A stretch of DNA of 64,000 bases. It comes from an uncultured Candidatus Saccharibacteria bacterium. Its GTDB lineage: Bacteria; Patescibacteriota; Minisyncoccia; Phycocordibacterales; EsbW-18. Numbering within the stretch: position 1 is the stretch's first letter; each line of letters starts with the position of its first letter. This document shows, one piece after another, positions 1-64,000 of the stretch. The stretch covers positions 50,379 through 114,378 of the forward strand of contig CAZFMQ010000002.1 in NCBI GenBank assembly GCA_964520295.1. The letters are read 5' to 3'. The position numbers were made by a program, and so were the translations under genes. Below the pieces are notes generated by a model that worked only from the letters and a program-made list of their open reading frames with translations, ran no database searches and was not told where the DNA came from.

Positions 1-1190
1 GTTCTTCAATAAGTTCAAAGGGAAATCCGTACGTGGTGAAAAGTGTCATCGCATCAGCACCACTGATAGTTGTTCCCGCTGTTTCAAATTGCTTGAGCCC
101 GCGCGCAAGCGTCTGGGCAAATTTTGTAACCTCTTCAGTAATCACCGCTACAATCTCCTGTTCTTTTTGTATCAGCGCAGGATGTTGTGCACCATATGTT
201 TCTACCATAACACGCACAAAACCCGCGATTTCTGTTGCGGTCAGTGCGCGCGCAGTGGTGTGCACGACCGCTCTACGAATAAGACGGCGCACAATATAAC
301 CACGATCTGTATTCGAAGGTATAACACCGTCAGCAATCAGGAATAGTGATGCACGCATGTGATCAGCGAGAATACGTTGCGAACGCTCAGTGTCTGTCAG
401 TGTGTGTGCATAGGTAATCAGCGCCGCAAATATATCAGTTTCAAACACATGCTGTTTGCCTTGCAAAATCGTGGCGAGACGCTCTAATCCCGCACCAGTA
501 TCTACATTCTTTTGTGCAAGTTTGCCAATAATTTTTCCATCGCGACGCTCGTATTCCATAAACACATCGTTCCAAATCTCCACCACACGCCCGCGTTGTT
601 GTGCGTCAATAAATGCTTCACGTGTTGTCAGTGCACCCTCTTCAGGATGCAGATCGTAAAACATTTCAGTGTCGGGGCCGCTCGGACCGGTTTCGCCAGG
701 ACTCCACCAATTATCCTCCGTCCCTAAAAAGAAAATGTGGTCGGCGGGCATGCCGGCACGCTGCCACACTTCTGCACTCTCAACGTCGCGCGGTGCATCA
801 TCATTACCTTCAAAGCAGGTTACATATAATCGTTGTGCATCTAAACCAAATCCTTCATCAGGAGAAGTAAGCAGTGCATAACTCCACGCAATGGCATCTT
901 CTTTGAAGTAATCGCCGAGCGACCAGTTCCCCATCATTTCAAAAAATGTCAGGTGGCGATTGTCACCCACATCATCAATATCGCCGGTGCGAACACATTT
1001 TTGAATGTTTGCGAGGCGCTTTCCTTTTGGGTGCGGTGTGCTCAATAAATATGGCACGAGTGGTTGCATACCCGCAGTCGTAAACAATGTTGACGCATCA
1101 CCTTCTGGGATAAGTGATGCAGATGGAATAATCGCGTGGCCACGCTTTTCAAAAAATGTCAGGAACCGCTGTCTAATATCTGATGACTGC
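1..1190 (-). CDS. alaS: Alanyl-tRNA synthetase, N-terminal part (gene continues beyond window start; ATG at 1188-1190)
   Basis: Manual reverse-strand translation gives MQSSDIRQRFLTFFEKRGHAIIPSASLIPEGDASTLFTTAGMQ...EIWNDVFMEYERRDGKI...DTGAGLERLATIL, matching conserved AlaRS N-terminal catalytic motifs. It is not in the ORF track because it is truncated by the window edge. Confidence 0.8.
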
Positions 1191-1193
1191 ATA

Positions 1194-2465
1194 TTACATG
1201 GTCAGTAGCTTTTTAAGCTTCGGTGTTATTTTATTTGGCCCAATGAATGCTAGGTTTACATTTTTATTTTGGAAAATGTCGCGCGCAACTTTCTGTACGT
1301 CTTGTGCAGTAACGCGTGCAATTTTCTTTAGTGTCTGCTCCGGTGTTTCAATTCGGTGTTTGAGGATTTCTTCACCGCCATACCACATGCCGAGCTGATC
1401 TGATGATTCCAACCCCATCTGAATACGCCCCATCATGAGCTCTTTTGTTTTTGCTAATTCATCGGCAGGCACTTTTTCATCGCGAATACGGCGTAATTCT
1501 TTCATAATTTCTCCAATAACTTCCTCAAGACGCGCGGTCGTCACACCTGCAGATATTTTGAGCACACCTGTGTCAGTCATTGCTTCATCTCCGGCACGCA
1601 CGTAGTAACACACTCCCATTTCCTCACGTAACTTGTGAAAAAGGCGCGAACTCATTCCTTGACCTAACACACCCGCCAATACACTCGCCGCCATATTTCG
1701 TGGGTCTGATAGGTTATACGAGCGAAAACCAAGTACAAAGTGTGTTTGATCTGTACCACGATGTTTTGAAAGTATCTGTGGTGCCTTTTGTTGTTCTTTG
1801 GTTGCGGTACGCTCTGTTCGTTTTTGTTTTGGTACGTGCGCAAAATACTTTTTTGCTTTTGTGAGTGCACTGTGCGGTGATACATCACCTGCAATAACCA
1901 GTACTGACTTGCTCGGCGTATAGTGTTTCGTGCGGTACGCAACAAAATCACGTCGCTTGAATCGTAGTAGGTTTTCTTTTGGCCCCAAAATAGTGCGCCC
2001 TGCGCTTTGATTGCCATACATGACCTTGTCCAGCACATCGTGCACCGTACGCTGTGGCAAATCTTCATACATATTGAGCTCTTCAATAATAACGCCCCGC
2101 TCTTTGATAATTTCGCCTTCAGGCAGGAGCGGATTAAGATACATATCCGACATAATTTCTAAAATGTGATCAAATTGATGCGCACGCGCTTTTGCCCAAT
2201 AGCCTGTGAACTCTTCGGAGGTAAATGCATTGCTTTCGGCGCCGATAGTATCAAGCTCGCGTGAAATCGCACCCGGGGTTGGTCGTTTTGGAGTTCCCTT
2301 GAAACACATGTGTTCCAAAAAATGTGAGATCCCGTTTTCACGCTTGCTCTCATAGCGTGAGCCCGCTTCCACAAGCACCATGACGGTAACCGTCGGATTG
2401 CCTTTCATAGGCACGACGACCACGCGCATGCCATTCGGTAGTTTTGTCTTGTGGAATGTGTTCAT
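1194..2465 (-). CDS. M16 family (insulinase/pitrilysin-like) zinc peptidase
   Basis: 423 aa ORF with an inverted zinc-binding HxxEH motif (HFLEHMCFKGT) near the N-terminus and typical M16 length. Its stop is 1 nt from the alaS start. Confidence 0.8.
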   Translation of the reverse strand: MNTFHKTKLPNGMRVVVVPMKGNPTVTVMVLVEAGSRYESKRENGISHFLEHMCFKGTPKRPTPGAISRELDTIGAESNAFTSEEFTGYWAKARAHQFDHILEIMSDMYLNPLLPEGEIIKERGVIIEELNMYEDLPQRTVHDVLDKVMYGNQSAGRTILGPKENLLRFKRRDFVAYRTKHYTPSKSVLVIAGDVSPHSALTKAKKYFAHVPKQKRTERTATKEQQKAPQILSKHRGTDQTHFVLGFRSYNLSDPRNMAASVLAGVLGQGMSSRLFHKLREEMGVCYYVRAGDEAMTDTGVLKISAGVTTARLEEVIGEIMKELRRIRDEKVPADELAKTKELMMGRIQMGLESSDQLGMWYGGEEILKHRIETPEQTLKKIARVTAQDVQKVARDIFQNKNVNLAFIGPNKITPKLKKLLTM

Positions 2466-3064
2466 ACAAACTGTTTGAGTATTTCAATGTCTTTTTTATG
2501 CGTCGGTAATAGTGCGCGCGAGTATATCGCCGATGCCGGATGGTACAACGGCACGATAATCACATCTCCATACGACGTTGTAGCAGTATACATTTTTCCG
2601 TGCGCAACTGAAATTGGTTCAAGTAACGCCTCCAAACCCATACGCTTCATAATGTACTGCATAGAGAAACGCCCGAGCGTTGCAATGACACGAGGTTGAA
2701 TGATTTCAATTTGTCTATCCAAGAACGGACCATATGCGGCAATCTCTTCGGGGGTTGGATCTCTATTCTCTGGTGGTTTGTCTTTCACAATATTGGTGAT
2801 GTAGATATCTTCACGTGACACACCTGCATGCGCCAACAGTTCATTGAGTATGTTGCCCGCCGCACCACAAAACGGTTTGCCTGTTTTTGCCTCATGACGA
2901 CCTGGTGCTTCACCAACACATAGTATACGTGCGTTATGATCCCCTTCCCCCACCACAGGAAAATACTTCTGTGTTGTACGGTATGTATACAAAGGAGATT
3001 CGGTAAACGTAAGTAGCTCATCTTGAATGGCGCGCATCTGCTCTGTCTTGGATCCCGTATCCAT
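2462..3064 (-). CDS. Uracil-DNA glycosylase, family 4 type
   Basis: The GEAPG...FxGxAG motif (VGEAPGRHEAKTGKPFCGAAGNIL) is diagnostic of UDG family 4 / SPO1-polymerase-related UDGs. The start is chosen at the internal ATG (MDTGSK) because the upstream extension is not conserved-looking. Confidence 0.7.
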   Translation of the reverse strand: MDTGSKTEQMRAIQDELLTFTESPLYTYRTTQKYFPVVGEGDHNARILCVGEAPGRHEAKTGKPFCGAAGNILNELLAHAGVSREDIYITNIVKDKPPENRDPTPEEIAAYGPFLDRQIEIIQPRVIATLGRFSMQYIMKRMGLEALLEPISVAHGKMYTATTSYGDVIIVPLYHPASAIYSRALLPTHKKDIEILKQFV

Positions 3065-3217
3065 GCGCACAGTATACAACAGTGTCCTTACGTGATTACC
3101 ACAAGCATACCGCCGTATTGCTTTTTGAGTATAGAGGCGTACTATCCACCCCAGAGTTGCACCTTCACAATACACAGACATTCGGAAACGTAGTTTCCGA
3201 GCAGAGAAAGGAGAGAA

Positions 3218-4654
3218 ATGCAGGAGAAGCCCAAGCACTATGTCTTGGATACCAGCGTGCTAATGCACGCACCTGAATGCGTAGACCCGCAACGGTCGCC
3301 ATTCGGTGACAACAACGTCACCATCCCTGTGATGGTCTTGCATGAACTTGATCATCTCAAGATGGATGCACGTCGTGGTGCCAACGCCCGAGAGGTCATC
3401 CGTCTCATGGGAGAGGTATTTCCCACCCGGGAAACGATGCACCAGGGTGTGCCCACGGTCGGTGGTGGTCGGATGTTCATCCGCGCCGTCAACGGCAGTG
3501 GCACATTCGTGCTTCCCAAGGAGTATGCCGGCAACACCGGTGATGATTACATCATTCGGGTTGCAGGCATGCTTGCGGAAGAACTGCAGGACACGAATGT
3601 GGTACTGGTGACGAAGGATATTTCCCTTCGTCTCAAGGCACGAGCCGCCGGCGTTGATGCCGACGACCTCAAAACCGGAAAGGTGCAGAAGCCACAGGCT
3701 CTTGCACCCCACATCGCCGACATTGTCGTTGACGGTTCCGTCATCGACGACCTCTACCAAGAGGGGTCCGTCCCCGTGGACGGCTTGCCACTGCCCTACG
3801 GCATCATCTGCAACACCTGTTGCAGATTGACCGATGTGGCGGGCAAAACGCACGCGCTCGGGCTCTACACCACCGATACCATTTCGGTGGTGCGTAAGGT
3901 ACCCGAACACGGCAAGCGTGCCATTGTCCCGCGCAATGCGGAGCAACACTTCGCATACGCGATGGCGGTAAACCCCAACATCCTCACGACTATCCTCGTG
4001 GGAATTGCAGGCACGGGCAAGACGCTCATGGCGTTGAAGGCGGGCGTGGATTTGCTGGAAGATCCCAGCTCATCCATCAATCGCATCCTCGTCTTCAGGC
4101 CAATGATTGAAATCGGATCACCACTCGGCTTTCTGCCGGGTTCAGCCGAGGAGAAGTTCTCGCCGTGGGCGAGCGCCATCACCACCAACCTCGAGCTGTT
4201 GTTTGCCCGTCGTGGGAACAACGGCAACAATGGTCATGCCGCTCAACATGGGGCGGGTACTGACGAGGACGAGGGCAAGAAGCGTGGTAACAAAACAGAA
4301 TCTGGACGTGAGAAGATGCGCCGCTACCTTCGGGAGGGTATCATTTCCGTCCAGCCGGTCACCTTCATTCGAGGTACCACACTTCCCAACTCCTTCATTA
4401 TCGTAGACGAGAGCCAAAACCTCTCGCCGCACGAGGTGAAGGCGCTGCTGACGCGCACAGGCGAAGGGTCCAAGGTGGTGCTGACTGGCGATCTTTCACA
4501 GATCGACAGCCCCCACCTAGATGCCGCATCCTGCGGGCTCGCAAAAGCGCTTGAGCGCATGCGCGGGTACCCAAAGTTCAGCGCCATCGAGCTGACCCGT
4601 GGCGAGCGTTCGCAACTCGCGACGCTCGTTGCTGAAATTTTCTCCGATCTCTGA
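3218..4654 (+). CDS. PhoH2-like protein: N-terminal PIN domain fused to PhoH-type P-loop ATPase (YlaK/PhoH2 architecture)
   Basis: The N-terminus YVLDTSVLMHAP is PIN-like. A Walker A (GIAGTGKT), IIVDESQNL and GDLSQID give the PhoH signature. A strong SD (aaaggagag) lies 3 nt upstream. GC is about 58% against about 46% in the neighbours. Confidence 0.8.
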   Translation: MQEKPKHYVLDTSVLMHAPECVDPQRSPFGDNNVTIPVMVLHELDHLKMDARRGANAREVIRLMGEVFPTRETMHQGVPTVGGGRMFIRAVNGSGTFVLPKEYAGNTGDDYIIRVAGMLAEELQDTNVVLVTKDISLRLKARAAGVDADDLKTGKVQKPQALAPHIADIVVDGSVIDDLYQEGSVPVDGLPLPYGIICNTCCRLTDVAGKTHALGLYTTDTISVVRKVPEHGKRAIVPRNAEQHFAYAMAVNPNILTTILVGIAGTGKTLMALKAGVDLLEDPSSSINRILVFRPMIEIGSPLGFLPGSAEEKFSPWASAITTNLELLFARRGNNGNNGHAAQHGAGTDEDEGKKRGNKTESGREKMRRYLREGIISVQPVTFIRGTTLPNSFIIVDESQNLSPHEVKALLTRTGEGSKVVLTGDLSQIDSPHLDAASCGLAKALERMRGYPKFSAIELTRGERSQLATLVAEIFSDL

Positions 4655-4661
4655 TGTATTT

Positions 4662-4700
4662 GACCCGTCGTGCGCAGTGCGTACGGCGGGTTTCTTTTTT
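4662..4700 (+). terminator. Rho-independent terminator after the PhoH2-like gene
   Basis: GC-rich imperfect hairpin gacccgtcgtgcgcagtgcgtacggcgggt followed by a tttctttttt tract. Confidence 0.6.
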
Positions 4701-4896
4701 GGATATAAAAACAAAATATGAATCATATACAAAAAATATTATGCGACATGGTTTTGTAAGACAGTATCAACACAATCTGTCGGCACTCTTGACCACCTGT
4801 TTTTTTTGAAACATTGTGCTTATCCCCAACGTCTTTCCTTGTATAGTTTTGATATAGTGAAAGAACATTTATCACATAATCTTTGTATTCGTATCT

Positions 4897-7239
4897 ATGG
4901 CACACACAACAGCGAAGCGCGTAAGCGGCATTACCAAGATTGTAAAACGTAACGGTAGCACGGTTGCGTTTGACAGAGATAAAATTGCCGTTGCTGTTGA
5001 AAAAGCATTACGCGCCGCTGGTGAATATACAAAAGGTGCCCCGGAACAAGTCGCAAAAGCAGTAGAAAAAGCACTTATTGCGCAAAAAAAGGCGCAAAAA
5101 TCATATGTACCGACCGTTGAAGGTGTTCAGGATGCTGTGGAAAAGGAGCTCATGCTTCTAGGTCATACAACTACTGCCAAGGCCTATATTCTCTATCGTG
5201 TAGAACGATCTCGCATTCGCTATGAACAGGGCGAAGTGCCTGAACACGTCAAAAAACTTGCCGAAGAGAGCAAAAAGTACTTTAAAGACAACCCATTGGG
5301 TGAATTTGTCTATTTACGCACGTACGCACGCTGGATTGAATCAGAAAATCGTCGCGAAACATGGGTAGAGACTGTTGATCGTTATATGTCATTCATGCGC
5401 GAAAACCTCGGCAAAAAATTAAAAGACAGCGAATACAGCGAATTGCGCGAAGCAATCCTCAAACAAGAAGTTATGCCATCTATGCGTTTGATGCAGTTTG
5501 CTGGTGAACCTGCACGCCGTTGTAACACCTGTGCATACAACTGCACCTACACCGCAACAACCAAATTGGAGGATTTTGCAGAAATTATGTATCTCTCCAT
5601 GCAGGGTTGTGGTGTTGGATTCACCGTTGAAAGCCAAAATATTGAAAAATTGCCACAGATTCAGAAACAATCAGGTACCGTACTCCCTACCTACACCGTT
5701 GCAGATTCAAAGGAGGGGTGGTGTGATGCACTGACACACGGTCTCAAAACATGGTACAACGGCCAAGATGTAGAGTTTGATTTCTCACAGATTCGTCCAG
5801 CGGGTGCACGCCTCAAAATTATGGGTGGAAAAGCATCAGGACCAGATCCATTGCGTTCCCTACTGGTATTTGCACGCGAAAAGATTTTGCGCCGCCAAGG
5901 TCGTCGCCTGCGCCCCGTTGATGCGCACGACATCATCTGCAAAATTGGTGAATGTGTTGTTGCCGGTGGTGTGCGCCGCACCGCAATGATTTCTCTTTCC
6001 GACTTGGACGATTCTGACATGCGCGATGCAAAAAAGGGACGCTTCTACGTCAATGAACCGTATCGCGTGGTAGCAAACAACTCTGCTGTCTATGAATCAC
6101 AGCCATCAAGTACAGAACTTATGGAGGAGTGGATTGCACTCATGAAAAGTGGTTCGGGAGAGCGCGGTCTGTTCAACCGCGGTTCGCTCTCAAAAAATAT
6201 TCCTGCACGCCGTTTGAAGTATTTACAGGCAAAGGGGCGCGCCACACAGGACGGAGTGATGCTGACGAGCATTGGTACCAATCCATGCGCCGAAATTATT
6301 TTGCAACCAAAACAATTCTGTAATCTCTCCGAGGTAATTGCACGTGCCGGCGATACACAAGAAGAGCTCGTACGCAAAGCACGCCTTGCCTCAATGCTCG
6401 GCACGTACCAATCAACACTAACTAACTTCAAATACATCTCAAAAGAGTGGACTGAAAATTGTCGCGACGAATCGTTGTTGGGCGTATCAGTTACAGGACA
6501 ATGGGATTCCGAAGAGTCACGCAACCCTGCAACGTTGCGTGCAATGCGTGACGTGGCAGTAAAGACAAATGCCACCTACGCAAAACGTTTTGGGGTCAAT
6601 CCATCCACGTCAGTGACTGCGGTAAAACCATCAGGTACGGTATCGCAAACATTCAACTGTGCATCAGGTATTCACCCACGACATGCTGAATACTACATTC
6701 GTCGCGTGCGTATCTCTGCAACCGATTCGCTCTTCCGCATGATGCGCGATCAAGGTGTGCCGGCAGTTCCAGAAGTGGGACAGACCGTAGATAATGCCAC
6801 CACGTATGTTCTTGAGTTCCCTGTAAAATCACCGGAGCACTCAAAGTACAAAGATGATTTTAGTGCTATTGATCAGCTTGAGTATTGGAAAAATATCAAA
6901 CTCAACTACACCGAGCACAATCCATCAGCAACTATCTCTGTGGGCGAAGACGAATGGATTGCCGTTGTAGATTGGATTCAGAAAAACTGGGATATTGTCG
7001 GTGGTCTTTCTTTCCTCCCTCGCTTTGATCACGTGTACCAACTTGCGCCATACGAAACAATTGATAAGAAGCGCTACGATGAGATGGTAGCGGCATTTCC
7101 TAAAATTGATTATGCAAAGTTGGTAACCTACGAAGTTACTGATGGAACCGAACAAAAGCGAGAATTAGCATGCGCCGGCGGTACGTGTGAAATTGAACCA
7201 ATGCCTGAAGAGGCAAAAGTGACAAAGGCAAAAGCGTAA
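4897..7239 (+). CDS. nrdJ: Class II (adenosylcobalamin-dependent) ribonucleotide reductase with N-terminal ATP-cone
   Basis: An ATP-cone N-terminus (KIVKRNGSTVAFDRDKIAVAVEKAL), the class II NPCAEI motif (IGTNPCAEIILQP) and a C-terminal Cys pair (CAGGTCEIEP). Confidence 0.85.
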   Translation: MAHTTAKRVSGITKIVKRNGSTVAFDRDKIAVAVEKALRAAGEYTKGAPEQVAKAVEKALIAQKKAQKSYVPTVEGVQDAVEKELMLLGHTTTAKAYILYRVERSRIRYEQGEVPEHVKKLAEESKKYFKDNPLGEFVYLRTYARWIESENRRETWVETVDRYMSFMRENLGKKLKDSEYSELREAILKQEVMPSMRLMQFAGEPARRCNTCAYNCTYTATTKLEDFAEIMYLSMQGCGVGFTVESQNIEKLPQIQKQSGTVLPTYTVADSKEGWCDALTHGLKTWYNGQDVEFDFSQIRPAGARLKIMGGKASGPDPLRSLLVFAREKILRRQGRRLRPVDAHDIICKIGECVVAGGVRRTAMISLSDLDDSDMRDAKKGRFYVNEPYRVVANNSAVYESQPSSTELMEEWIALMKSGSGERGLFNRGSLSKNIPARRLKYLQAKGRATQDGVMLTSIGTNPCAEIILQPKQFCNLSEVIARAGDTQEELVRKARLASMLGTYQSTLTNFKYISKEWTENCRDESLLGVSVTGQWDSEESRNPATLRAMRDVAVKTNATYAKRFGVNPSTSVTAVKPSGTVSQTFNCASGIHPRHAEYYIRRVRISATDSLFRMMRDQGVPAVPEVGQTVDNATTYVLEFPVKSPEHSKYKDDFSAIDQLEYWKNIKLNYTEHNPSATISVGEDEWIAVVDWIQKNWDIVGGLSFLPRFDHVYQLAPYETIDKKRYDEMVAAFPKIDYAKLVTYEVTDGTEQKRELACAGGTCEIEPMPEEAKVTKAKA

Positions 7240-7241
7240 CT

Positions 7242-7772
7242 ATGCTCTACACCCGCAAAGGTGATGACGGCACATCGGGTTTGTTTGGCACAAAAGAGCG
7301 CTTCCCTAAAAACAGTCCTTTGTATGAAGCGCTCGGGGACGTAGATGAACTCAATTCGTTCATTGGATTGTGTCGCACAAAAGCAGGATCATTGCGTGCT
7401 TTTGACGTATCTGCGGAATTACTCACTGTACAACAATGTTTGTTCATCATACAAGCGGAACTCGCAGGAGCAGATAAACGCATGTCTCAAGCGCATATAG
7501 ACGTCTTGGAGGCAGTTGTGGCGCGCGCCGAAGAACCAATTGGCAATCCACACTCGTTTATTGTGCCCGGCACCACTGAAGCGTCGGCGTTGTTGGATGT
7601 AGCGCGCGTCGTATGCCGACGCGCTGAGCGTTCGGTCATAGCCGCGCGCACTCAAAAAGAGATATCAAAAAGTGCGTATGCGTACCTCAACCGCCTCTCT
7701 AGTTTGCTCTACGCACTCGCCCGTCTTGCCGCTTTTGAGAGCGACACACCAGAGGAAAAACCAACCTACTAG
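7242..7772 (+). CDS. PduO-type ATP:cob(I)alamin adenosyltransferase
   Basis: The N-terminal MLYTRKGDDGTSGLFGTKER...LGDVDELNSFIG matches the PduO/MMAB-type ATR signature. It lies immediately downstream of nrdJ. Confidence 0.8.
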   Translation: MLYTRKGDDGTSGLFGTKERFPKNSPLYEALGDVDELNSFIGLCRTKAGSLRAFDVSAELLTVQQCLFIIQAELAGADKRMSQAHIDVLEAVVARAEEPIGNPHSFIVPGTTEASALLDVARVVCRRAERSVIAARTQKEISKSAYAYLNRLSSLLYALARLAAFESDTPEEKPTY

Positions 7773-8644
7773 AACAATGTGAGTATTTTTTGAATACCTG
7801 CAAGATTCTGTTCCCATTCAATATGTTCGTGTGTGGCAAGTTCAACGGTGATTGCGGGAATGTTGATAGATGCCAACCATCCCTCTGCGTCGCCACTGAT
7901 AGGATATGCATCAAATGTTGAAACGGGAGTATAGCCCGCAGCGTCAGCATATGCCTGCATGAGCGTACGTGTTGTCGGCAAGACACCCCCATGGCATTCA
8001 GATGCGTATACTGCATTTGCTTGACTGTGCCAAAAGACAACTGCAGATGGTGCGAAGGTCGTCACAGCAAAACGAATTGCCTGTGCTTCTGGTTCAGAAA
8101 ATGGTGCCGTACCTGCAGATACTTCTTGCGAACGCCACGTGCTAGTCGGTTGCCACTTGCAATCAAAATTTCGATTGAGGTCTACATCGCGCGCGTTAAA
8201 TCGAGCAGATGCAAGCAGTGTTTGATTTGTTGATGCATCTGCCGCAGTAAAGCGTCCTTCTGTGCCCACTACCTCAACAAGGGCGTCGGGATTTGCAGAT
8301 GGAATAACGACCAATGAAAGATGCGACGGCACAAACGTTGGGTTTGTCGTCAAGTAATCCATGAATGTGTATGCCAACAATGTGCTGTTCCACTCATACC
8401 CGCCGTGCATACCGCCCACAAACATAAGTGTTGTTGAGCCAGTACCATACACGTACGCGGTAATGGGACGACCTTGTACGGATTGCCCGATCTGCTGTTG
8501 GCGCATTGCAGGCACCTCTTGATCCACTGTTGGTGCAACCTCTTCGGGTTTCTGTGTCATGCGATACACAAACACGCCACCGAGTAATAGAAGGATGGCG
8601 AGTATTGTGCCAACGAGGCGAAACCCTAGTCGTGTTGGAAACAT
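7769..8644 (-). CDS. Membrane-anchored M14-family zinc carboxypeptidase-like protein (catalytic residues intact)
   Basis: An N-terminal TM helix, HGGYEW (HxxE zinc ligands), DLNRNFD, a second His (FWHSQ) and a catalytic Glu in ITVELAT. Confidence 0.65.
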   Translation of the reverse strand: MFPTRLGFRLVGTILAILLLLGGVFVYRMTQKPEEVAPTVDQEVPAMRQQQIGQSVQGRPITAYVYGTGSTTLMFVGGMHGGYEWNSTLLAYTFMDYLTTNPTFVPSHLSLVVIPSANPDALVEVVGTEGRFTAADASTNQTLLASARFNARDVDLNRNFDCKWQPTSTWRSQEVSAGTAPFSEPEAQAIRFAVTTFAPSAVVFWHSQANAVYASECHGGVLPTTRTLMQAYADAAGYTPVSTFDAYPISGDAEGWLASINIPAITVELATHEHIEWEQNLAGIQKILTLF

Positions 8645-9543
8645 TATTCTGCGAGGTCAGCGAGTACTGCCTCAATACCCTTGCGGTTTTTCTCCCACTC
8701 GGTGTTAGTATGATCCGTTAGCAATACGCTGATTGCAGGAATACCATTCTTAGCAAGCCAGTTAACCATATCGCCTGATGTTTCGTATGCATCAAAACTC
8801 TGGTGTGCTGGGTATCCTGATGCTTGTGCGAAGAGATTCGTGAGTGCTGTTGTGTCGCTAGATACTGTCTTGCCTTCACATGATGATGCGTACACACCAC
8901 CTGCTGCGCTATACCACACCACAACTGCATCTGGCTTGTATGACACTACGAAATCGCGTACCGCACGGCTTTCTGATTCAGAAAATGCGCTCGTACCACC
9001 CGATACTGTTTTATTTTGCCATACACCGGTTGTCTTCCATCCACAATCAAAGTTTCGGTTGAGATCTACAGTATTTTCGTTGAATCGACCTGCTACTGTC
9101 GCTTCAGAAGCTGTGTTAACACTATTTGCTGAAAATCCTTCATTGTCGGCAACAACCTTGGCAAGACCGTCTGGGTTTACTACTGGAATCACAACTACCT
9201 GTACACCTTCAGGAACTGCGCTTGGATTTGCAGAAAGAAAATCAATCAATTCGTATGCGAGCAGTGATGTATTCCATGCATAGCCACCGTGAATACCTCC
9301 CACAAAGAGTGCCTTGTTGTCGCCTGTACCAAAACGGTACGCAATAATATCGCGTCCACCTTCAGAAGAACCGATGACTGCTTGTGCATCCTGTGGTTCA
9401 GTCGGTGTTATATCCGTTGTCGTTGTTGCTGTCGGTGTCGTCGTTGCAGTATCAACCGGCGTGGTGTCCGGAGATTTTTTCAACATTGAGTATCCAATAA
9501 AACCGAGAATAAGAATCGCGAGAATAATAAGTGCTTTTTTCAT
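8644..9543 (-). CDS. Paralogous M14-like protein with Thr-rich linker; zinc-ligand Glu and catalytic Glu replaced (likely non-catalytic)
   Basis: Clear paralog of 7769-8644 (GGIHGGYAWN, DLNRNFDC). It has HGGYAWN instead of HGGYEWN and ISVLLTD instead of ITVELAT. It has an N-terminal TM helix and a T/P-rich linker. Confidence 0.6.
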   Translation of the reverse strand: MKKALIILAILILGFIGYSMLKKSPDTTPVDTATTTPTATTTTDITPTEPQDAQAVIGSSEGGRDIIAYRFGTGDNKALFVGGIHGGYAWNTSLLAYELIDFLSANPSAVPEGVQVVVIPVVNPDGLAKVVADNEGFSANSVNTASEATVAGRFNENTVDLNRNFDCGWKTTGVWQNKTVSGGTSAFSESESRAVRDFVVSYKPDAVVVWYSAAGGVYASSCEGKTVSSDTTALTNLFAQASGYPAHQSFDAYETSGDMVNWLAKNGIPAISVLLTDHTNTEWEKNRKGIEAVLADLAE

Positions 9544-9648
9544 ACTACGTTGTGTTACAAACTATATGGTGACTAAATTACTATACGTTACAGTATACGT
9601 CTCTCTTTTTGGTATGGCTAGTACTTTACAGAGCAGGTATTCCCTGTC

Positions 9649-10305
9649 TTATTTTGCACGCGGCCAGATATGCGCTGCTTTTGGATAGAGTTTTGTGAGC
9701 GGATGTTGCGTGCACTCATGCTTTCGCGCAGGACATATCTGTCTACCATATTCAATAAGGCCATACGTGATGGTGTTCCATTCACTCTTTGGAAACAACT
9801 GCATGAGATCAGCTTCTATTTTCTTTGGATCACGATGTTGTGAAAGACCGAGTTTATTTGAAAATCGAATGACGTGCGTATCCACCGCAATACCCTCATT
9901 GATGCCGAACGCATTTGAAAGCACCACATTTGCTGTTTTGCGCGCAACACCTTTGAGTGTGAGCAACGCTTCCATCGTGTGTGGCACCTTCCCGCCGAAT
10001 TGCTCCTGTACCATTTTTGCAGTTGCCAAAATGTTGCGCGCTTTTGCATTGAAAAATCCTGTTTGGCGAATGTCTTGCGCAAATACTTGTGGATTTGCGT
10101 GCACATAGTCATCCAGTGTCTTGTACTTTTTGAAAAGCGCTTGCGTTACTTCATTTACTTTTTTGTCAGTACACTGCGCCGAAAGAATAACGGCAACAAG
10201 CAGTTCCCATGAATTTTTGTGCCGGAGGGCAATTTTTGCATGAGGAAAAAGTTTTTTCAGTGTTGCTGAAATTTTCTTCGCACGTTCTTTTTGTGCTCTC
10301 GTCAT
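9649..10305 (-). CDS. nth: Endonuclease III-like HhH-GPD DNA glycosylase
   Basis: HhH-GPD motifs (LKGVARKTANVVL, GIAVDTHVIR) with conserved Lys and Asp. Only 2 of the usual 4 Fe-S cysteines are present near the C-terminus. Confidence 0.7.
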   Translation of the reverse strand: MTRAQKERAKKISATLKKLFPHAKIALRHKNSWELLVAVILSAQCTDKKVNEVTQALFKKYKTLDDYVHANPQVFAQDIRQTGFFNAKARNILATAKMVQEQFGGKVPHTMEALLTLKGVARKTANVVLSNAFGINEGIAVDTHVIRFSNKLGLSQHRDPKKIEADLMQLFPKSEWNTITYGLIEYGRQICPARKHECTQHPLTKLYPKAAHIWPRAK

Positions 10306-10397
10306 AGCGCCACTATAGCAAACTTGACAGGTGGCACATATAATGAAATAATCCGAACGGGCAGTTCATCATAAACTACTAGAAAAGGAGGAGAGAC

Positions 10398-10622
10398 ATG
10401 CTTTTGAAGGTGCTTCTCGTAATTGTGGGCGTCATCATCGCAATGGAAGTTGTCGCATGGTTCAGGAAGTGGGTAAGGGAGGTCTACAACAGAGAGGCCA
10501 CCGTATGCCCTGCATGCCAGCGTTTCGACATGTACGAGCGAGACGAGCGCCTCGGAAAATTCATCCTGCACACCTGCGTGGCGTGCGGATACGAAGAATG
10601 GAAAGATGAGGGAAAGGAGTAA
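10398..10622 (+). CDS. Small membrane protein with zinc-ribbon (CPAC...CVAC); function unknown; GC-rich foreign cassette gene 1
   Basis: A strong SD aaaggaggagagac lies upstream of the ATG. An N-terminal hydrophobic helix is followed by two CxxC pairs. GC is high relative to the flanks. Confidence 0.5.
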   Translation: MLLKVLLVIVGVIIAMEVVAWFRKWVREVYNREATVCPACQRFDMYERDERLGKFILHTCVACGYEEWKDEGKE

Positions 10623-10627
10623 GGGGT

Positions 10628-11059
10628 ATGATGACGGAACTGAAGTACCCCGAGTGGGCTCGTGAACATCTCACACCGCACTTGGAAGTGCAGACGGTCT
10701 CGGATCCAGGCACGGTTGAGCTTTGGGTTCATCCGCGCCAGCGTATCCCGTTCAAGCCATATCTGCACGGATTTGAGCTGTACGGATTCCTGAAGGAAGA
10801 GGGTCTTCTGGAGAGGTCACTCTCATTCGGGGAGTTGAAGTTTCTGGAAGCAAACCCACACCGAATCCCCGTCGACTGGCGCACACAAGGTCTCAATGTA
10901 TACGCGTGGGCATCGGTCGTTCGAGGTGATTGGGGAGATCAGGTACCGTACCTATCGTGCGGTATAGACCCACGGTGTCAAACGCCCCAGGTATTCTGGG
11001 TCGGGATCGCATTCGGAGGCTGGGGTTCAAGTGCACGCGCCGGTCTCCGTGCCGCCTAG
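10628..11059 (+). CDS. Hypothetical protein, GC-rich foreign cassette gene 2
   Basis: 143 aa ORF with an SD (gggaaaggag) and about 60% GC. There are no recognisable motifs. It is followed by a strong terminator. Confidence 0.5.
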   Translation: MMTELKYPEWAREHLTPHLEVQTVSDPGTVELWVHPRQRIPFKPYLHGFELYGFLKEEGLLERSLSFGELKFLEANPHRIPVDWRTQGLNVYAWASVVRGDWGDQVPYLSCGIDPRCQTPQVFWVGIAFGGWGSSARAGLRAA

Positions 11060-11072
11060 TGTAGTTTCTTAG

Positions 11073-11108
11073 AGCCCGAATCCTGACATGTCAGGATTCG
11101 GGCTCTTT
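11073..11108 (+). terminator. Perfect 17-bp inverted repeat hairpin terminating the GC-rich two-gene cassette
   Basis: agagcccgaatcctgacatgtcaggattcgggctct is perfectly palindromic and is followed by tttct. Confidence 0.6.
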
Positions 11109-11114
11109 CTGTAC

Positions 11115-11777
11115 TTATATTGTGGGCATTGCAAGCGCCACATACTCCAACAACAGTTTCAATGACGAACCGCGACGCAATACGTACGTACGTGTGCGTT
11201 CCAATGCTTTGAGTGCACCACGGTTCGTCTCTACATCTCGCGACAACACTTCTTCCAATGCATTACATAATGCGAGCGCATCATCACGACGTTTTTCTTC
11301 AATGACATCTGCAACACTGTTCATGCGCTCTGAAAACGATTGTTTCAAAAATATCTCTGCCTGTTTTGTGTCGGTTGTGTGTGCACGTTCAGGTGTTAGT
11401 GTGTGCAAGCGCGATTGTAATGTTGGCAACACCACATCATGCGTTGGCACAACAAAAAAGAATGATGTGCGCTGTGGTGGCTCCTCGGTCATTTTCAACA
11501 GTGCGTTCTGGGCTTCGTGGGTTGCCTGTATAAATGAAATAAGCACCACACGGTGGGCATCTTCAGGCACCACAGTGTGCAGGCGATCCCCAACAGCGCG
11601 CACTTCATCCACCGAGAGATGCTGTGCCGCAATGTGATGCATATCGGGATTGCCTGCAGAGATAATCCCCACATCATGCAACTGTGCATGTACATACGCC
11701 GTCAACGTTGCGATATCTCCCGCGAGCAGATATGCATGGTGTTGTGCTACATCCATACGCCTATCGTTTTGCCACAA
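11115..11777 (-). CDS. holB: DNA polymerase III delta' subunit-like clamp-loader protein (short)
   Basis: ALLKMTEEPPQRTSFFFVVPTHDVVLPTLQSRLHTL matches the delta' LLKxLEEPP...LPTIxSR motif. There is an HAYLL motif near the N-terminus. It is only 220 aa. Confidence 0.6.
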   Translation of the reverse strand: MWQNDRRMDVAQHHAYLLAGDIATLTAYVHAQLHDVGIISAGNPDMHHIAAQHLSVDEVRAVGDRLHTVVPEDAHRVVLISFIQATHEAQNALLKMTEEPPQRTSFFFVVPTHDVVLPTLQSRLHTLTPERAHTTDTKQAEIFLKQSFSERMNSVADVIEEKRRDDALALCNALEEVLSRDVETNRGALKALERTRTYVLRRGSSLKLLLEYVALAMPTI

Positions 11778-12774
11778 TTGATTTCTTATAGGTATCTAGG
11801 TGTTGCATGGCGATACCTGTACCTTTCGCCACACAAAGAATTGCTTCGTCTGCAATCTGTGCTTTCACACCCGTCGTGCGGAATACCAATTCAGGAAAAT
11901 TGCGCAACTGCGATGTACCACCGGTCATGGTGATACCCTTTTCAATAATGTCCGCGGCGAGTTCCGGCGGTGTATCTTGGAACACGTCTTTGATAGCGCG
12001 CACCATTTCGCGCAATTCACGACGTACCGCTTTGACGATTTCATTCGTCTGCAAATCCATTTCGCGTGGCAAACCCGTTACGACATCGCGTCCACGTACT
12101 TTCATCACCAAATCTTCCTCAACAGGCACCGCAGAGCCAATGGTGATTTTAATTTGTTCTGCAGTGCGATCGCCAATAGAGAGGTTGTAATTCTTTTTTA
12201 TATAATCAATGATTGCCTGATCAATTTTGTTTCCTGCCACTTTCACCGATGTGCAGGTGACGATACCGCCGAGTGAAATCACGGCGACGTCTGTGGTACC
12301 ACCACCAATATCAACAATCATACGACCTTCAGGGTCTTGAATAGGAATACCTGCACCAATTGCCGCCAAAATCGGCTCCTTGATGATGAACGCTTGTTTT
12401 GCACCCGCACGAATTGCCGCCTCTACAACCGCACGACGCTCCGTTGATGTTACGCCCGCGGGTACAGAAATAAGTACATCCGGTTTCCAAATGTTCCAAC
12501 GTCCTAGTGCTTTGTTGATGAAGTAGCGCAACATTGCTTCCGTCACACGATAATCAGCAATCACCCCGTCTTTCATCGGACGATACGCAACAATGTTGTC
12601 AGGCGTCTTTCCAATCATTTCTTTTGCCCCGTTCCCCACTGCCAAAATTTTATTGTCGTCCATAGACACCGTCACCACCGACGGTTCGTTCAACACAATA
12701 CCTTTTCCAGGTGTGTACACGAGCACGTTCGTTGTGCCCAAATCAATACCCAATTTCTTAGACCAAAATGCCAT
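11761..12774 (-). CDS. mreB: Rod shape-determining protein MreB (actin-like ATPase)
   Basis: KKLGIDLGTTNVLVY, GGGTTDVAV and overall Hsp70/actin fold motifs. The start is at the internal ATG (MAFWSKK). Confidence 0.85.
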   Translation of the reverse strand: MAFWSKKLGIDLGTTNVLVYTPGKGIVLNEPSVVTVSMDDNKILAVGNGAKEMIGKTPDNIVAYRPMKDGVIADYRVTEAMLRYFINKALGRWNIWKPDVLISVPAGVTSTERRAVVEAAIRAGAKQAFIIKEPILAAIGAGIPIQDPEGRMIVDIGGGTTDVAVISLGGIVTCTSVKVAGNKIDQAIIDYIKKNYNLSIGDRTAEQIKITIGSAVPVEEDLVMKVRGRDVVTGLPREMDLQTNEIVKAVRRELREMVRAIKDVFQDTPPELAADIIEKGITMTGGTSQLRNFPELVFRTTGVKAQIADEAILCVAKGTGIAMQHLDTYKKSIVAKR

Positions 12775-12787
12775 AGGTGCCTGTATG

Positions 12788-14092
12788 CTACAACGTGATG
12801 CGCTCAATGGAAAGCCCGATGCCCTGCATTTTGGCAACGGCGTCCTCATACCCGCGATCTACCCAGTGAATATTGTGAATGAGTGACGTACCTTTTCCGA
12901 CGCTTGCCGCAATAATATACGCCAATCCTGCGCGCAAATCAGGCGTGTACAGCTCGCGACCCGTCAATTTTGCAGGACCTTTTACGAGCGCCTTATGCGG
13001 ATGCACCATAACAACATCGGCACCCATGGACACAAGGTCGGCAGTATACCCCAACCGCCCTTCAAAAATCATTTCTTCAACAACACTTTCACCGTGTGCT
13101 TGTGTGCAAAGGACTAAAAATGGCGATTGTAAGTCAGTGGGAAAACCTGGGTACTCGTGCGTACGAATGCGCAATGGCGACAGTGTGCTGTTACTCTCCG
13201 TGTTGTTGGTAATGGTGATGCTGTCTGCATGCACCGAGAGTAGCACACCCGCCTGTTGCAACATCTGCAATGGCAATTCTAAATCTGCAGGATTGCAATT
13301 CGTTATGGTGAGCTGTTCTGCACACAACGCACCGAGCACCAAATAACTTCCTGCTTCAATACGATCCGGAATAACAAGATGCGCTTCTGCTTGTTGGTAT
13401 GAAAGTGGTATGCCGTTGGTGCCCACAATCGTCAGAGTATTTGTACCGATCCCTTCAATTTGTGCACCTGCCTTTTTTAGAAATACTGCCAAATCAGTCA
13501 CCTCCGGCTCCAATGCTACATTCTTGAGCACAGTAGTGCCGTGCGCCAACACACTTGCCATAAGCAATGTTTCGGTACCCGTTACACTTTGAATAGGAAA
13601 AAAGAATTCACTACCCTTGTACGTATCCGCTTCAACGGTGAATAATGCATCGCTCTCATGCACGGTTGCTCCCGCGGCTTTGTAGCCACTCAAAAATAAA
13701 TCAATCGGACGTTCGCCAATAACGCAACCACCCGGTGATGGAAATGTGACATGGTGCGTACGCGCTAATAATGCACCCGTCAAAATAATGGATGCACGAA
13801 ATTTGTTTGCGATAGCAATATCCAGTGCGCCATGCACTACAGCAGATGCATCAATGGTGATGGAATCGCCGTTGCGCGTCACACGTGCACCCGCACCCTC
13901 CAACAACGCAATCATTTTATCCACATCGGTAATCGCAGGTACGTTTGAAAACGTCACAGGCGTCTGAAAGAGCACGCTACTAGCCAATAATGGAAGCGCA
14001 TTATTCTTTGCTCCGGAAATAGCAATAGTGCCGGAGAGTTTTTTCTCCCCATTGAGCCCCTCAATACGAAACGCATCCTGCTTTGAATCCAT
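12788..14092 (-). CDS. murA: UDP-N-acetylglucosamine 1-carboxyvinyltransferase
   Basis: ISGAKNNALPLLASSVL and the EPT-fold repeats. 434 aa. Confidence 0.85.
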   Translation of the reverse strand: MDSKQDAFRIEGLNGEKKLSGTIAISGAKNNALPLLASSVLFQTPVTFSNVPAITDVDKMIALLEGAGARVTRNGDSITIDASAVVHGALDIAIANKFRASIILTGALLARTHHVTFPSPGGCVIGERPIDLFLSGYKAAGATVHESDALFTVEADTYKGSEFFFPIQSVTGTETLLMASVLAHGTTVLKNVALEPEVTDLAVFLKKAGAQIEGIGTNTLTIVGTNGIPLSYQQAEAHLVIPDRIEAGSYLVLGALCAEQLTITNCNPADLELPLQMLQQAGVLLSVHADSITITNNTESNSTLSPLRIRTHEYPGFPTDLQSPFLVLCTQAHGESVVEEMIFEGRLGYTADLVSMGADVVMVHPHKALVKGPAKLTGRELYTPDLRAGLAYIIAASVGKGTSLIHNIHWVDRGYEDAVAKMQGIGLSIERITL

Positions 14093-14123
14093 AGGTTATA
14101 TGCTGGTATCATACCATTGTCGT

Positions 14124-16022
14124 ATGTACATCATCTCTGTTATCCCCGTTATGAAGCGCGCGCCACAGGAAGGCCTGTCGTATTACAGCGCAAAAGAAAT
14201 CCCCATGGGAAGTGTTGTGCGTGTTTCAGTAGGCAAGCGCAAGGTGCATGGTCTCGTGGTAGATGTTGCACATGTCAAACAAGAAAAAACACAAATCAGA
14301 AAGGCCGGATTTGCTCTTAAAAAAATAGAGGGGGTGGTACAACGCAAACCATTTGATCCCCCACTACTCAATGCACTGCAGTCACTTGCTGAACACTACG
14401 CACGCACCATTGGCACCATGTTACATGCGGTACTACCTGAAGCACTTCTTGTAGAATCACTGTCCAGCGGGCAACCTGTAGCCCAACGCAAAACAGATGT
14501 TATTCCTGACATCAAAATTGCCACGGCATCATATGAAGATCGCATCGGACGATACAAATCACTCACACGCGAATCTTTTGCGCGCGAACAGTCGGTGGTG
14601 TGCATCTGCCCTACACAAACAGAAACGGAAACACTTGCAGAACACATCGGCAAAGGTATTGAAGATCGCTTGTTCGTATTTCATAGTCGCCTCACATCAA
14701 AAAAAATAAAGGAGCGCTGGAAGGCGGCACTCAACGCCCCACACCCAGTCGTCATTGTCGGCACCGGTATTTGCGCCACCATCCCACGTCATGACATTGG
14801 ACTGTATGTGCTGGAGCATGAATCATCGCCACACTTCAAACAAAAAGAAACACCATACGTAGATACGCGTGTAGTCGTTGAGTACATTGCGCGCGCACGA
14901 GGATGCGATCTTATTTTAGGTGATGCATATCCGCGTATTGAAACACTGCACCGCTATTTCACGCACGCTATTTCAGATATTGCACGACCAACGATGCGTC
15001 AGGAGTATCGTGCGACAGTAGACATCGTAGATATGCGCGCGCAAAAACGAGACCACGACACACCCATGTCGCTGTTCTCTGATACTGCCATCAATGCTAT
15101 TCAAGAGGCGCGCGCGCAAAAGCGTCGCACCGTGCTCTTTTGTGTACGCAAAGGGTTTGCACCGTTCACCGTATGCCGTGATTGTGGTCAAGTGTACACG
15201 TGCGGTCGGTGCGACGCGCCCATGACACTCTACAACCCCAGTGGTGACGCGCAGCACCGCACCTTTCGTTGCAACCGATGTGGCAAAGTTGAAGATGCAC
15301 AAACACTGTGCGCTACGTGCCGTTCATGGCGATTAGAAAGTTATGGTGTTGGTATTGAACATGTTGCACAACAGGTGCGTGCACAATTCCCTGACGCACT
15401 TTCCTTTGTGGTATCACGTGACGCAACACCAACACCCGCATCTGCGCAACGTGCACTTGATGCATGGGAAAAAACAACGTCAGGCATCCTCTTGGGTACT
15501 GAAATGATGTTACCCCTCCTAACAGGTAGAAACTTTGATGCCATCATCATTGTCTCTTTGGATACGCTCACCTTTCTGCCTGATTTTCGTATGGGCGAAC
15601 GTGTGTTCCATATTGTGTCGCACTGTGCACAGCTGGCACAGAAACACGTCATCGTGCAAACACGCACACCAGAATATGCAGCACTTACCTTCGCTAAAAC
15701 AGGTGATGGCCTCGGCATGTATCGCTATGAAGAAAGTGTTCGCAAAGAGTACGAGTACCCACCATTTTCAGTGTTTATAAAAATAACACGACGTGGAAAA
15801 AAGGAGACGGTCGTTGCCGATCTCACCGAACTACAAAAACTCTTCCCAGAATATCGCGCGACACTCTACCCCGCATTTGTGTCGCGTGTCCACAATATGC
15901 ACATGGCACACCTCCTGCTCTCTATTCCCTCCTCACAGTGGCCTGATCAAAAAGTATCGCGCATACTCCGTGCACTACCACCGCAATATATCATCACCGT
16001 TGAACCTGAAAGTTTGCTATAA
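14124..16022 (+). CDS. priA: Primosomal protein N' (PriA)-like with Cys4 zinc-binding domain but degenerate Walker A/B helicase motifs
   Basis: An N-terminal 3'-DNA-binding-like region, a Cys-rich CRDCGQVYTCGRCDAPMTLY...FRCNRCGK motif and helicase motifs Ia-VI alignable to PriA. The P-loop position reads ASYEDRIGRYKSL instead of GVTGSGKT, and DEEH reads LEHE. The start is chosen downstream of the divergent murA start. Confidence 0.65.
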   Translation: MYIISVIPVMKRAPQEGLSYYSAKEIPMGSVVRVSVGKRKVHGLVVDVAHVKQEKTQIRKAGFALKKIEGVVQRKPFDPPLLNALQSLAEHYARTIGTMLHAVLPEALLVESLSSGQPVAQRKTDVIPDIKIATASYEDRIGRYKSLTRESFAREQSVVCICPTQTETETLAEHIGKGIEDRLFVFHSRLTSKKIKERWKAALNAPHPVVIVGTGICATIPRHDIGLYVLEHESSPHFKQKETPYVDTRVVVEYIARARGCDLILGDAYPRIETLHRYFTHAISDIARPTMRQEYRATVDIVDMRAQKRDHDTPMSLFSDTAINAIQEARAQKRRTVLFCVRKGFAPFTVCRDCGQVYTCGRCDAPMTLYNPSGDAQHRTFRCNRCGKVEDAQTLCATCRSWRLESYGVGIEHVAQQVRAQFPDALSFVVSRDATPTPASAQRALDAWEKTTSGILLGTEMMLPLLTGRNFDAIIIVSLDTLTFLPDFRMGERVFHIVSHCAQLAQKHVIVQTRTPEYAALTFAKTGDGLGMYRYEESVRKEYEYPPFSVFIKITRRGKKETVVADLTELQKLFPEYRATLYPAFVSRVHNMHMAHLLLSIPSSQWPDQKVSRILRALPPQYIITVEPESLL

Positions 16023-16044
16023 TCCTGTGCTACAATACAACTCA

Positions 16045-17238
16045 ATGAGCAAGGGGCTTTCTACAGAACCATACAAAGGTGTTCGGGATTTCTTTCCCGA
16101 TGATATGGCAGTACAACAGTATATTTTTGACACATGGCGTTCGGTCGTGCAGCGCTACGGATATGAAGAATACAATGCATCACTGTTGGAACCCACAGAA
16201 CTCTACGCATCAAAAACAAGTGAAGAAATCGTCAACGAACAAACATACACCTTCACCGATCGCGGCGAACGTTCAGTAACCCTACGTCCCGAAATGACAC
16301 CAACCGTTGCGCGCATGATCGCCGCACGCAAGCGCGATCTCGCATTTCCCGTACGCTGGTTTTCAATCCCTAACTGTTTCCGCTATGAGCGCCCACAGCG
16401 CGGTCGCACACGAGAGTTTTGGCAATTGAATGTTGACTGCTTCGGTGCTTCAAATAGTGAAGCAGATGCAGAATTGATTGCCATCGCCTACGACATCATG
16501 ATGGCGTTTGGCGCACAAGAGAGCGATTTTTCTATCCGCATCAACAATCGCGCGCTCCTTGCCAATCTACCACCTGAAGCAGTTCGTCTGTTAGATAAAA
16601 AAGACAAAATGTCTCCTGAAGCATTTGCCGATGCATGGAAACAGTATTCCGACACCCCACTCTCTCTTTCTCCTGATGCTGACACCACTACGGTCATTGA
16701 TGCATTGGCACGGCGCGGTATCAACAACGTGGTATTTGACCCAGGGATCGTGCGTGGTTTTGACTATTACACCGGCACTGTATTTGAAATTTTTGATGCA
16801 CACCCAGAAAATCCACGCTCACTCTTTGGTGGTGGCCGCTACGATAATTTACTTGATGCATTTGGTGCTGATCGCATACCCGCAGTTGGTTTTGGTCTTG
16901 GTGACGTTATCATGCGCGATTTCTTGGAAACACACGCACTGCTTCCAACACCTACATCTACAACCACCGTTATGCTCTGTCCCCTTACACCCGCACACCG
17001 CCCAGCGGCCGACACACTGGCTACTGACCTACGTGCCGCAGGTATTGCTGTGGCGGTGTATTACGGCGACAAAAAAATTGGCGACCAAATCAAAATCGCT
17101 GAGAAAAAGCGCATTCCACACATTATTGCCATTGGCGATGCAGAAGCCGCATCCGCAACGTATACACTCAAAACACTCACTGACGGTGGAGAATTACAAG
17201 GCGACCTCGATACCTTTATCACTCGCTTGAAACAATAG
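16045..17238 (+). CDS. hisS: Histidyl-tRNA synthetase
   Basis: Class II motifs: KGVRDFFP, FRYERPQRGRTREFWQLNVD, GGGRYDNL and a C-terminal anticodon-binding domain. The start is at the ATG MSKGLSTEPYKG (the track ORF extends upstream through a non-coding region). Confidence 0.85.
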   Translation: MSKGLSTEPYKGVRDFFPDDMAVQQYIFDTWRSVVQRYGYEEYNASLLEPTELYASKTSEEIVNEQTYTFTDRGERSVTLRPEMTPTVARMIAARKRDLAFPVRWFSIPNCFRYERPQRGRTREFWQLNVDCFGASNSEADAELIAIAYDIMMAFGAQESDFSIRINNRALLANLPPEAVRLLDKKDKMSPEAFADAWKQYSDTPLSLSPDADTTTVIDALARRGINNVVFDPGIVRGFDYYTGTVFEIFDAHPENPRSLFGGGRYDNLLDAFGADRIPAVGFGLGDVIMRDFLETHALLPTPTSTTTVMLCPLTPAHRPAADTLATDLRAAGIAVAVYYGDKKIGDQIKIAEKKRIPHIIAIGDAEAASATYTLKTLTDGGELQGDLDTFITRLKQ

Positions 17239-17243
17239 GTTGT

Positions 17244-17819
17244 ATGCGTACGGTTGTCTTTGACATTGAAACACGGAATCTTTTTTCAGATGTTGGAAAA
17301 AACGACCCCGCACTTTTGGATATCTCTATTGTGGCTGCATACGACTCTGAAACAGATATGTACACATCGTACACACAAGAGGAATTGCCTGCACTGTGGC
17401 CAATTATTGAACGCGCAGATGTGCTCGTTGGATTCAACTCTGACCATTTTGACATTCCCTTGCTCAACAAATACTATCCTGGAGATCTTACCACCATCAA
17501 AAGCATTGATATCATGGTGGCAATAAAAAACGCACTGGGACGCCGATTGTCGTTGGCAAATGTCGCAGGTACCACGCTTGGGTTAAAAAAAAGTGCCGAT
17601 GGCCTTCAGGCCATGCAGTGGTGGAAGGAAGGAAAAATTGACGAAATCAGAAAATATTGTATTCAAGACGTCAAAGTGACCAAAGATCTCTACGAGCACA
17701 TTCTCAAAACAAAAAAGGTATTGTACCGCGATGGCCCCGATAAAAAGGAGCTGACCCTTGACACAACGGGCTGGGAGGAGGGCAATGGGCACACGCTTAC
17801 CTACTCTATGGGTTTTTAG
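17244..17819 (+). CDS. DEDD-type 3'-5' exonuclease (RNase H-like fold)
   Basis: VVFDIETRN (Exo I), FNSDHFDIPLL (Exo II-like) and YCIQDVKVT (Exo III-like). 191 aa. Confidence 0.5.
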   Translation: MRTVVFDIETRNLFSDVGKNDPALLDISIVAAYDSETDMYTSYTQEELPALWPIIERADVLVGFNSDHFDIPLLNKYYPGDLTTIKSIDIMVAIKNALGRRLSLANVAGTTLGLKKSADGLQAMQWWKEGKIDEIRKYCIQDVKVTKDLYEHILKTKKVLYRDGPDKKELTLDTTGWEEGNGHTLTYSMGF

Positions 17820-17872
17820 TGCTATACTGAAGGGCTTTTAGTAAAAATATTATTGGTATTTAACTACGAATT

Positions 17873-18565
17873 ATGGAAGGAGAAAATAAATTTTTAATTC
17901 CGTTGGCTATTGTTGTTGCCGGTGTGCTTATTGGAGGCGCAGTGTTCTTCAAGGGTTCATCGTCACCCGTAGCGCCGACCGCAAACGGTACAGCACAAAA
18001 AGTTGATGTTGCGCCATTGTCAGCAGATGATCACGTACTTGGCAATCCAAATGCCAAGATTGTACTCGTGGAGTTCTCTGACTTTGACTGTCCATTTTGT
18101 CAGACTTTTGATACCACCATGCGTCGCTTGATGGATACCTACGGCAAAGATGGTTCAATCGCATGGGTGTATCGTCACTTCCCTATTGATCAGTTGCACC
18201 CAGAGGCACGCGCAAAGGCAGAAGCATCAGAGTGTGTTGCCGCACTTGGTGGTAACGACGCATTCTGGAAGTTTGCAGAAGCAATCTTCACCCGCAGTGG
18301 TGAGACGCTCGCCGACCTTAGTGGTATGGCAGTAGAAGCAGGTGTCAATCAGGCACAATTTGATGCATGTGTTGCCGCAGGTACACACAAACAAACTGTT
18401 GTTGATGATGTTACTGCAGCAGGAAAAGCAGGTGCACGTGGCACACCATACACAGTCATTATTGCGCAAGATGGCACAACATTCCCACTCAACGGTGCTC
18501 TCCCGTACGAGCAGGTAGAGCAAATCATCAAGACATTGCTTGTTGACGATGGTTCAGCGGAATAA
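17873..18565 (+). CDS. DsbA-family thiol:disulfide oxidoreductase, membrane-anchored
   Basis: An N-terminal TM helix and the CPFC thioredoxin active site (FSDFDCPFCQTF). Confidence 0.75.
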   Translation: MEGENKFLIPLAIVVAGVLIGGAVFFKGSSSPVAPTANGTAQKVDVAPLSADDHVLGNPNAKIVLVEFSDFDCPFCQTFDTTMRRLMDTYGKDGSIAWVYRHFPIDQLHPEARAKAEASECVAALGGNDAFWKFAEAIFTRSGETLADLSGMAVEAGVNQAQFDACVAAGTHKQTVVDDVTAAGKAGARGTPYTVIIAQDGTTFPLNGALPYEQVEQIIKTLLVDDGSAE

Positions 18566-18583
18566 TTGCAATCGCAGAAAAAT

Positions 18584-18613
18584 AAAAAATCCCGAGCAAT
18601 CGGGATTTTTTAT
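18584..18613. terminator. Bidirectional rho-independent terminator between the convergent dsbA-like and nuclease genes
   Basis: aaaaaatcccgagcaatcgggatttttt: a 7-bp stem with a GCAA loop, flanked by an A-tract and a T-tract. Confidence 0.65.
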
Positions 18614-19449
18614 TTTTCTGCCAATTTCCATCGATATATTTCCAGTGAGTTTTTGCCTTCAAACATATCCGACGGATTGGGCAAAAATACTTTGCGAGTA
18701 CGAATATCCTCCGTAGCATCCGCAAGCAGGCGATGAAAGAGTGCAAACTCCGCCTCGTGCTTGCGAAAATCAATCACATGCCGACGCACTTGTGCTTTGC
18801 CATCACGATTTTTGCGCTTCCGACACTCATACACTATAAAACGACGCACGGGGCGCTTGAAATCAGAAAGCACGGTGTAGTAGTTGAAAAGCGCCTGCAC
18901 CATAAAAAGCGGGTTATCGATCTCTACACTACCGAACGAATCCACAAACTTGTGATCAATAATATCAACAGCTTTACTATCTATCCTTGACTGCACCACC
19001 AAATCCGAAACCGCTTTGACGGGAATGGCGATACCAGGGATATGTGCGTATGTTTTATGCTCAATAGCAAGCACTTTGTGCTTTGGTGGTTTTTCTAGAT
19101 AAAAACCGATTGCCTGCGTATATTCGCGCGCCATCTGTGCACGACGTTCTTTTTTCCCGCGCACTGATTTCGTTTTGCCAAAATTAATTTCAAAATCAGG
19201 CACTGATCTGAGGTACTCCAATCCTAGTGCCACTGCAGCATCCTTTGGCAGCCCGCCGTAGTAGTGTTCCAACGCTTTGTGTGCCGCGCGCCCAATCACC
19301 GATGCAGGGTTACTCGGTACATCGTACACATGCTCCACATAACGCTTGTGCCATGCCAATGGATTGCGCAAATAGGCAACTAAAGAAGAATAACTCCAGT
19401 ACTCAATCGGATATTTCCTGCGACTCATGCATACAGTATACCAGCCCAA
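18610..19449 (-). CDS. PD-(D/E)XK nuclease, RecB/Cas4-like family, lacking Fe-S cysteines
   Basis: An N-terminal SYSSLVAYLRNPLAWHKRYV (Cas4/RecB N-motif), IDSKAVDIIDHK (D...D-x-K) and a QALFNYY (QxxxY) motif. Confidence 0.55.
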   Translation of the reverse strand: MGWYTVCMSRRKYPIEYWSYSSLVAYLRNPLAWHKRYVEHVYDVPSNPASVIGRAAHKALEHYYGGLPKDAAVALGLEYLRSVPDFEINFGKTKSVRGKKERRAQMAREYTQAIGFYLEKPPKHKVLAIEHKTYAHIPGIAIPVKAVSDLVVQSRIDSKAVDIIDHKFVDSFGSVEIDNPLFMVQALFNYYTVLSDFKRPVRRFIVYECRKRKNRDGKAQVRRHVIDFRKHEAEFALFHRLLADATEDIRTRKVFLPNPSDMFEGKNSLEIYRWKLAEK

Positions 19450-19458
19450 AAACTATAC

Positions 19459-20721
19459 CTAATAATTTTTGAGTTGTTGGGCTTTCTGATGATGACGGAT
19501 TTTTTCGTGCGCTTTTGCTTCAATCTGACGAATACGTTCACGCGTCACACCGAACTCCTTCCCTACTTCTTCAAGCGTGTGAGCAACACCATCGGCAAGT
19601 CCATTGCGCAATTCTAAAATCTTACGTTCCTTTGGAGACAGTTCATTGAGCACTTCACGAATGTGCTCTGCCAAAATACGTTGTGATGCTTCTTTATCAG
19701 GTGATGGCATCTGATCATCGGCAACAAAGTCACCAAGCGTTGAACCTTTCTCATCATCATCACCAACGGGTAATTCTAATGAAACCGTGTTTTGGTTGAT
19801 TTGCTGAATGTGGTGAATCTTCTCTACGTCCATATCCATTTCCACTGCAATCTCTTCTGGCAGCGGTTCACGCCCCAAATCTTGCGCCAAACGGCGCACG
19901 ATGCGTTTGTATTTTGCAATCGTCTCCACCATGTGCACAGGAATACGAATGGTGCGTGATTGATCGGCAATGGCACGCGTTACTGCCTGGCGAATCCACC
20001 ATGTCGCATACGTTGAAAACTTAAAACCTTTTGACCAATCAAACTTCTCCACTGCTTTGAAGAGACCAATGTTTCCCTCTTGAATGAGGTCTAGGAGTGT
20101 GAGATTAGAACTGCGATTAGCATACTTCTTTGCAATAGACACCACAAGACGCAAGTTGGCACGCGCAAGAATATTTTTTGCCTCTTCATCACCCTGCTCA
20201 ATGCGCTTTGCCAAATCACGCTCTTGTGCCGCTGAAATGAGATCGTACTTACCGATTTCACGCAGGTACATCTGAATAGAATCAAAACGGGCATCCTCTT
20301 TGTGATACACATTTTTTTCATCCTCTCCACCACCCAAATCAAGCAGACCACCACCTTCAATCACATCCACACCCTCGCTCTCAAGACGGTCATACACCTC
20401 TTCAAGTAACAACACGTTATCCTCAATTGTTGGCAACTCTTTGAGAATTTCATCATACGTCACAAAACCACGCTCTTTACCGCGCGCGTACAGTTTTTCT
20501 GCTTTTTCGCGCATCGCTACATCGCGCTTAGACAGCTTCTTTGGTGCCGGCTCTTTCACCTTGACCACCTTTTTTGCTTTTACCTTTACCTTTGGTTTTG
20601 ATTTTGCTTTCGGTTTTGCTGTCTTTTTTACTTTTGTCTTTTTAACTACACGCGATGGTTTACGTGCAGGTTTCTTGGTGCTTTTCTTTGTTGTTTTTTT
20701 TGAGCGTGCTGTTTTTTTCAT
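19459..20721 (-). CDS. rpoD: RNA polymerase sigma-70 factor with Lys-rich N-terminal extension
   Basis: Regions 1.2-4 are conserved ([47 protein letters not shown]). The first roughly 65 residues are about 45% Lys. Confidence 0.85.
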
Positions 20722-20742
20722 AAAATGGGTGTGATTTTTTTA

Positions 20743-22458
20743 TTAATGTGTTAAACGTTGTGTTCGTAAGGCTGTTAATTCATGCGATATCGTCTTACAC
20801 AGGGCTAAAAACTCGGCAACCTTCTGTTCATCATGCGCTTCCTCTGCCTGCACCAACTGGGTACGTGCATCTGCATAGCGCTCTTTGAGCACTGCTTCGT
20901 GCAGAGAATGCACCATATCCTGCAAGTGCACTGCTGATTCGCCGTACTCACCAAGTGCTTGTTCAAATGTAAAGACATCGCGTTCCGATACTGCCTCATT
21001 TTGTGTCGGGTCATAACCCAGCAGTGTCGTTACGGTCTGTTGCGCATCACGCGCTTCCTGTGTATCTGGCTGTGACTGTATGCAGGCAACAATTTGCCTA
21101 ATCAGGCGTGTTGTACGATCAACAATTTCTTTCTGCTCTTCAGTACTCGGTGCCTCAATAGGCGTTTCTGTAAATGCCACCTGCACTGCTTCCTCTGCAA
21201 TAACGGTTTCGTCAACCCCAACACTGCGAGCAATAAGCGAAATGAAGTGTTGACGGTCAATTTTGTTCTCAATGAGAGACAAAAACGGCAGTACATCGCT
21301 ACGCACATGCTTCTTGAATACGCGTGGATCGTCATATCGTTGTTTGCACAGTGCAAGGACCCACTCCACGACATGCTGCGCCTCACGCACCGCGCGCTTC
21401 CACACTTCTGCATCTTCTTGCAACACATCTGCAGGGTCTTTACCTGCAGGCAATGTCGCAATTTTTACATCCATACCTGACGCAAGTGCAATGCGCGCAC
21501 TCTTGAGAGCCGACGCAATACCCGCATCATCAGCATCCAATGCAATGACAATGTTGTGTGACAAACGATTGAGACGTGTGATGTGATCGGCAGTAAGTGC
21601 TGTGCCTTGCACTGCAACGGCGTTGGTAAATCCTGCTTGATGCACCGCCAACAAATCCATGGGTCCTTCCACAAGAATAGAGAAATCATACTTGCGAATC
21701 CCTATCTTTGCTTTGTCCAAACCGAGCAACACCGTTCCTTTTTTGAATAAAGGCGTTTCTGGTGAGTTTATGTACTTCGGCGCGTCATTTGTTACAGCAC
21801 CAAAACTGCGCCCCGCAAATGCAATGACACGTCCTGATGTATCCAGAATAGGAATGATGATGCGTGAACGGAATGCGTCATAGTACCCAACACCTTTTGA
21901 TGGATCGGCCGTTTTTTTGATGAGCCCCGCACGTTCAATTTCTTGCACGGTGAATTTTTTGCCAATCAAGTAGTCGTGCAGTGCACGCCACCCCGCTTTT
22001 TCAGGTGCATCAATAAATCCCAAACGGAACAGATGCGCCGTTTTTTCTTGAATGCCCCGCCCAGCGAGATACTGGTGCACATCTAAACGCCCTTCCATCT
22101 GTTTTTCAAAGAACTGTGCCGCCATTTCAAGCAGCGTGTAGAGGCGCGCATACACTTCGGTATCCGTATGACGCATGTCCTCCAAAGGTACACCTGCGCG
22201 CTCTGCCAACACTTTCAACGCACCCGGAAAATCTAAACCTTCAAACTGCTCTACGAACGTAAAGATATCTCCTTTTGCGCCACACCCAAAACAGTAGTAC
22301 CCCTCGCGCTCAGGCGAGATAAAAAATGATGCGGTCTTCTCATTGTGGAACGGACATCGTGCTTTGAAGTTTTTTCCTGCTCGCTCAAGCTTGATGTACG
22401 ATGACAAGACGTCGGCAATGGGAAGCCTTTCTTTTATACGATCTGTTGTGTGTGACAT
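20743..22458 (-). CDS. dnaG: DNA primase
   Basis: A CHC2 zinc finger (CPFHNEKTASFFISPEREGYYCFGCGAKGD) and a Toprim domain (EGPMDLL...ALDADDAG). The start is set at the internal ATG (MSHTTDR) to avoid overlap with rpoC. The track ORF starts at a TTG at 22494. Confidence 0.8.
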   Translation of the reverse strand: MSHTTDRIKERLPIADVLSSYIKLERAGKNFKARCPFHNEKTASFFISPEREGYYCFGCGAKGDIFTFVEQFEGLDFPGALKVLAERAGVPLEDMRHTDTEVYARLYTLLEMAAQFFEKQMEGRLDVHQYLAGRGIQEKTAHLFRLGFIDAPEKAGWRALHDYLIGKKFTVQEIERAGLIKKTADPSKGVGYYDAFRSRIIIPILDTSGRVIAFAGRSFGAVTNDAPKYINSPETPLFKKGTVLLGLDKAKIGIRKYDFSILVEGPMDLLAVHQAGFTNAVAVQGTALTADHITRLNRLSHNIVIALDADDAGIASALKSARIALASGMDVKIATLPAGKDPADVLQEDAEVWKRAVREAQHVVEWVLALCKQRYDDPRVFKKHVRSDVLPFLSLIENKIDRQHFISLIARSVGVDETVIAEEAVQVAFTETPIEAPSTEEQKEIVDRTTRLIRQIVACIQSQPDTQEARDAQQTVTTLLGYDPTQNEAVSERDVFTFEQALGEYGESAVHLQDMVHSLHEAVLKERYADARTQLVQAEEAHDEQKVAEFLALCKTISHELTALRTQRLTH

Positions 22459-22486
22459 GCGATGCGTCTGTGGACGTCGCGTGCTC

Positions 22487-25400
22487 TTACTCAAACACTG
22501 ACTCGTCGTCCGCTTCTGTTTCTAGTTGCTGGTGCAACTCCTCAATCATTTCCCACTTAGGGCTGCCCGGAAGGCCGGTTCCCGCAGGAATCAAACGGCC
22601 AATAATGACATTTTCCTTTAGTCCTCGCAGATCGTCCTGCTTACCGCGGACAGCTGCATCAATAAGGACCTTGGTGGTGTGTTGGAATGACGCCGCGGAC
22701 AAGAATGACGCTCGTGAGAGTGCGACGTTGGCAATACCGAGGACCAGCGGAATAACCTTTGCTTCTTTCTTGCCCTCTACTTTTGCCTTATCATTTGCTT
22801 CGCGCGCTTCAAACATTTCAATCGTTGCGCCACGGTGCAATTCAGTTTCTCCTGGATCTTTTACTTGTACACGAGAAAACATCTGCTTGATAATAACTTC
22901 AATGTGCTTGCGTGCGACTGATGCACCCTGCAATTCGTAAATCTTGCTGATTTCATCAATGATGTATTCCTGTGTCTGCTCACGTCCTGCAAACTTGAAG
23001 AGCTCTGATGGATCTGCTGAACCATCGGTCAAAATCTGACCCTTCTCTACATGGTCGCCTACTTTTACTAATGGCACACGGCGATATGCGGCAGTAAAGG
23101 TTACTGCAGTACCACTGCTCTTGCGATCTTCAGTGTCTGGAAGCACACGAATAATTTTTTCTTGGTTTTGTTCAAGGATTTCTGAAACGACACCCGACAC
23201 TTCAGAGATAATTGCTGGGTTTTTCGGTGGGCGGCGCTCAAATACTTCCTGCACACGTGGCAAACCAGACACAATGTCACCGGCAACTGCTGCAGTACCT
23301 CCCGCGTGGAATGTACGCATGGTCAACTGTGTTGCAGGTTCACCGATAGATTGCGCGGCAACAGTACCAACTGATTCTCCGATGGTAACGACAGTGCCTG
23401 TGGCAAGATCCTGCCCGTAACACTTCTGACAAATACCACGCCCTGTCTCACAGGTCATTGGAGAGCGCACCCATACTTCGGGTACACCCGCATCTTCAAT
23501 CTCTCGTGCAAGTGCTTCAGTAACGAACTCACCCTTCTTAAAGAGTACTGTGTCAGATCCATCCTTAATATCCTTTGCGATAAAGCGACCGACGATATTT
23601 TTATAGAGAGGCACATCAATACCTGCAAGATTTTGTGCGGTCATGCGCACGCTTTCTTTGGTACCACAGTCCTCTTCCGTAATCACCACGTCCTGCGCCA
23701 CATCAAAGAGCTTACGCGTCAGATATCCCGATTGCGCCGTGTTCAACGCGGTGTCTCCAAGACCCTTACGAGCACCATTAGTGGTAATGAAGTATTCAAT
23801 TGGTGACAAACCTTCTGCACTTGATGAGAGAATTGGGAAGTCGATGGTACGTCCTTGTGAACCTGCAATAAGACCCTTCAATCCCGCCATGTTGGTAATC
23901 TGACCGATGTTACCTCGGGCACCTGACTTCCACATCGTGTACACATGGCCATTTTCGTCCAAAGAATCACCGAGTACCTTTTCCATCTTGCTACGCACAC
24001 CGTGCCAAATTTCAATATCTTTACGGAATCGCTCTTCATCCGAGAGCAAACCTTCTTCATACTGCTGGCGGTTTTGTTCAACGGTCTTCTGTGCTTCTTC
24101 CACAATTTCAGATTTTCCTGCAGGTACTGGCACATCTTGCAATGCAAACGTAGTTCCTGATGTCGTTGCAAATGTAAATCCGAAGTTTTTAATTTTGTCC
24201 AAAATTTCTACGATGCGCTCTTTTGGATATTTTTCAATCAACGTGTGCACCAAATCTGCCATCTCCTTCTTGGTAATATCCTTGTTGATGAATGGGTAAT
24301 CGTCGGGCAGTGCAATGTTGAACAGCAAACGCCCTACAGATGTCTCAAATGGCTTACCATCAAAGATACGGTAGCGTTCGCTATCTGTTGGGTACACGGT
24401 AATTTTTGCACGTGGAGACAGCACACGAAAATCGTATGCAAGAATTGCCTCATTCGGTGATGCGAATGCGCGACCCTCTCCCTGTTCACCAGGAATAATA
24501 CGTGTAATCCAGTAGCTACCAAGCACAATGTCTTGGTGACCAAGAGAAACAATCGGTGAACCTGAACCTGGCTTCAAAATGTTTTTACCTGAAGACATGA
24601 TTTCACGCGCCTCAAGCTGCGCTTCTTCAGAGAGTGGTACGTGTACTGCCATTTGGTCACCGTCGAAGTCGGCGTTGTATGCTTGCACCACAAGTGGGTG
24701 AATCTGAATTGCCTGTCCTTCAATAAGAATTGGTTTGAATGCTTGAATACCGAGACGGTGCAAGGTTGGTGCGCGGTTAAGCAACACGTACTTGCCTGCA
24801 ATCACCTCTTCAAGAATTCCCCACACTTCTGGACCCATATCGTCGACGAGACGCCCTGCGCCACGAATGTTGTAGGCATAACCACGTGCAATCAATTTTG
24901 AAATAACAAAAGGACGGAAAAGTTCAAGTGCCATGTGCTTTGGCAACCCACACTCATCAAGTTTAAGAGTAGGACCAACCACAATCACTGAACGACCTGA
25001 GTAGTCCACACGCTTACCGAGCAAGTTCTGACGGAAAATACCTTGCTTACCTTTCAAGTTATCCGACAATGACTTGAGCGGACGACGCTGAGCTTGTGAT
25101 ACCGCAGCACCACCTGATGGGTGACGCATTGAGTTATCCACGAGCGCGTCAACTGCTTCTTGTAAAATACGCTTTTCGTTACGCAAAATAACGTTTGGCG
25201 CTTTAATTTCAATCAATTTCTTGAGACGGTTGTTGCGGTTGATTACGCGACGATACAAATCGTTAAGATCAGATGTTGCATGACGTCCACCATCAAGTGC
25301 AACCATCGGACGAAGCGCTGCTGGAATAACCGGAATATTTGAAAGCATCATCCATTCAGGACGAATCTTTGATTTCATCATCGCACGCACCAACGCCAAT

Positions 25401-26167
25401 CGCTTACGCAACTTTTTGCGCTCTTCTGCACCTGCATCATCAACGCGTGCTTCAATTGTCTTTGCAACATCTGCAAGATCAATTTCTTTGAGCAAGTCGT
25501 GAATGGTCTCTGCACCAATACCTGCGTCAAAAATCGCACCATACTTCATCATGAATTTTGCGTATGCTGCTTCATCAAGTACAAGATGCTTCTGAATGCT
25601 GCTGATTTCACGCTTTGTCGTCAAAAATACTTCTTTGAGTTTCTCGCGTGACTTCTCATCCTTGAGTGTCTTTGCTTTTGATTTGTATTCGGTGTCCAAT
25701 TCTTTGAGCAATTTTTCGCGCTCATCTTCGTATACCTTCGTTACGATATAGCCGGCAAAGTAAATCACCTTTTCCAAATCTTGTGCGGTAATACCAAGTA
25801 CGAGACCAATGCGTGATGGCACGTTACGCACAAACCAAATGTGCGCCACTGGTACCGCCAAGCTAATGTGTCCCATGCGCTCACGACGCACGATTGAACG
25901 TGTGATTTCAACACCACACTTTTCACAGGTGATGCCTTTGTAGCGAATGCCTTTGTATTTTCCACAGTAACATTCAAAGTCGCGCTCTGGACCAAAGATG
26001 CGTTCGTCAAACAAACCATTCTTTTCACTGCGCTGTGTGCGGTAGTTGATTGTTTCTGGTTTGGTAACCTCACCGTGTGACCACTCGGCGATTTTGTCGG
26101 GGCTCGCAACCTTGATTGAAACGGTTGAGAATGTCTCCATGATGTCTTCTCGTGTGTTTTTTCGCAT
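22487..26167 (-). CDS. rpoC: DNA-directed RNA polymerase subunit beta'
   Basis: The zinc-binding [20 protein letters not shown] motif, the NADFDGDQM catalytic motif and a 1226 aa length. Confidence 0.9.
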
Positions 26168-26178
26168 AGTGGTGAGTA

Positions 26179-29100
26179 TTAACGGTTGTCAGATTCTTCG
26201 TGTAATGAGACGTCCAGTGCCAAACCACGCAAGTAGTGCAAGAGCACCGAGAATGACGCTGGTGTGTTTGATTTTGGAATGCGAGCGCCACGGACGACTG
26301 CATCGAACGCTGCTGAACGGCCAAGAATATCGTCTGATTTAATCGTGAGCATTTCACGCAATGTGTATGCCGCACCATAACCCAAGAGCGCCCACACTTC
26401 CATTTCTCCAAAACGCTGACCTCCTCCTTGTGCACGACCACCAAGTGGTTGCTGTGTGATGAGTGAGTATGGACCAATAGAACGCATGTGGAGCTTGTCT
26501 TCCACCATGTGCTCGAGCTTCAAGATGTACATGTAGCCGACCGCAATATCGTTTTCAAATGCCTCTCCGTTACGTCCGTCATACAATTTGACCTTACCCG
26601 TTTCAGAAAATCCTGCGGCAGTAAGCTCTGAACGAATTTCCTCCTGTGTTGCACCCGCAAATGCTGGTACCACCGCTTGATAGCCGAGTGTCTTTGCCGC
26701 AAGACCGAGGTGCAATTCAAGAATCTGTCCGAGGTTCATACGAGATGGCACACCCAATGGTGTGAGCACTACGTCTACCGGCGTACCGTCTTCCATGCGT
26801 GGCATGTCTTCAAGAGGCACCACACGTGAGATAACACCCTTGTTACCGTAACGTCCTGCAACCTTGTCACCGACCGTAATGTTGCGAAGCTGCGCCACTT
26901 CAATGTAAATCTTTTTGATGATGCCCGACTCCATTTGATCACCCTTCTCGCGTGAAAATACTTTCACACCGATAACGCGACCGCGCTTACCGCCTTCCAT
27001 GCGCAATGATGTGTCTTTTACATCACGAGCTTTGTCACCAAAGATTGAGCGCAAGAGACGCTCTTCCGGGGTCAATTGTGACTCACCTTTTGGTGTAATT
27101 TTACCGACGAGAATGTCGCCTGGCTGAATTTCAGATCCAATACGAATGATACCTTCTTCGTCCAAATTGCGGAGTTTGTTTTCTCCCATGTTTGGAATGT
27201 CGTTTGTTGTTACTTCTGGTCCAAGTTTCGTATCACGCACGTTCACAGAAAACTCTTCAATGTGCACCGATGTAAGCACTGATTCGCGCACCAAACGTTC
27301 TGAAATGACAACGGCGTCTTCAAAGTTGTTACCTGACCATGGCATGTATGCCACAAGCAAGTTTTGTCCGAGCGCAATCTGTCCATTGTCTGATGTAGAC
27401 GTGTCTGCAAGCAATTCGCCACGCTTCACGTGCTGACCAAGTGATACTGCGGGACGCTGGTGGAATGAAGTGAAACCGTTGGTACGTGAAAAGTTGATGA
27501 GTGGATACTCATCGTTCTTACCTTTGCTATTTTTCACTACAATCTTACGAGCATCTACATAGGTAACTTCACCCGCTTCACGTGCGTATACCAAACGTCC
27601 TGAGTCGCGAGCTGCACGTTCCTCAATACCCGTTGCCACCAGTGGTGCTGATGGACGCACCGTTGGAACCGCCTGCTTCTGCATGTTTGAACCCATGAGC
27701 GCACGGTTTGCTTCGTTGTGGTTAAGAAACGGAATAAGTGATGTGGCGATTGAGTATGCCTGATTTGTAGAAACGTCAATATATTGTACGTCTGTAGGAG
27801 CAACAAATTGCGGGCGACCGTTCACACGAATCTCTACGCGCGGTGCAGTAATGCGACCTTTTTCATCGCGTGGCGTTGCGGCGTGTCCAATTTTGTAATT
27901 CTGCTCATCCTGTGCGTTGAAGTAAGAGATCTCACCGGTGATGACACCCTTTTCTACTTTCACGTACGGAGTTTCAATAATACCGAAATCATTGACACGA
28001 GCGTACGTCGCCAAGTGCAGAATGAGACCAATATTCGGACCTTCAGGTGTGTGCACAGGACACAGACGACCGTAGTGAGAGTTGTGCACGTCACGCACTT
28101 CAAAGCCCGCGCGCTCACGCGTCAAACCACCTGGACCAAGTGCAGACAAAATGCGGAGGTGCTCCATTTCAGCAAGAATATTTTCCTGTTGCATGAACTG
28201 TGAAAGCTGGTTCGTGCTGTAAAATTCACGAATTTGTGCCTGAAGCGGACGTGGGTTCACGATGTGCATCGGAAGCGTCGTCTCTGCCTCAATAATAGAC
28301 ATGCGGTCTTGGATATTGCGCTTCATACGTGCAAAACCAACGCGCATTTTCTGTTGCAACATTTCTCCTACAAAACGCACGCGACGAGATGCGAGGTCAT
28401 CAACGTCATCTGGTTGTGCATCTGGTGTCTCGTTAAGATGCACAATGTGGTTGATGATGGTGACAAAATCATCCAACGAGAGTGTTCGTTCGCCCATCGC
28501 CTTCTTATCAATTGATTTGCCAAAACGCTGGTTGAAACGGAATCGACCAACCTCAGAAAGATCGTAACGCTCTATATCAAATATTGACTGCACAAAATCA
28601 CGTGCATTTTCTGCCGTTGCGTGTTCCCCATCGCGTAGTTTGCGATGGATTTCAATAAATGAGTCGCTGTCGGTCTGTGCAGTATCGTGCGCAAGTGTTT
28701 TTTCAATGTAGCTCAACGTATCTGGATGTCCCGCGAATAGTTTTTTAATTTCTTCATTTGAAGAAGCACCCAATACACGAAGCACGTGTGTTACTGGAAA
28801 CTTACGCTTGCGGTCAATACGCACCTGCAATGATTTGTTTGCTTCGGTTTCAATTTCAATCCATGCACCGCGTGACGGAATAATTTTTGCGCCAAAATAA
28901 TCCTTTCCGCGAATGTCTTGCGACGTAAAGAGTACACCAAATGAACGGATGAGTTGCGCCACAATAACACGCTCTACACCATTGATGATGAATGTACCGT
29001 GATCGGTCTGCACAGGAAAATCAGAAAGGAAAATCTCTTGCTCTTTTTCTGTGCCGAGGGTTTTGTTGATGAGCTTGGCGGTGATTTTGAGTTGTACTTC

Positions 29101-29340
29101 GTAACTCTGTTTGTTTTCTTTTGCAAAGTACTCGTTGTGTACTACCTCAGTAAATACAGGGTTAGAAAGATGTAGTTCAAACTTTTTTCCTGAGTAGTCA
29201 GCAATAGGAGAAAACTCCTTGAGGAGTTCCTTCACTCCTTTCTCCATAAGCCAACGGAATGAGGCCGTCTGGGCCTCAGTGAAATTTGGGAGTTCAGCGA
29301 GTGGTTTATTGTATCGAGAAAATACTTTCTGTTTGAGCAT
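26179..29340 (-). CDS. rpoB: DNA-directed RNA polymerase subunit beta
   Basis: Conserved beta-subunit blocks (GPGGLTRERAGFEVRDVH, NMQRQAVP, GQRFGEMEVWAL). The start is set at the ATG MLKQKV (the track begins at a TTG 12 nt upstream). Confidence 0.9.
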   Translation of the reverse strand: MLKQKVFSRYNKPLAELPNFTEAQTASFRWLMEKGVKELLKEFSPIADYSGKKFELHLSNPVFTEVVHNEYFAKENKQSYEVQLKITAKLINKTLGTEKEQEIFLSDFPVQTDHGTFIINGVERVIVAQLIRSFGVLFTSQDIRGKDYFGAKIIPSRGAWIEIETEANKSLQVRIDRKRKFPVTHVLRVLGASSNEEIKKLFAGHPDTLSYIEKTLAHDTAQTDSDSFIEIHRKLRDGEHATAENARDFVQSIFDIERYDLSEVGRFRFNQRFGKSIDKKAMGERTLSLDDFVTIINHIVHLNETPDAQPDDVDDLASRRVRFVGEMLQQKMRVGFARMKRNIQDRMSIIEAETTLPMHIVNPRPLQAQIREFYSTNQLSQFMQQENILAEMEHLRILSALGPGGLTRERAGFEVRDVHNSHYGRLCPVHTPEGPNIGLILHLATYARVNDFGIIETPYVKVEKGVITGEISYFNAQDEQNYKIGHAATPRDEKGRITAPRVEIRVNGRPQFVAPTDVQYIDVSTNQAYSIATSLIPFLNHNEANRALMGSNMQKQAVPTVRPSAPLVATGIEERAARDSGRLVYAREAGEVTYVDARKIVVKNSKGKNDEYPLINFSRTNGFTSFHQRPAVSLGQHVKRGELLADTSTSDNGQIALGQNLLVAYMPWSGNNFEDAVVISERLVRESVLTSVHIEEFSVNVRDTKLGPEVTTNDIPNMGENKLRNLDEEGIIRIGSEIQPGDILVGKITPKGESQLTPEERLLRSIFGDKARDVKDTSLRMEGGKRGRVIGVKVFSREKGDQMESGIIKKIYIEVAQLRNITVGDKVAGRYGNKGVISRVVPLEDMPRMEDGTPVDVVLTPLGVPSRMNLGQILELHLGLAAKTLGYQAVVPAFAGATQEEIRSELTAAGFSETGKVKLYDGRNGEAFENDIAVGYMYILKLEHMVEDKLHMRSIGPYSLITQQPLGGRAQGGGQRFGEMEVWALLGYGAAYTLREMLTIKSDDILGRSAAFDAVVRGARIPKSNTPASFSVLLHYLRGLALDVSLHEESDNR

Positions 29341-29579
29341 ATAGTGGCGCAAAATCTAAGCTATATAATGGTGTAAACCCACAAAGCGCGAGAATCCTGC
29401 CTTTTCTTCAAAAGCAAGCTCGCGGACTACATCATCTGCTAGGTATGGCTAGCAAAAAAACATTTTTATTACCGTGTAAAAACGAAAGTGCACTCAAAAC
29501 TCACTCTACCCCCGTTGAGAGCCCCACTGTACAGCAAAAAAGATTTGCAGTCAAGCGGTTTTTGTGGTCTGTGGATAAC

Positions 29580-30248
29580 TCAACTGTTCCTCGTATTTTT
29601 TCTCCATTTGTCAATCTCTGCGTGATTTCCTGATCTCAATACTGCCGGCACAGTGTACTTCTTCCCTTTCCATTGCAATACCTCTGGACGCGTATACACG
29701 TCACGAGCTGCAATTCTTTTTTCTTCAAGTGATTCGTGGGCGCCAAGTACCCCTGGTACTTGGCGCGCAACTGCATCAACAACAGTGATTGCGGGAATTT
29801 CTCCACCTGTGAGCACATACGGACCAACAGATACCTCTTCTGCACGCAATATTTTTTTTACACGCGCATCAATACCTTCATAGCGACCTGCAATAAGTAC
29901 GATGTGTTTATAATTCTTTGCAAGTTTTTGTGCGTACGCATTTGTAAACTGTGTGCCTTGCGGAGAAAACACAATGTATTTTGTTTTCGCGGTGCGTCTT
30001 TTTTTTGTCACTGATGCAACGGCCTGCAAAATCGGTTCTGCTTTCATGACCATACCCGGACCACCACCATACGGAATATCATCGGTCTTATGATGCTTAT
30101 CATCTGCAAAATCACGCGGATTTATACAATCAACACGCACAAGTCCCTTGTCTTGTGCACGTTTGAGTATAGACGTGTTGGTATACGCCCCAATCGCCTC
30201 CGGAAAAGTGGTAATGATACTAAAATGGAGCTGTGACCGTGTAGTCAT
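29580..30248 (-). CDS. trmD: tRNA (guanine37-N1)-methyltransferase
   Basis: DDIPYGGGPGMVM and the SPOUT-fold motifs. 222 aa. Confidence 0.85.
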   Translation of the reverse strand: MTTRSQLHFSIITTFPEAIGAYTNTSILKRAQDKGLVRVDCINPRDFADDKHHKTDDIPYGGGPGMVMKAEPILQAVASVTKKRRTAKTKYIVFSPQGTQFTNAYAQKLAKNYKHIVLIAGRYEGIDARVKKILRAEEVSVGPYVLTGGEIPAITVVDAVARQVPGVLGAHESLEEKRIAARDVYTRPEVLQWKGKKYTVPAVLRSGNHAEIDKWRKNTRNS

Positions 30249-30289
30249 AGCTCCATTTTACGCTGTTTCAGCTGTTTATGCGAATACAC

Positions 30290-30613
30290 TTACAGTGTGT
30301 CTTCTTTGAGTGCGGCAAGTGCGTCGTCTACGTTTGCAGCTTGCGTCATGCGTGTTGAACCATCTGGTTCAAGGATTTTCAAATTGACACGTGCGTTGTT
30401 TTTCATGCCCACAACACGCAAGAGTGTGCGGATTGCCTTGGCGGTATTACCCGAGCGACCAACAACCGTACCCATGTCTTTTTGATTCACTTTCAATGTA
30501 ATGAGTACACCCATCTCATCAACGGTGCGCTCAACGTGCACATCGTCTGGATTTTCTACGAGTGCCTTTACAACACTTTCAAGAAACGCTGCGTCCTGAT
30601 ATTCGTTTTGCAT
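30290..30613 (-). CDS. KH-domain RNA-binding protein (YlqC/UPF0109-like)
   Basis: A GxxG KH loop (VVGRSGNTAKAIRTLL). 107 aa. It sits in the conserved rpsP-KH-trmD neighbourhood. Confidence 0.6.
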   Translation of the reverse strand: MQNEYQDAAFLESVVKALVENPDDVHVERTVDEMGVLITLKVNQKDMGTVVGRSGNTAKAIRTLLRVVGMKNNARVNLKILEPDGSTRMTQAANVDDALAALKEDTL

Positions 30614-30702
30614 ATAGTATTACTACCTGTCTGGTAACGAGCCCTGTGGCTTGTGTTTCAGTATACGGCAGAGAAAATCCCGTGTCTATTGGATAGTGCA
30701 GA

Positions 30703-30760
30703 GACCGAAATACCCATTGGCATTTCGGTCTCCAAAAGAAAAATCCCGATATATCGGGAT
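30703..30760. promoter_or_regulatory. Two tandem perfect hairpins between rpsP and the KH gene (attenuator/terminator-like)
   Basis: gagaccgaaat-acccattggc-atttcggtctc (11-bp stem) is immediately followed by aatcccgatatatcgggatt (9-bp stem). A/T tracts lie on both sides. Confidence 0.5.
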
Positions 30761-30761
30761 T

Positions 30762-31274
30762 TTATTCTGTCTTTGGTTCTTCTGTTGCTTCAGGTGCCTC
30801 CGTTGGCGCTTCAACTGGGGCTTCTTCCGCTGGTGCTTCCTCTGCTGGCGCTTCAGCAGGTGTCTCAACAGGAGCTTCTTCGGGAGTCGTTTCAGCTGAT
30901 GCAACTACTGGCTCTGCAACCGCCTCTGTGGGTGCTTCTGCCTGAGCCTCTGCCGCTGCCTCTGGAGCCGCCACCTCTTCTACAGGTTGTTCTTTTACGA
31001 TTGGGGTCTTCTGTGGAAGTACGTTGCGCTTTTTACCTTCAATAACACCCGCGTCCACAAGCATGTTGTACACACGATCTGTTGGCTGTGCACCATGCGC
31101 AATCCAGTACTTTGCACGTTCTGCATCAAGTGACTTTTGTTTTGTCACTGCATTATAAAAACCAATTTGATCTACGTGACTGCCGGCTTTAGGGCCACGA
31201 GTACCTTCAAGCACCACCACACGGAATGAGGGGTCATTGGTACGGCCATATCGTTGAAGTCGAATCTTGAGCAT
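30762..31274 (-). CDS. rpsP: 30S ribosomal protein S16 with about 90-aa Ala/Glu/Pro-rich C-terminal extension
   Basis: MLKIRLQRYGRTNDPSFRVVVLEGTRGPKAGSHVDQIGFYN is canonical bS16. The tail is EAPAEE-type low complexity. The track ORF extends upstream from a GTG, but the real start is at the ATG. Confidence 0.8.
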   Translation of the reverse strand: MLKIRLQRYGRTNDPSFRVVVLEGTRGPKAGSHVDQIGFYNAVTKQKSLDAERAKYWIAHGAQPTDRVYNMLVDAGVIEGKKRNVLPQKTPIVKEQPVEEVAAPEAAAEAQAEAPTEAVAEPVVASAETTPEEAPVETPAEAPAEEAPAEEAPVEAPTEAPEATEEPKTE

Positions 31275-31385
31275 TTTTGAGAATGAAAAACTGCCGAAAC
31301 AGCAGTCACAGAACTGTACCAAAAGGCACGGAAAAAGGCAATATCTGTAGCCAATAACCCCTTTGTATGGTATCGTCTGACCCAC

Positions 31386-33374
31386 ATGCATAAGAAACGA
31401 CGCCCTCACGACAGAGGCACACGGCACGCTACGCGCACCCCACAACGCCACACGCCAAAAACTCCGGCACAGTTTGAAGCAATCATTCGTACAACCCCAA
31501 AAGGGTTGGGTTTTGTTGCGCACCCAACCGACGAGAAGGAATCAATCCGCATTGAGCCGGGTAATCTTGCAACGGCAATGCATGGCGACAATGTGCGTGT
31601 GGAAGTATTGCCCCATCGTGTTCGTGGCGAACAAGTGGCGCGCGTAACCGATGTATTACACCGTGCAAAAACAAAATTTGTCGGCTCCGTTGAAGACAGA
31701 GACGGTGCACTCGTCCTCATTCCAGACAATCGCAAAAGCTACACACCTATACTCCTTATTGATGCAGGTGAAAGTGTTCCGGGTGATAAAGCATTCGTTG
31801 AGCTTGTAGCATGGACTGATCCAACACAACTACCAACAGGACGTGTCATAGAAAACATCGGCAAAAAAGGTAATCACGAAGTAGAAATCCGTTCCATCAT
31901 TCTTGAAAAAGGCATTGATGACACCTTTCCAAAAGAAGTTGAAGAAGAAGCACAGCGTATTCATGAGGCCTATAACGCCGATGCAGCACTCGCTGGACGA
32001 AAAGATTTTCGTACCACGACAACATTTACCATTGACCCTGTAGATGCAAAAGATTTTGACGATGCTCTCTCAGTCCGCTTTCTGGAAGATGGCACCATGG
32101 AAGTGGGCGTGCATATTGCCGATGTGTCGCACTTCGTTGTCCCTGGTTCAGCACTTGATCGCGAAGCACGCGTGCGTGGATTTTCATCGTACCTTGTTGA
32201 TCGCACCATTCCGATGCTTCCCGAAGTGCTCTCAAATGATTTGTGTAGCTTGAAACCTGATGTAGATCGTCTCACCTACTCATGCTGGTTTACGCTTGCC
32301 CCTTCTGGTGAAATCCTTTCACGTGATTTTGGACGAGGCATTATTCACTCTGTGCGCCGTTTTACCTACGAAGAAGCGCAAACGGTGCTGACTGCAGGTC
32401 AAGGTGAGTACTACAAAGAACTGCATGCACTCAACACGTGGGCAAAGCGCTCACGCGCAGAACGTATGCAACGTGGTGCGATTGATTTTGAACAACACGA
32501 GGTTCGCTTTGAGCTTGCTGATGATGGCGTACCGCTCTCTGCATATACAAAGGAACGTCTTGATACACATAAACTTATTGAAGAGTTCATGTTGCTCGCC
32601 AACCGTGAAGTAGCGGAGTTTATTCATGGTATGTACGAAAAGAAGCGTCACCCATTTATCTATCGCGTGCACGATACGCCCAACCCAGAGCGCATTGGTG
32701 ATTTGGCAGAGTTTGTACATGCACTTGGGTACACACTTGAAATGACACCGCAAGGCGGTGTCACGGGTCGCGCGCTCAACAAACTGTTTACTGAAGTTGC
32801 CGAAGCACCTGAAGCAGATCTCATTTTGACCGCAGGATTGCGTTCAATGTCAAAAGCTATTTACTCGACGCGCAACATTGGGCACTTTGGTCTCGCACTC
32901 AAAGCATACACACAATTCACCTCACCTATTCGCCGCTACGCCGACTTGCTCGTGCATCGCTTGTTGTTTGCACAGCAAACGCAAGGCACACTTCCTATCA
33001 ATGACTATCCGTTCTATGCAAAATTGGCTGAAGAAATTTCTGAACGTGAACTCTCTATCATTGAGGCAGAACGTGAATCAGTGAAATTGAAACAATCAGA
33101 GTACATGGCGGCACGCATTGGACAAGAATTTGAAGGTGTCATCTCTGGTGCATCCGATTGGGGTATTTTCGTAGAAGAAAAAGATACGCACGCCGAAGGA
33201 TTGGTGCGCATGGCGAATATGCCCAACGATTATTATCGCCACGAACCAAAAAAATATCGTGTCATTGGTGAGCGCACCAAAAAAGTGTATTCACTCGGTG
33301 ATGTGGTGTGCTTCAAAGTATTGGGGGTGGATGTTGACCGAAAGCAGATTGATTGCGCGCTTGTAGAAAAATAG
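31386..33374 (+). CDS. rnr: Ribonuclease R / RNase II family exoribonuclease
   Basis: The RNB catalytic domain (FTIDPVDAKDFDDALSV, HIADVSHFV), a C-terminal S1 domain and a basic N-terminus. Confidence 0.85.
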   Translation: MHKKRRPHDRGTRHATRTPQRHTPKTPAQFEAIIRTTPKGLGFVAHPTDEKESIRIEPGNLATAMHGDNVRVEVLPHRVRGEQVARVTDVLHRAKTKFVGSVEDRDGALVLIPDNRKSYTPILLIDAGESVPGDKAFVELVAWTDPTQLPTGRVIENIGKKGNHEVEIRSIILEKGIDDTFPKEVEEEAQRIHEAYNADAALAGRKDFRTTTTFTIDPVDAKDFDDALSVRFLEDGTMEVGVHIADVSHFVVPGSALDREARVRGFSSYLVDRTIPMLPEVLSNDLCSLKPDVDRLTYSCWFTLAPSGEILSRDFGRGIIHSVRRFTYEEAQTVLTAGQGEYYKELHALNTWAKRSRAERMQRGAIDFEQHEVRFELADDGVPLSAYTKERLDTHKLIEEFMLLANREVAEFIHGMYEKKRHPFIYRVHDTPNPERIGDLAEFVHALGYTLEMTPQGGVTGRALNKLFTEVAEAPEADLILTAGLRSMSKAIYSTRNIGHFGLALKAYTQFTSPIRRYADLLVHRLLFAQQTQGTLPINDYPFYAKLAEEISERELSIIEAERESVKLKQSEYMAARIGQEFEGVISGASDWGIFVEEKDTHAEGLVRMANMPNDYYRHEPKKYRVIGERTKKVYSLGDVVCFKVLGVDVDRKQIDCALVEK

Positions 33375-33394
33375 GCATACCGTACAATAGAGAT

Positions 33395-33625
33395 ATGCTT
33401 GAGATATTGCCACTGGCACTTCCCTCATCTATGTCGCCCACGAGCATTGTGTGGTGCATCTTTGCAGTCGTCTGCATACTCTGGGCAATCGCAACAGCCA
33501 TTCTCCTCTTTCACTGGCGTGCATACGGCACCAAAACACCACGTCTCAAACGCATGAAGCGTATATATCTGATTGGCTCAGGTATTCTGTTGGCATCTGC
33601 ACTTAGTTTTATTTTCTCTCTGTAA
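33395..33625 (+). CDS. Small two-helix membrane protein (possible YdbS-like partner)
   Basis: Two predicted hydrophobic helices. It lies directly upstream of the bPH_2 protein. The start is uncertain. Confidence 0.35.
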   Translation: MLEILPLALPSSMSPTSIVWCIFAVVCILWAIATAILLFHWRAYGTKTPRLKRMKRIYLIGSGILLASALSFIFSL

Positions 33626-33629
33626 GTAT

Positions 33630-34214
33630 ATGAATCAGTACACAAAAGGCATACACGTTGATGCACCTGATAACCACATACACGGATTGGTTGATTTAGA
33701 GCCAGGCGAGAAAATACTGCTGGAAGTGCGCCGTCACATGTTTGTGCTCTACACCAAGGTCGCATTCATTGCCATACTCTTTTTTGCACCAATGTTTCTC
33801 TTCGGCCTTATGTCGGCGGGTATCAACCACTATATAGGTTCTGGGGGTAGTGTTATTACAGGATTCTTATATGCGATCTGGGTACTCTTTCTATGGATAC
33901 TGTTTTTCTACTACTGGACCGATTACTATCTTGATGTATGGGTAATTACGAATCGTCGTATTTTTGATATTGAACAAGTAGGCGTCTTCCGCCGTGATGT
34001 GTCTGTCACTCGATTAGAAAAAGTGGAAGACGTGACCACATCAGTACGCGGTGTCTTCGCCACATTCCTGCATTTCGGCGATCTACACATTCACACCGCA
34101 GGAAGTGAGATTGATTTCAGCATTAAAAATGCCGCGAACCCTATGTTTGTAAAAGAAACCATTATGCGTGCACACGGCGAGCGCATTTCAGGTGAAAAAC
34201 TCCTCCACGAATAG
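33630..34214 (+). CDS. Bacterial PH-domain (bPH_2/YdbT-like) membrane protein
   Basis: Two N-terminal TM helices followed by a YdbT-like domain (DVWVITNRRIFDIEQ...LHIHTAGS). Confidence 0.6.
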   Translation: MNQYTKGIHVDAPDNHIHGLVDLEPGEKILLEVRRHMFVLYTKVAFIAILFFAPMFLFGLMSAGINHYIGSGGSVITGFLYAIWVLFLWILFFYYWTDYYLDVWVITNRRIFDIEQVGVFRRDVSVTRLEKVEDVTTSVRGVFATFLHFGDLHIHTAGSEIDFSIKNAANPMFVKETIMRAHGERISGEKLLHE

Positions 34215-34224
34215 TGCGTGTCCG

Positions 34225-36522
34225 TTATTTTGCGACCGCAGATGCTTCCGTAAATGAAACTGAAAGCAGTTGCGATACTGCATCGTGCCCCATCGTCACA
34301 CCGTACAGAACCCCTGCACGCGACATTGTTTCGCGATTATGCGTAATCAAAATAAGTTGTGTCTTCTGCGCCAAGTTTTCAATCATGTCTCCGTAGCGTC
34401 GGCTGTTTGCTTCATCTAATGCCGCATCTGTTTCGTCTAAGATAATAAACGGTGGTGGATTTACTTGTGACATTGCAAAAATAAGTGCGATAGACGTTAG
34501 CGCACGCTCACCACCCGACAACATTTCCAATCCGCGTACCTTTTTGCGTGGGAGCGACACGTTGATTTCAACACCTTCCTGCACTTTTTCTTCATCGTCG
34601 GCGCCACCATCCTCATCGTTTTCTAACATGCTTTCAAGATCAGTATCTTTGCGTGCACGCTTTTTCTCTTTCACCACATCCAACGATGCTGAACCGCCAC
34701 CAAACATAATGGAGAAAAATGAATTGAACTCTATGTTGATTTTTTGTATACCTTCGGAGAACTCTCGCGAGAGCGTTGTATCCAAATCTACAATCAGCTG
34801 TTTCAGCGCATCAGCCGAAGCTACCAAATCTGCGATTTCTTTTTCCAAATGCGCATCGCGGGCTGTTACCTCCTCAAATTCTTTGACCACATCATCGCCG
34901 CCTGCCGTTCCTGCTTCTTCTAAACGAATTTTCATGCGTTCAATATCTTTTTTACGCCCCTGTTGTACCGAGCGCTCCTCTTTTGTGTCGCTCTGTGCAA
35001 GCACCGCAAGAATGTCGTCAAATCGAACGGCTTCTAGGCCAGCAAGCGCACCCGCTTCAATCAATTCACGTTTATATTCCTCCTCCTCAAGAGCACATGC
35101 TTGTAGTTCCCCTTTGAGTGTTTGAATCTGCAAGCGTACATTCTGCTGTTCATGCGAGAGTGCAAAAATAGCACGCTCTATTTCACGTCCCGATGTGAGA
35201 TCTTCTTCAATCGTTGATTGCAATTTTTTATAGGTCGCTTCGTGCTCGTGTTCCTCTGCAGTACTACGCTCAATATCTGCCGTAATACGTGCGCGCTCTT
35301 TTTCAAGGTTTTGTAGTTGTACGCGCATATCCTCTAACTCATTGGAAGATGTAGCAGTGGTGCCCGCAAGAGTGTCGGAAAAATCACTCACGGTTGTCTT
35401 GAGACGTTGTAGCGCGTCTTTGAGTCCACCAATATCAGAAAGCACGAGCGCATCGGTAATGTGTGCCAACACCTTTGAAACAAGTGTAGATACAGATGCG
35501 TACGGCACGGTACGGTGCGCATCTTCTGTCTGGCGTTTTTCTTCACGCGCAATGAGTGCAGTAATAGCCGCCATTTCACCCTCTAGACGGCCGGCGTCAC
35601 GCATTTTTTCATCTTTCTGTTGGCGAATGGTGCGTAATTTTTGTTCACTAGCAAGTAATGCTTCTGATGTGGTGTCTTTGTGTGAAAGCTGTTGTAATTT
35701 TTCACGCGCGTCGCCAATCTCGCGTTCCAATGTGCGCATACGTTCTTCGTGCGGTTGTAGCGCTTCTTCAAGCGATGTACGTTCACGTGCAAGATATGTT
35801 TTTTCTCGCGCAAAATATTCTCGGTACTCTTGCACCAACGCACTGGCAAGTTCGCGTGCCTTTGCCACTTTTGCCATCTGCTTCTCCAAAAACTTCAAAT
35901 GTGGTTTGAGTTCACGGCGAATGCTTTCTGCTTTTTCCAGATTCTCTGCTGTCTTTTCAAGTTTCTTGATGCTCTCTTCTTTTTTGTACTGATACACCTT
36001 CAAACCCAGGGCGTCTTCTACCATTGTCTTTCGCTCGCGTGGATTGACCGACAAAATTCTATCTGCTTCACCTTGCGAAATGATGTGGTGCCCCGATGCA
36101 CCAATGTGCGCACTACTCAATAATTCAAAAATATCTTTGAGGCGTGATGATGATCCGTTCAAATTGTATTCCGATGATGCATCGCGGTGAATAATGCGCT
36201 CCAACAGCACCTCGTCGAAATCCAAATCAAAAAGCTTTTGGCCATCAGCGCCAGCACGTGTGGTGTTGTCAAAGGTCAATTTGACGTATGCACGATTACT
36301 GCGTGGTGCATCTTTTGAGCCATTCCAAATAAGATCTTCCGTGCGCTTTCCGCGCATTGATTTCAATGACTGCTCACCGAGCACAAACCGGAATGCTTCT
36401 GCAACGTTTGATTTACCCGAACCATTCGGGCCAACAATTGCAGTAATGGGGGTTTTGAACTCAAGTGTTGTTTTCTTTGCAAACGATTTGAATCCAGAAA
36501 GTTCCAGCGATTTCAGATACAT
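34225..36522 (-). CDS. smc: SMC-family chromosome segregation ATPase (short, 765 aa)
   Basis: The N-terminal MYLKSLELSGFKSFAKKTTLEFKTPITAIVGPNGSGKSN (SMC head), coiled-coil middle, signature LSGGERAL and a Walker B ILDETDAALD. Confidence 0.75.
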   Translation of the reverse strand: MYLKSLELSGFKSFAKKTTLEFKTPITAIVGPNGSGKSNVAEAFRFVLGEQSLKSMRGKRTEDLIWNGSKDAPRSNRAYVKLTFDNTTRAGADGQKLFDLDFDEVLLERIIHRDASSEYNLNGSSSRLKDIFELLSSAHIGASGHHIISQGEADRILSVNPRERKTMVEDALGLKVYQYKKEESIKKLEKTAENLEKAESIRRELKPHLKFLEKQMAKVAKARELASALVQEYREYFAREKTYLARERTSLEEALQPHEERMRTLEREIGDAREKLQQLSHKDTTSEALLASEQKLRTIRQQKDEKMRDAGRLEGEMAAITALIAREEKRQTEDAHRTVPYASVSTLVSKVLAHITDALVLSDIGGLKDALQRLKTTVSDFSDTLAGTTATSSNELEDMRVQLQNLEKERARITADIERSTAEEHEHEATYKKLQSTIEEDLTSGREIERAIFALSHEQQNVRLQIQTLKGELQACALEEEEYKRELIEAGALAGLEAVRFDDILAVLAQSDTKEERSVQQGRKKDIERMKIRLEEAGTAGGDDVVKEFEEVTARDAHLEKEIADLVASADALKQLIVDLDTTLSREFSEGIQKINIEFNSFFSIMFGGGSASLDVVKEKKRARKDTDLESMLENDEDGGADDEEKVQEGVEINVSLPRKKVRGLEMLSGGERALTSIALIFAMSQVNPPPFIILDETDAALDEANSRRYGDMIENLAQKTQLILITHNRETMSRAGVLYGVTMGHDAVSQLLSVSFTEASAVAK

Positions 36523-36555
36523 ACGTTCCTATTATCTCAAATACAGGAAGAATTT

Positions 36556-36588
36556 CCATAGAAAAAGCGGCGACATGATGAATCATGT
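36556..36588 (-). terminator. Rho-independent terminator of the GC-rich small ORF (minus strand)
   Basis: gcggcgacatgat-ga-atcatgtcgccgc is a perfect 13-bp stem, followed on the minus strand by ttttt. Confidence 0.6.
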
Positions 36589-36606
36589 CGCCGCTGACCA
36601 CCGCCT

Positions 36607-36885
36607 TCAGGCGGTGGCAATCAGATACAGGCCCTTCATGACCGCTCCGATGCGGTCCATCAGGGACTGATACACCCTCTCGTTGTCTGGCCGCTCGTCC
36701 TGCCAGACAACCATCACTGACCCAGCGGGTGTGGAGAACCAGGACACGGAATGCCCCACGAGAGGTTCCATGCCCTTTCCCCCTCTGATGACGCTCGCCC
36801 AAATAGTGGGCTTGAGGTACGCCATCACCGCCAGTGTCCTGTTCTCGGCGTACGGGAACGTGCGCACGAGAATCGTACTCTCCAT
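36607..36885 (-). CDS. Hypothetical protein in GC-rich insert between rnc and smc
   Basis: 92 aa from the ATG (MESTILVRTFPYAENR) with an upstream gggagag SD. GC is about 60%. A strong terminator lies downstream. A competing plus-strand ORF (36683-36970) cannot be excluded. Confidence 0.4.
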   Translation of the reverse strand: MESTILVRTFPYAENRTLAVMAYLKPTIWASVIRGGKGMEPLVGHSVSWFSTPAGSVMVVWQDERPDNERVYQSLMDRIGAVMKGLYLIATA

Positions 36886-37053
36886 CTCTCCCGGCTCAAA
36901 AACCGTGAGACAGGTGCACGCAATCTCCTTTGGCAAGGAGAAGTTTGCAATAATAAAGTCCACTAAATAACCCCTTTCTATAGCCCGTGGGCTACGGCTG
37001 TGAAAAATCCAAAAGAAAGATACCACACAAAACACCACTGTGTCAATAAACCC

Positions 37054-37743
37054 TTATGACCAGTGTTTCTTTTCAAGAGCGGCACTCGCAGCTGATTGTT
37101 CCGCTTCTTGCTTGCTCTTCCCCATACCATCTGCAACTTGCGTCTCACCTAAATAGACAGCAACGGTAAATTCTCGATCGTGATCAGGTCCTTCTTCTCG
37201 TACTGTTTTATACGAAGGTGTAATTCCAACTTTATCTTGTGCCACCTCCTGTAAACGACTCTTTGCATCACGCCATAAATGTTTACCGACAATATCATCA
37301 GTCAGTGGCAGTAAAAACTTTGAGACAAAAGCGCGCGCTGTTTCGTACCCGCCGTCCAAAAAGAGCGCACCGACAATGGCTTCAAATGCGTTGGCGAGAA
37401 TGTACTGGCGCGCGCGTCCGGTATCTTTTGCTTCACCACGTGAGAGCAACAAAAAATCATTCACACCGATATCCAGTGCAACGGTCGAGAGTGTTGACGT
37501 ATTCACCAATCCCGCACGGTACGATGTCAAATCACCTTCATTTTTCTGCGGATACCGAGCAAACAAAAATTCTGTTGTAATCAATTCTAAAACCGCGTCT
37601 CCTAAAAACTCCAGACGCTCATTGTGTTGGCCCTTCTTTCGCGATTCATTGATAAATGAACGATGGGTCAATGCAGTAGTGAGCAAAGACGCATCAGCGA
37701 ATGTGTGGCCGATTTTTTGTTCAAATAAAGAAAACTCTTTCAT
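37054..37743 (-). CDS. rnc: Ribonuclease III
   Basis: The ERLEFLGDAVLEL signature and a C-terminal dsRBD. Confidence 0.9.
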   Translation of the reverse strand: MKEFSLFEQKIGHTFADASLLTTALTHRSFINESRKKGQHNERLEFLGDAVLELITTEFLFARYPQKNEGDLTSYRAGLVNTSTLSTVALDIGVNDFLLLSRGEAKDTGRARQYILANAFEAIVGALFLDGGYETARAFVSKFLLPLTDDIVGKHLWRDAKSRLQEVAQDKVGITPSYKTVREEGPDHDREFTVAVYLGETQVADGMGKSKQEAEQSAASAALEKKHWS

Positions 37744-37746
37744 ACC

Positions 37747-38649
37747 TTACTGGTGTTGCTTTTGAGAGAGCAACGTAATTGCCTTCGTAATCAGCGGTAG
37801 AATATCGTCGTAAATGTTGAGGTTTACAATTTCACCGAGACGGAACCATCGTGCATCATCTAAACCGCCTGACGAACCGAGGTGCAAATCACGGAATGGT
37901 GCTTCTGCAAGGAAGTAGGTAACGCGCTTGCGTATCTTTCCCTTCTCGGGATGCGACGCAATGTACTCATTACTACCAATTTCATCTTGCAAGGTAATGT
38001 CCAGCCCTAATTCTTTGTGTATCTCGCGCACCGTACCTGTACGCACATCTTCCTTTTCTTCTATGCGCCCTTTGGAAAGAGTCCAGTGTCCGAAGACGTC
38101 ATGCACAAACGCGATATAAATATCGTCTTCATGACGAGCGTACACGACCGCGCCGCCCAACACCTCTTGTGGCATTTCTTCATACGGCACCTCTTTCTTT
38201 CGTTTTGATGTCTCGTTCTTGCCTGGCTCTCCCAATTCTTTATATACAGAGCCAAGTACACCGTTGACGAAACGACCCGATGAGTCACCACCAAAACTTT
38301 TCGCAAGTTCAATAGCTTCATTAATGGCAACTTTTGCAGGTACATTTGCACGGTCACCGAACAAAAGTTCAAAGAGACCGAGACGTAATACGTTGCGGTC
38401 TACAAGCGAAATTTTCTCCAGCGGCCATTCAGGTGCCGCTTTGACAATAATAGTGTCAATATCTTTTCGCTTCTCAATAACCCCTTTCAAGAGTGATCTC
38501 ATAAATTCTCCTTCATTGATGCCGTGTGCGTATTCGTCGGCAACATGAGAAAGGATACCGTCTGCTTCTTTTGAAGAAACGGGAGAAAAATCAATCTGGA
38601 AAAGTGTCTGAAGAACAACTGATCTCGCTAGGTGGCGATTACTCATCAT
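37747..38649 (-). CDS. nusB: NusB-Nudix fusion protein (N-terminal transcription antitermination factor NusB, C-terminal Nudix hydrolase)
   Basis: Residues about 1-150: VPAKVAINEAIELAKSFGGDSSGRFVNGVLGSV is nearly identical to the NusB core. Residues about 190-300 carry the Nudix box GHWTLSKGRIEEKEDVRTGTVREIHKELGL (Gx5Ex7REUxEExGU). Confidence 0.75.
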   Translation of the reverse strand: MMSNRHLARSVVLQTLFQIDFSPVSSKEADGILSHVADEYAHGINEGEFMRSLLKGVIEKRKDIDTIIVKAAPEWPLEKISLVDRNVLRLGLFELLFGDRANVPAKVAINEAIELAKSFGGDSSGRFVNGVLGSVYKELGEPGKNETSKRKKEVPYEEMPQEVLGGAVVYARHEDDIYIAFVHDVFGHWTLSKGRIEEKEDVRTGTVREIHKELGLDITLQDEIGSNEYIASHPEKGKIRKRVTYFLAEAPFRDLHLGSSGGLDDARWFRLGEIVNLNIYDDILPLITKAITLLSQKQHQ

Positions 38650-38704
38650 CTATTGTGCGCATCACATACGGCAATGCGCGATGTCAAACGTCTACCGTGA
38701 GACC

Positions 38705-38968
38705 TTATTTGGCCTCTGCTTTAGCTGCTTCCTTTGCATTCTCTCCACGTGCGCGGAGTTTTGCTTGTTTACGAGCCAATGAACGCTCAGAACGCGCCTG
38801 CATATCTACAACAGTGCGGCCGCGGTAGGCACCACAAACGCCACATGCTTGGTGACGAATATGCTGTGAACCACATGATGCGCACACAGAAAAACGTGGC
38901 CCTTTGAGGGCGTGGTGTGACCGGCGGTTACCGGTGTGACCTTTTGTGTGTCGCATGCGAACTGTCAT
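38705..38968 (-). CDS. rpmF: 50S ribosomal protein L32 with Lys/Ala-rich C-terminal tail
   Basis: RRSHHALKGPRFSVCASCGSQHIRHQACGVCGAYRG is canonical bL32 with the zinc-ribbon Cys. The start is at the ATG MTVRM (the track starts at a TTG). Confidence 0.75.
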   Translation of the reverse strand: MTVRMRHTKGHTGNRRSHHALKGPRFSVCASCGSQHIRHQACGVCGAYRGRTVVDMQARSERSLARKQAKLRARGENAKEAAKAEAK

Positions 38969-39037
38969 ACCGAAATACAGTACCAAAAAAGCCCTAAAAA
39001 CGCAACTAGAGACGGGCGGGCACTGTGGACTGGTGGA

Positions 39038-39619
39038 TTACTGAAAACGGCGGCAAAAAGTTGCTCGGTGGATTGGAGAGAGTCCGTGTTTTTTGAGTAC
39101 ATTGGTGTGTGTTTTTGTGCCATATCCTTTATGGCTCTTGAATCCGTATGCAGGATAGTATGTGTCCATGCGGAGCATATAGCGATCGCGTAGAACCTTT
39201 GCAACCACAGATGCCAATGCAATTGCTAATTCTTTTTCATCGCCTTTGATAATCGTTTTTTGATTCTTATATATGTGTGGTGCATGCAAAGTGCCATCCA
39301 GAAGTATTTTTGCGTTGTGACGCGCGCCTATTTTCTTTAATGCGCGCGTCACACAACCGGCAATTGCCGGCACGATGCCATTGCGGTCAATTGCAGGCGC
39401 GCTTGCCGAAACGGCTACATAAGCAAGCGCGCCGTCTCTCTGCAATGCACGGATGCTGGCAAACCACTCCTCCCGCACTGTCTCTGACAATTGTTTTGAA
39501 TCACGCACACGCGGAAATATCGCGCGCACTACTGCTACATCATGCAGAGCAACGCAACCAACATACACAGGACCCGCCAACGGCCCCCGCCCCGCCTCAT
39601 CAATTCCAATCACGTTCAT
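39038..39619 (-). CDS. rnhB: Ribonuclease HII
   Basis: The MNVIGIDEAGRGPLAGPV active-site motif. The start is at the internal ATG. Confidence 0.85.
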   Translation of the reverse strand: MNVIGIDEAGRGPLAGPVYVGCVALHDVAVVRAIFPRVRDSKQLSETVREEWFASIRALQRDGALAYVAVSASAPAIDRNGIVPAIAGCVTRALKKIGARHNAKILLDGTLHAPHIYKNQKTIIKGDEKELAIALASVVAKVLRDRYMLRMDTYYPAYGFKSHKGYGTKTHTNVLKKHGLSPIHRATFCRRFQ

Positions 39620-39730
39620 TGTATATAACGTAGCACATACCACACGGCCTCCCCTTTACAACCTCCGCAAGAAACCGCCGAACGCGCAATCCACTCCATA
39701 TAATTGGACTTCATCTTGTATCATGAATGT

Positions 39731-42700
39731 ATGTCACAGGGGTTTGTTCATCTGCACACGCACTCACACTTTTCGCTCCTTTCTGCCCTCCCGCGTATTC
39801 CAGAACTCGTTGCACGCGCAAAAGAACTCGGTATGCCCGCACTCGCACTTACCGATAACGGTAATCTTTACGGCGCCATTGAGTTTTACAAAACATGTAC
39901 CAAAGCCGGCATCAAACCAATCATTGGCGTTGACTTCTACCTTGCCGCTCGCACGCGCCACGACCGTGAAGCAGGTATAGACAGTAAACGTGAGCGTCTC
40001 ATACTTTTGGCAAAAAACTACAGCGGCTACGAAAATCTCATCAAACTCGTTACCTACTCACACCTTGAAGGTTTTTATTACAAACCGCGCGTCGACCAAG
40101 AATTACTTGAAAAATACAACGATGGATTGCTTGCCATTATTCCCGCATTCAATGGTGCTATTGGCAATGCGCTCTCGCTCGGTGATACACAACGTGCACA
40201 CGACACGCTGTCGCTCTATCGAACACTCTATGGCAATGACAACGTATATTTAGAAATTACAGCGCATCCCGAAATTGATGGACACACAGAACGCATGCAA
40301 CGCATCCGTGCATTTGCACGCGAAACGAACACATCACTTGTTGCGTCAAATGATGTGCAGTATCTCACACCCACTGATGCTTCTGCGCGCCGCACACTTT
40401 TATCGGTACAATCGCATGGAGATGGCTGGCGAAACAGCTTCTCAAATGCCGAAGCCGATTTTTCTTTCACAACCACCGAGCGAATGGCAGAGCTGTTTGC
40501 CGACACACCCGACGCGCTGACCAACACACTCACCATCGCCGAACAATGTGCCGTTGAAATCCCTATCGGCTCGTGGATGTTTCCGACGTTTCCTATTCCC
40601 GATGGTGCAACATACGCAACCGAACTAGAACGCAAGGTGCATGAGGGTGTTACATGGCGCGGTATCACACCAACTGATGAAATAAAACAGCGCATTGCAT
40701 TTGAACTCAACACTATTATTGAAAAAGGATACGCACCGTACTTCCTCGTCGTGGGAGATTTACTTCGTTACGCTCACGAAAACAAAATCCTTACTAACAC
40801 GCGTGGTTCTGTTGCAGGTTCGCTCGTGTCCTACGTACTCGGCATCACCACGGTAAATCCTATTGAGTATCAACTTCCCTTTGAACGTTTTCTCAATCCA
40901 CTTCGCCCCTCACCACCCGATATTGATTTGGACATTGCCGATAATCGCCGTGATGAAATGATTGCGTATGCGCGACAAAAATATGGTACTGATAACGTCG
41001 CACAAATCGGTACGTTCGGAACGATGATGGCGCGCGGTTCCGTGCGCGACACCGGTCGCGCACTCGGGTATGACGTTGCCACGGCAGATCGCATTGCCAA
41101 ACTCATCCCCTTTGGCTCGCAAGGATTTCCAATGTCTATTGACCGCGCGCTTGAAGAAGAACCCGATTTCAAAAAACTCTATGAGAGCGATGAAGATACA
41201 AGAGCAATTGTAGACATGGCACGAAAAATTGAAGGATGTGCGCGTCATATTTCAGTGCACGCAGCGGGTGTGGTGATTTCTCCCGTGCCATTGGAAGATA
41301 TTGTGCCAACGCAGTGGGACCCAAAGGGTGAAGGAAAATTGCTCACACAGTATGACATGCACGCCGTTGAAGACATTGGTTTATTGAAGTTTGATTTTCT
41401 TGGACTCAAAAACCTCGCCATCCTTGCTGAGGCCGTCAAACGCGTAAAGAAAATATATGGACAGGACATTGATGTAGAAGCAATCCCACTGGATGATGCA
41501 AAAACATTTGACATGCTTGCACGTGGAGAAACATTGGCGGTGTTTCAACTTTCTGGTGACGCGATGACTCAGTTTCTCAAGGAGCTACACCCAACAAGTG
41601 TGCACGACATCAACGCCATGGTGGCACTCTACCGCCCGGGGCCGATGAAAAACATTCCCGAATACATTGCGCGCAAACACGGTCGCAAGGCAGTCACGTA
41701 TTACCATCCAAAAATGAAAGAGTATTTGGAACGCTCATACGGCATTTTGGTATACCAAGATGACTTGCTCTCCACCGCGCTCACACTTGCGGGCTACACT
41801 TGGGAGACGGTGGACAAATTCCGCAAAGCCATTGGAAAAAAGATTCCGGAAGAAATGGCGAAGCAACACGACATTTTCGTGGAGGGTTGCAAAACACATT
41901 CACAGATGACTGAAGCACAAGCCGAAGGTCTCTGGGCACTCTTTGAGCCGTTCCAAGGATATGGTTTCAACAAAGCGCACGCTGCCTCTTATGGACGATT
42001 AGCGTATCAAACTGCGTACATGAAAGCACAGTATCCAACTGCGTACATGGCGGCAGTATTGTCTGCTGATGCCGGTGATGTTGATAAAATCTCTGAACTT
42101 ATTGCAGGTTGTAAAAAAATGCAGATTGAAGTGCTCCCACCTGATATCAATGAAAGTTTTGGAGACTTCTCTGTTGTAACCGCAGATACAACAGATGATG
42201 GCGCTGAAAAAATCCGCTTTGGGCTGTACTCAATCAAAAACTTCGGTGAAGGTATCGGTACAGTCATTATTGAAGAGCGAAAAACAAATGGTGCATATGC
42301 ATCGTTGGAAGATTTCCTCTCGCGTATCAATGATCGCAATCTCAATAAGCGCTCCTTAGAAGCCCTCATTCAATCAGGATCATTGGATAGATTTGGAGAA
42401 CGCGGACAACTATTGGCAAACATTGAAACACTGCTTCTATTCAACAAAGAAGCAACAACACATGGCAAAGCACAAGAATCTCTGTTCGGTTCTGCGGGGC
42501 CCTTCCTCTCACACCTGACGCTTGCACCCGCAGACCCCGCACCACAAGAACAAAAATTGCGCTGGGAAAAGGACTTGCTCGGTCTCTACATTTCCGGTCA
42601 TCCGCTTGATAAGCACAAAACGGTGCTGGAGTCGGCGGGCACCACCATTGAAAAAATAAAAGGTATGCAGGCAAACACCACATCTGTGGCGTATGGTCTT

Positions 42701-42922
42701 GTAGAAGATGTCCGCCCTATTCTGACAAAAAAAGGTGATCGCATGGCATTTGTGCGCCTCTCTGATTACACAGGCACACTTGAGGTAGTATTGTTCCCCG
42801 AAGCGTACGAGACCTATAAACTGATTGTAGAACCAGGCACATGTATCGGCGTGAAAGGTAAACTTTCATCGCGCAATGGCGAAATCTCAATCATTGCTGA
42901 CAAAATAAAAACACTGGTATAA
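39731..42922 (+). CDS. dnaE: DNA polymerase III alpha subunit
   Basis: A PHP domain (HLHTHSHFSLL), polymerase core motifs and an OB fold at the C-terminus. About 1060 aa. Confidence 0.9.
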   Translation: MSQGFVHLHTHSHFSLLSALPRIPELVARAKELGMPALALTDNGNLYGAIEFYKTCTKAGIKPIIGVDFYLAARTRHDREAGIDSKRERLILLAKNYSGYENLIKLVTYSHLEGFYYKPRVDQELLEKYNDGLLAIIPAFNGAIGNALSLGDTQRAHDTLSLYRTLYGNDNVYLEITAHPEIDGHTERMQRIRAFARETNTSLVASNDVQYLTPTDASARRTLLSVQSHGDGWRNSFSNAEADFSFTTTERMAELFADTPDALTNTLTIAEQCAVEIPIGSWMFPTFPIPDGATYATELERKVHEGVTWRGITPTDEIKQRIAFELNTIIEKGYAPYFLVVGDLLRYAHENKILTNTRGSVAGSLVSYVLGITTVNPIEYQLPFERFLNPLRPSPPDIDLDIADNRRDEMIAYARQKYGTDNVAQIGTFGTMMARGSVRDTGRALGYDVATADRIAKLIPFGSQGFPMSIDRALEEEPDFKKLYESDEDTRAIVDMARKIEGCARHISVHAAGVVISPVPLEDIVPTQWDPKGEGKLLTQYDMHAVEDIGLLKFDFLGLKNLAILAEAVKRVKKIYGQDIDVEAIPLDDAKTFDMLARGETLAVFQLSGDAMTQFLKELHPTSVHDINAMVALYRPGPMKNIPEYIARKHGRKAVTYYHPKMKEYLERSYGILVYQDDLLSTALTLAGYTWETVDKFRKAIGKKIPEEMAKQHDIFVEGCKTHSQMTEAQAEGLWALFEPFQGYGFNKAHAASYGRLAYQTAYMKAQYPTAYMAAVLSADAGDVDKISELIAGCKKMQIEVLPPDINESFGDFSVVTADTTDDGAEKIRFGLYSIKNFGEGIGTVIIEERKTNGAYASLEDFLSRINDRNLNKRSLEALIQSGSLDRFGERGQLLANIETLLLFNKEATTHGKAQESLFGSAGPFLSHLTLAPADPAPQEQKLRWEKDLLGLYISGHPLDKHKTVLESAGTTIEKIKGMQANTTSVAYGLVEDVRPILTKKGDRMAFVRLSDYTGTLEVVLFPEAYETYKLIVEPGTCIGVKGKLSSRNGEISIIADKIKTLV

Positions 42923-42952
42923 AAAAAACGCCTCGGTGATTACACCGAGGCG
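42921..42952 (-). terminator. Hairpin terminator between convergent dnaE and the GC-rich ORF (T-tract on minus strand)
   Basis: aaaaaaaa-cgcctcggtg-attaca-ccgaggcg. The stop codon of the minus-strand ORF lies in the loop. Confidence 0.55.
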
Positions 42953-43533
42953 TCAGCGGGAGTGGCGAGCAGATGCCACGCACTCCGATATCGCGACCAC
43001 TCCACCGTCGCGGGGCGACCGCCGGGGTGCACGATCCCGTGAATCTGCTCAAGCGATATGTAAAACCGCTTGAACATCATGCGCTCCTTATAATGCGCCA
43101 ACAGATCACTGCTGGGAATGACAAGAATCTCGTCGTTCCCATGCGCAGGATCGATGTGCACGATAGCGAATGCACACGTCTGTAGCGCTTCGCGTGTGAT
43201 GCCGAGCATCGCGTAGCGAATCTCGCCGGCAACGCGCGTGTCACGTACATGGTACGTGTGACAACGCATGCCATTGATATCCAGCAGACGACGCGAGACG
43301 CGAGACATGCGGTTGCCGTAGTGCACGACAACCTGCTCCAGCTTGAAGTGCTGCGCAGACGCTTCCTTCATAATGCGTCCGAACCATGCACGACCATCGA
43401 CGTTGTACCTCTTCGCCTTCGGTGACTTGGTCGCTGGCTTCTTGTCCACCTGAACCTGTGCCTCGGCCTGCTGGGCCTCGCGCAACCTCTGCGCTCGGCG
43501 TTCATTGAAGAACTTCTTCATTGCTCCGCCCAT
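42940..43533 (-). CDS. Hypothetical protein, GC-rich foreign gene with strong SD
   Basis: 197 aa. SD aaggaggagg lies 6 nt upstream of the ATG. GC is about 60%. There are no recognisable motifs. Confidence 0.55.
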   Translation of the reverse strand: MGGAMKKFFNERRAQRLREAQQAEAQVQVDKKPATKSPKAKRYNVDGRAWFGRIMKEASAQHFKLEQVVVHYGNRMSRVSRRLLDINGMRCHTYHVRDTRVAGEIRYAMLGITREALQTCAFAIVHIDPAHGNDEILVIPSSDLLAHYKERMMFKRFYISLEQIHGIVHPGGRPATVEWSRYRSAWHLLATPADASV

Positions 43534-43619
43534 AGAACCTCCTCCTTTGAAAGAGCGTTTGTGAAATCCGCGGGAAACTATATACTACAAGGATATCAAG
43601 GGCAACCACGCTGTTATAT

Positions 43620-45371
43620 ATGAGCAAAAAAACTCCAGAAGATCTTTCCGCACTTCGGCACACGCTTGCGCACCTATTAGCTGCTGCCACACTCAAGCAT
43701 CATCCCGATGCAAAACTCACACTTGGTCCGAGCATAGATAACGGCTTCTACTACGATATTCAATTTGATACCCCACTCAAAGATGAGGATCTTGCACCTA
43801 TAGAAAAGACGATGCGCGAGATGCTTCCTTCATGGACAGCGTTCACTCATGAGGAAGTATCACAAGAAGAGGCACATGCACGCTTTGAAGGTAATCCGTT
43901 CAAACAAGAGCTCATCGAAGAAATCGCACAGCGCAATGAATCAATTACGTTGTATACCTGTGGAGCATTCACCGACTTATGTCGTGGCGGTCACGTAGAA
44001 CATCCTGCAAAAGACATTGATCCAAGTGCGTTTGAACTCTCACACGTCGCGGGTGCCTACTGGCGCGGTAATGAGAAGAATCCGATGCTTACCCGCATCT
44101 ACGGTCTCGCATTTTCATCTAAAGAAGACCTAGATGCATACAAAACACAGATTGAAGAAGCGAAGAAGCGCGATCACAAAAAACTAGGTCGCGAGCTAGA
44201 TATATTCGTATTTTCGGACTTGGTTGGTAGTGGTTTACCACTCTGGACACCAAAAGGAACCATGCTACGCAATCTACTTGATGATTTTGTATGGGAACTC
44301 CGCAGTGCACGTGGCTATCAACGCGTAGAAATACCACACATCACGAAAAAAGACCTCTACGAAAAAAGTGGCCACTGGGCAAAGTTTCAAGATGAACTCT
44401 TCAAAATAACAACACGTGAGGGGCACTTGTTTGCCATGAAGCCAATGAACTGCCCACACCACACGCAAATTTACGACCGAAAGCAGTGGAGTTATCGCGA
44501 GTTGCCTCAACGCTATGCAAACACCACGATGTGCTATCGTGATGAGCAAAGCGGTGAACTTTCAGGACTTTCACGCGCACGAAGCTTCACACAAGATGAC
44601 GCGCATGTCTTTTGTCGTCTAACACAAACAAAAGAAGAGTTTCTCAAGGTATGGGATATCATCCACGAATTTTATGGCGTGTTTGGGTTTGCGCTGTCGG
44701 TGCGTCTTTCAACACATGACCCAGAACATCCTGAAAAATACCTCGGTGATACTGCACGCTGGGAAACAGCAGAAGATATGCTTCGTGAAATTATTGATGA
44801 AAAAGGAGTTACCGCACTTCCCGGTATCGGCGAAGCGGCATTTTATGGTCCAAAATTGGACTTCATGGCCAACGACTCACTTGGACGTCAGTGGCAAGTC
44901 GCAACCATTCAACTAGACATGAACATGCCTGAGAACTTTGATCTCTCATGCGTCAATGAACAGGGTGTAAAAGAACGTATCGTGATGATTCACGCGGCTA
45001 TCATGGGCTCCATTGAACGCTTCATGTCTATTCTCATAGAACACACCGCCGGTGCATTCCCCACTTGGCTCTCGCCGGTGCAAGTGTCAGTCATTCCTGT
45101 GTCTGAAAAACATGTAGCATACGCACAAACGGTCGCCGATGCACTCAAAGACGCGAACGTTCGTGTACTGCTTGATACTTCAAACGAGATGCTCGGCAAA
45201 AAAATCCGCGCATGGAAAACAGAAAAAACACCGTACGCCATTGTTATTGGTGATAAAGAAATTGAAAGCAACACACTCTCCGTTGAACACCGTTCAGGTA
45301 CAAAAGAAACGATGCCACTATCGACATTCCTTGAAAAACTACAGAAAGAGATTACTGAACGTCTGCAGTAA
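43620..45371 (+). CDS. thrS: Threonyl-tRNA synthetase (short form lacking N-terminal TGS/editing extension)
   Basis: LRHTLAHLLAAA, class II motifs (FRLSRAR-like SGLSRARSFTQDDAH) and a C-terminal anticodon-binding domain. Confidence 0.85.
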   Translation: MSKKTPEDLSALRHTLAHLLAAATLKHHPDAKLTLGPSIDNGFYYDIQFDTPLKDEDLAPIEKTMREMLPSWTAFTHEEVSQEEAHARFEGNPFKQELIEEIAQRNESITLYTCGAFTDLCRGGHVEHPAKDIDPSAFELSHVAGAYWRGNEKNPMLTRIYGLAFSSKEDLDAYKTQIEEAKKRDHKKLGRELDIFVFSDLVGSGLPLWTPKGTMLRNLLDDFVWELRSARGYQRVEIPHITKKDLYEKSGHWAKFQDELFKITTREGHLFAMKPMNCPHHTQIYDRKQWSYRELPQRYANTTMCYRDEQSGELSGLSRARSFTQDDAHVFCRLTQTKEEFLKVWDIIHEFYGVFGFALSVRLSTHDPEHPEKYLGDTARWETAEDMLREIIDEKGVTALPGIGEAAFYGPKLDFMANDSLGRQWQVATIQLDMNMPENFDLSCVNEQGVKERIVMIHAAIMGSIERFMSILIEHTAGAFPTWLSPVQVSVIPVSEKHVAYAQTVADALKDANVRVLLDTSNEMLGKKIRAWKTEKTPYAIVIGDKEIESNTLSVEHRSGTKETMPLSTFLEKLQKEITERLQ

Positions 45372-45873
45372 GTGTTTGCGCAATATGCGCTACGAGCCCA
45401 TCGAGATCAAACCCGCGCTCTGCCTCACAGGCAGAGCGCTCTGGCATATCGTAATTCGCACACTGCGGCATACGCGTTGAAAAAGTGAAAATCGCCGTAC
45501 GTGCAGTATCTACTGCTGTCGCATACGCATACTGCGTATACACACTTCCTGCCGCACCTTCTTGCATTTCTGTTACACAAAACTCACGCCCTCCAATGGT
45601 ACGCTTTTCGGTCTTGCCCGCTCGTTCAATGACAGAGCCCGCTTCCACACACGTCAATGGTCCATTGAGCACCTGCAATTGTGGTGGCCAATCAAATGCA
45701 GTGAGGTACGTCGTTCCAAATGTATCTGGATAATAGAACTGCATACTCGACGGCACATCATGCACCACCGACCACTCCTCTGGAATCTCTACACTCGCGC
45801 GGTCGCGCGCAACCCATACTACACATGCAAGAACAGCACAGATAAGTATGAATGTGAGTGCAGATTTCTTCAT
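45352..45873 (-). CDS. Secreted/lipoprotein-like hypothetical protein
   Basis: An N-terminal signal peptide (MKKSALTFILICAVLACVVW) and several Cys. No known motifs. Confidence 0.45.
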   Translation of the reverse strand: MKKSALTFILICAVLACVVWVARDRASVEIPEEWSVVHDVPSSMQFYYPDTFGTTYLTAFDWPPQLQVLNGPLTCVEAGSVIERAGKTEKRTIGGREFCVTEMQEGAAGSVYTQYAYATAVDTARTAIFTFSTRMPQCANYDMPERSACEAERGFDLDGLVAHIAQTLTADVQ

Positions 45874-45876
45874 GCT

Positions 45877-46326
45877 CTATGCGATGTCCTTAAAGACGTT
45901 GTGTTCAAATGTCCACAGCAATGTAAATGCAAGCAGCGTCAGGATGGCTGTTGCAATTGCAATTGTGTACAAACCCAGTGCGCACGCAACACCAATACCT
46001 GCTGATACCCACAATCCTGCCGCGGTGGTCAAACCGATAAGTGTTTCCCCACGCATAATGATGGCACCTGCACCCAAAAAGCCGATACCGGTAACAACAC
46101 CTGCAACGACGCGCATAATGTCAGGACCCGATACACCAAGCGTCTCCGTAACTGCCAAGCTCACTATGACAAAGAGACATGAACCCATTGATACCAGTCC
46201 GAATGTGCGCAACCCTGCTGTTTTTCCTGCACGCGAACGTTCAAGTCCTACGAGTACGCCAAGTGTCAGTGCAATGAGTAATCGTATAATGTGCGTATCA
46301 TTGAGAAATGCGAGAAATGTTTCCAT
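45877..46326 (-). CDS. MgtC/SapB family membrane protein
   Basis: LGVLVGLERSRAGKTAGLRTFGLV is the MgtC N-terminal signature. Four or five TM helices. Confidence 0.7.
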   Translation of the reverse strand: METFLAFLNDTHIIRLLIALTLGVLVGLERSRAGKTAGLRTFGLVSMGSCLFVIVSLAVTETLGVSGPDIMRVVAGVVTGIGFLGAGAIIMRGETLIGLTTAAGLWVSAGIGVACALGLYTIAIATAILTLLAFTLLWTFEHNVFKDIA

Positions 46327-46346
46327 ATAATATATATATATATATA
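46327..46346. repeat. (TA)n dinucleotide microsatellite in divergent intergenic region
   Basis: tataatatatatatatatatac: about 8-9 TA units. Confidence 0.7.
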
Positions 46347-46361
46347 CTATCTAAAAAATTA

Positions 46362-47189
46362 TTATATACACAAACGTTGCGCTTCTGCGATAACTGCGTC
46401 CACTTTCTTACCCGTAATACCTGCATGTTCCAATACATTTGGATTGCTCGTAATATCTTTACACAGTACGATACCGCGTTGATACATTGCCTCACGTTCC
46501 TTTTGCCCAAGTGATGTCAAACATGAGAGTGGGTGCAATTTTGTCTCTTCAATCAAATCCTGCAAATTACCTTTTTGTGGATATCCCCACCCCACCAAGG
46601 TCATGTGTGAACAGGCCCCAAATGCAATCGCATTTTCCGTAAACTTTGTGTTAGTAACTAACCACGACGAACACGTACCACCTGGAGGACATAGCCCATC
46701 ATAGTGATTATCACGCAAGTCATTCATGCGCGCATGGATGTAGAGAGCCACCTTCACGTCTGTTTTGAAACCTTGCGCATTATGGAACTTTGCTTCCACG
46801 AGAATAAGCTCTTTCTGATTGCGAGCGACCACATCTATTTCGTGCGACACACACTTTCCGCGTAATGTGGTGCCCACCTGTGTTTGATACCCCTTACTGC
46901 GAAACATCTCGCCGAGTAACTGTTCGAAGGGAAAACCAGATGGCCCTAACTCAAGCACTGCGCGGCGCAATGAGTACCGAGCGGCAATCGGTGCGCGCGA
47001 TGATTTACGCAACAATTTGAGTGCGTGTTTATAGATGCGCGACGTGGACATACCGTCCGTCACCTCTTTTTCAATCGTGGTAACAATATCACGCACAACC
47101 TCCTCAGATGCGCCGACACGTCGGAGTGATTCTGCCAACTTTTCAGGTTCAAACGCTTCAACAGTTCCGTCCAATTTCGTAATGAGCAT
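46362..47189 (-). CDS. ATP-cone domain fused to Mrr-type (PD-(D/E)XK) restriction endonuclease-like domain
   Basis: The N-terminal ITKLDGTVEAFEPEKLAESLRRVGASEEVVRDIV is an ATP-cone. The central FEQLLGEMFRSKGYQTQV...HEIDVVARNQKELILVEAKF matches the Mrr_cat D...(D/E)xK core. Confidence 0.6.
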   Translation of the reverse strand: MLITKLDGTVEAFEPEKLAESLRRVGASEEVVRDIVTTIEKEVTDGMSTSRIYKHALKLLRKSSRAPIAARYSLRRAVLELGPSGFPFEQLLGEMFRSKGYQTQVGTTLRGKCVSHEIDVVARNQKELILVEAKFHNAQGFKTDVKVALYIHARMNDLRDNHYDGLCPPGGTCSSWLVTNTKFTENAIAFGACSHMTLVGWGYPQKGNLQDLIEETKLHPLSCLTSLGQKEREAMYQRGIVLCKDITSNPNVLEHAGITGKKVDAVIAEAQRLCI

Positions 47190-47206
47190 GTGTATATCGT
47201 AGCATA

Positions 47207-48271
47207 CTACGATGCCACACTCACCACACCACCGCCGATAACTTCTGTGTCGCGGTACAACACAAGCGATTGTCCGACCGTAACTGCTTTCTGTGTTTCT
47301 AAAAACTGTACAGTGTTCGTCTCTGCATCAAACGTACATGGCGCAAGCACCTGACGATATCGAAAACGCGCTGTATAAGCACCGCTCTCTGGTGGTACAT
47401 GTGCAATCCAGTGCACCTGCTCAAGCACAACGTTGCGTATTGAAAATGCATCGGATGTTTTGAAGTGTTGCGATACGGTCAACGTATTTGCCTGCACATC
47501 TTTTGCCACAACATAAAACGCACCGTCATCAGGACGCTTATCTGTAACTGTAAATCCATGCCGTTGTCCGAGTGTGTAGAGCAACGCGCCTTCATGCGTG
47601 CCAATAACACGGCCTTCTGTATCCATCACATTCCCCGATTCCACGGAAATAAATCGTTTCAAAAACTCTTTCATGTCTACCTGACCCAAAAAGCACACGC
47701 CTTGACTGTCTTTTTTATCAGCAACTGACAATCCAAACTCCTGCGCGAGCTCGCGAACTTTTTTCTTTTCAAATGCACCCACCGGAAACAGTACATGCTG
47801 GAGTGTCTCTTGTGGAATGCGCCACAAAAAATATGATTGATCCTTTTGCCCATCAACACCTGCGTGCAACTGCGCCTTACCGTCTGCGCCAATGACGGTG
47901 CGTGCGTAATGCCCTGTCGCCACAAAATCTGCACCCTGTTCTCGTGCTGCAGCAAAAAAAGCACCGAATTTGATTTTGTCATTGCACATCACATCAGGAT
48001 TCGGCGTTCGCCCCTGTGCGTATTCAGCAAGCATGTAATCCACCACCTCTCGCTTGTACTCCGCCTCCAAGTCAATCGTATGAAATGGAATGCCAAGCTG
48101 TGCACACACATCCATTGCATCACGACGCTCATCACGCCACGTGCACTCCAAAAACGGCGGGTGCCACGTTTTGATAAACACACCCACCACATCGTACCCT
48201 TCTTGTTTCAGCAATGCGGCAGCGACCGAGCTATCCACACCACCTGACATGGCAACAAATACCTTCTGCAT
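47207..48271 (-). CDS. mnmA: tRNA-specific 2-thiouridylase
   Basis: The PP-loop SGGVDSSV with catalytic Cys motifs. The start is at the internal ATG MQKVFVAMSGG. Confidence 0.85.
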   Translation of the reverse strand: MQKVFVAMSGGVDSSVAAALLKQEGYDVVGVFIKTWHPPFLECTWRDERRDAMDVCAQLGIPFHTIDLEAEYKREVVDYMLAEYAQGRTPNPDVMCNDKIKFGAFFAAAREQGADFVATGHYARTVIGADGKAQLHAGVDGQKDQSYFLWRIPQETLQHVLFPVGAFEKKKVRELAQEFGLSVADKKDSQGVCFLGQVDMKEFLKRFISVESGNVMDTEGRVIGTHEGALLYTLGQRHGFTVTDKRPDDGAFYVVAKDVQANTLTVSQHFKTSDAFSIRNVVLEQVHWIAHVPPESGAYTARFRYRQVLAPCTFDAETNTVQFLETQKAVTVGQSLVLYRDTEVIGGGVVSVAS

Positions 48272-48396
48272 GTGCACCAACATACCACAGACCATTGACG
48301 CCCGCCCACTGCGCGATACTATACGTGTAGATTTTGTACGTGGGAGCCGAACTCACCCCCAGCGCATCCGCGCTACCCGTATTCGGTTCCTTTACC

Positions 48397-48446
48397 CCCT
48401 CTGGCGTCCATCTCCCACCCCCCTCCGCGCCAGAGGGTCTTTTTTT
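48397..48446 (+). terminator. Strong hairpin + T7 tract in mnmA/def divergent intergenic region (terminator of a short plus-strand transcript or sRNA)
   Basis: ccctctggcg...cgccagaggg (10-bp perfect stem) followed by tcttttttt. The upstream 100 nt is GC-rich and further structured. Confidence 0.45.
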
Positions 48447-48471
48447 ACGCTATACTATAGATATAAGCAGT

Positions 48472-48972
48472 ATGAAAAAAATTGTACAAGTAGGACACAA
48501 AACATTGCGTGCAAAGGCGAAGCCGGTGGCACTCAAAGATATCAGCGGCACACGCATACAAAAAGTGCTCGCAGACATGAAAGAGGCGCTTGCGCGTGAA
48601 GATGACGGTGTGGCAATCGCCGCACCACAAATTGCCGTTTCGTTGCGAATTTTTGTCGTATCAGGAAAAGTATTTCCAAAAAACACGGACGTGGATCGTG
48701 TGTTCATCAATCCCACCATCGTCAACATGTCGCAAGAGCGTGAATGGTTGGAAGAGGGATGTTTGTCAGTGCGTTGGAAATACGGCGAAATCTCTCGTGC
48801 TGAAAAAGCAACCGTTAGTGCATACGATGAACACGGTACGCAATTTACGCTCGGCGCATCGGGATTGCTTGCACAAATCTTCCAGCACGAAATTGACCAT
48901 CTTGATGGCACACTCTTTATAGACAATGCGCGCAACGTGCGTGATATTCCACCACCTGATGACAATGACTAA
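48472..48972 (+). CDS. def: Peptide deformylase
   Basis: The EGCLS motif (EGCLSV) and the HEIDHLDG metal-binding motif. Confidence 0.85.
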   Translation: MKKIVQVGHKTLRAKAKPVALKDISGTRIQKVLADMKEALAREDDGVAIAAPQIAVSLRIFVVSGKVFPKNTDVDRVFINPTIVNMSQEREWLEEGCLSVRWKYGEISRAEKATVSAYDEHGTQFTLGASGLLAQIFQHEIDHLDGTLFIDNARNVRDIPPPDDND

Positions 48973-49834
48973 TCCGCACAATCCTCGTTTCGTTTTTTTT
49001 GGCACACCCGATATTGCTGTTGTGGCACTACAAACCCTGCATGACGCAGGTTTTATTCCTGCACTTATTATTACAGCGCCCGACGCGCGCGTCGGGCGCG
49101 GCCTCGTGCTGACACCATCACCAGCAGCACAGTGGGCAGAGCAACACGCTATCCCCACGCTCAAACCCACAAAACTCTCTGATCTTGCAGTTGCAGATAC
49201 ACTGCGCGCACAACAATTGGAATTGGGAATTGTTGTTGCATACGGAAAAATAATTCCAAAAACACTACTGGATATGCTACCTCGCGGCACGCTCAACATG
49301 CATCCTTCACTATTGCCCCGCCATCGCGGTCCATCGCCCATTGAATCGCAAATTTTGACCGAGACATCCGCACACGATGTTGGTGTGTCCATTATGCTTT
49401 TAGATGAACAAATGGATCACGGCCCTGTGCTCGCGCAAGAAGTTGTAGCTGACGAAATACCTACATGGCCTATGTCGGCCATTGACCTGCGCGCACTGGT
49501 TGCACGCCGTGGTGCACAAGTACTTACACGCACACTACCTGCGTACATAGATGGAACCATTACCCCAACACCACAAGATGACACGCAGGCGACATATTGC
49601 ACACTGATTGCAAAAGAAGATGCACATATTGATTTGCAAGACGACGCACTCACGAATTATCGCAAAATATGTGCGTACGCCGTGTGGCCGCGCGCATTCT
49701 TTTTTGCAGAAAAAAACGGAAAGCGCGTGCGTGTTGTTATCACGCACGCGCACCTAGACGACAACACGCTCATCATTGAGCGTGTTATTCCTGAAGGTAA
49801 AAAAGAAATGTCGTATAGCGACTTTATGCGCTAA
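48965..49834 (+). CDS. fmt: Methionyl-tRNA formyltransferase
   Basis: Formyl-transferase N-domain motifs (FFGTPD, SLLPRHRG) and a C-terminal domain. It overlaps def by 8 nt. Confidence 0.85.
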   Translation: MTNPHNPRFVFFGTPDIAVVALQTLHDAGFIPALIITAPDARVGRGLVLTPSPAAQWAEQHAIPTLKPTKLSDLAVADTLRAQQLELGIVVAYGKIIPKTLLDMLPRGTLNMHPSLLPRHRGPSPIESQILTETSAHDVGVSIMLLDEQMDHGPVLAQEVVADEIPTWPMSAIDLRALVARRGAQVLTRTLPAYIDGTITPTPQDDTQATYCTLIAKEDAHIDLQDDALTNYRKICAYAVWPRAFFFAEKNGKRVRVVITHAHLDDNTLIIERVIPEGKKEMSYSDFMR

Positions 49835-50210
49835 CATCGTCAGTGCCGCCCCCGATACGTCGCACGATATCTTTGAAAATACGTGCACCCTTGCGCCAAC
49901 CCGTCAAACGCTTTCCTTTTCGCTTGCGTAATTCGCCGAGCAAGTCTCCTTGTGCAATATCAATAGCGGCGTAGAGATCATCTTTTTGCGCCACAGCGCG
50001 CAACAGATCACCAGGAAGAGAGAGGTTAATTTCACATCTAAAAATATCTCCTGATTGATGATGGTGTGTTGTTTTGCCAATTTCTACATCTGCTTGCGTG
50101 GCAGTTTCAGAACCAATGAATTTCTCCACTGCTTGCAATTTATCTTCAACATACTGACGTAGTGCAGGAGTAAGTTCCATCCCTGTTGCTTTGAGTGCGA
50201 TATTGATCAT
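49824..50210 (-). CDS. hpf: Ribosome hibernation promoting factor / RaiA (short form)
   Basis: S30AE family: MINIALKATGMELTPALRQYVEDKL... Confidence 0.75.
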   Translation of the reverse strand: MINIALKATGMELTPALRQYVEDKLQAVEKFIGSETATQADVEIGKTTHHHQSGDIFRCEINLSLPGDLLRAVAQKDDLYAAIDIAQGDLLGELRKRKGKRLTGWRKGARIFKDIVRRIGGGTDDVSA

Positions 50211-50250
50211 ACGTGTAGAAAATTAGAACGAATATACATACAGTATAGCA

Positions 50251-50285
50251 AAAGAAAAAACACCGCACGCATAGCGTACGGTGTT
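50251..50285 (-). terminator. Rho-independent terminator (minus strand) downstream of GC-rich small ORF
   Basis: aacaccgcacgc-atag-cgtacggtgtt (10/11 bp stem), followed on the minus strand by ttttttcttttg. Confidence 0.55.
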
Positions 50286-50312
50286 GAGTGTCGAGGGGTA
50301 AGGCGGCGAAGT

Positions 50313-50528
50313 TCAGGCCGTGGTGGCTCTGAGCTCTCCACCGAACAGGTCGGCGGAGAAGAAGCGCGGGCGGCGCTTCTTCGGCTGCGCACCGGTGGGC
50401 GCGCCGAGGCAGGTGCAGGTGGCACCACGAGACGACGAGTTTGCCTCGTCGTCCTGCCGGCGGCGATCCCGCTGACAGGAGAAGCTCTTGTCGCAGTCGC
50501 GGCGGTAGAATTCCTTCTTGCTCGCCAT
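50313..50528 (-). CDS. Small Arg/Cys-rich hypothetical protein (71 aa) in GC-rich insert; alternatively a structured ncRNA
   Basis: SD aaagggga lies upstream of the ATG (MASKKEFYRRDCDKSFSCQ...CTC...). GC is about 65%. Two perfect internal 9-10 bp hairpins sit within the ORF. A terminator lies downstream. Confidence 0.4.
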   Translation of the reverse strand: MASKKEFYRRDCDKSFSCQRDRRRQDDEANSSSRGATCTCLGAPTGAQPKKRRPRFFSADLFGGELRATTA

Positions 50529-50695
50529 CCTATTTCCCCTTTCCAAAAAACAAAAAAGATAACCGTTCATTCGGTTATCTACTATTAACTACAGTATCAG
50601 ATTTATTACTATTTGTCAAGTATACCCTTTTCTTGATTGTCTCTTCTCTGTGCCCCGATACCTTGTTCCCTGCTCCCCATTCCCCTATAAACGTG

Positions 50696-50729
50696 TAAAT
50701 GCCCACACTTGCGTGTGGACATTTACAAG
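50696..50729. promoter_or_regulatory. 15-bp imperfect palindrome in divergent promoter region (candidate operator)
   Basis: tgtaaatgcccacac-ttgc-gtgtggacatttaca (14/15 matches) between the divergent GC-rich small ORF and the GH18 gene. It is flanked by TATA-like boxes. Confidence 0.4.
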
Positions 50730-50853
50730 ACCTAGTATACCCACCTATGGAAACAATGCAATAGAGTTATCCACAATATTATAATAGGACACATTTTTAT
50801 TCTTTTGTAAAATATCTTGAAACTTTTTCTGTTTTACACGCTATACTATATGT

Positions 50854-52056
50854 ATGAATACACTACTAAAAAAAGTATGCGTGGGTCTATGTGCCCTTGC
50901 GCTCTGTGCCATTGCACTACCTACCTTTGCTCAAAAGAAAGATCTCACAGCCGATCTTGAAATATCGGGTTGGATTCCCTATTGGACCCCGACCACAGGA
51001 ACATCCGATGCCCGTAAAAATCTGGATACATTCAGCGTCCTCTTCCCCTTCACGTATTCTGTAAAGAGCGATGGAACTCTTCTTGAAAACGCCGACCTCA
51101 AGAAAAACCCGTGGAAGCGTCTTATTACTGCCGCAAAGAAAAAAGATGTGTTGATTATTCCAACCGTCATGTGGAGCAATACATCAGCAATGCATACCGT
51201 GCTCTCCATACCGCAGATGCGAGAGCAACATATTGATGAAATTGTGAAGATGGTGAAAAAAGGAAAATTTGATGGAGTTGATATTGACTACGAAGGCAAG
51301 TCAGCAGACACATATGCTGCATACGCCACCTTCCTCAAAGAACTCAAAGAAGAGCTCGGCAAAAAACTCATACTCTCATGCACCATTGAAGCGCGTACGC
51401 CACCTGAAAAACTCTACCGTACGATGCCCGCTGATCTGCGCTACGCAAACGACTTCACGGCAATTGCTCAGCACTGTGATCGCGTCAACATCATGACGTA
51501 CGATCAGCAACGCGCCGTATATGCACTCAACGAAACATACACAGGCACACCATACGTACCTATCGCCGATACAGCGTGGGTTCGCGACGTCATTGAACTG
51601 ACCCTCAAAACTATTCCGAAAGAAAAACTCTCACTCGGCATCGCCACCTACGGTCATGAATACGAAGTAGTCGTCTACCCAAACGGCTACATGGAATACG
51701 GGCGCACAGGTGCATTCAATCCTTCATACGGTATCAAAACAGCCAAAAGCAATCGGGTAACGCCTGAGCGCAATATCGCAGGGGAACTCTTTTTCTCATT
51801 CCATGTAAACGATCATGCACCACAGGCAAGAACTGCAGTGTCATACGGCGCATCTGACGCCAATCGTGCATTCGCCCAAAGCAGTGCCTACACACGTGCT
51901 ACGCAAATCCCGTCCGTCTTTTACTACGCAACGTGGAGTGATGCAGAAGCAATTGAGGAAAAAATAGAGCTCGCACGCGAATACGACCTTCGTGGTGTTG
52001 CCATCTTCAAAATAGACGGCAATGAAGACAAGGCACTCTGGAAATTACTCAAGTAA
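50854..52056 (+). CDS. Secreted glycoside hydrolase family 18 (chitinase-like) protein
   Basis: A signal peptide and the GH18 catalytic motif DGVDIDYEG (DxxDxDxE). Confidence 0.7.
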   Translation: MNTLLKKVCVGLCALALCAIALPTFAQKKDLTADLEISGWIPYWTPTTGTSDARKNLDTFSVLFPFTYSVKSDGTLLENADLKKNPWKRLITAAKKKDVLIIPTVMWSNTSAMHTVLSIPQMREQHIDEIVKMVKKGKFDGVDIDYEGKSADTYAAYATFLKELKEELGKKLILSCTIEARTPPEKLYRTMPADLRYANDFTAIAQHCDRVNIMTYDQQRAVYALNETYTGTPYVPIADTAWVRDVIELTLKTIPKEKLSLGIATYGHEYEVVVYPNGYMEYGRTGAFNPSYGIKTAKSNRVTPERNIAGELFFSFHVNDHAPQARTAVSYGASDANRAFAQSSAYTRATQIPSVFYYATWSDAEAIEEKIELAREYDLRGVAIFKIDGNEDKALWKLLK

Positions 52057-52098
52057 TTACCTAAGCCTTTTCGCACGTATCTGCTATACTCTATCTCT

Positions 52099-52557
52099 GT
52101 GACTGCACCGCTTCCGAAAAAATACAGAAATATCAAACGCTCATTACGCGTTGGACGCTCCCGCACTGGTTTGGGTTTATTTACAGATGCACCGATAGAG
52201 CACAAAGCATTTATCATTGAATACACAGGGTCATTGCTCAATCGTGTAGAAGCAGACAAGCGCGGTGGCAAATACCTCTTTGAGACAAATCGCAATCGTT
52301 TTATAGACGGCAGTGCGCGCTCAAACATCGCCCGCTACATCAACCACTCGTGTGTGCCCAACTGCGAAGTAGAGATTTTCCGCGGACGCATTTATGTGTT
52401 CTCCCTCAAAAATATCCCGTCGGGCGCTGAACTCACATATGATTACCAAAAGGAGTATTTTGATGAGTACATCAAGCCGCACGGTTGTAAGTGTCCTGCT
52501 CCTGTCCACCGCTACGGCGACAAAAAGAACGCAAAATCAAAAAAGAAATCCTCATAA
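52099..52557 (+). CDS. SET-domain protein (putative lysine methyltransferase)
   Basis: The SET signature motifs NHSCVPNC and ELTYDY, and a GxG-like stretch near the N-terminus (GLGLFT). A GTG start is predicted. There is a C-terminal Cys cluster (CKCPAPVH). Confidence 0.7.
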   Translation: MTAPLPKKYRNIKRSLRVGRSRTGLGLFTDAPIEHKAFIIEYTGSLLNRVEADKRGGKYLFETNRNRFIDGSARSNIARYINHSCVPNCEVEIFRGRIYVFSLKNIPSGAELTYDYQKEYFDEYIKPHGCKCPAPVHRYGDKKNAKSKKKSS

Positions 52558-52591
52558 AGAGGATTTCTTTTTTGCGTGATACCATGCGGGC

Positions 52592-53488
52592 ATGGAACAT
52601 ATTGCAGGACTGCGCACTGGTGTAACGCTCGCACCCTATAGCACCTACGCTATCGGTGGCCCGGCGGATTATTTTGTAGCCGCACAATCCAAACAGCACC
52701 TGCGTGATGCAATCGCGGCGGCACAAAAAGTCGGTATGCCATTTTTCATACTCGGCTGCGGTGCCAATGTGCTTTTTGGTGATAAAGGATTCCGTGGCAT
52801 GGTCATAAAAAATGAAGCACGAGCATACCGATTTGAAGACACCACACTGATTGCAGAAAGCGGCGCAACTATTGAAGAACTCATACACGCTAGCGCTGAG
52901 CGTAATCTCTCTGGTATGGAGCATTTTGCCGGCATTCCAAGCACGGTAGGCGGAGCACTATGGCAAAATCTGCACTTCCTATCCCCTGACCGAACGCGCA
53001 CCGTTTTTATTGCAGAAATCTTTGAACGTGCAGAGATAGTGGACACGAACGGAAATATACATACTCTGGACGCGCGCGATTTTGAATTTGGATACGATCA
53101 CAGCATTTTACACACACAAACGCTCATCGTCCTTGAAGCGCGTTTTGTACTGCACATAAAACCAAAAAACGAGATACTAGCGCAAGCAGCGGCGAATCTC
53201 GCATGGCGCGCAGAAAAACAACCGGACATCGCAACATATCCTTCCTGTGGTTCGGTGTTCAAAAAGATAGACGGCATCGGCGCTGGGCGCCTCATTGATC
53301 AAGTCGGGCTCAAAGGCGCGCGCATCGGTGGCATCGCCGTGTCAGAAAAACACGCAAACTTTCTGGTGAATATGGGCGGCGGCACCGCATCGGACGTGCG
53401 CGCGCTGATTGCACACATTCAAGAGCGCGTGCGTGCAGAGACAGGGCACCTGCTGGAGCCCGAAATCAGCTTTATAGGAGAGTTTTGA
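52592..53488 (+). CDS. murB: UDP-N-acetylenolpyruvoylglucosamine reductase
   Basis: A FAD-binding domain (GGPADYFV, ILGCGANVLF) and the MurB C-terminal domain. Confidence 0.85.
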   Translation: MEHIAGLRTGVTLAPYSTYAIGGPADYFVAAQSKQHLRDAIAAAQKVGMPFFILGCGANVLFGDKGFRGMVIKNEARAYRFEDTTLIAESGATIEELIHASAERNLSGMEHFAGIPSTVGGALWQNLHFLSPDRTRTVFIAEIFERAEIVDTNGNIHTLDARDFEFGYDHSILHTQTLIVLEARFVLHIKPKNEILAQAAANLAWRAEKQPDIATYPSCGSVFKKIDGIGAGRLIDQVGLKGARIGGIAVSEKHANFLVNMGGGTASDVRALIAHIQERVRAETGHLLEPEISFIGEF

Positions 53489-53499
53489 AAATCAACGCC

Positions 53500-53916
53500 T
53501 TATCTCCTGCGTAACGAGAGGAGCGCTAATACAAATATATAGATCAGGTGATCATCTACAATTGGATTGTTTGTTGGCAACAGCAGCGCAAGATACATGA
53601 GCGCAAGCATAACAATACCCACGAGTGCTCCCCATCGCACATACCTATTGAATAGCAATGTGCAACCCACAAAGAGCAAACCGAGCATAAATAACCAATC
53701 GATAAACATCACGCCTGACAAACTGTTAAATATTTCAGCAAACGGACCTCGCACTGCATTTGCCAAAAACCCCGCCGTGGGTGATCCACCATTAATCCAC
53801 GCTTTTTCAGCCACAGTTGCAAAACCCAAACCAAATGTTTTATCTAAAAACGCCCACAAAAAGGTAAAACCCATCATGAGACGCAAACCACCAAGAATAT
53901 ATTTTTCTTTAAGCAT
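53500..53916 (-). CDS. DoxX-family membrane protein
   Basis: Four TM helices. LRLMMGFTFLWAFLDK is typical of the DoxX N-terminus. Confidence 0.55.
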   Translation of the reverse strand: MLKEKYILGGLRLMMGFTFLWAFLDKTFGLGFATVAEKAWINGGSPTAGFLANAVRGPFAEIFNSLSGVMFIDWLFMLGLLFVGCTLLFNRYVRWGALVGIVMLALMYLALLLPTNNPIVDDHLIYIFVLALLSLRRR

Positions 53917-53999
53917 ACAAATCTGTAACTAGTAAATGTTTTTTATTTTTCACCACAATAAGTATAGCAAAACAGCTCGAGAACAAATACAATATCTCT

Positions 54000-54248
54000 A
54001 TGGCAAAAAGAATTTCTCAAGGCGTTGTGCATATGCTCCCCGCAGATGTACGGAATGTACTTGCATCAACACCCGCAATGTTGAAGGTATGGGAAGATAT
54101 TACTCCATTGGCACGTAATGAGTGGATTTGTTGGATTACATCCGCCAAACAAGCAGAAACACGAGCACGCAGATTATGCATCGCTCGCGAAAATCTTCAA
54201 AAAGGCAAACGCCGCCCGTGCTGTTGGGCGGGCTGTATGCACCGATAA
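54000..54248 (+). CDS. YdeI/OmpD-associated (DUF1801-like) small protein
   Basis: The C-terminal motif EWICWITSAKQAETRARRL matches the YdeI/OmdA signature (W.sAK..eTR.kR). Confidence 0.5.
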   Translation: MAKRISQGVVHMLPADVRNVLASTPAMLKVWEDITPLARNEWICWITSAKQAETRARRLCIARENLQKGKRRPCCWAGCMHR

Positions 54249-54424
54249 AACCCTTGTTGGCACTTACAAATGCGTTTCCAAAAACTCTAACGTCTCCTCC
54301 CATGCATCTCGCGTTTCATTAGGTGCATAGTTTGGACCTCTTGGACGAAGTTAGAACCCTTTTACTACAAGGAGAAAGTGAGTTTTACTATCGCTGTCCA
54401 TCGTTTGCTATGCCAATATAAAAA

Positions 54425-54760
54425 CTATTTTTGTAGTTTCTTTGTGATACGACCTTCTTTTATTTCATAACCTTCGGAAATAAGACGATTATGTATTCCA
54501 CGAAGAACATCTCCAAGCTCTGAAATTGCTTTGATGCTTTCATCTGTAAGTGCTGGCTTTTTCACCCCACCTTGTTCATCACTATTTATTTTCTTGTAGA
54601 GATGTGGGTTTTGTTTCTTATCCTGCTTGAGTAGCCAATCAAAAGCTCCGAGTAAATTGTGAGTAGCTTCCCACGCTTCACTATCAGAATACTCAACTCC
54701 ATACTGTTCTTTGAACATCTTTTTGAAACTGGCGACAGTTTCGGGAGAAATATGGACCAT
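54425..54760 (-). CDS. Hypothetical protein (island)
   Basis: 111 aa, AT-rich codon usage, no recognisable motifs. Confidence 0.4.
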   Translation of the reverse strand: MVHISPETVASFKKMFKEQYGVEYSDSEAWEATHNLLGAFDWLLKQDKKQNPHLYKKINSDEQGGVKKPALTDESIKAISELGDVLRGIHNRLISEGYEIKEGRITKKLQK

Positions 54761-54766
54761 TACTTT

Positions 54767-55162
54767 CTATATATTTTTATCAAGAAACTTTTTGAGAGCG
54801 ACCAAATCTTTTTTATCTTTGTCGTAATGATATGAGACAATCCCAACTGATTGAGCAGATTTTACAGCATCGGGATTATGCTCAAAATACACAACATCAT
54901 TTACACTCCAACCATTTTGCTCAAGTAGAGTTTTGAAATAGAGAGGTTCTGGTTTATCTGGATTATGCTTCATTGTAAAAACAGAATACGGGATAGAGTT
55001 CAGACCGAACTGGACCATTTGTTCATCATTTGCATTTGTGAGTATAAGTTTTGGGTTCGGATATGTCTCAAGAAGGTCAAAGAGTTCTTTGTATTGCACA
55101 TATTCTCCAGCTCCATTTTTTATTATTGCTGTATTTACAGCATCAACAAGTATAGTTTTCAT
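54767..55162 (-). CDS. HAD-superfamily hydrolase-like protein with atypical motif I (DAVNT)
   Basis: Motif I ILVDAVNT (nucleophile Asp present, second Asp replaced), motif II ILTNA, motif III Lys and motif IV FEHNPD. Confidence 0.45.
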   Translation of the reverse strand: MKTILVDAVNTAIIKNGAGEYVQYKELFDLLETYPNPKLILTNANDEQMVQFGLNSIPYSVFTMKHNPDKPEPLYFKTLLEQNGWSVNDVVYFEHNPDAVKSAQSVGIVSYHYDKDKKDLVALKKFLDKNI

Positions 55163-55163
55163 A

Positions 55164-57707
55164 TTATTTCTTTTTCAATTCTTCAAGCAACTTCAACTGC
55201 TCACGCTGGAGTGAAGCATCAAAGATGATGTGATACTCAAAGTTCTTATTTACACTCTGGAACTCATTGAACCCAATCTCTTTTGCCAAAATCTCGTTTG
55301 TAAGATTTTCAATCTTACCTTTGTATGACTGCTTGTTTGTTTCGTAGTCAGTTTTTTCATCACTTCCTTTTGCTTCCACTACAATAAAGCGTTTTGTTGT
55401 CTCAATGAGAAAATCTGGAAAGTATCGTGCCACTCTCTTTTGCTCTGGGCTCCAGTATTCAAAATAGAAGTCAGTCCTGCTCGGGTCCGCACACACACGG
55501 GCTCCAGTAAAGTAAACATCTTTGATTGTCTCGTCTTTATCAAGCACATCTCGGAGGTATCGGAACAAATCTTTTTCATCACCGCTATCAAACGCATACG
55601 GATTGATATGGAAGCCAAGACGACCCTTTCGCCCTTCTTCTGCTTCGGCTTCTTTGTATACCACAAGCGTATTCCTGCCTTGCTGGACACTGATTTTGAA
55701 CGGAAAGAGTTTTGTGAGCTCAATTTCTTCTTCAATAATATCCGTCTTTTCTTCATACTTGTATGCACTGCGGAGGATTTCTTGTATCACGAAAGGCACG
55801 AGAGCAAAGTTCTCGTTTACCATTTCAACAAAAGCATCTCGCTTCTTACCGCTTCCAGTGATAATGCTTTCAATAGTGAGACAAGGGAGATGTGTATAGC
55901 GATTGATGATTTCTGCTATCTCATAGAAAGTGAAATCACTTTTGTCTTCAAGTTTTCGGACTGCACGAGCTTCTTTGTATACAGCTTCGCCGTCTTCTCC
56001 GAGAGCGATGCTTCCTTCACTCACAAATGATTGATACTGCTCTGGCTTCCATTTCTTCCAATCAATCTTGATACTCTCTGCGTTTGCTTCTTGCACCGCT
56101 AAAATCTCTTTGAGAACTTTCTTTACTTTGATTGTCTTTCGCTTCTCAACTTCAAGCGTATGCTCAACCATCTTTTGGTCCTGTGCGTTCAATTCACTGA
56201 TGCTTGATGAGAAGTTATTGCGAAGCTCTTTGTCCAAGATAGTAGCTGTTTCTTTTGAGAGAAAGATACTTGCCCGAGTAGAATTGTCGCCGATAGAACG
56301 AAGACATCGTGTTGTAGATTGAAGCACGAGAATAGTGCTTTTCGGCTTCTTGTAGAGTGCCACAGAGACAAGTGAGCGACAGTTCCATCCTTCTGTGCCT
56401 TTGCCCACCAAGAGCACAAAACGCTTCTTACTGTCTGCGGTATCAAGAGCTTTGAACTCATCAGCATTGTCTTCGGCTTCTGTGTGATATTCCAAGATTG
56501 TATCAAGTGAGATATTTTTCTCGGCTAAAATACGCTCAAGTTTTGGCTTCAAATCATTTTGCAAATCAGCAATGCTTGATGCGTAAAAAGCAATTTTTGG
56601 CAATCGTCCTTCAAGCCGTCTTGTGCCATATTCAGAGATGAAAACATCCACCACTTCTTCAATGAACTTCTGGGACCGCACGACACCATAGTCAAAAATC
56701 TTCACCTTCTTGAGTATTCCTTTTTCAATACCTTGCTTCAATCCAAAGTGATACACCACATCGGCAATCATCTTGTTGTTTACATAGGGCGTTCCAGTGA
56801 GGTTCACCACAGAGATGAGTGGAGTGTGCTTGTGAAGATAATCAATCGTCTGGCGTGTTTTCTTCAAATCTCCTTCAAGGTTTTTGCCGTATGAGTGATG
56901 AGCTTCGTCCACGAATATTTGGAGCGAGCCGAGCTGTCGGATTGCTTGCAAACGCATATTCTCAATCTCTCTTTTCTCAAGCTCGTTTTTATCTCCAAAC
57001 AATCGCTTGGTAGCATTGTCGCCATTACTGCTTCGTGTCTTCAAGATAATCTTCTGCGAGTTTGAAACGATAACATTGTAATTGCCAACTGGAGCAAGTG
57101 CGGTATCAGTGCTTTCAAGATAGTGATACTTTATATTCAAAATAATGTTTTCATACTCTTTTGGGAGGACCCGAGAATAGTCAAAGGTTTTGATTTCTTT
57201 TAAGCTCTCAATGATTGTGGTATCGGGAGCAAATACAAGAGCGTTTTTTGCGAAGCGTTCATCGTCTTTGTGATAATACGAAAGCACAAAATCATAGAGC
57301 ATCATTACCGCCATCAAAATTGTTTTACCCGAACCCATCGTCAGTGCATACACTTGGTTTGCATAGTCAGAGGTCCCGAACTTTTCATCAAGGATGACTT
57401 GTATCTTTTCTTCCTTCTTTACATCTCGCATCAACGCAAGCGTTTCTTTATCAGTAAGCCCGAGCCCTTGCATAAAATCAATCTCGTTCTCAAAAGAGTT
57501 TTTGAAAATCTCAACCGATGGCTTGTTGCCGATAACTTCTTTCAAGAAAATGTATGTCTCAAGAGCTTCAATCTGTGGTCCGTGCAAAAAAGACACTCGC
57601 TTGATATGAGTGAGTATATTTTCTGTCTCTTTGTGGACCCCTTTGTATCCATCAGCACGCCATTTCTCAACGAGCTTTTGGATATTTTGTAGAAATAAAC
57701 TGTCCAT
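55164..57707 (-). CDS. res: Type III restriction enzyme Res subunit (SF2 helicase + PD-(D/E)XK nuclease)
   Basis: Helicase motif I ALTMGSGKT, motif II FVDEAHH, and a C-terminal nuclease motif PDFLIE...VVEAKG. Confidence 0.8.
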   Translation of the reverse strand: MDSLFLQNIQKLVEKWRADGYKGVHKETENILTHIKRVSFLHGPQIEALETYIFLKEVIGNKPSVEIFKNSFENEIDFMQGLGLTDKETLALMRDVKKEEKIQVILDEKFGTSDYANQVYALTMGSGKTILMAVMMLYDFVLSYYHKDDERFAKNALVFAPDTTIIESLKEIKTFDYSRVLPKEYENIILNIKYHYLESTDTALAPVGNYNVIVSNSQKIILKTRSSNGDNATKRLFGDKNELEKREIENMRLQAIRQLGSLQIFVDEAHHSYGKNLEGDLKKTRQTIDYLHKHTPLISVVNLTGTPYVNNKMIADVVYHFGLKQGIEKGILKKVKIFDYGVVRSQKFIEEVVDVFISEYGTRRLEGRLPKIAFYASSIADLQNDLKPKLERILAEKNISLDTILEYHTEAEDNADEFKALDTADSKKRFVLLVGKGTEGWNCRSLVSVALYKKPKSTILVLQSTTRCLRSIGDNSTRASIFLSKETATILDKELRNNFSSSISELNAQDQKMVEHTLEVEKRKTIKVKKVLKEILAVQEANAESIKIDWKKWKPEQYQSFVSEGSIALGEDGEAVYKEARAVRKLEDKSDFTFYEIAEIINRYTHLPCLTIESIITGSGKKRDAFVEMVNENFALVPFVIQEILRSAYKYEEKTDIIEEEIELTKLFPFKISVQQGRNTLVVYKEAEAEEGRKGRLGFHINPYAFDSGDEKDLFRYLRDVLDKDETIKDVYFTGARVCADPSRTDFYFEYWSPEQKRVARYFPDFLIETTKRFIVVEAKGSDEKTDYETNKQSYKGKIENLTNEILAKEIGFNEFQSVNKNFEYHIIFDASLQREQLKLLEELKKK

Positions 57708-57711
57708 AGTT

Positions 57712-59475
57712 TTATGCGTTTACTTCAAAGGTTTCAAAGTATTCTTCGCCGAGCACATCCACGACCTTGATGGCGACAGTATATTTGCCTTTCTTTGGAT
57801 ACTCCCACGAATACTTTGCCTTGATAACCTCTTTCTTATCTGGCAAGTCCATCACTTCGGCATTGAACAGCTTGCCGTTGTAATCAACATCAATCGCTAC
57901 GCTATCAATAATCTGTTTGAAATCTTCAACCTTTGCTTTGTGGTCCTTCTTCAACACCTTTTCATTTTCAATCTCCAGCTTCCGCATCAGTATCGGAGAA
58001 TAGAAATCTTTGAGCTCCACAGAGAGTTTCTTGTCTTTTGCTTTCACATCAATCTTCGCTTCTGGTTTCTTCTTGAAGATGAGATTTTTCTTGTCAGTCA
58101 AAATGTCTCGGACCTCTATCTTAACACCCGTCTTGTTTTCTTTCTTGATAAAATCAAGCACATCAAGCTCCATACCAGAGCAGATGACAAGCACGCCTTC
58201 TTCATACACTGGCTCGCCAGCTTTTGATTTTGTCTTCACTGTAAAGCCGTCTTTTTTATCATCCACATTTTTGATGAGTGTGCGAATATCCATCTTGTTG
58301 AGCACTCTGTTCATCGGCATCACTTTCACAAAGTTTTTATCAAGCACACCATCAAAGTATGTTCGCTTTACTGGCTCTACTCCATACATCTCCATTACGA
58401 TTTCTTTTGCTTCAATCTCGTTCTTGAAGACATCATAATCGTTCACATTGAGCACTTTGAAACCGAGAGAACCTTTGAAGCCCTTTGTTTTTTCTTTTTG
58501 CTGGTCCGAAACTATCTGATTGAGATACTTTGCTGTTGTCTGTATTGAGCCGAGATTTATATCGCATCCAATCCATTTTCGCCCCAGTTTTTGTGCAACT
58601 CCACAAGTAGTCCCAGAGCCAACAAAAAAGTCAGCGACAACATCTCCTTCATTTGATGATGCCTTGATTATTCTCGCAAGCAGATTTTCATTTTTTTGCG
58701 TAGGATAGTTTCTCTTTTCACCACTAAAACTCATAATCTGGATACTATCCATACTATCCAATTCATTACAGTTCCAAGTATCTTCAATGGGGTATCCTTC
58801 TCCTTCTGGTTTTGCTCCATCTCTGCGTTTGTAATCCGCTGGGTATTTTATGTATTCCTTATTGAAAGTATGATGTTCTTTGTTTTTTGAGTAGTAGAAA
58901 ATTACATCGTGATTTCGTATCCAGTTTTTTGCAACTGATTTATAGCCAGAAATCCAACCTATACGCCAGATTATCTCTCGCTGGAAGTTTTCAACTCCAA
59001 ATACTTCATCAAGTATTATTTTTATATAGTGAGAGCGTTTCTCGTCCATATGGACATAAATACTTCCAGTTTCAGACAAGAGCTCTCTCATCAATACCAA
59101 TCTTTCGTATATAAATTGTAAATACTCATCTCTCTCCCAAATATCCGTATATTGTTTTTCTTCAAAAAGTCCTTGTCCAACTCCTTCAACTTGCTCACCT
59201 CGTATTTTTACTTTGCGAACATAATCCGCCTTACTATCAAACGGAGGGTCAATGTATATCAAATCAATCTTGCCACGATATTGTTTCAATAGATGTGAAA
59301 GGACCTGCAAGTTATCGCCCCAAAATAGTTTATTGAAATCTTTTGCTTCCTTGTCTCCATACACTTCTGTCTCTTGTGCTGGATAAAATTGAACACTCTC
59401 AAGAGGTTTTTTACCAACCCATTGTAGAAGTGGACGACCTTTTGCTTGTTCTACTTTTTGATAATCATTTTTCAT
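57712..59475 (-). CDS. mod: Type III R-M Mod subunit (beta-class N6-adenine/N4-cytosine DNA methyltransferase)
   Basis: Motif IV DPPF (LIYIDPPFD) precedes motif I FFVGSGTT, which is the beta-class order typical of Mod. There is a Lys-rich C-terminal extension of about 280 aa. Confidence 0.8.
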   Translation of the reverse strand: MKNDYQKVEQAKGRPLLQWVGKKPLESVQFYPAQETEVYGDKEAKDFNKLFWGDNLQVLSHLLKQYRGKIDLIYIDPPFDSKADYVRKVKIRGEQVEGVGQGLFEEKQYTDIWERDEYLQFIYERLVLMRELLSETGSIYVHMDEKRSHYIKIILDEVFGVENFQREIIWRIGWISGYKSVAKNWIRNHDVIFYYSKNKEHHTFNKEYIKYPADYKRRDGAKPEGEGYPIEDTWNCNELDSMDSIQIMSFSGEKRNYPTQKNENLLARIIKASSNEGDVVADFFVGSGTTCGVAQKLGRKWIGCDINLGSIQTTAKYLNQIVSDQQKEKTKGFKGSLGFKVLNVNDYDVFKNEIEAKEIVMEMYGVEPVKRTYFDGVLDKNFVKVMPMNRVLNKMDIRTLIKNVDDKKDGFTVKTKSKAGEPVYEEGVLVICSGMELDVLDFIKKENKTGVKIEVRDILTDKKNLIFKKKPEAKIDVKAKDKKLSVELKDFYSPILMRKLEIENEKVLKKDHKAKVEDFKQIIDSVAIDVDYNGKLFNAEVMDLPDKKEVIKAKYSWEYPKKGKYTVAIKVVDVLGEEYFETFEVNA

Positions 59476-59503
59476 AGTAATTGTAATCTTGGTTAGGGTG
59501 TCC

Positions 59504-59713
59504 TTATGAATGGGACTTCAGATAATTGATAATGTCTTCCTTTCGGTATCTTCGCACTCGTTTCGCACCGATGCGGATGGCTGGAAGTGTGCCATTGTTA
59601 TCCCACTGGCGGAGCGTGTTCGGATGGACCTTCAGCAAATCACACGCTTCTTGCAGTGTCAGAAGTTCTGGAACTTCCTCCTGTTCTTGCTTTTTATCGC
59701 TGTTATTTATCAT
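59504..59713 (-). CDS. Excisionase/AlpA-like helix-turn-helix DNA-binding protein
   Basis: LLTLQEACDLLKVHPNTLRQWDNNGTLPAIRIGAKRVRRYRKEDI is an HTH_17/Xis-type motif. It lies upstream of mod-res. Confidence 0.6.
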   Translation of the reverse strand: MINNSDKKQEQEEVPELLTLQEACDLLKVHPNTLRQWDNNGTLPAIRIGAKRVRRYRKEDIINYLKSHS

Positions 59714-60039
59714 AAAAATTGATTGATTTTCTACTTACCTTTTGATACCATTATCTTACAGTATTTTGCCTTTTGAAGCAAAATTGCCCTGTAGATAAAC
59801 ATTACTATTACTATGAAACTGGGAGTAAAAATCAAAGAAAGAATAGCAAGAACGATTGCCGAACACTTTACTACAAATGAGATAGTAAATGTTTTTACAG
59901 ATGCAAACATCACTACAGACAAATCTCTTTATGCAAAATGGCGAGAATAAAAAGGGACTTTTTCATATACCAAAAGTATACAACATTGGGCAGGTGATGC
60001 TATATACAACTGAACATCCCCACGAGTGAGAAATTGGCA

Positions 60040-60516
60040 CTAATCTAGACCACCTTTATATGGACTAGGATCATTGGCGCATTTTGGATTATCACCTGAT
60101 ACCTGAGAGGCTATTGAAGCGGCAAGTTCATTATCAGGTTCTCTAATCGCTATATGATATGCCGCCGCTCCTGCATCAAAGCAGTGTCCAATCTCAAACA
60201 GAGCCAAGGCATGTGCAGACCAAAAATGAATATCCTCCCACACTAAATCTCTATAATTTTCAATTCCGTCATTGGTAACTTTGACAACCATATCCCAATC
60301 TTTATTTTCTACAAGATAATCAAGGAAAGGAAGTACCTCATCTAGATCGCCTTTCGTGTAAGGATTTTTATTGGAATCTGATTCTTCTGATAACCCAATT
60401 GTCTCAGAAGTATCAATCGGTACGGAAGATATTGAATAGTTTGAGTACTTCCATACAAAGAATCCCACAACAATCAACAGAACTACAACGCCAGAGATAA
60501 TCGAACCTTTCTTCAT
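60040..60516 (-). CDS. Membrane-anchored hypothetical protein (island)
   Basis: An N-terminal TM helix (IISGVVVLLIVVGFFVW). No recognisable motifs. Confidence 0.4.
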   Translation of the reverse strand: MKKGSIISGVVVLLIVVGFFVWKYSNYSISSVPIDTSETIGLSEESDSNKNPYTKGDLDEVLPFLDYLVENKDWDMVVKVTNDGIENYRDLVWEDIHFWSAHALALFEIGHCFDAGAAAYHIAIREPDNELAASIASQVSGDNPKCANDPSPYKGGLD

Positions 60517-60558
60517 ACCCCTGATTATAGCTGCTTGATTCAAAATATGCTAAATATG

Positions 60559-60630
60559 CTCCGCGGGTAGGATTCGAACCTACGACCAACTCCTTAACAG
60601 GGAGCTGCACTACCGCTGTGCTACCGCGGA
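60559..60630 (-). tRNA. tRNA-Asn (anticodon GUU)
   Basis: The reverse complement folds as a cloverleaf: acceptor UCCGCGG/CCGCGGA, D-arm GCAC-AGCGGUA-GUGC, anticodon stem GCUCC/GGAGU with loop CUGUUAA, T-arm GUAGG-UUCGAAU-CCUAC, discriminator G. Confidence 0.85.
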
Positions 60631-60803
60631 ATGTAAAAACATCCGGAGAAAAGTATACCGTTTTTTTGCGAAAAAACCAGTCCCGTGGTATATTCTAACC
60701 GTCTTATGCAAAGGGGTAAGACATTATTTATTAGTAACCAAAGCCAATAGATGCCGTCGCATGACGGGACATCAGCTGGGCTTGCGCCCTTTTTTACGTT
60801 TCT

Positions 60804-61895
60804 ATGTCAGAAGAACAAAATACACAACAGGAGGCAGATCTGAGCCCTATGGGGAAAATGCTTGCAGAAAGCAAGAATCCTCCTGTGCTCGGCGACATTG
60901 TTGAAGGACGTGTTGTCGCACTACACAAATCATCAGTTATTGTAGACATTCCACCATTTGGTTCAGGAATTATCTACGGTCGCGAATACAACAACGCACG
61001 CGACATCATTAAAAACATTGCCATCGGCGATGAAATTACCGGTACCATTGTTGAAACAAACAATGAAGACGGTTACTACGAACTTTCACTCCGCGAAGCA
61101 CGCCAAGCAATTATTTGGAGCGACGCAGAGCAAGCAGTCAAAGAAAAGAAAACATTCGTACTCCCTGTTAAAGAAGCAAACAAGGGTGGTCTTATTATTG
61201 AATGGCAAGGTATTGTGGGCTTCCTCCCTGCGTCACAGCTCGGCAAAGAGCACTACCCACGCGTTGATGGTGGCGACAAAGACCGCATCTTTGATGAGTT
61301 GCAGAAGCTCGTTGGTGAATTACTCACGGTAACGATCATCACCGCAGATCCAAAAGAAGGAAAACTCATCTTCTCTGAGAAAGGCATGGTGGAGAAAGAG
61401 AAAGAGGTACTCATTGAGAAGTATCAGGTTGGTGATGAAGTTGAAGGCGAAATCACCGGTATCGTGGACTTCGGTGTCTTCATGAAGGTGGAAGACGGAC
61501 TTGAAGGTCTTGCACACATCTCTGAATTGGATTGGGGGCTCGTGGAAGATCCGCGAAAACTCTTCACTGTTGGACAGAAGATGCGCGCAAAGATTATTGA
61601 GATCAAGGACGGCAAAGTATCCCTCTCAATCAAGGCGCTCAAAGAAAACCCATGGTCATCTGCTGGTAAGAAGTACACGAAAGATGATGTCGTACAAGCG
61701 GTTATCATCAAGTACAACAAGCATGGCGCACTCGCATCAGTTGAAGAAGGTGTTGCCGGTTTGGTGCACGTCTCTGAGTTTGAATCAATTGATAAACTCC
61801 GCGAAACACTTCAGCTTGGACAATCATACGCATTCAAGATCAATCTCTTTGATCCAAAAGAACAGCGCATGACACTCTCATACGTTGCAAAATAA
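60804..61895 (+). CDS. rpsA: Ribosomal protein S1-like protein (four S1 domains, short form)
   Basis: Repeated S1/OB motifs (GDIVEGRVV..., GEITGIVDFGVFMKV, VQAVIIKYNKHGA...). Confidence 0.7.
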   Translation: MSEEQNTQQEADLSPMGKMLAESKNPPVLGDIVEGRVVALHKSSVIVDIPPFGSGIIYGREYNNARDIIKNIAIGDEITGTIVETNNEDGYYELSLREARQAIIWSDAEQAVKEKKTFVLPVKEANKGGLIIEWQGIVGFLPASQLGKEHYPRVDGGDKDRIFDELQKLVGELLTVTIITADPKEGKLIFSEKGMVEKEKEVLIEKYQVGDEVEGEITGIVDFGVFMKVEDGLEGLAHISELDWGLVEDPRKLFTVGQKMRAKIIEIKDGKVSLSIKALKENPWSSAGKKYTKDDVVQAVIIKYNKHGALASVEEGVAGLVHVSEFESIDKLRETLQLGQSYAFKINLFDPKEQRMTLSYVAK

Positions 61896-61963
61896 AGAAT
61901 GCACAAGAAAATACCCCGCCCCGCCATGTACACATGGCGGGGCGGGGTATTTTTGTATTCCCA

Positions 61964-62560
61964 CTAATTGTATTCCGTCATCGCGCGCGCCTGACCATCA
62001 GTTACCAGCATCATCAATGCCTCGTGCGCGCGTTTGAAAATTTTTTTGAGATCTGCCTGTTCTTCTTTTTTGAACGTACCGAGTAAAAACTTTAGCACCT
62101 TTTCTTCCCCTTTCGGTTTTTTCGCCACCCCCTTCGCATTCTCTGGCGACACACCAATGCGAATACGTACAAACTCGCGTGTTTTGAGTGCTTTGATGAC
62201 AGAATCCACACCACGGTGTCCACCCGAACCTCTATCAAATGAAAGTTTGATAGTACCCAACGGCAAATCAATATCGTCATAAACGACAACGATATGTTCC
62301 GGACGAACCTTACGCGTTCTCGCCACATACGCCACCGCACTTCCCGACTTGTTCATAAAGGTATCGGGAAGTGCCAATAGTAGCTCGTGTGCACCCTTTT
62401 TTCCCTTCACAAACTGCGCGTCCGCCTTTTTTTCGTATTCCCACGCACCAAAATCCTCATGCTCACGTATAAAATCAACACACAACCGACCTGCATTGTG
62501 CCGCGTGCGCTCATATTCTGCTCCTGGGTTGCCCAAACCGACAACAAGAAAGGTTGTCAT
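61964..62560 (-). CDS. pth: Peptidyl-tRNA hydrolase
   Basis: LVVGLGNPGAEYERTRHNAG is the Pth signature. The start is at the internal ATG MTTFLVVG. Confidence 0.85.
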   Translation of the reverse strand: MTTFLVVGLGNPGAEYERTRHNAGRLCVDFIREHEDFGAWEYEKKADAQFVKGKKGAHELLLALPDTFMNKSGSAVAYVARTRKVRPEHIVVVYDDIDLPLGTIKLSFDRGSGGHRGVDSVIKALKTREFVRIRIGVSPENAKGVAKKPKGEEKVLKFLLGTFKKEEQADLKKIFKRAHEALMMLVTDGQARAMTEYN

Positions 62561-62679
62561 ACAGCACTCATTGTAGTGGTGCGCGCACAGAGCGTCAATG
62601 AAACACAAAAAAGTGTTACAGCACGATACAAAATCTTGCGTCAAGAGTTAGAGAAGCATACAATACTCAACAAATAAAA

Positions 62680-63300
62680 ATGGATTCGTACGCACACAAC
62701 GAAACGACACCAACAACACCCACACGCAAAAGTGGTGTACGCATTTTTTTCTCTGAACTCATTCGTTTTGTACTCATTGCAGTGTTCGTCGTGCTTCCTA
62801 TCCGCGTATTTATCGCACAACCGTTCATTGTGTCAGGTTCTTCCATGGATCCGACGTTTGAAAACGGTGAATACCTCATCGTGGACGAGATTTCATACCG
62901 CTTCGACGAACCAGAGCGCGGTGATGTCATTATTTTCAAGTATCCGAAAGACCCGTCAAAGTATTTCATTAAACGCATTATTGGTCTGCCAGGCGAAACG
63001 GTCACCATCTCTGCAACACGCGTGCACATCACCACCAGCAAGGGCGAGGAATTGGATGAACAAATCATTCTTGATGAAGCATATCTCTCGCATCCAACCT
63101 TGGGTAGCTCCTCACTAACTCTTGATGCCGATGAATACTTCGTCATGGGAGATAATCGACCTGCAAGTTCTGACTCACGCATCTGGGGACCGCTACCACG
63201 CGATCACATTATTGGGCGAGCACTCGTGCGATTGTTGCCGATTGGAAGGGTTGGTGTATTCCCCGGCAAACACATTTACGCAGAAACAGATACACAATAA
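62680..63300 (+). CDS. lepB: Signal peptidase I
   Basis: An N-terminal TM helix, catalytic Ser (GSSMDPTF), Lys (KRIIGLPGE) and the GDNRPASSDSR box. Confidence 0.85.
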   Translation: MDSYAHNETTPTTPTRKSGVRIFFSELIRFVLIAVFVVLPIRVFIAQPFIVSGSSMDPTFENGEYLIVDEISYRFDEPERGDVIIFKYPKDPSKYFIKRIIGLPGETVTISATRVHITTSKGEELDEQIILDEAYLSHPTLGSSSLTLDADEYFVMGDNRPASSDSRIWGPLPRDHIIGRALVRLLPIGRVGVFPGKHIYAETDTQ

Positions 63301-63312
63301 TTCATACACATC

Positions 63313-64000
63313 ATGGCGCACACAGTACAAAAAAAACGTACACATACATCTGAAGATGCATCCTACGGATACGAAGGTGATCTCAAGCGCGCCATTGATG
63401 TTGCTAATCACTATGGGTTCAACCTCTCCCGTCCCCTTGAACTCATCAAAGACGACCGACTCTGTGAAGAAAAGCACGCGTGCCCAGCGCATCACGTTGC
63501 AGCACTCCGCACTTTTGCTACAAATGACATACACCACGGTAATGTCGTGCTTGCGGCACACACGCGCCGCGTACCGTACAAAAAAAATCTTGAGTTACGC
63601 CTAGAAGTCATTGGTGATAAAGAAAGCTCAGCAGAAGGTCTTCTCTTTCAAACCGTGCAAGCGATTTTGAATGAGTATGGGTATCGTGACCTCTCTATGA
63701 CCATCAACTCTGTGGGTGGACGCGAATCAGTCAATGCATATACACAGGCACTCACCGCATTTTATCGTTCACGTTTAGGCGATTTGGAAGCATCGTGTGG
63801 AGAGGCGTTCAAGGAAAGTGTCTTCGCACCGCTCCGTTGCTCGCATCAACGCTGTCAGGAAATCCGCAATGATGCGCCACAATCACTCAACTATTTATCC
63901 GAACAAAGCCGTATCCACTTCAAAGAAGTACTTGAGTATTTAGAATCATTGGAAATCCCATACACGGTTGATCCATTCTTGATTGGACCAGAACAGTACA
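63313..64000 (+). CDS. HisRS-like class II aaRS paralog with degenerate N-terminal catalytic motifs (partial; continues beyond window)
   Basis: LELRLEVIGDKESSAEGLLFQTVQAILNEYGYRDLSMTINSVGG...NDAPQSLNYLSEQSRIHFKEVLEYLESLEIPYTVDP aligns closely with the HisRS/HisZ insertion domain and motif-3 approach. Motifs 1 and 2 are not recognisable. Confidence 0.55.
   Translation, partial: MAHTVQKKRTHTSEDASYGYEGDLKRAIDVANHYGFNLSRPLELIKDDRLCEEKHACPAHHVAALRTFATNDIHHGNVVLAAHTRRVPYKKNLELRLEVIGDKESSAEGLLFQTVQAILNEYGYRDLSMTINSVGGRESVNAYTQALTAFYRSRLGDLEASCGEAFKESVFAPLRCSHQRCQEIRNDAPQSLNYLSEQSRIHFKEVLEYLESLEIPYTVDPFLIGPEQY

Follow-up and report, generated by a model that had tools for sequence, protein, structure and literature searches.

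A PIN-PhoH gene in Campbellbacteria-like genomes forms a single-gene, exchanged cassette with a GC-rich, strongly folded coding sequence

In PhoH2 proteins, a PIN RNase at the N-terminus is joined to a PhoH P-loop ATPase, a 5'-3' RNA helicase that feeds unwound RNA to the nuclease. The family is widespread and poorly understood, and nearly all work on it concerns mycobacteria. There, PhoH2, a PIN RNase and RNA helicase, has PhoAT as its partner (PMC7390352). In Synechococcus, a PIN-PhoH protein encoded in a genomic island restrains a cyanophage (PMC5490813). Here, we describe a PhoH2 gene located in a window of 64,000 nucleotides, the term being used for the whole stretch of DNA that was analysed. 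A first-pass annotation had described the PIN-PhoH fusion as best known from high-GC Actinobacteria and treated the gene as a foreign insert from a high-GC donor. The family is in fact spread over many phyla, so that its association with Actinobacteria reflects a bias in what has been studied (PMC7390352).

The features of the locus are listed in Table 1. The fold of the PIN domain matched those of SMG6, Nmd4, and archaeal PIN domains, and in a Foldseek comparison the PhoH domain matched the PhoH2 ATPase of Corynebacterium glutamicum (3B85) with a target-normalised TM score of 0.81 and 27% sequence identity; the AlphaFold model of the protein had a pLDDT of 86. The acidic residues of the PIN domain (D11, E43, D45, D109, and D134), the Walker A motif GxxGTGKT (G262-T269), and the Walker B residues D397-E398 were invariant across 57 homologues. 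Judging from these motifs and from the studied members of the family (PMC7390352), the protein would be expected to unwind RNA in the 5'-3' direction in an ATP-dependent manner and to act as an RNase. The match to the NCBIfam PhoH2 model NF053827 amounted to 223 bits in 2 stretches, below the equivalog cut-off of 680, and the protein is a distant member of the family that does not belong with the curated, mycobacterial-type equivalogs. The first-pass annotation had also pointed out an unusual Gly/Asn-rich insertion. This stretch (aa ~330-362) is present and predicted to be disordered; it follows Walker A (aa 262-269) and precedes Walker B (aa 396-398), but it is a clade-wide trait rather than a unique one: it was found with variable length in the orthologues P0001-P0008, and was absent from P0009 and from most of the outgroups.

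Table 1. Position of the PhoH2 gene, its signals and domains, and the flanking genes in the window
Feature	Position	Strand	Description
Left flank, uracil-DNA glycosylase (UDG)	2462..3064	-	200 aa; native composition
Promoter-like element	3118..3145	+	-35 TTGCTT at 3118-3123, 16-nt spacer, -10 TACTAT at 3140-3145; putative, recognised by its conservation
5' leader	3153..3217	+	~65 nt; predicted from where the conserved -10 box lies
Leader stem-loop	3182..3200	+	TCGGAAAC-GTA-GTTTCCGA; perfect stem of 8 bp whose end lies 6 nt 5' of the Shine-Dalgarno sequence
Shine-Dalgarno (SD) sequence	3207..3215	+	AAAGGAGAG; read directly from the sequence
PhoH2 (PIN-PhoH) CDS	3218-4654	+	478 aa; intact ORF; GC3-rich and hairpin-rich
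PIN_4 RNase domain (PF13638)	3239..3670	+	aa 8-151; Pfam E 9e-25
PhoH P-loop ATPase/helicase domain (PF02562)	3923..4636	+	aa 236-473; Pfam E 4e-47
Disordered Gly/Asn/Glu/Lys-rich loop	4214..4303	+	aa ~333-362; clade-specific; pLDDT 46-56
Intrinsic terminator	4662..4702	+	stem 4662-4692, followed by T-run TCTTTTTTGG
Right flank, class II ribonucleotide reductase (nrdJ)	4897..7239	+	native composition

The gene constitutes a self-contained one-gene cassette located between the UDG and nrdJ genes of a Candidatus Campbellbacteria-like (Patescibacteria) genome, with a putative promoter of its own, a leader of ~65 nt with a stem-loop, a strong SD sequence, and its own terminator. The putative promoter corresponds to a motif, TTGCnT-N16/17-G(C/T)GTACTATC, which was aligned and near-invariant 5' of 6 orthologues at 2 genomic sites, and a box resembling it was also seen in the orthologue L179; a generic sigma-70 scan did not call the element. 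The stem-loop, noted already in the first-pass annotation together with the SD sequence and the terminator, was recovered with a stem of 9 bp in both the MFE and the centroid structure, and leaves the SD sequence unoccluded. It is located just 5' of the SD sequence in 6 of the 8 orthologues, where a GTTC..GAAC core recurs; the sequence of the stem-loop was not conserved among the 8 orthologues, only its position being recurrent. All 8 orthologues have an SD sequence, and each of them has its own hairpin and T-run 3' of the stop codon, the one in the window comprising 14 pairs (dG -27 kcal/mol, z -5.9).

The flanking proteins are 72% to 77% (UDG) and 84% to 86% (NrdJ) identical to their orthologues in the sister genomes. 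The cassette starts ~100 nt upstream of the ATG codon of PhoH2, within the 153-bp spacer that separates the gene from the divergently oriented UDG gene; a UDG ORF of 258 aa that overlaps the start of PhoH2 was rejected as over-extended. No antitoxin-like gene adjoins PhoH2, with the spacer on one side and the terminator directly after the stop codon on the other. The only ORF upstream of the gene (3082-3276) begins before the putative promoter, and the small ORFs upstream of the PhoH2 gene in L006 fall outside the shared cassette. We obtained no Rfam matches for the leader, the CDS, or the sister-genome spacer, and there was neither an integrase nor a tRNA gene near PhoH2 within the window. 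Searches for direct and terminal inverted repeats around the gene gave only short matches at the level expected by chance, such as a 15-nt inverted pair of 80% identity (3103-3117 and 4682-4696), which overlaps the terminator stem.

The nearest relatives, with 49% to 64% identity, were orthologues in sister Candidatus Campbellbacteria-like genomes, 4 of which carry the gene at the same UDG-nrdJ site. Their clade received 100% bootstrap support in neighbour-joining analysis, the method used for all PhoH2 trees. When 1.84 billion representatives from a collection of 15 billion proteins were searched exhaustively with HMMER, no closer lineage emerged, and only two 50%-identity clusters scored above 286 bits. 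The sister sequences of the clade came from other Patescibacteria, namely Azambacteria and Taylorbacteria. A DNA pattern specific to the clade matched only P0007-type contigs when searched for in metagenomes. Among the sequences searched, the PhoH2 lineage is confined to Campbellbacteria-like bacteria, with other Patescibacteria as its next relatives. A viral reservoir was considered and rejected, the PIN-PhoH genes in IMG/VR being at most 35% identical.

Within these bacteria the gene behaves as a non-core element that is horizontally exchanged, as indicated by an empty site in a sister genome, a second genomic site, and a divergence that is decoupled from that of the flanking genes, also at synonymous sites. 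The UDG-nrdJ site is occupied in synteny in 5 genomes, and is empty in L092/L093, the closest sister as judged from NrdJ (86%), where no remnant of PhoH2 was found. In L002, L006, and L179, the gene is located elsewhere; a second site adjoins tRNA-Glu (murE/tRNA-Glu site), and in L002 a recombinase fragment also lies beside the gene. The flanking proteins were 90% to 97% identical in comparisons where the PhoH2 proteins were only 59% to 75% identical. For the pair L003 and L008, the excess identity at 4-fold degenerate sites was 0.14 in PhoH2 versus 0.38 to 0.48 in the flanking genes. The opposite was observed for L003 and L006, with values of 0.41 for PhoH2 and 0.21 for nrdJ, where the nrdJ value assumes that L095 and L006, which come from the same sample and have compatible GC contents, represent one genome. 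Furthermore, the L003 and L006 sequences were 84% identical at the nucleotide level only from position -75 to the stop codon, the flanks being unrelated, and the divergent block among L003, L008, and L010 spans the promoter, the CDS, and the terminator and does not extend beyond them. Between most alleles and most genomes the synonymous sites were near saturation, with an excess identity of 0.04 to 0.15. On the same assumption about L095 and L006, we infer transfer between genome types, that is, between those carrying the gene at the UDG-nrdJ site and those carrying it at the murE/tRNA-Glu site. A PADLOC search gave no match to a defence system, only weak matches to helicase motifs (Nhi, 5.6e-6, AbiO, and GajB).

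The unusual composition reported in the first-pass annotation, about 58% GC with GC-rich third codon positions against about 46% in the neighbours, was borne out by our measurements. The GC content of the gene is 0.580 and its GC3 is 0.687, compared with 0.46 and 0.41 for UDG, 0.47 and 0.43 for nrdJ, a GC3 of about 0.44 for the neighbouring genes, and a GC content of 0.468 for the whole window. The GC3 is high all along the gene (0.57 to 0.77), and its synonymous codon usage is the most atypical among the 55 ORFs in the window (z=-7.5). The SD sequence is likewise rare, as had been claimed: an SD-like core at the longest start was found in 6 of the 55 ORFs, at a background of 7%, and the strong SD sequences in the window are mainly those of other ORFs that are GC-rich outliers. 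We found no support for the native genes being largely leaderless, as just 4 of the 55 ORFs had a -10-like box adjoining the start. Other accessory ORFs that are rich in GC and often preceded by an SD sequence occur dispersed through the Campbellbacteria-like genomes. For one GC-rich ORF in the window (197 aa, 42940-43533), no homologue was found, and hence no clue to a donor.

All 8 PhoH2 genes of the clade have a GC3 in excess of that of their hosts, by +0.10 to +0.32, although host GC3 ranges from 0.26 to 0.56. On the logit scale the offset was +0.8 to +1.4 in 7 of the orthologues and +0.42 in L179, and the GC3 of the gene was correlated with that of the host (r=0.77, slope 0.66). The third codon positions show a pyrimidine bias and a strong depletion of A. 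GC3 enrichment as a property of the family at large was ruled out, since 69 listed non-clade loci had a median excess of only +0.03. These control loci were obtained from a profile search of genome contigs with the clade alignment; the matches listed, of 32% to 38% identity and from many phyla, missed the clade members.

The coding sequence is also folded more strongly than its composition predicts. The window gene had a folding z-score of -8.1 relative to synonymous shuffles that preserve dinucleotides, and all 8 orthologues of the clade were more stable than such shuffles (z from -2.9 to -8.1). The fold energy per 120 nt was -43 kcal for the native mRNA, -37 for shuffles with its own codons, and -29 after recoding with the codons of the host. 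Regional heterogeneity in GC content was excluded as a cause, because the excess survives shuffling in local blocks of 50 codons; the excess is thus a matter of arrangement, which composition alone does not explain. Among non-clade PhoH2 genes, 6 of 8 had z-scores near 0 and the remaining 2 had values of -3.4 and -3.8, while most other CPR genes fell between -1.8 and +1.1. Two controls had a folding excess of their own, the NAMPT gene of L002 (z -4.9) and the window ORF at 36607 (z -4.5). The antisense strand of PhoH2 displayed a folding excess that was almost as strong, and a cause at the DNA level is therefore possible. We detected no compensatory signal within the CDS, and therefore rejected a conserved RNA fold there: pairs with one side changed remain canonical in 28.5% of cases, compared with 37.8% in shifted controls. 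The hairpins differ from orthologue to orthologue; the structure is therefore generic, and a mutational process could have given rise to it as a by-product.

The reading that we favour, with modest confidence, is that of a solo PhoH2 cassette lacking an antitoxin, which is exchanged among related bacteria, and whose GC-rich and hairpin-rich coding sequence is kept by selection on the transcript. Within its lineage the cassette behaves as an accessory gene: it is acquired and lost, relocated to a second site, and replaced allele for allele through recombination between related genomes, and it diversifies quickly. This pattern is typical of genes involved in conflict or defence, a role that we infer for it. 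The excess in GC3, the atypical codons, and the surplus of local hairpins are stable traits of the gene lineage as a whole, and on this view they would not be leftovers of the composition of a donor. A heavily folded, SD-dependent mRNA with rare codons could restrain a potentially toxic RNase in cis; alternatively, the folding could protect or stabilise the message itself. It is a tentative and rather doubtful extension that the GC3 excess is the footprint of selection for a folded transcript, such that the control in cis, or the protection, of the solo PIN-RNase/helicase would travel with the cassette and hold its GC3 about one logit above that of any host.

Exchange of the cassette could be accommodated by a circulating gene pool with its main reservoir in unsampled Campbellbacteria of higher GC content, the copies seen here being partly ameliorated recent arrivals by homologous replacement. 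The allelic replacement and the transfer between genome types support such a pool, the scattered GC-rich, often SD-led accessory ORFs are in line with it, and an unsampled high-GC reservoir of PhoH2 may exist. Yet the GC3 of the host is below that of PhoH2 in 8 of 8 cases, including hosts at 0.55, the sequences of the reservoir are absent from the collection of 15 billion proteins, and the folding excess beyond composition is left unexplained. We therefore consider this account unlikely.

Another alternative is that the ancestor of the Campbellbacteria acquired the gene once, long ago, from a donor of very high GC content, and that vertical descent with slow and still incomplete amelioration followed. 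The enrichment in all 8 orthologues and the slope of 0.66 fit with this scenario, which also works arithmetically for a donor pool with a GC3 of ~0.9 if each lineage is about half ameliorated. Equal amelioration across the lineages would, however, require a donor GC3 above 1, and with synonymous sites so near saturation the composition should have equilibrated. Simple vertical descent is also at odds with the discordance with the flanking genes in both directions, the 2 insertion sites, and the empty site, and the nearest outgroups are CPR. This makes an ancient acquisition quite improbable.

Given the strong evidence for recombination and replacement at the cassette, GC-biased gene conversion was also considered, whereby unusually frequent recombination and biased repair would raise GC3 neutrally. 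A constant conversion bias would give a logit offset of similar size in most hosts, as was observed. The flanking genes are nevertheless not enriched in GC, although homologous exchange must involve them as well, and neither the folding excess nor the pyrimidine bias and the strong A depletion at third positions is predicted. Moreover, an excess of +0.2 to +0.3 in GC3 is far greater than the effects usually ascribed to gene conversion in bacteria. Biased conversion is thus a very unlikely cause.

The first-pass interpretation of a recent, unameliorated insert from a high-GC donor, Actinobacteria and possibly the host of an episymbiont, has been largely refuted, and we give it hardly any credence. 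What stands is that the gene behaves as a horizontally exchanged, non-core element, and the atypical GC content and codons, the SD sequence in an SD-poor genome, and the empty site in the closest sister genome were all compatible with a recent insert; the recent import from an actinobacterial or host donor does not stand. An initial neighbour-joining tree of 46 taxa joined the CPR and actinobacterial branches with 88% bootstrap support, but this value fell to 3% to 6% when 2 Actinobacteria and the 12 top HMMER representatives were added, and the clade then joined Azambacteria and Taylorbacteria. The actinobacterial proteins were 30% to 34% identical by tblastn and 33% to 37% in the trimmed alignment, below the 38% to 40% of those from Desulfuromonadota and cyanobacteria, the latter being among the best non-CPR matches. 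The C. glutamicum domain scored 102 bits against the window protein and 103 bits against the homologue from Desulfuromonadales, an outgroup, and this equal distance indicates no special actinobacterial affinity. With the closest relatives at the same locus in Campbellbacteria-like genomes, no closer lineage among the representatives searched, a promoter box common to the orthologues, and a GC excess shared by all 8 of them whatever the GC content of the host, the gene is ill-fitting with a fresh import. Finally, that PhoH2 is an ordinary fast-evolving, vertically inherited housekeeping gene with a composition that is a chance outlier, as its synteny in 5 genomes might suggest, is scarcely credible and already contradicted by the anomaly repeated in 8 of 8 orthologues of what is the top outlier of 55 ORFs, by a synonymous divergence deeper than that of the flanking genes in some pairs and shallower in another, and by the empty and alternative sites.

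A partner-less PhoH2 in the reduced genomes of Patescibacteria here behaves like a conflict gene, being gained, lost, moved, and swapped as a single-gene unit. The data also call for caution in the detection of horizontal transfer from composition, as a strong anomaly in GC content and codon usage is here common to every orthologue, although the GC contents of the hosts differ widely. Should the anomaly be selected, it would clearly illustrate how the requirements of an RNase's own message can shape synonymous sites.

Compared with the mycobacterial PhoH2/PhoAT system of M. tuberculosis and M. smegmatis (NF053827, "RNA 5'-3' helicase PhoH2"), the window protein has the same PIN_4 and PhoH fusion, the acidic PIN residues, and the Walker A and B motifs. 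In contrast to that system, it has no phoAT-like gene upstream, only 30% to 37% identity to actinobacterial PhoH2, and a clade-specific disordered loop, and it is accessory and mobile in its lineage. The C-terminal domain has the same fold as 3B85 from C. glutamicum, a solved structure that comprises the ATPase domain only. The PIN_4 fold, the acidic active site, and a selfish or conflict-like evolution are shared with VapC/SMG6-type PIN toxins of type II toxin-antitoxin systems, whereas the PIN domain in the window is fused to a helicase and has no adjacent antitoxin gene, the control being proposed to act in cis through the mRNA.

The locus resembles classical genomic islands and the amelioration model in its atypical GC3 and codons, its presence and absence among genomes, its tRNA-adjacent alternative site, and its discordant phylogeny. 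Unlike such islands, the cassette consists of a single gene, lacks convincing repeats on its flanks, and is accompanied by no integrase within the window, and its donors are close relatives rather than a distant high-GC phylum; unlike the amelioration model, the compositional offset persists in all orthologues rather than decaying. The PIN-PhoH gene of Synechococcus WH8102 (SYNW1946), which restrains the cyanophage Syn9 (PMC5490813), likewise occupies a variable, island-like position, but is part of a 2-gene operon with a DNA-binding partner, whereas PhoH2 in the window is monocistronic and has its own terminator.

The PhoH2 gene, which encodes a fusion of a PIN and a PhoH domain, had a GC content of 0.580 and a GC3 value of 0.687, as compared to a GC content of 0.468 for the whole window and GC3 values of about 0.41 to 0.50 for the flanking genes, which encode an M16 peptidase, uracil-DNA glycosylase (UDG), a class II ribonucleotide reductase (nrdJ), and cobalamin adenosyltransferase (CobAT). 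The GC3 values were raised across the entire gene (0.57 to 0.77). When synonymous codon usage was scored by a leave-one-out likelihood test, none of the 55 ORFs deviated more strongly than PhoH2 (z = -7.5). The GC contrast to the neighbors had been noted in the first-pass annotation, along with a Shine-Dalgarno (SD) sequence, an adjacent hairpin, a separate terminator, and a Gly/Asn-rich segment, all of which were confirmed. Disorder is predicted for the segment, which is located between the Walker A and B motifs. SDs are rare in native genes, as also noted previously: SD-like cores preceded 6 of the 55 ORFs against a background of 7%, and the strong ones were mainly found at other GC-rich outlier ORFs. 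The longest UDG ORF (2462-3238, minus strand, 258 amino acids, GTG start) runs over the PhoH2 start codon. It is over-extended; its Pfam match begins only at amino acid 97, and the gene annotation of the identical contig, like that of the orthologues, gives a UDG of 200 amino acids, starting at 3064.

Coordinates of PhoH2, its signals, and other features in the window
Feature	Position	Strand	Description
PhoH2 ORF	3218-4654	+	478 aa
PIN_4 domain	aa 8-151 of PhoH2		N-terminal
PhoH domain	aa 236-473 of PhoH2		C-terminal
Leader stem-loop	3182-3200	+	TCGGAAAC-GTA-GTTTCCGA, 5' of PhoH2 SD
SD	3207-3215	+	AAAGGAGAG, 5' of PhoH2
Terminator	4662-4692	+	14 pairs, dG -27 kcal/mol, z -5.9; T-run next
GC3-rich ORF	10628-11059	+	strong SD-like motif upstream
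GC3-rich ORF	36607-36884/37038	-	strong SD-like motif upstream
GC3-rich ORF	42940-43533	-	strong SD-like motif upstream
Type III restriction-modification Res	55164-57707		ResIII domain
Type III restriction-modification Mod	57712-59475		N6_N4_Mtase
tRNA-Asn(GTT)	60558-60630		~1 kb from restriction-modification block

A protein search identified 8 close relatives with 49% to 62% identity, one of which was annotated as Candidatus Campbellbacteria (CP064977.1), beyond which the identity dropped sharply to about 38% for Desulfuromonadales, cyanobacteria, and Myxococcota. When 1.84 billion representatives were searched exhaustively with HMMER, only two 50%-identity clusters scored above 286 bits, and no lineage closer than the Campbellbacteria-type clade was found in these public data. 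The host itself belongs to the Campbellbacteria/Paceibacteria group, because the window nrdJ was 86% identical to a Campbellbacteria MAG and 73% to 77% identical to many Paceibacteria. Actinobacterial PhoH2 proteins (Tsukamurella, Nocardia, Kitasatospora, Nonomuraea, Euzebya, Arthrobacter) showed 30% to 34% identity by tblastn and 33% to 37% in the trimmed alignment, which is lower than for the Desulfuromonadota and cyanobacterial proteins. An actinobacterial sister group was considered and rejected: in a first neighbor-joining tree the Patescibacteria (CPR) and Actinobacteria, 2 long branches, grouped in 88% of bootstraps, but support fell to 3% to 6% under several distance corrections once 2 extra Actinobacteria and the 12 top HMMER representatives had been added. 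In the enlarged tree, the CPR clade (100%) joined sequences from Candidatus Azambacteria and Candidatus Taylorbacteria. The ATPase domain of Corynebacterium glutamicum PhoH2 (3B85) was as distant from the window protein as from an outgroup. Given the low identities, the collapsed bootstrap support, and this equidistance, the high-GC actinobacterial or host donor proposed in the first-pass annotation is not supported; the nearest homologs are from Campbellbacteria and then from other Patescibacteria. PhoH2 is distributed over many phyla (PMC7390352), as was also seen in a profile search of genome contigs, and no viral relative exceeded 35% identity.

Clade members were identified at the same M16-UDG-PhoH2-nrdJ-CobAT site in 4 sister genomes (loci L003, L008, L010, and L178), whereas the genome with the closest nrdJ relative (L092/L093) had a UDG-nrdJ gap of 1.1 kb with neither PhoH2 nor a remnant of it. 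In the L002 (CP064977.1) and L006 loci, PhoH2 was located between the adenine glycosylase region and murE, adjoining tRNA-Glu and, in L002, also a recombinase fragment, small ORFs, and a LOOT RNA. In L179 it adjoined the adenine glycosylase and Zincin_1 genes, both of which are likewise present in L006. The nrdJ context differed again in L002 and L006-type genomes. The cluster immediately 5' of PhoH2 in the complete Campbellbacteria genome (L002 4805-9710) looks like an integrated element, with small ORFs (one with a sigma-70 region 4 match), the LOOT RNA (7350-7458), the Zn_ribbon_recom recombinase fragment, and a tRNA-Glu(CTC) inverted relative to L006.

The flank proteins of L003, L008, and L010 were 90% to 97% identical (M16 78% to 92%), whereas PhoH2 was only 59% to 75% identical; conversely, the L003 and L006 PhoH2 proteins were 91% identical despite unrelated genomic contexts. 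At 4-fold degenerate sites, we measured how far identity exceeded the value expected at saturation. Between L003 and L008 the excess was 0.14 in PhoH2 and 0.38 to 0.48 in the flanks, so these alleles are older than the split of the genomes, whereas between L003 and L006 it was 0.41 in PhoH2 and 0.21 in nrdJ, so these alleles are younger; the latter comparison takes the nrdJ locus L095 and L006 as one genome, being from the same sample and of compatible GC. The L003-L006 nucleotide similarity was confined to the segment from 75 nt upstream of the ATG through the stop codon, and the promoter, coding sequence, and terminator all fell inside the low-identity block in the L003, L008, and L010 comparison. 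In every aligned orthologue, the gene had an SD, a terminator of its own, and a promoter-like box (TTGCnT, 16-17 nt, G(C/T)GTACTATC). PhoH2 is therefore a self-contained one-gene cassette, which is replaced through recombination and able to occupy different sites. Thus, the foreign insert of the first-pass annotation holds as an accessory, horizontally exchanged gene, but not as a recent or actinobacterial import. Neither an integrase nor convincing flanking repeats were found within the window. A 15-nt inverted pair (3103-3117/4682-4696, 80% complementary) encloses the cassette with a near-exact fit: the first arm is located just 5' of the -35 box, and the second is within the terminator's 3' arm. 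The pair is probably due to chance, though it matches the boundaries inferred from the sister comparisons.

The UDG-PhoH2 spacers in L003 (9014-10000), L008 (9089-10000), and L010 (2574-3504) and the empty-site gap in L092 (6879-8000) were 0.9 to 1.1 kb, with a GC content of about 0.52 and no convincing ORF. A block of about 140 nt (L003 9172-9312) was 92% conserved in L003, L008, and L010, where adjacent coding DNA was about 80% identical. It had no Rfam match, was absent from the window, where the spacer is only 153 bp, and may represent an unannotated small RNA or small protein.

The GC3 value of PhoH2 exceeded that of the native neighbors in every one of the 8 clade members whose DNA was available, with logit offsets of +0.8 to +1.4 in 7 genes and +0.42 in L179.

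GC3 and folding of PhoH2 in the window and in loci of sister genomes
Locus	PhoH2 GC3	Neighbor GC3	Folding z
Window	0.69	0.43	-8.1
L002	0.63	0.33	-5.6
L003	0.755	0.56	-3.7
L006	0.79	0.47	-5.0
L008	0.76	0.55	-3.3
L010	0.73	0.55	-4.7
L178	0.54	0.26	-3.9
L179	0.57	0.465	-2.9

C was increased and A strongly depleted at third positions. Among the matches listed, 69 non-clade PhoH2 loci from many phyla had a median GC3 difference to their flanks of +0.03 (standard deviation 0.07), and the anomaly is therefore clade-specific: it is a property of the gene lineage rather than of the insertion in the window. An unsampled high-GC reservoir could have supplied this composition, or biased gene conversion at a recombination hotspot could have raised it, but both are less likely. 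An ancient transfer with amelioration still incomplete is likewise less likely, since synonymous sites are near saturation between most alleles, as between most genomes, the GC3 of the gene tracks that of the host (r = 0.77, slope 0.66), and a single donor would require a GC3 value above 1 if the lineages ameliorated equally, or else a pool at about 0.9 from which each lineage happened to be about halfway through amelioration. The simpler reading is that a persistent pressure acts on this gene specifically.

The clade genes also had an RNA folding excess. Folding, measured as the mean MFE over 120-nt windows, was more stable in all 8 genes than predicted from shuffles that preserve the protein sequence, the gene's own codon usage, and the dinucleotide counts. 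Other CPR genes tested, native or GC-rich, mostly had z-scores of -1.8 to +1.1, with the exceptions of NAMPT in L002 (-4.9), the window ORF at 36607 (-4.5), and CobAT (-2.9), while 6 of 8 non-clade PhoH2 genes were near 0 and the remaining two at -3.4 and -3.8. The excess persisted under 50-codon block shuffling, was distributed across the first ~1,200 nt, and was nearly equal on the antisense strand. Per 120 nt, PhoH2 folded at -43 kcal, its own-codon shuffles at -37, and a host-codon recoding at -29. Hairpin conservation among orthologues was not found, changed-side pairs being canonical in 28.5% as compared to 37.8% in shifted controls; what the orthologues have in common is general structuredness, not a single fold. 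In 6 of 8 leaders, a stem-loop was located just 5' of the SD, with different sequences around a GTTC..GAAC core.

Three other window ORFs had GC3 values of 0.60 to 0.71 and SD-like motifs (AGGAG, GGGAGAG, AGGAGG) of a kind otherwise rare in the genome. None matched Pfam, NCBIfam, or PADLOC, and the ORF at 42940-43533 was an ORFan with no homolog in a search of 5.8 billion proteins. The 36.6-37.0 kb region combines its folding excess with a TTGACA-type promoter-like sequence 5' and 2 terminator hairpins 3'. PhoH2 may belong with these ORFs to a small group of accessory genes that are GC-rich and preceded by an SD. Low-GC sister genomes held other strongly GC3-enriched genes (L002 941-4016; L006 1979-2641 and 6690-7235; L179 363-1277), with GC3 values of 0.71 for NUDIX, 0.88 for NAMPT, 0.74 for HD_4, 0.75 for ParB-CE, 0.72 for ClpP, and 0.73 for an unknown 304-aa ORF, and they seem to contain a scattered population of such genes. 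An AT-rich block at 54425-60630 (GC 0.37 to 0.42, window 0.47) contains the type III restriction-modification genes along with 2 small unknown ORFs; it seems to be another compositional island, deviating in the opposite direction to PhoH2. Terminator-like hairpins with shared arm sequence were located at 18586-18609, 30740-30763, and 11077-11100, twice as AAAATCCCGA-loop-TCGGGATTTT and once as the related CGAATCCTGA...TCAGGATTCG, which points either to reuse of one terminator motif or to a small family of repeats.

The protein model was confident (pLDDT 86). Its PhoH domain superposed on 3B85 with a target-normalised TM of 0.81, its PIN domain matched SMG6, Nmd4, and archaeal PIN domains, and the PIN acidic residues and Walker motifs were invariant across 57 homologs. 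Homology to the mycobacterial PhoH2 enzymes (PMC7390352) predicts an RNA helicase that is driven by ATP, works 5'-3', and supplies RNA to the PIN RNase. The window PhoH2 had neither a PhoAT-like nor a DNA-binding partner gene and therefore fails the two-gene toxin-antitoxin definition, and its NCBIfam PhoH2 score of 223 bits was below the equivalog cut-off of 680. It is a mobile PhoH2 cassette of Patescibacteria that bears a loop and has no partner gene. Both the folding excess and the GC3 offset across the lineage were unexpected. The selected feature might be the message itself, GC-rich, hairpin-dense, rich in rare codons, and SD-dependent, which would restrain or stabilise the expression of a solo RNase in cis; selection on the message would account for the recurrence of the GC3 offset in every host that carries the gene. 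PADLOC gave no match for the window PhoH2. The gene resembles conflict or defence genes in that its distribution is patchy, its alleles are hyperdiverse, and it is exchanged as a cassette; in Synechococcus, an island-borne PIN-PhoH limits cyanophage production (PMC5490813).

Follow-up and report, generated by a model that had tools for sequence, protein, structure and literature searches.

A PriA Homologue with Eroded ATP-Handling Motifs Points to a Pseudohelicase Lineage in the Candidate Phyla Radiation

The window, by which we mean the whole 64-kb stretch of DNA that was analyzed, carries a priA-like gene on its forward strand (Table 1). A longer reading frame could be opened from an alternative GTG start at position 14028. 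Since about 120 homologues of 620–680 amino acids align from M1 with 100% coverage, we placed the start at 14124 instead. A scan for promoters and terminators returned sites that are no more numerous than in shuffled sequences (three promoter-like sites in the region against a shuffle mean of 3.5), and the site in front of this ATG is listed as a candidate only. The first-pass annotation of this DNA had proposed that the encoded protein is a PriA homologue, and this identification was borne out by profile, structure, and fold comparisons. The protein passes the NCBIfam model TIGR00595 (priA) marginally, with 233.5 bits at a cut-off of 230.35, and matches the Pfam model PF17764 (PriA_3primeBD) with 41.4 bits at a cut-off of 22.7. 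The same Pfam scan of the protein gave no match to DEAD, ResIII, Helicase_C, or PriA_C. A phmmer search against the PriA structures from K. pneumoniae and E. coli returned E = 4.5e-35, and hhalign against a profile of canonical PriA from the candidate phyla radiation (CPR) aligned 616 columns (Prob 100, E = 2.8e-81).

Table 1. Features of the priA-like locus, in positions of the 64-kb window
Feature	Residues	Position	Strand	Basis
priA-like gene, predicted PriA pseudohelicase	632 aa + stop	14124..16022	+	ORF, TIGR00595, PDB PriA match, AF2/Foldseek
Candidate promoter TTGAAT-18-TATCAT, extended-10 TG, 11 nt before ATG (near-leaderless)		14083..14112	+	weak evidence
3'-end DNA-binding domain (3'BD)	1–105	14124..14438	+	PF17764, aa 25–105, 41.4 bits
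Short variable linker in place of winged-helix domain and LNxxQ helix	106–128	14439..14507	+	alignment, model
RecA-like lobe 1 (HD1), catalytically degenerate, conserved	129–300	14508..15023	+	conservation, fold match to PriA HD1
Former Walker A, ATASYEDRI	133–141	14520..14546	+	hhalign register
Former motif II / Walker B, EHES for DEEH	231–234	14814..14825	+	MAFFT, hhalign
Former motif III, DAY for SAT	267–269	14922..14930	+	MAFFT, hhalign
RecA-like lobe 2, first segment	301–345	15024..15158	+	alignment to E. coli HD2, model
Motif IV, VRKGFAP, ssDNA-pore arginines kept	341–347	15144..15164	+	conservation
Cysteine-rich region (CRR), four CxxC pairs, two predicted Zn sites	346–403	15159..15332	+	conserved cysteines
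RecA-like lobe 2, second segment	404–530	15333..15713	+	motif V "GTEM" (aa 458–461) kept, KGhhF lost
Former motif VI, HCAQLAQK, 5-residue deletion	500–507	15621..15644	+	both arginine fingers missing
C-terminal domain (CTD)	531–632	15714..16019	+	hhalign to canonical CTD, fold

The structure prediction suggested in the first-pass annotation also points to PriA. The AF2 model (pLDDT 91.4, pTM 0.89) finds chain 8fak_H as its best Foldseek match (TM 0.81, E = 3.4e-44); only PriA chains are recovered at E ≤ 1e-29, and the next folds are generic SF2 proteins at about 1e-9. The protein comprises a 3'-end-binding domain, two RecA-like lobes, a zinc region with eight cysteines, and a C-terminal domain in which YPPF545–548 and K553 are conserved. 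About 85 residues of E. coli PriA find no counterpart in the MAFFT alignment: the winged-helix domain (E. coli ~aa 113–198) is missing. The linker that stands in its place shows the lowest conservation (0.93 bits) and the lowest pLDDT (72–79) of the protein. Since canonical Gracilibacteria PriA is also devoid of the winged-helix domain, this loss does not define the family; it does take away one contact to the parental duplex that is known from E. coli. The LNxxQ helix before motif I, also missing here, is kept by canonical Gracilibacteria PriA. The model resembles the PriA/PriB/fork state (8fak_H, TM 0.81) more than apo PriA (0.69–0.71), and we considered that the protein might be locked in the fork-bound CRR-UP conformation. 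This idea was dropped because a modeled canonical Gracilibacteria PriA shows the same preference (0.84 for the fork state, 0.71 for apo), so the resemblance is not specific to the pseudohelicase.

We determined the state of the helicase motifs by MAFFT alignment with E. coli PriA and by hhalign against the canonical CPR PriA profile. The first-pass annotation had described both the Walker A and the DExH motif as destroyed. For Walker A this description is confirmed: where canonical PriA reads GITGSGKT, our protein has A-SYEDR, in which one residue is deleted and R140 falls on the column of the Walker lysine (hhalign), and the loop counts two residues in the model of our protein vs five in the canonical model. 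R140 is Arg in all 120 relatives and in 140 of 143 further representatives of clusters at 50% identity. Motif II is likewise destroyed, although the replacement originally read as LEHE was one residue out of register; the aligned residues EHES follow a family pattern of [ED]-[RHK]-E-[SN]. The position of the catalytic Glu is occupied by a basic residue in 107 of 120 relatives, E233 is present in 119, and position 145 is Lys or Arg in every one. Among the 15 commonest variants listed for the motif II column in the 143 representatives, DEEH was not found. D267 in the former motif III is shared by 118 of 120 relatives, and motif VI (GRAGR / QxxGRxGR) is deleted in our protein. On the ATP side, the protein has thus lost the Q-like helix, motifs I, II, III, and VI, and, of motif V, the half that reads KGhhF. 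In the alignment with PriA across motifs Ia to VI that was first proposed, motifs Ia, Ic, and IV and the residues GT of V are conserved, and the losses extend to III and VI.

A P-loop that is present in a shifted position, the objection foreseen in the first-pass annotation, can be excluded by regex scans of the protein and 263 relatives as well as by the profile–profile register from hhalign. The protein contains no [AG]xxxxGK[ST], GxGK[ST], or DExH/D string anywhere. Among the relatives, strings resembling a P-loop or a DExH motif occur sporadically and at scattered positions, mostly as the CGKT of the zinc knuckle, and none recurs at the aligned columns of motif I or II.

The elements on the DNA side are invariant or nearly so among the same 120 relatives. 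The 3'BD pocket residues L18, Y20, and K66/K67, which correspond to F16, Y18, and K61 of E. coli PriA, are conserved in 97–118 of 120 sequences. Also conserved are P163 and T164 of motif Ia, T214 of motif Ic, Y/F238, P244, and R249 in the loop after motif II, and G458 and T459 of motif V. In motif IV, R342 and G344 occur in 120 of 120 relatives and Arg or Lys at position 343 in 118; the E. coli arginines R427 and R428 bind ssDNA in the PriA pore (PMC13594977). The zinc-binding insertion is retained, as first noted, with eight conserved cysteines rather than the four initially counted. C351, C354, C396, and C399 are invariant, and C360, C363, C383, and C386 are found in at least 90% of the sequences. 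This cysteine-rich region is the most conserved domain of the protein (2.47 bits), even though its score with Pfam PF18319 (14.8 bits) falls under the cut-off of 26. The first-pass annotation had concluded that ATPase and helicase activity is lost while the DNA-binding and scaffolding parts remain, and every in silico test that we ran on sequence and model agrees with this proposal.

The degenerate state of the motifs is a property of the family: it is common to 120 of 120 full-length relatives in the multiple alignment, at 29–71% identity, and the further 143 cluster representatives all match with E ≤ 1e-101. In the family alignment 19 columns are invariant and about 50 nearly so. HD1 is level with the other domains at a mean of 2.30 bits per column, and 21 of its columns are conserved at 90% or above. 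Since the catalytically dead lobe has stayed conserved to the same degree as the remaining domains, the gene is not decaying. Compared with the closest genome, PriA shows 71% identity, MurA 72%, and HisS 66%. The relatives, which come from ultrasmall bacteria, form one clade on a long stem and are labeled Campbellbacteria, Kaiserbacteria, Nomurabacteria, or Parcubacteria/Paceibacterota. Canonical PriA, which separates from this clade, is kept by Gracilibacteria and Peregrinibacteria. The named CPR proteins nearest to canonical CPR PriA belong to Gracilibacteria, Peregrinibacteria, or generic Patescibacteria, and none carries a Parcubacteria-group label.

An upstream divergent unit of a delta'-like gene and mreB, often together with murA, is conserved in most loci, and hisS, an exonuclease gene, and dsbA follow downstream in the closer ones. 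These conserved neighbors tell little about function. Since no gene for DnaB, for a loader (DciA/DnaC), for SSB, or for a PriB-like protein was found among the adjoining genes, no partner can be inferred from synteny.

From these data we infer that the protein is a PriA orthologue of Campbellbacteria-like Parcubacteria/Paceibacteria within the CPR that has become a pseudohelicase, and it seems likely to us that it senses forks and serves as an adaptor for helicase loading, both independently of ATP. Three other explanations were weighed against this one. The protein could be a diverged PriA paralogue with a job outside of replication restart, for example as a structure-specific DNA-binding or regulatory factor, alongside an active PriA of canonical type at another locus of the genome. 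The long stem of the family is compatible with such an origin. A tblastn search with E. coli PriA and with our protein as queries returned no second priA in the 64-kb window, the stretch to which this search extended, and a scan of a genome collection with 20 closer sequences gave one locus per assembly by a design unsuited to second copies. On the other hand, the protein preserves every PriA domain and DNA-contact residue in the canonical order, and the nearest neighbors of canonical CPR PriA include no protein with a Parcubacteria-group label. Such genomes are small, and paralogues of replication genes are rarely kept in them. We regard a paralogue as unlikely.

A still less probable explanation, to which we assign very little weight, is that nucleotide continues to be bound or hydrolyzed at a non-canonical site where R140, K/R145, and E233 replace the P-loop lysine and Walker B. 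The near-complete conservation of these three positions is non-random and therefore argues for selection on the former pocket. However, there is no glycine-rich loop in the protein, the loop that remains in the model is shorter than the canonical one, a basic residue usually sits where the catalytic Glu should be, and the Q-like helix and both arginine fingers of motif VI are deleted. In E. coli PriA the single substitution K230R already abolishes ATPase activity (PMC4504706). To judge from residue conservation, a network of charged residues, [ED]139-R140 and [ED]231-[RHK]232-E233, probably occupies the former nucleotide pocket and may be held together by salt bridges. Finally, the idea of a pseudogene that a reduced genome is about to lose, which could appeal to the joint loss of many catalytic motifs and to the "hypothetical protein" label of most relatives, is refuted by intact full-length frames in more than 260 diverged relatives, by the invariant and near-invariant columns, by the undiminished conservation of the dead lobe, and by a divergence rate like that of MurA and HisS, and we give it practically no credence.

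The orthologous pseudohelicase that we favor has a precedent and is not as novel as the first-pass annotation implied. PriA from D. radiodurans is a published pseudohelicase (Lopper, Boone & Morrow 2015, PMC4504706): its motifs I and II (Walker A and B) deviate from consensus with Arg in place of the Walker Lys, and the protein shows no ATPase or helicase activity while it binds ssDNA, fork DNA, and DnaB (PMC4504706). Compared by this published description, the CPR protein shares the PriA architecture, the non-consensus Walker motifs, and the Arg at the Walker lysine (R140), and by analogy we propose the same mode of action. The two differ in lineage (Deinococcus-Thermus vs CPR Parcubacteria). 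In the CPR form erosion goes beyond the motifs named in that description and extends to motifs III and VI and to the helix before motif I. Since sister CPR groups keep canonical PriA, the loss in the CPR probably occurred independently of Deinococcus. We are thus dealing with a known kind of protein, a PriA pseudohelicase, in a new lineage.

Engineered helicase-dead variants of E. coli PriA offer a second comparison. K230R PriA still supports restart via PriA–PriB, and where the lagging strand of a fork is ssDNA, primosome assembly and restart can proceed with ATPase-dead PriA (PMC5778457; PMC13594977). In a priB-null background, helicase-dead PriA fails. K230R carries the same Lys to Arg exchange at the same position as the CPR protein. 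Yet these priA300 proteins (K230R, K230A) are point mutants that retain the other motifs and the winged-helix domain and have PriB, DnaT, and DnaC as partners, whereas the CPR protein has lost five motifs. With canonical PriA (TIGR00595; 4NL4, 6DCR, 8FAK) our protein shares the order 3'BD, HD1, HD2 with an inserted two-zinc CRR, and CTD, the fold (TM 0.81), and the DNA-contact motifs Ia, Ic, IV, and GT of V. Unlike canonical PriA it is without Walker A, DExH, SAT, GRxGR, and the winged-helix domain, and helicase activity is therefore not expected. The divergent actinobacterial PriA (PRK14873) is another lineage-specific, short, and atypical form, for which, to our knowledge, the UniProt flag reads no detectable helicase domains. 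Rocha et al. (2005, PMC1193525) called actinobacterial PriA "smaller and very divergent". Compared by model scores, our protein falls outside of this subfamily, because PRK14873 models give far lower scores (63–95 bits) than the general priA models (233–266 bits).

How might such a protein work? At an abandoned fork, the 3'BD pocket would take hold of the nascent leading strand by its 3' end. In lobe 1, the conserved loop after the former motif II would touch the template and the fork junction together with motifs Ia and Ic. The motif IV arginines would allow lobe 2, the CRR with its bound zinc, and the CTD to close round the lagging-strand template where it is single-stranded. PriA bound in this manner could serve as a platform that recruits the replicative helicase DnaB, either directly, as reported for D. 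radiodurans PriA, or via a partner protein. The protein would neither bind nor hydrolyze ATP and would therefore be unable to unwind a duplex lagging arm. Its substrates would be limited to forks and D-loops that already expose about 9 or more nucleotides of ssDNA, or to those with an arm cleared by another helicase. In a more far-reaching scenario, which we consider improbable in its full extent, the whole Parcubacteria/Paceibacteria radiation would restart replication with no PriA other than an ATP-independent one, the rebuilt charged pocket would be a permanent latch between the lobes or a new site for a ligand or partner, and DnaB would be loaded directly without PriB, DnaT, or fork unwinding. 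If true, this sole PriA would represent a minimal, natural restart system.

The helicase motifs of PriA have been described as conserved across bacteria with the exception of Deinococcus-Thermus (PMC4504706; PMC5778457), and in the literature that we searched PriA was not linked with Parcubacteria or Paceibacteria; the sole paper that mentions PriA as well as Patescibacteria was unrelated. The present family adds a second and much larger lineage to this exception: within one major branch of the CPR, a PriA with an apparently dead motor has been maintained under purifying selection in no fewer than 150 clusters at 50% identity. The finding also corrects the annotation of proteins that are mostly entered as "hypothetical protein" at NCBI and as "primosomal protein N' (superfamily II helicase)" by JGI, since the latter name overstates their activity. 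As a small, natural separation-of-function protein without a winged-helix domain and with a high-confidence model, this PriA could be used for studying ATP-independent restart. Its conservation lends further support to the notion that PriA is indispensable for recognizing forks and loading the helicase, and not for unwinding.

The product of the priA-like ORF is a PriA. It passes TIGR00595, the NCBIfam priA equivalog, narrowly (233.5 bits; cut-off, 230.35 bits), and the PriA 3′-end DNA-binding domain (3′BD, 41.4 bits) is the sole domain recognised by Pfam, with the PriA zinc ribbon scoring under threshold and no match to DEAD, ResIII, or Helicase_C. A phmmer search of PDB sequences returned PriA matches only, including K. 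pneumoniae 4NL4 (E = 4.5e-35) and E. coli 6DCR and 8FAK, while hhalign aligned the family profile with 60 canonical PriAs of the candidate phyla radiation (CPR) over 616 columns (Prob 100, E = 2.8e-81). The AlphaFold2 model of the protein, computed with 120 homologues as input (pLDDT 91.4, pTM 0.89), matched nine PriA chains by Foldseek against the PDB (E 3e-44 to 7e-29; TM 0.81 for 8fak_H), beyond which only generic SF2 folds appeared at ~1e-9. This model is closer to the fork-bound E. coli structure, with the cysteine-rich region (CRR) up, than to the apo structures. We can eliminate the possibility that this resemblance is specific to the pseudohelicase, because a canonical Gracilibacteria PriA modelled likewise also prefers the fork-bound state (TM 0.84 vs 0.71). 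As the start codon we assign the ATG at 14124, because about 120 homologues of 620–680 residues align from Met1 at full coverage; an ORF extended to the GTG at 14028 would run into the divergent murA. Sigma-70-like matches such as the candidate promoter listed in the table are no more frequent in this region than in shuffled sequence.

Features of the window discussed in the text
Feature	Coordinates	Strand	Remarks
Class II (B12-dependent) ribonucleotide reductase, then directly cobalamin adenosyltransferase	4897-7772	+	reductase with ATP cone
M14 zinc carboxypeptidase genes	7769-9543	-	two tandem paralogues
DNA polymerase III delta′-like	11115-11777	-	219 aa (short), adjoins mreB
murA	12788-14092	-	divergent from priA
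Sigma-70-like TTGAAT-18-TATCAT	14083-14112		candidate from motif scan, with extended-10 TG
priA-like ORF	14124-16022	+	intact, 632 codons
RNase-H-fold (PF13482) exonuclease-like	17244-17819	+	191 aa, after hisS
SMC homologue	34225-36522	-	764 aa
NusB-NUDIX hydrolase fusion	37747-38649	-	single 300-aa ORF
ATP-cone/Mrr-like fusion	46362-47189	-	274 aa; Mrr-like part is a restriction-endonuclease catalytic domain
Low-GC island	54000-60630		GC 0.38-0.41 vs 0.45-0.51 elsewhere in window
ResIII helicase-like gene	55164-57707	-	type III restriction-modification pair
N6/N4 DNA methylase	57712-59475	-	type III restriction-modification pair
tRNA-Asn	60558-60630	-	beside low-GC island

In this family the nucleotide-side elements are erased and the nucleic-acid-side elements are retained. 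Motif states were read from a MAFFT alignment with E. coli PriA (from NC_000913.3) and from hhalign against the canonical CPR PriA profile. Walker A (GITGSGKT) is replaced by A-SYEDR with one residue deleted, and hhalign pairs R140 with the Walker lysine (K230 in E. coli). In a single MAFFT run this register fell one residue later, and the profile alignment was preferred. Motif II (DEEH) reads E231-H-E-S234. The first-pass annotation was right that DEEH is lost, but its string LEHE lies one position out of register. Motif III (SAT) has become DAY, motif V keeps GTEM without KGhhF, and the GRAGR arginines of motif VI are missing along with a five-residue deletion. The LNxxQ helix just before motif I, present even in short canonical Gracilibacteria PriA, is absent, and the E. 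coli winged-helix domain has no counterpart. In the model the P-loop region forms a strand-loop-helix with a two-residue loop, its helix beginning three residues ahead of R140; in the canonical control the loop has five residues and the helix begins at the lysine. Since a pattern scan of the whole protein found no Walker A- or DExH-like string elsewhere, the P-loop loss claimed in the earlier annotation does not reflect a shifted motif. Residues of the former pocket are also non-random: 120 full-length degenerate relatives carry [ED] at 139 and 231, an invariant R140, a basic side chain at 232 (107/120), and E233 (119/120), a pattern which suggests that residues 139, 140, and 231–233 form a self-satisfied charged network.

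The same 120 relatives preserve the DNA side. At the 3′BD pocket, equivalent to E. coli F16, Y18, and K61, we find L18, Y20, and K/R66 in 118 sequences each and K67 in 117. Motif Ia retains P163 (119/120) and T/S164 (110/120), motif Ic T214 (116/120), and motif V G458 and T459. Y/W238, P244, and R249 (118/120 each) mark the post-motif II loop, which acts in E. coli PriA as a wedge into the fork junction according to the cited work on that protein. Motif IV keeps R342 and G344 in every relative and R/K343 in 118; its E. coli equivalents R427 and R428 bind ssDNA in the PriA pore (PMC13594977). Each of the eight CRR cysteines is at least 90% conserved.

The degenerate state is a family trait under selection. 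All 120 best homologues (29–71% identity) share this degenerate motif state. Searched exhaustively, a set of 1.84 billion cluster representatives gave 13,457 matches at E ≤ 1e-3, of which the best 150 (50%-identity cluster representatives, all E ≤ 1e-101) include 143 new ones; Arg occupies the K230 column in 140 of these. At the DEEH column, the 15 most frequent variants among the best representatives fit the pattern [ED]-x-E-[SNHDAT], and DEEH itself is not one of them. Information content is flat across domains (3′BD, 2.27 bits; RecA-like lobes HD1, 2.30, and HD2, 2.36; CRR, 2.47; C-terminal domain CTD, 2.25), and the linker (0.93 bits) is the sole freely varying segment. The closest genome is that of Candidatus Campbellbacteria AMX-MBFR-44, with identities of 71% for PriA, 72% for MurA, 66% for HisS, and 95% for MreB. 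Gene decay is contradicted by this common motif state, the even conservation, and the MurA/HisS-like divergence.

Named relatives and species-representative loci belong to Campbellbacteria, Kaiserbacteria, Nomurabacteria, Parcubacteria, and Paceibacterota or Minisyncoccia; the generic "Saccharibacteria" label on several TPA assemblies among them was considered untrustworthy. Of 33 loci from species-representative genomes, 30 encode full-length family members, all degenerate, and two (one Gracilibacteria, one Actinomycetota) a fully canonical PriA. Locus L033 (Candidatus Paceibacterota SMAG_U8076, 2905–4491) holds a truncated, more divergent ORF of 529 residues, 26% identical to our protein and poorly aligned at every helicase motif, which may be a further reduction of the pseudohelicase. 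Canonical PriAs of Gracilibacteria and Peregrinibacteria have the complete Pfam PriA domain set and the NCBI name primosomal protein N′. For the degenerate PriAs, annotations clash: NCBI gives "hypothetical protein" and JGI "primosomal protein N′ (superfamily II helicase)" (records P0002, P0009, P0055, P0075, P0097, and others). In a distance tree they form a single clade with a long stem, consistent with one basal loss in the Parcubacteria-group family that was independent of the loss in Deinococcus-Thermus.

The window is a stretch of ordinary CPR chromosome. Upstream of priA lie genes for an M16 peptidase, UDG, PIN-PhoH, class II RNR, delta′-like, mreB, and murA; directly downstream are hisS, the RNase-H-fold exonuclease, a DsbA-like protein, and a PD-(D/E)XK nuclease. 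The exonuclease-like gene is 71–80% identical in closer relatives, above PriA, MurA, and HisS. Transcription and replication genes comprise rpoD, dnaG, rpoC, rpoB, RNase R, SMC, RNase III, NusB-NUDIX, RNase HII, and dnaE. The SMC homologue is much shorter than typical bacterial SMC (~1,150–1,200 aa). Further along come thrS, mnmA, fmt, and murB, then the low-GC type III restriction-modification island, probably acquired horizontally, and pth. The ATP-cone/Mrr-like fusion joins a nucleotide-sensing module to a nuclease fold, an unusual pairing. Most family loci examined keep delta′-like and mreB, often with murA, divergent from priA (the delta′-like gene beside mreB recurs in related loci L005–L027), and no DnaB, loader, SSB, or PriB-like gene adjoins priA. 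By tblastn with E. coli PriA and our protein, the 64-kb window contains no second PriA-like sequence, which answers within these 64 kb the genome-wide question raised earlier of another intact priA.

PriA pseudohelicases as a kind are already known; new here is that the lineage is a very large CPR radiation and that the degenerate state is uniform across it, with erosion spanning motifs I, II, III, VI, and the pre-motif-I helix. In full-text literature searches, PriA was not linked with Parcubacteria or Paceibacteria in any paper, the one paper to mention both PriA and Patescibacteria was on an unrelated topic, and "pseudohelicase" for PriA was confined to Deinococcus work and papers citing it. 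The D. radiodurans pseudohelicase, which shares the K-to-R change at the Walker lysine, has no ATPase or helicase activity, yet binds forks and ssDNA with affinities near those of E. coli PriA and interacts with DnaB (PMC4504706). The K230R variant of E. coli PriA is competent for restart in vivo and for assembling the primosome in vitro, though by the PriA-PriB route only (PMC5778457; PMC13594977). Recent cryo-EM data show that the pore-closed, partner-recruiting state requires ~9 nt of ssDNA, and unwinding is required only with a duplex lagging arm (PMC13594977). Because of these precedents, we consider the protein most likely to be a fork sensor and adaptor that works without ATP. It would recognise both the 3′ end of the leading strand and the fork junction; HD2, CRR, and CTD would encircle exposed lagging-strand ssDNA, and the bound protein would recruit the replicative helicase. 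We predict that, acting alone, the protein would be unable to process a fork whose lagging arm is entirely duplex.

Follow-up and report, generated by a model that had tools for sequence, protein, structure and literature searches.

Locus and domain architecture

The window, that is, the whole stretch of 64,000 nucleotides analysed here, contains a complete open reading frame on its minus strand at 46362..47189, which starts with ATG and encodes 275 amino acids followed by a stop codon (ORF list). The first-pass annotation had described an ATP-cone fused to an Mrr-type restriction endonuclease core at this position without giving a strand. The reading frame exists, and the strings quoted from it (FEQLLGEMFRSKGYQ, EIDVVA and LILVEAKF) are all present in its translation. 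A protein 100% identical to it is found in an NCBI record (126.7-kb contig), and homologs with 78–39% identity have an equal length and an equal architecture. The product, an ATP-cone nuclease of the AF1548 family, comprises three domains, namely an ATP-cone, a PD-(D/E)XK core and a C-terminal AF1548-like domain, and its AlphaFold2 model is confident (pLDDT 91.4, pTM 0.84). The Pfam matches to the first two domains lie above their cut-offs and the Foldseek superposition of the model agrees, so that the fusion of an ATP-cone with an intact Mrr-type PD-(D/E)XK core in 46362..47189 is confirmed by profile, sequence and structure evidence.

The gene immediately upstream, on the same strand and after a gap of 17 nt, is mnmA (47207..48295), encoding the tRNA 2-thiouridylase (Pfam tRNA_Me_trans, 261.9 bits). 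Directly downstream, also on the minus strand, lies a gene for an MgtC-family membrane protein (45877..46326; Pfam MgtC, 119 bits), a neighbour that had been recognized correctly from the outset. The (TA)n-containing divergent promoter that had been proposed together with it does not exist. MgtC, the ATP-cone nuclease and mnmA are all encoded on the minus strand, and the AT-rich spacer of 35 nt that runs from the nuclease stop codon to the MgtC start codon (46327..46361, minus strand; TA run at 46330–46346) cannot be a divergent promoter because its flanking genes are co-directional. On the minus strand, a promoter-like match (TTTAGA-17-TATTAT) ends at 46327, and the number of promoter-like sites around the spacer is not above that in shuffled sequence. 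In this genome, the genes probably form an operon-like run from mnmA through the ATP-cone nuclease to MgtC.

The ATP-cone covers residues 1–76 (46962..47189, minus strand) and matches Pfam PF03477 with 35.2 bits against a gathering cut-off of 25.8; the same model is matched by 99 of 99 aligned homologs. In the AlphaFold2 model, it consists of strands at residues 2–4 and 10–12 and helices at residues 15–24, 29–42, 49–63 and 68–79, and it superposes in Foldseek on the ATP-cones of E. coli and human ribonucleotide reductase (RNR) R1 (2x0x, 8vhp, 3hne) with about 21% identity over about 109 columns. In an alignment with E. coli NrdA and NrdR, K5, E11, K17, T49 and I52 fall on NrdA positions K9, E15, K21, T55 and I58, respectively. 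The nucleotide-contact residues of NrdA are K9, R10, E15, K21, T55 and H59. Most of the ligand positions are kept among the homologs: conservation is seen at K5, E11, K17 and T49, and the position of NrdA H59 is occupied by Y53. The equivalent of R10 is L6 in the ATP-cone nuclease and Leu or Ala across Patescibacteria, so that the cone may bind nucleotides with an affinity or specificity unlike that of RNR cones; the canonical KRDG motif is retained in relatives from Archaeoglobi. The cone has its Pfam family and its fold in common with the cones of RNR R1 and NrdR, and the five aligned putative ligand-contact positions are conserved; in the AF1548 family, its partner is a nuclease in place of a reductase or Zn-ribbon. 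A family-specific cone HMM matched no gene in the 64-kb window other than the ATP-cone nuclease; genes for NrdR or RNR may still be present there.

A linker and the first nuclease helix follow (residues 77–90, 'VLELGPSGFPFEQ'; 46920..46961, minus strand). The columns of this segment are highly conserved, and G82, P83, G85, F88 and E89 are invariant in alignments A1, A2 and A3 as well as in the archaeal alignment A5. The PD-(D/E)XK (Mrr_cat) core spans residues 85–199 (46593..46937, minus strand), aligns with PDB 1Y88 and matches Pfam PF04471 with 31.1 bits (cut-off 21), a model also matched by 99 of 99 aligned homologs. By Foldseek, it superposes on AF1548 and other PD-(D/E)XK nucleases. The candidate catalytic codons read from the sequence are those of E89 (46923–46925), D119 (46833–46835), E132 (46794–46796) and K134 (46788–46790), all on the minus strand, and none of the four varies among 99 bacterial (A3) and 20 archaeal (A5) sequences. 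The E...D...ExK motif is intact, and catalysis is predicted from it. Weak similarities to Hjc, UPF0102/YraN and EndoMS were also observed. The catalytic-core family (PF04471) is common to the AF1548 family and the Mrr-type type IV restriction endonucleases; unlike the latter, the AF1548 family has no Mrr_N or winged-helix modification reader and carries the ATP-cone and an (HhH)2 C-terminus instead. A DNA-modification reader (Mrr_N, winged helix or SRA) was found neither in the ATP-cone nuclease nor in its homologs, the N-terminus being the ATP-cone.

The C-terminus, of which about 100 residues had been listed as unassigned, is in fact an AF1548-like helical domain of the (HhH)2 type (residues 203–275, containing 'LEHAGITGKKVDAVIAEA'; 46365..46583, minus strand), as indicated by the 1Y88 alignment and PF22357. 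Residues 91–273 align with PDB 1Y88 (AF1548; phmmer E 8.6e-29), and Foldseek finds the same structure with an E of 1.4e-14 and a TM of 0.70 on the target. The window protein scores 19.1 bits against AF1548-like_C (PF22357), which is under the cut-off of 23.9, and 72 of the 99 homologs match this model. A profile of the C-terminal domain retrieves 1Y88 at E 1.8e-23 and, weakly but consistently, the N-terminal HhH domains of RAD51/RadA and the C-terminal HhH domains of NusA (E 0.01–0.8). Its probable role is to hold nucleic acid, with DNA the likeliest ligand. (HhH)2 domains can mediate protein contacts too, as in NusA.

The AF1548 family and its distribution

AF1548 of Archaeoglobus fulgidus (PDB 1Y88) was deposited by structural genomics as a 'protein of unknown function' and is homologous to the ATP-cone nuclease across the nuclease and C-terminal regions. 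Its D...ExK motif, which is common to both proteins, was predicted to be catalytic in the GOS paper (PMC1821046). The deposited chain consists of a 22-residue tag followed by native sequence from the equivalent of residue 91. Unlike the ATP-cone nuclease, it thus has neither the cone nor the conserved GPSGFxFE linker (the segment of residues 77–90), and the only solved structure of the family is without the regulatory domain. A protein of 265 residues that is 99% identical to AF1548 has both the cone and the GPSGFxFE linker, as do nearly all the archaeal relatives listed. The crystallised AF1548 is without the cone because its gene model was truncated.

The fusion is present in at least 594 genome species, in addition to archaea; 879 cluster representatives at 50% identity belong to the family, which has members in Bacteria as well as Archaea. 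About 88 residues precede the nuclease match in approximately 135 of the best 150 cluster representatives. Approximately 12 short representatives are without a cone; they may be fragments, because all five of those examined sit on contigs of 0.96–2.9 kb. We considered the fusion as a derived rarity and dropped this idea, given that the short members may be fragments and that AF1548 itself is a truncated construct. The joining of cone and nuclease is the normal form of the AF1548 family.

Among archaea, named relatives come from Archaeoglobi, Bathyarchaeia, Korarchaeota and several DPANN-type lineages. Carriers of the gene that can be cultured include Pontibacter actiniarum, Cyclobacterium lianum and Ferroglobus placidus. 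Further, a clade in Bacteroidota is horizontally mobile, with proteins 85–97% identical between different orders and genes located on integrase-bearing islands and plasmids. In the literature on ATP-cone nucleases, we found no characterisation of any member. The ATP-cone nuclease is accordingly a member of a large, known and uncharacterised family of archaea and small-genome bacteria.

Genomic neighbourhoods

In Patescibacteria, the ATP-cone nuclease belongs to a conserved block comprising sigma70/HARE-HTH, DUF8128, YceG, MnmA, the ATP-cone nuclease itself and, farther on, AlaRS. Of 80 species-level genomes, 62 have mnmA upstream of the ATP-cone nuclease and on its strand, at a distance of up to 150 nt in 35 of these. 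The mean identity to the window protein is 47% for the ATP-cone nuclease and 51% for MnmA, indicating a similar divergence rate. The gene is a vertically inherited housekeeping gene in this genome of a Campbellbacteria-like patescibacterium, and its linkage to mnmA may reflect the synteny of the lineage rather than a functional link. An MgtC homolog is located downstream in about 22–25 of 79–80 genome loci. Other downstream genes encode a YfbR-like HD 5'-deoxynucleotidase, a family-4 UDG (25 loci), a Cas4-like PDDEXK_1 nuclease (25 loci) and an MGMT-like DNA_binding_1 protein (8 loci).

Different partners are found in other lineages. In Bacteroidota and Chlamydiota, the cassette runs in the order of ATP-cone nuclease, beta-CASP MBL nuclease, an archaeal-type enzyme of the thymidine/AMP-phosphorylase family and a Prs paralog. 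Its beta-CASP protein has its nearest matches in Cas14 and aCPSF1, which cleave RNA, with every beta-CASP match under the NCBIfam cut-offs, and its phosphorylase is close to AMP phosphorylase (491 bits vs. a cut-off of 535). We also compared this cassette with the Burkholderia low-oxygen (lxa) locus and dropped the identification, as the lxa paper has no ATP-cone, thymidine phosphorylase or MBL gene. In Bathyarchaeia, the order is an IF-2B-family gene, a phosphorylase of 514 residues with the same three Pfam domains and the ATP-cone nuclease. The IF-2B family includes ribose-1,5-bisphosphate isomerase. Start and stop codons often overlap or nearly abut in these nucleotide-metabolism linkages.

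A link to nucleotide metabolism is therefore seen in three unrelated lineages, namely Bacteroidota/Chlamydiota, Bathyarchaeia and Patescibacteria, and in the last of these it is not tight. Genes of the AMP-phosphorylase type together with IF-2B-family genes were encountered once among 80 archaeal-type metagenome loci, or in 1 of the 50 loci of at least 5 kb. The linkage to nucleotide catabolism is lineage-specific and not universal, because it is absent from most archaeal loci, where the neighbours of the ATP-cone nuclease are otherwise ordinary metabolic genes. On the mobile islands of Bacteroidota, the accompanying genes serve metal resistance and metabolism and not defence. Ribonucleotide-reductase genes were found near the ATP-cone nuclease in none of the inspected neighbourhoods of Patescibacteria, Bacteroidota/Chlamydiota and archaea.

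Possible functions

Because an ATP-cone is combined with intact catalytic residues, it is reasonable to infer a nucleotide-gated nuclease. The explanation that we favour, with slightly less than even confidence, is that of an adenine-nucleotide-gated housekeeping nuclease tied to the nucleotide economy of the cell. ATP and/or dATP would bind to the cone, and binding would alter the oligomeric or conformational state of the protein, as in ribonucleotide reductases and NrdR; by this analogy, the AF1548 family would be expected to be controlled through oligomerisation driven by ATP/dATP. The change of state would switch the nuclease activity on or off, the breakdown or processing of nucleic acids would in this way follow the adenine-nucleotide state of the cell, and nucleotide salvage or catabolism would draw on the cleavage products.

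According to published reports, many Patescibacteria and DPANN archaea cannot make nucleotides de novo and rely on salvage. If this dependence holds for the genomes considered here, the AF1548-family nuclease could be core to living on scavenged nucleic acids and, if gated, would be a candidate control point of nucleic-acid turnover and salvage in Patescibacteria and DPANN-type organisms. What is known of ATP-cones comes almost entirely from their role as the on/off switch in ribonucleotide reductases and NrdR; if a nuclease were gated by ATP/dATP, this classic sensor would gain a novel allosteric output. In a broader form, the AF1548 family would join RNR and NrdR as a third functional class of ATP-cone proteins, in which an ATP/dATP-gated nuclease meters DNA/RNA breakdown into salvage or NMP catabolism; we regard this generalization as possible but doubtful.

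Some of the same observations could reflect DNA repair or recombination. A structure- or damage-specific nuclease, with incision licensed by the availability of dNTP/ATP and without bulk degradation, would suit the (HhH)2 C-terminal domain of the RAD51-N type, the weak similarities to Hjc, UPF0102/YraN and EndoMS, and the repair genes downstream in Patescibacteria (family-4 UDG, Cas4-like PDDEXK_1 and MGMT-like DNA_binding_1). However, these genes vary in position from +1 to +5 and may merely belong to the syntenic block, and in Bacteroidota, Chlamydiota and Bathyarchaeia the cassettes suggest nucleotide catabolism rather than repair. We therefore consider a repair role unlikely, though it is the one that competes best with a housekeeping nuclease of the nucleotide economy.

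An RNA substrate seems somewhat less likely again. The nuclease would act in the turnover of rRNA, tRNA or mRNA under the control of energy charge and would supply NMPs to the AMP-phosphorylase pathway. The likeness of the beta-CASP cassette partner to Cas14/aCPSF1 and the phosphorylase near AMP phosphorylase in the next gene are consistent with such a role, as are the Bathyarchaeia linkage to an IF-2B-family gene and a phosphorylase of the same domain family, and the tight linkage in Patescibacteria to the tRNA enzyme MnmA. Nevertheless, an Mrr-type core with an HhH domain is typical of DNA enzymes, the beta-CASP matches all fall under the NCBIfam cut-offs and the mnmA linkage may be synteny only.

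A role in defence or abortive infection, which had been suggested for this gene, is improbable. In such a system, the cone would sense a phage-induced change in the dNTP/ATP pool and release a toxic nuclease. The layout of a sensor joined to a PD-(D/E)XK domain does resemble that of the ligand-activated defence nucleases Can2, Card1 and Cdn1, in which an N-terminal CARF sensor of a nucleotide-derived ligand is joined to the nuclease in the same overall logic, and whose cores are structural neighbours of the nuclease core (Foldseek E 7e-4 to 9e-3). This is a likeness at the level of the fold only, with 12–17% identity, and the AF1548 family differs in having an ATP-cone and not CARF as its sensor and in having no CRISPR/CBASS context. 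The horizontal mobility of the Bacteroidota clade also speaks for defence, but its islands hold the metal-resistance and metabolic genes noted above, the archaeal neighbours are metabolic, and in 62 of the 80 Patescibacteria genomes the gene keeps a fixed position in a housekeeping block with a divergence rate like that of MnmA. Compared with Mrr-type type IV enzymes, the AF1548-family gene is syntenic like a housekeeping gene, not variable like a defence gene.

Database searches agree with this picture. PADLOC gave no significant match, the best being weak and confined to the nuclease-core region (CARF_PDDEXK, E 0.0067, 13.6 bits; ZorD, E 0.047), and PHROGs returned weak RNR cone matches only. 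No relative of the ATP-cone nuclease was found by tblastn in 50,697 phage genomes, nor did a pattern scan of IMG/VR confirm any. Together with a viral structure library, these searches yielded only generic Mrr or RNR-cone similarities. A variable defence-island setting was not found in the inspected loci, where the neighbours were genes of translation, repair, metabolism or metal resistance. Defence is rejected as the main explanation on the basis of these searches, and the gene does not belong among defence candidates. Of the two outcomes that had been named as counting against the original proposal, housekeeping contexts were indeed observed, whereas the loss of catalytic residues was not, E89, D119, E132 and K134 being intact.

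Finally, the protein could be a regulator that senses nucleotides and binds DNA without cutting it, a nuclease fold serving archaea and Patescibacteria as their counterpart of NrdR. This would follow the NrdR logic of a cone plus a DNA-binding module, and archaea are not known to have NrdR, but it is very improbable: the protein has no Zn-ribbon, its cone begins at residue 1, the inspected neighbourhoods hold no ribonucleotide-reductase genes, and catalysis is favoured because the four candidate catalytic residues are invariant in Bacteria and Archaea, over very long evolutionary distances.

The ATP-cone nuclease also recurs next to genes for the transport of Mg2+ or cations (MgtC, CorA, P-type ATPase), an adjacency that could hint at a tie to Mg-ATP homeostasis.

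Domain architecture and extent of the family

The ORF at 46362-47189 (minus strand, ATG start, 275 aa), which holds the sequence strings quoted in the first-pass annotation, encodes an ATP-cone (aa 1-76; 35.2 bits against a Pfam gathering cut-off of 25.8) followed by an Mrr_cat domain (aa 85-199; 31.1 bits against 21). Both domains are bona fide, and the fusion proposed in that annotation is borne out by these scores and by AlphaFold2 and Foldseek. AF1548-like_C was matched below threshold (aa 236-272; 19.1 bits against 23.9), and an NCBIfam search with the protein gave no significant match. By sequence, one PDB entry was matched, 1Y88 ('hypothetical protein AF1548' of Archaeoglobus fulgidus; E 8.6e-29), over query residues 91-273. 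This known structure has two domains, the second of which accounts for the C-terminal ~100 aa that were earlier described as unassigned. The AlphaFold2 model, made with 99 homologs as input, is a confident single chain (pLDDT 91.4, pTM 0.84). Foldseek against the PDB ranked 1Y88 first (E 1.4e-14), followed by the PD-(D/E)XK nucleases MspJI, VC1899, Cdn1, Can2, R2 endonuclease, EndoMS and XisH, and matched the N-terminus to the ATP-cones of E. coli and human ribonucleotide reductase (RNR) R1 (~21% identity, ~109 columns).

The cone was aligned with E. coli NrdA and NrdR, and the paired positions of the window protein and NrdA are K5/K9, L6/R10, E11/E15, K17/K21, L18/I22, T49/T55, I52/I58 and Y53/H59, the NrdA residues being its nucleotide contacts. 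The contact positions are mostly retained; the NrdA-type arginine (R10 equivalent) is lost in Patescibacteria, and the canonical KRDG is retained by the Archaeoglobi relatives. Among 99 aligned bacterial homologs, whose identity to the window protein is 39-78%, 33 columns are invariant, including K17, T49 and I52 in the cone, G82, P83, G85, F88 and E89 in the linker into the first nuclease helix, and H116, E117, D119, E132, K134 and H136 in the nuclease core. The PD-(D/E)XK site is intact in the target; its E...D...ExK set is also invariant in all 20 aligned archaeal sequences, and its 13- and 2-residue spacing matches that of the D/E/K catalytic triad predicted for AF1548 in the GOS paper (PMC1821046).

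A search with the full protein scored 7,514 candidates, of which 5,811 reached E <= 1e-3. Its best matches came from Patescibacteria (Campbellbacteria, Wolfebacteria, Pacebacteria, Parcubacteria), had 275-290 aa and carried the identical domain set; an NCBI protein on a 126.7-kb contig is 100% identical. With aa 85-275 as query, 879 of 1.84 billion cluster representatives matched at E <= 1e-3, and ~135 of the best 150 carry ~88 residues N-terminal to the match. All five short representatives examined lie on contigs of 0.96-2.9 kb and so may be fragments. Counting one genome per species, at least 594 species carry the family, mostly Patescibacteria, together with Bacteroidota at 41-45% identity. 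Nearly all archaeal relatives listed for the 1Y88 query have the cone (Archaeoglobi, Geoglobus, Ferroglobus, Bathyarchaeia, Korarchaeota, Aenigmarchaeota, Altiarchaeales and Nanoarchaeota). The cone-nuclease fusion is thus the normal architecture of the AF1548 family and not a rare one.

The nearest relative of the 1Y88 sequence (P0393, L093:7001-7798, on an Archaeoglobus-like contig) is 99% identical and 265 aa long, with a complete ATP-cone and the conserved linker (GPSGFxFE). Aligned to this protein, the 1Y88 chain consists of a 22-residue tag and native sequence from the residue-91 equivalent onwards. Cone and linker are thus both missing from the crystallised AF1548, most likely as the result of a short (N-terminally truncated) gene model. 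The sole available structure of the family is consequently without its regulatory half.

The target shares with the AF1548 family every feature that could be compared here. The architecture is already catalogued in databases, where the names are 'ATP cone domain-containing protein' or 'restriction endonuclease', and literature searches found no published characterisation of AF1548-family proteins; the window gene adds a member to an uncharacterised family, which constitutes a widespread third context for the ATP-cone, with a predicted function. Unlike NrdR, the target has neither a Zn-ribbon nor nrd linkage and hence is not an NrdR; it likewise lacks a modification reader and a defence context and so is not a type IV restriction enzyme like Mrr. 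Can2 and Card1, which couple a ligand sensor to a PD-(D/E)XK nuclease, may offer a model of how it works, although it does not belong with them.

Genomic contexts across lineages

Of 80 species-level genomes of Patescibacteria, 62 have mnmA upstream of the target in the same orientation; 71 of the 80 extend 1.5 kb or more upstream of the target, and the 62 are among these. The two genes are within 150 nt of each other in 35 of the 62, and MgtC lies downstream of the target in ~22-25 of the 80. Clustering of neighbouring ORFs recovered a conserved block of sigma70 region 4/HARE-HTH, DUF8128, YceG, MnmA, the target and, further on, AlaRS, with variable downstream genes (MgtC, Cas4-like PDDEXK_1, family-4 UDG, YfbR-like HD 5'-deoxynucleotidase, DUF7282, MGMT-like protein, PepF). 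Relative to the window, the target averages 47% identity and MnmA 51%. In Patescibacteria the target thus behaves as a housekeeping gene under vertical inheritance would. The Paceibacteria-like block is found in many TPA MAGs that carry the label 'Candidatus Saccharibacteria', and such labels may therefore be unreliable.

In Bacteroidota, the protein is 85-97% identical among Cyclobacterium, Saprospiraceae, Sediminibacterium, Flavobacterium and Sphingobacterium, too alike across orders for vertical descent, which indicates recent horizontal spread. The gene sits in heavy-metal-resistance islands (integrase, MerT, Cus/Czc efflux genes, Cu-oxidase) and also on a Pontibacter plasmid. At five loci (L086-L090: Cyclobacterium, Flavobacterium, Sphingobacterium-like, and the Pontibacter and Criblamydia plasmids), the nuclease always heads a tight cassette, followed by an MBL/beta-CASP nuclease, a thymidine/AMP-phosphorylase-family enzyme and a Prs paralog, often adjoined by a Ca/Mg-type P-type ATPase. 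The Criblamydia plasmid has the identical cassette order, flanked by glgP and phosphoketolase at one end and by acetate kinase at the other. NCBIfam puts the beta-CASP partner closest to Cas14 and aCPSF1, though short of their cut-offs, the phosphorylase in the archaeal-type PRK04350/TIGR02645 group, near AMP phosphorylase, and the Prs partner in subfamily PRK07199.

A related arrangement is found in Bathyarchaeia (L095:4463-7873), where an IF-2B-family gene, a 514-aa phosphorylase and the nuclease follow one another, the start of the nuclease gene overlapping the stop of the phosphorylase gene; the phosphorylase has three Pfam domains identical to those of the Bacteroidota cassette enzyme. 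Six further places resemble this locus, and a second Bathyarchaeia-type locus was found (L142:3420-6774). The IF-2B family includes ribose-1,5-bisphosphate isomerase. If the pair, placed here by their Pfam domains, are AMP phosphorylase and this isomerase, the archaeal pathway of NMP degradation would begin with these two enzymes. No recurring partner was seen among 80 further archaeal-type metagenome loci, whose neighbours include DJ-1/PfpI, a GltB-like protein, a TrxR-like protein, DUF498 and HypF.

Genes for cation transport or channels adjoin the nuclease gene in both Bacteria and Archaea, across four phyla, and in several cases start and stop codons overlap (window 45877-46326; L094:5958-7001; L093:6193-7035; L086-L088; L142). 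By lineage, these are MgtC in Patescibacteria and a Bathyarchaeia-type locus, P-type ATPase in Bacteroidota and Chlamydiota, CorA in Ferroglobus, where the nuclease gene overlaps the end of the CorA gene, and MscS in Archaeoglobus, where, on an Archaeoglobus-like contig, it overlaps the channel gene.

Candidate function

Repeated operon-level linkage of the nuclease to nucleotide-catabolism genes was observed in three distant lineages. We infer, tentatively and with slightly less than even confidence, an ATP/dATP-gated nuclease serving nucleotide salvage or catabolism. As happens in RNR and NrdR, ATP or dATP bound by the cone would alter the enzyme's quaternary or conformational state; this change would gate the nuclease, which would act on DNA (possibly RNA) and so supply or regulate salvage and catabolism. 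De novo nucleotide synthesis is reported to be missing from many Patescibacteria and DPANN archaea, and a dependence on nuclease-derived nucleotides is therefore plausible. This mechanism does not account for the tight mnmA linkage or for the recurrent cation-transport neighbours (MgtC, CorA, P-type ATPase, MscS).

The profile of the C-terminal domain matches 1Y88 (E 1.8e-23) and gives weak but consistent same-region matches to the RAD51/RadA N-terminal and NusA C-terminal (HhH)2 domains (E 0.01-0.8); its segment LEHAGITGKKVDAVIAEA reads as a helix-hairpin-helix, and a domain of this type would favour binding to the DNA backbone. A nuclease that acts in repair or recombination when dNTP supply permits is a conceivable, if unlikely, alternative, and a nuclease of RNA turnover is more doubtful. 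The defence or abortive-infection effector suggested at first pass is improbable: no recurrent defence genes occur in any neighbourhood inspected, 50,697 phage genomes contain no relative and a pattern scan of IMG/VR confirmed none, PADLOC and PHROGs gave weak partial matches only, and the synteny is of a housekeeping kind. A non-catalytic regulator is highly improbable.

Gene order in the window

On the minus strand, mnmA (47207-48295) is followed after a 17-nt gap by the target and, past a 35-nt spacer, by MgtC (45877-46326), the MgtC-like neighbour noted earlier, and a 173-aa ORF. The spacer (46327-46361) is almost pure A/T and includes a 17-nt TA run (46330-46346). It cannot be the divergent promoter once proposed, because the genes on both sides are on the minus strand; promoter-like matches near the target are as frequent as in shuffled sequence. 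One minus-strand match, TTTAGA-17-TATTAT, ends immediately before the MgtC ATG and, if functional, would yield a nearly leaderless MgtC transcript. The 173-aa ORF (45352-45873, minus) has a hydrophobic N-terminus and no Pfam match, and its 3' end overlaps that of the convergent ThrRS gene (43620-45371, plus) by 20 nt.

Past mnmA lie def, fmt and hpf. As listed, def (48334-48972, plus; longest ORF, TTG start at 48334) and fmt (48926-49834, plus) overlap by 47 nt, and the Pep_deformylase match in def begins near 48460; the start codon of one or both is therefore probably further downstream. A secreted-looking, chitinase-like glycosyl hydrolase of family 18 (400 aa, 101 bits) is encoded at 50854-52056 on the plus strand.
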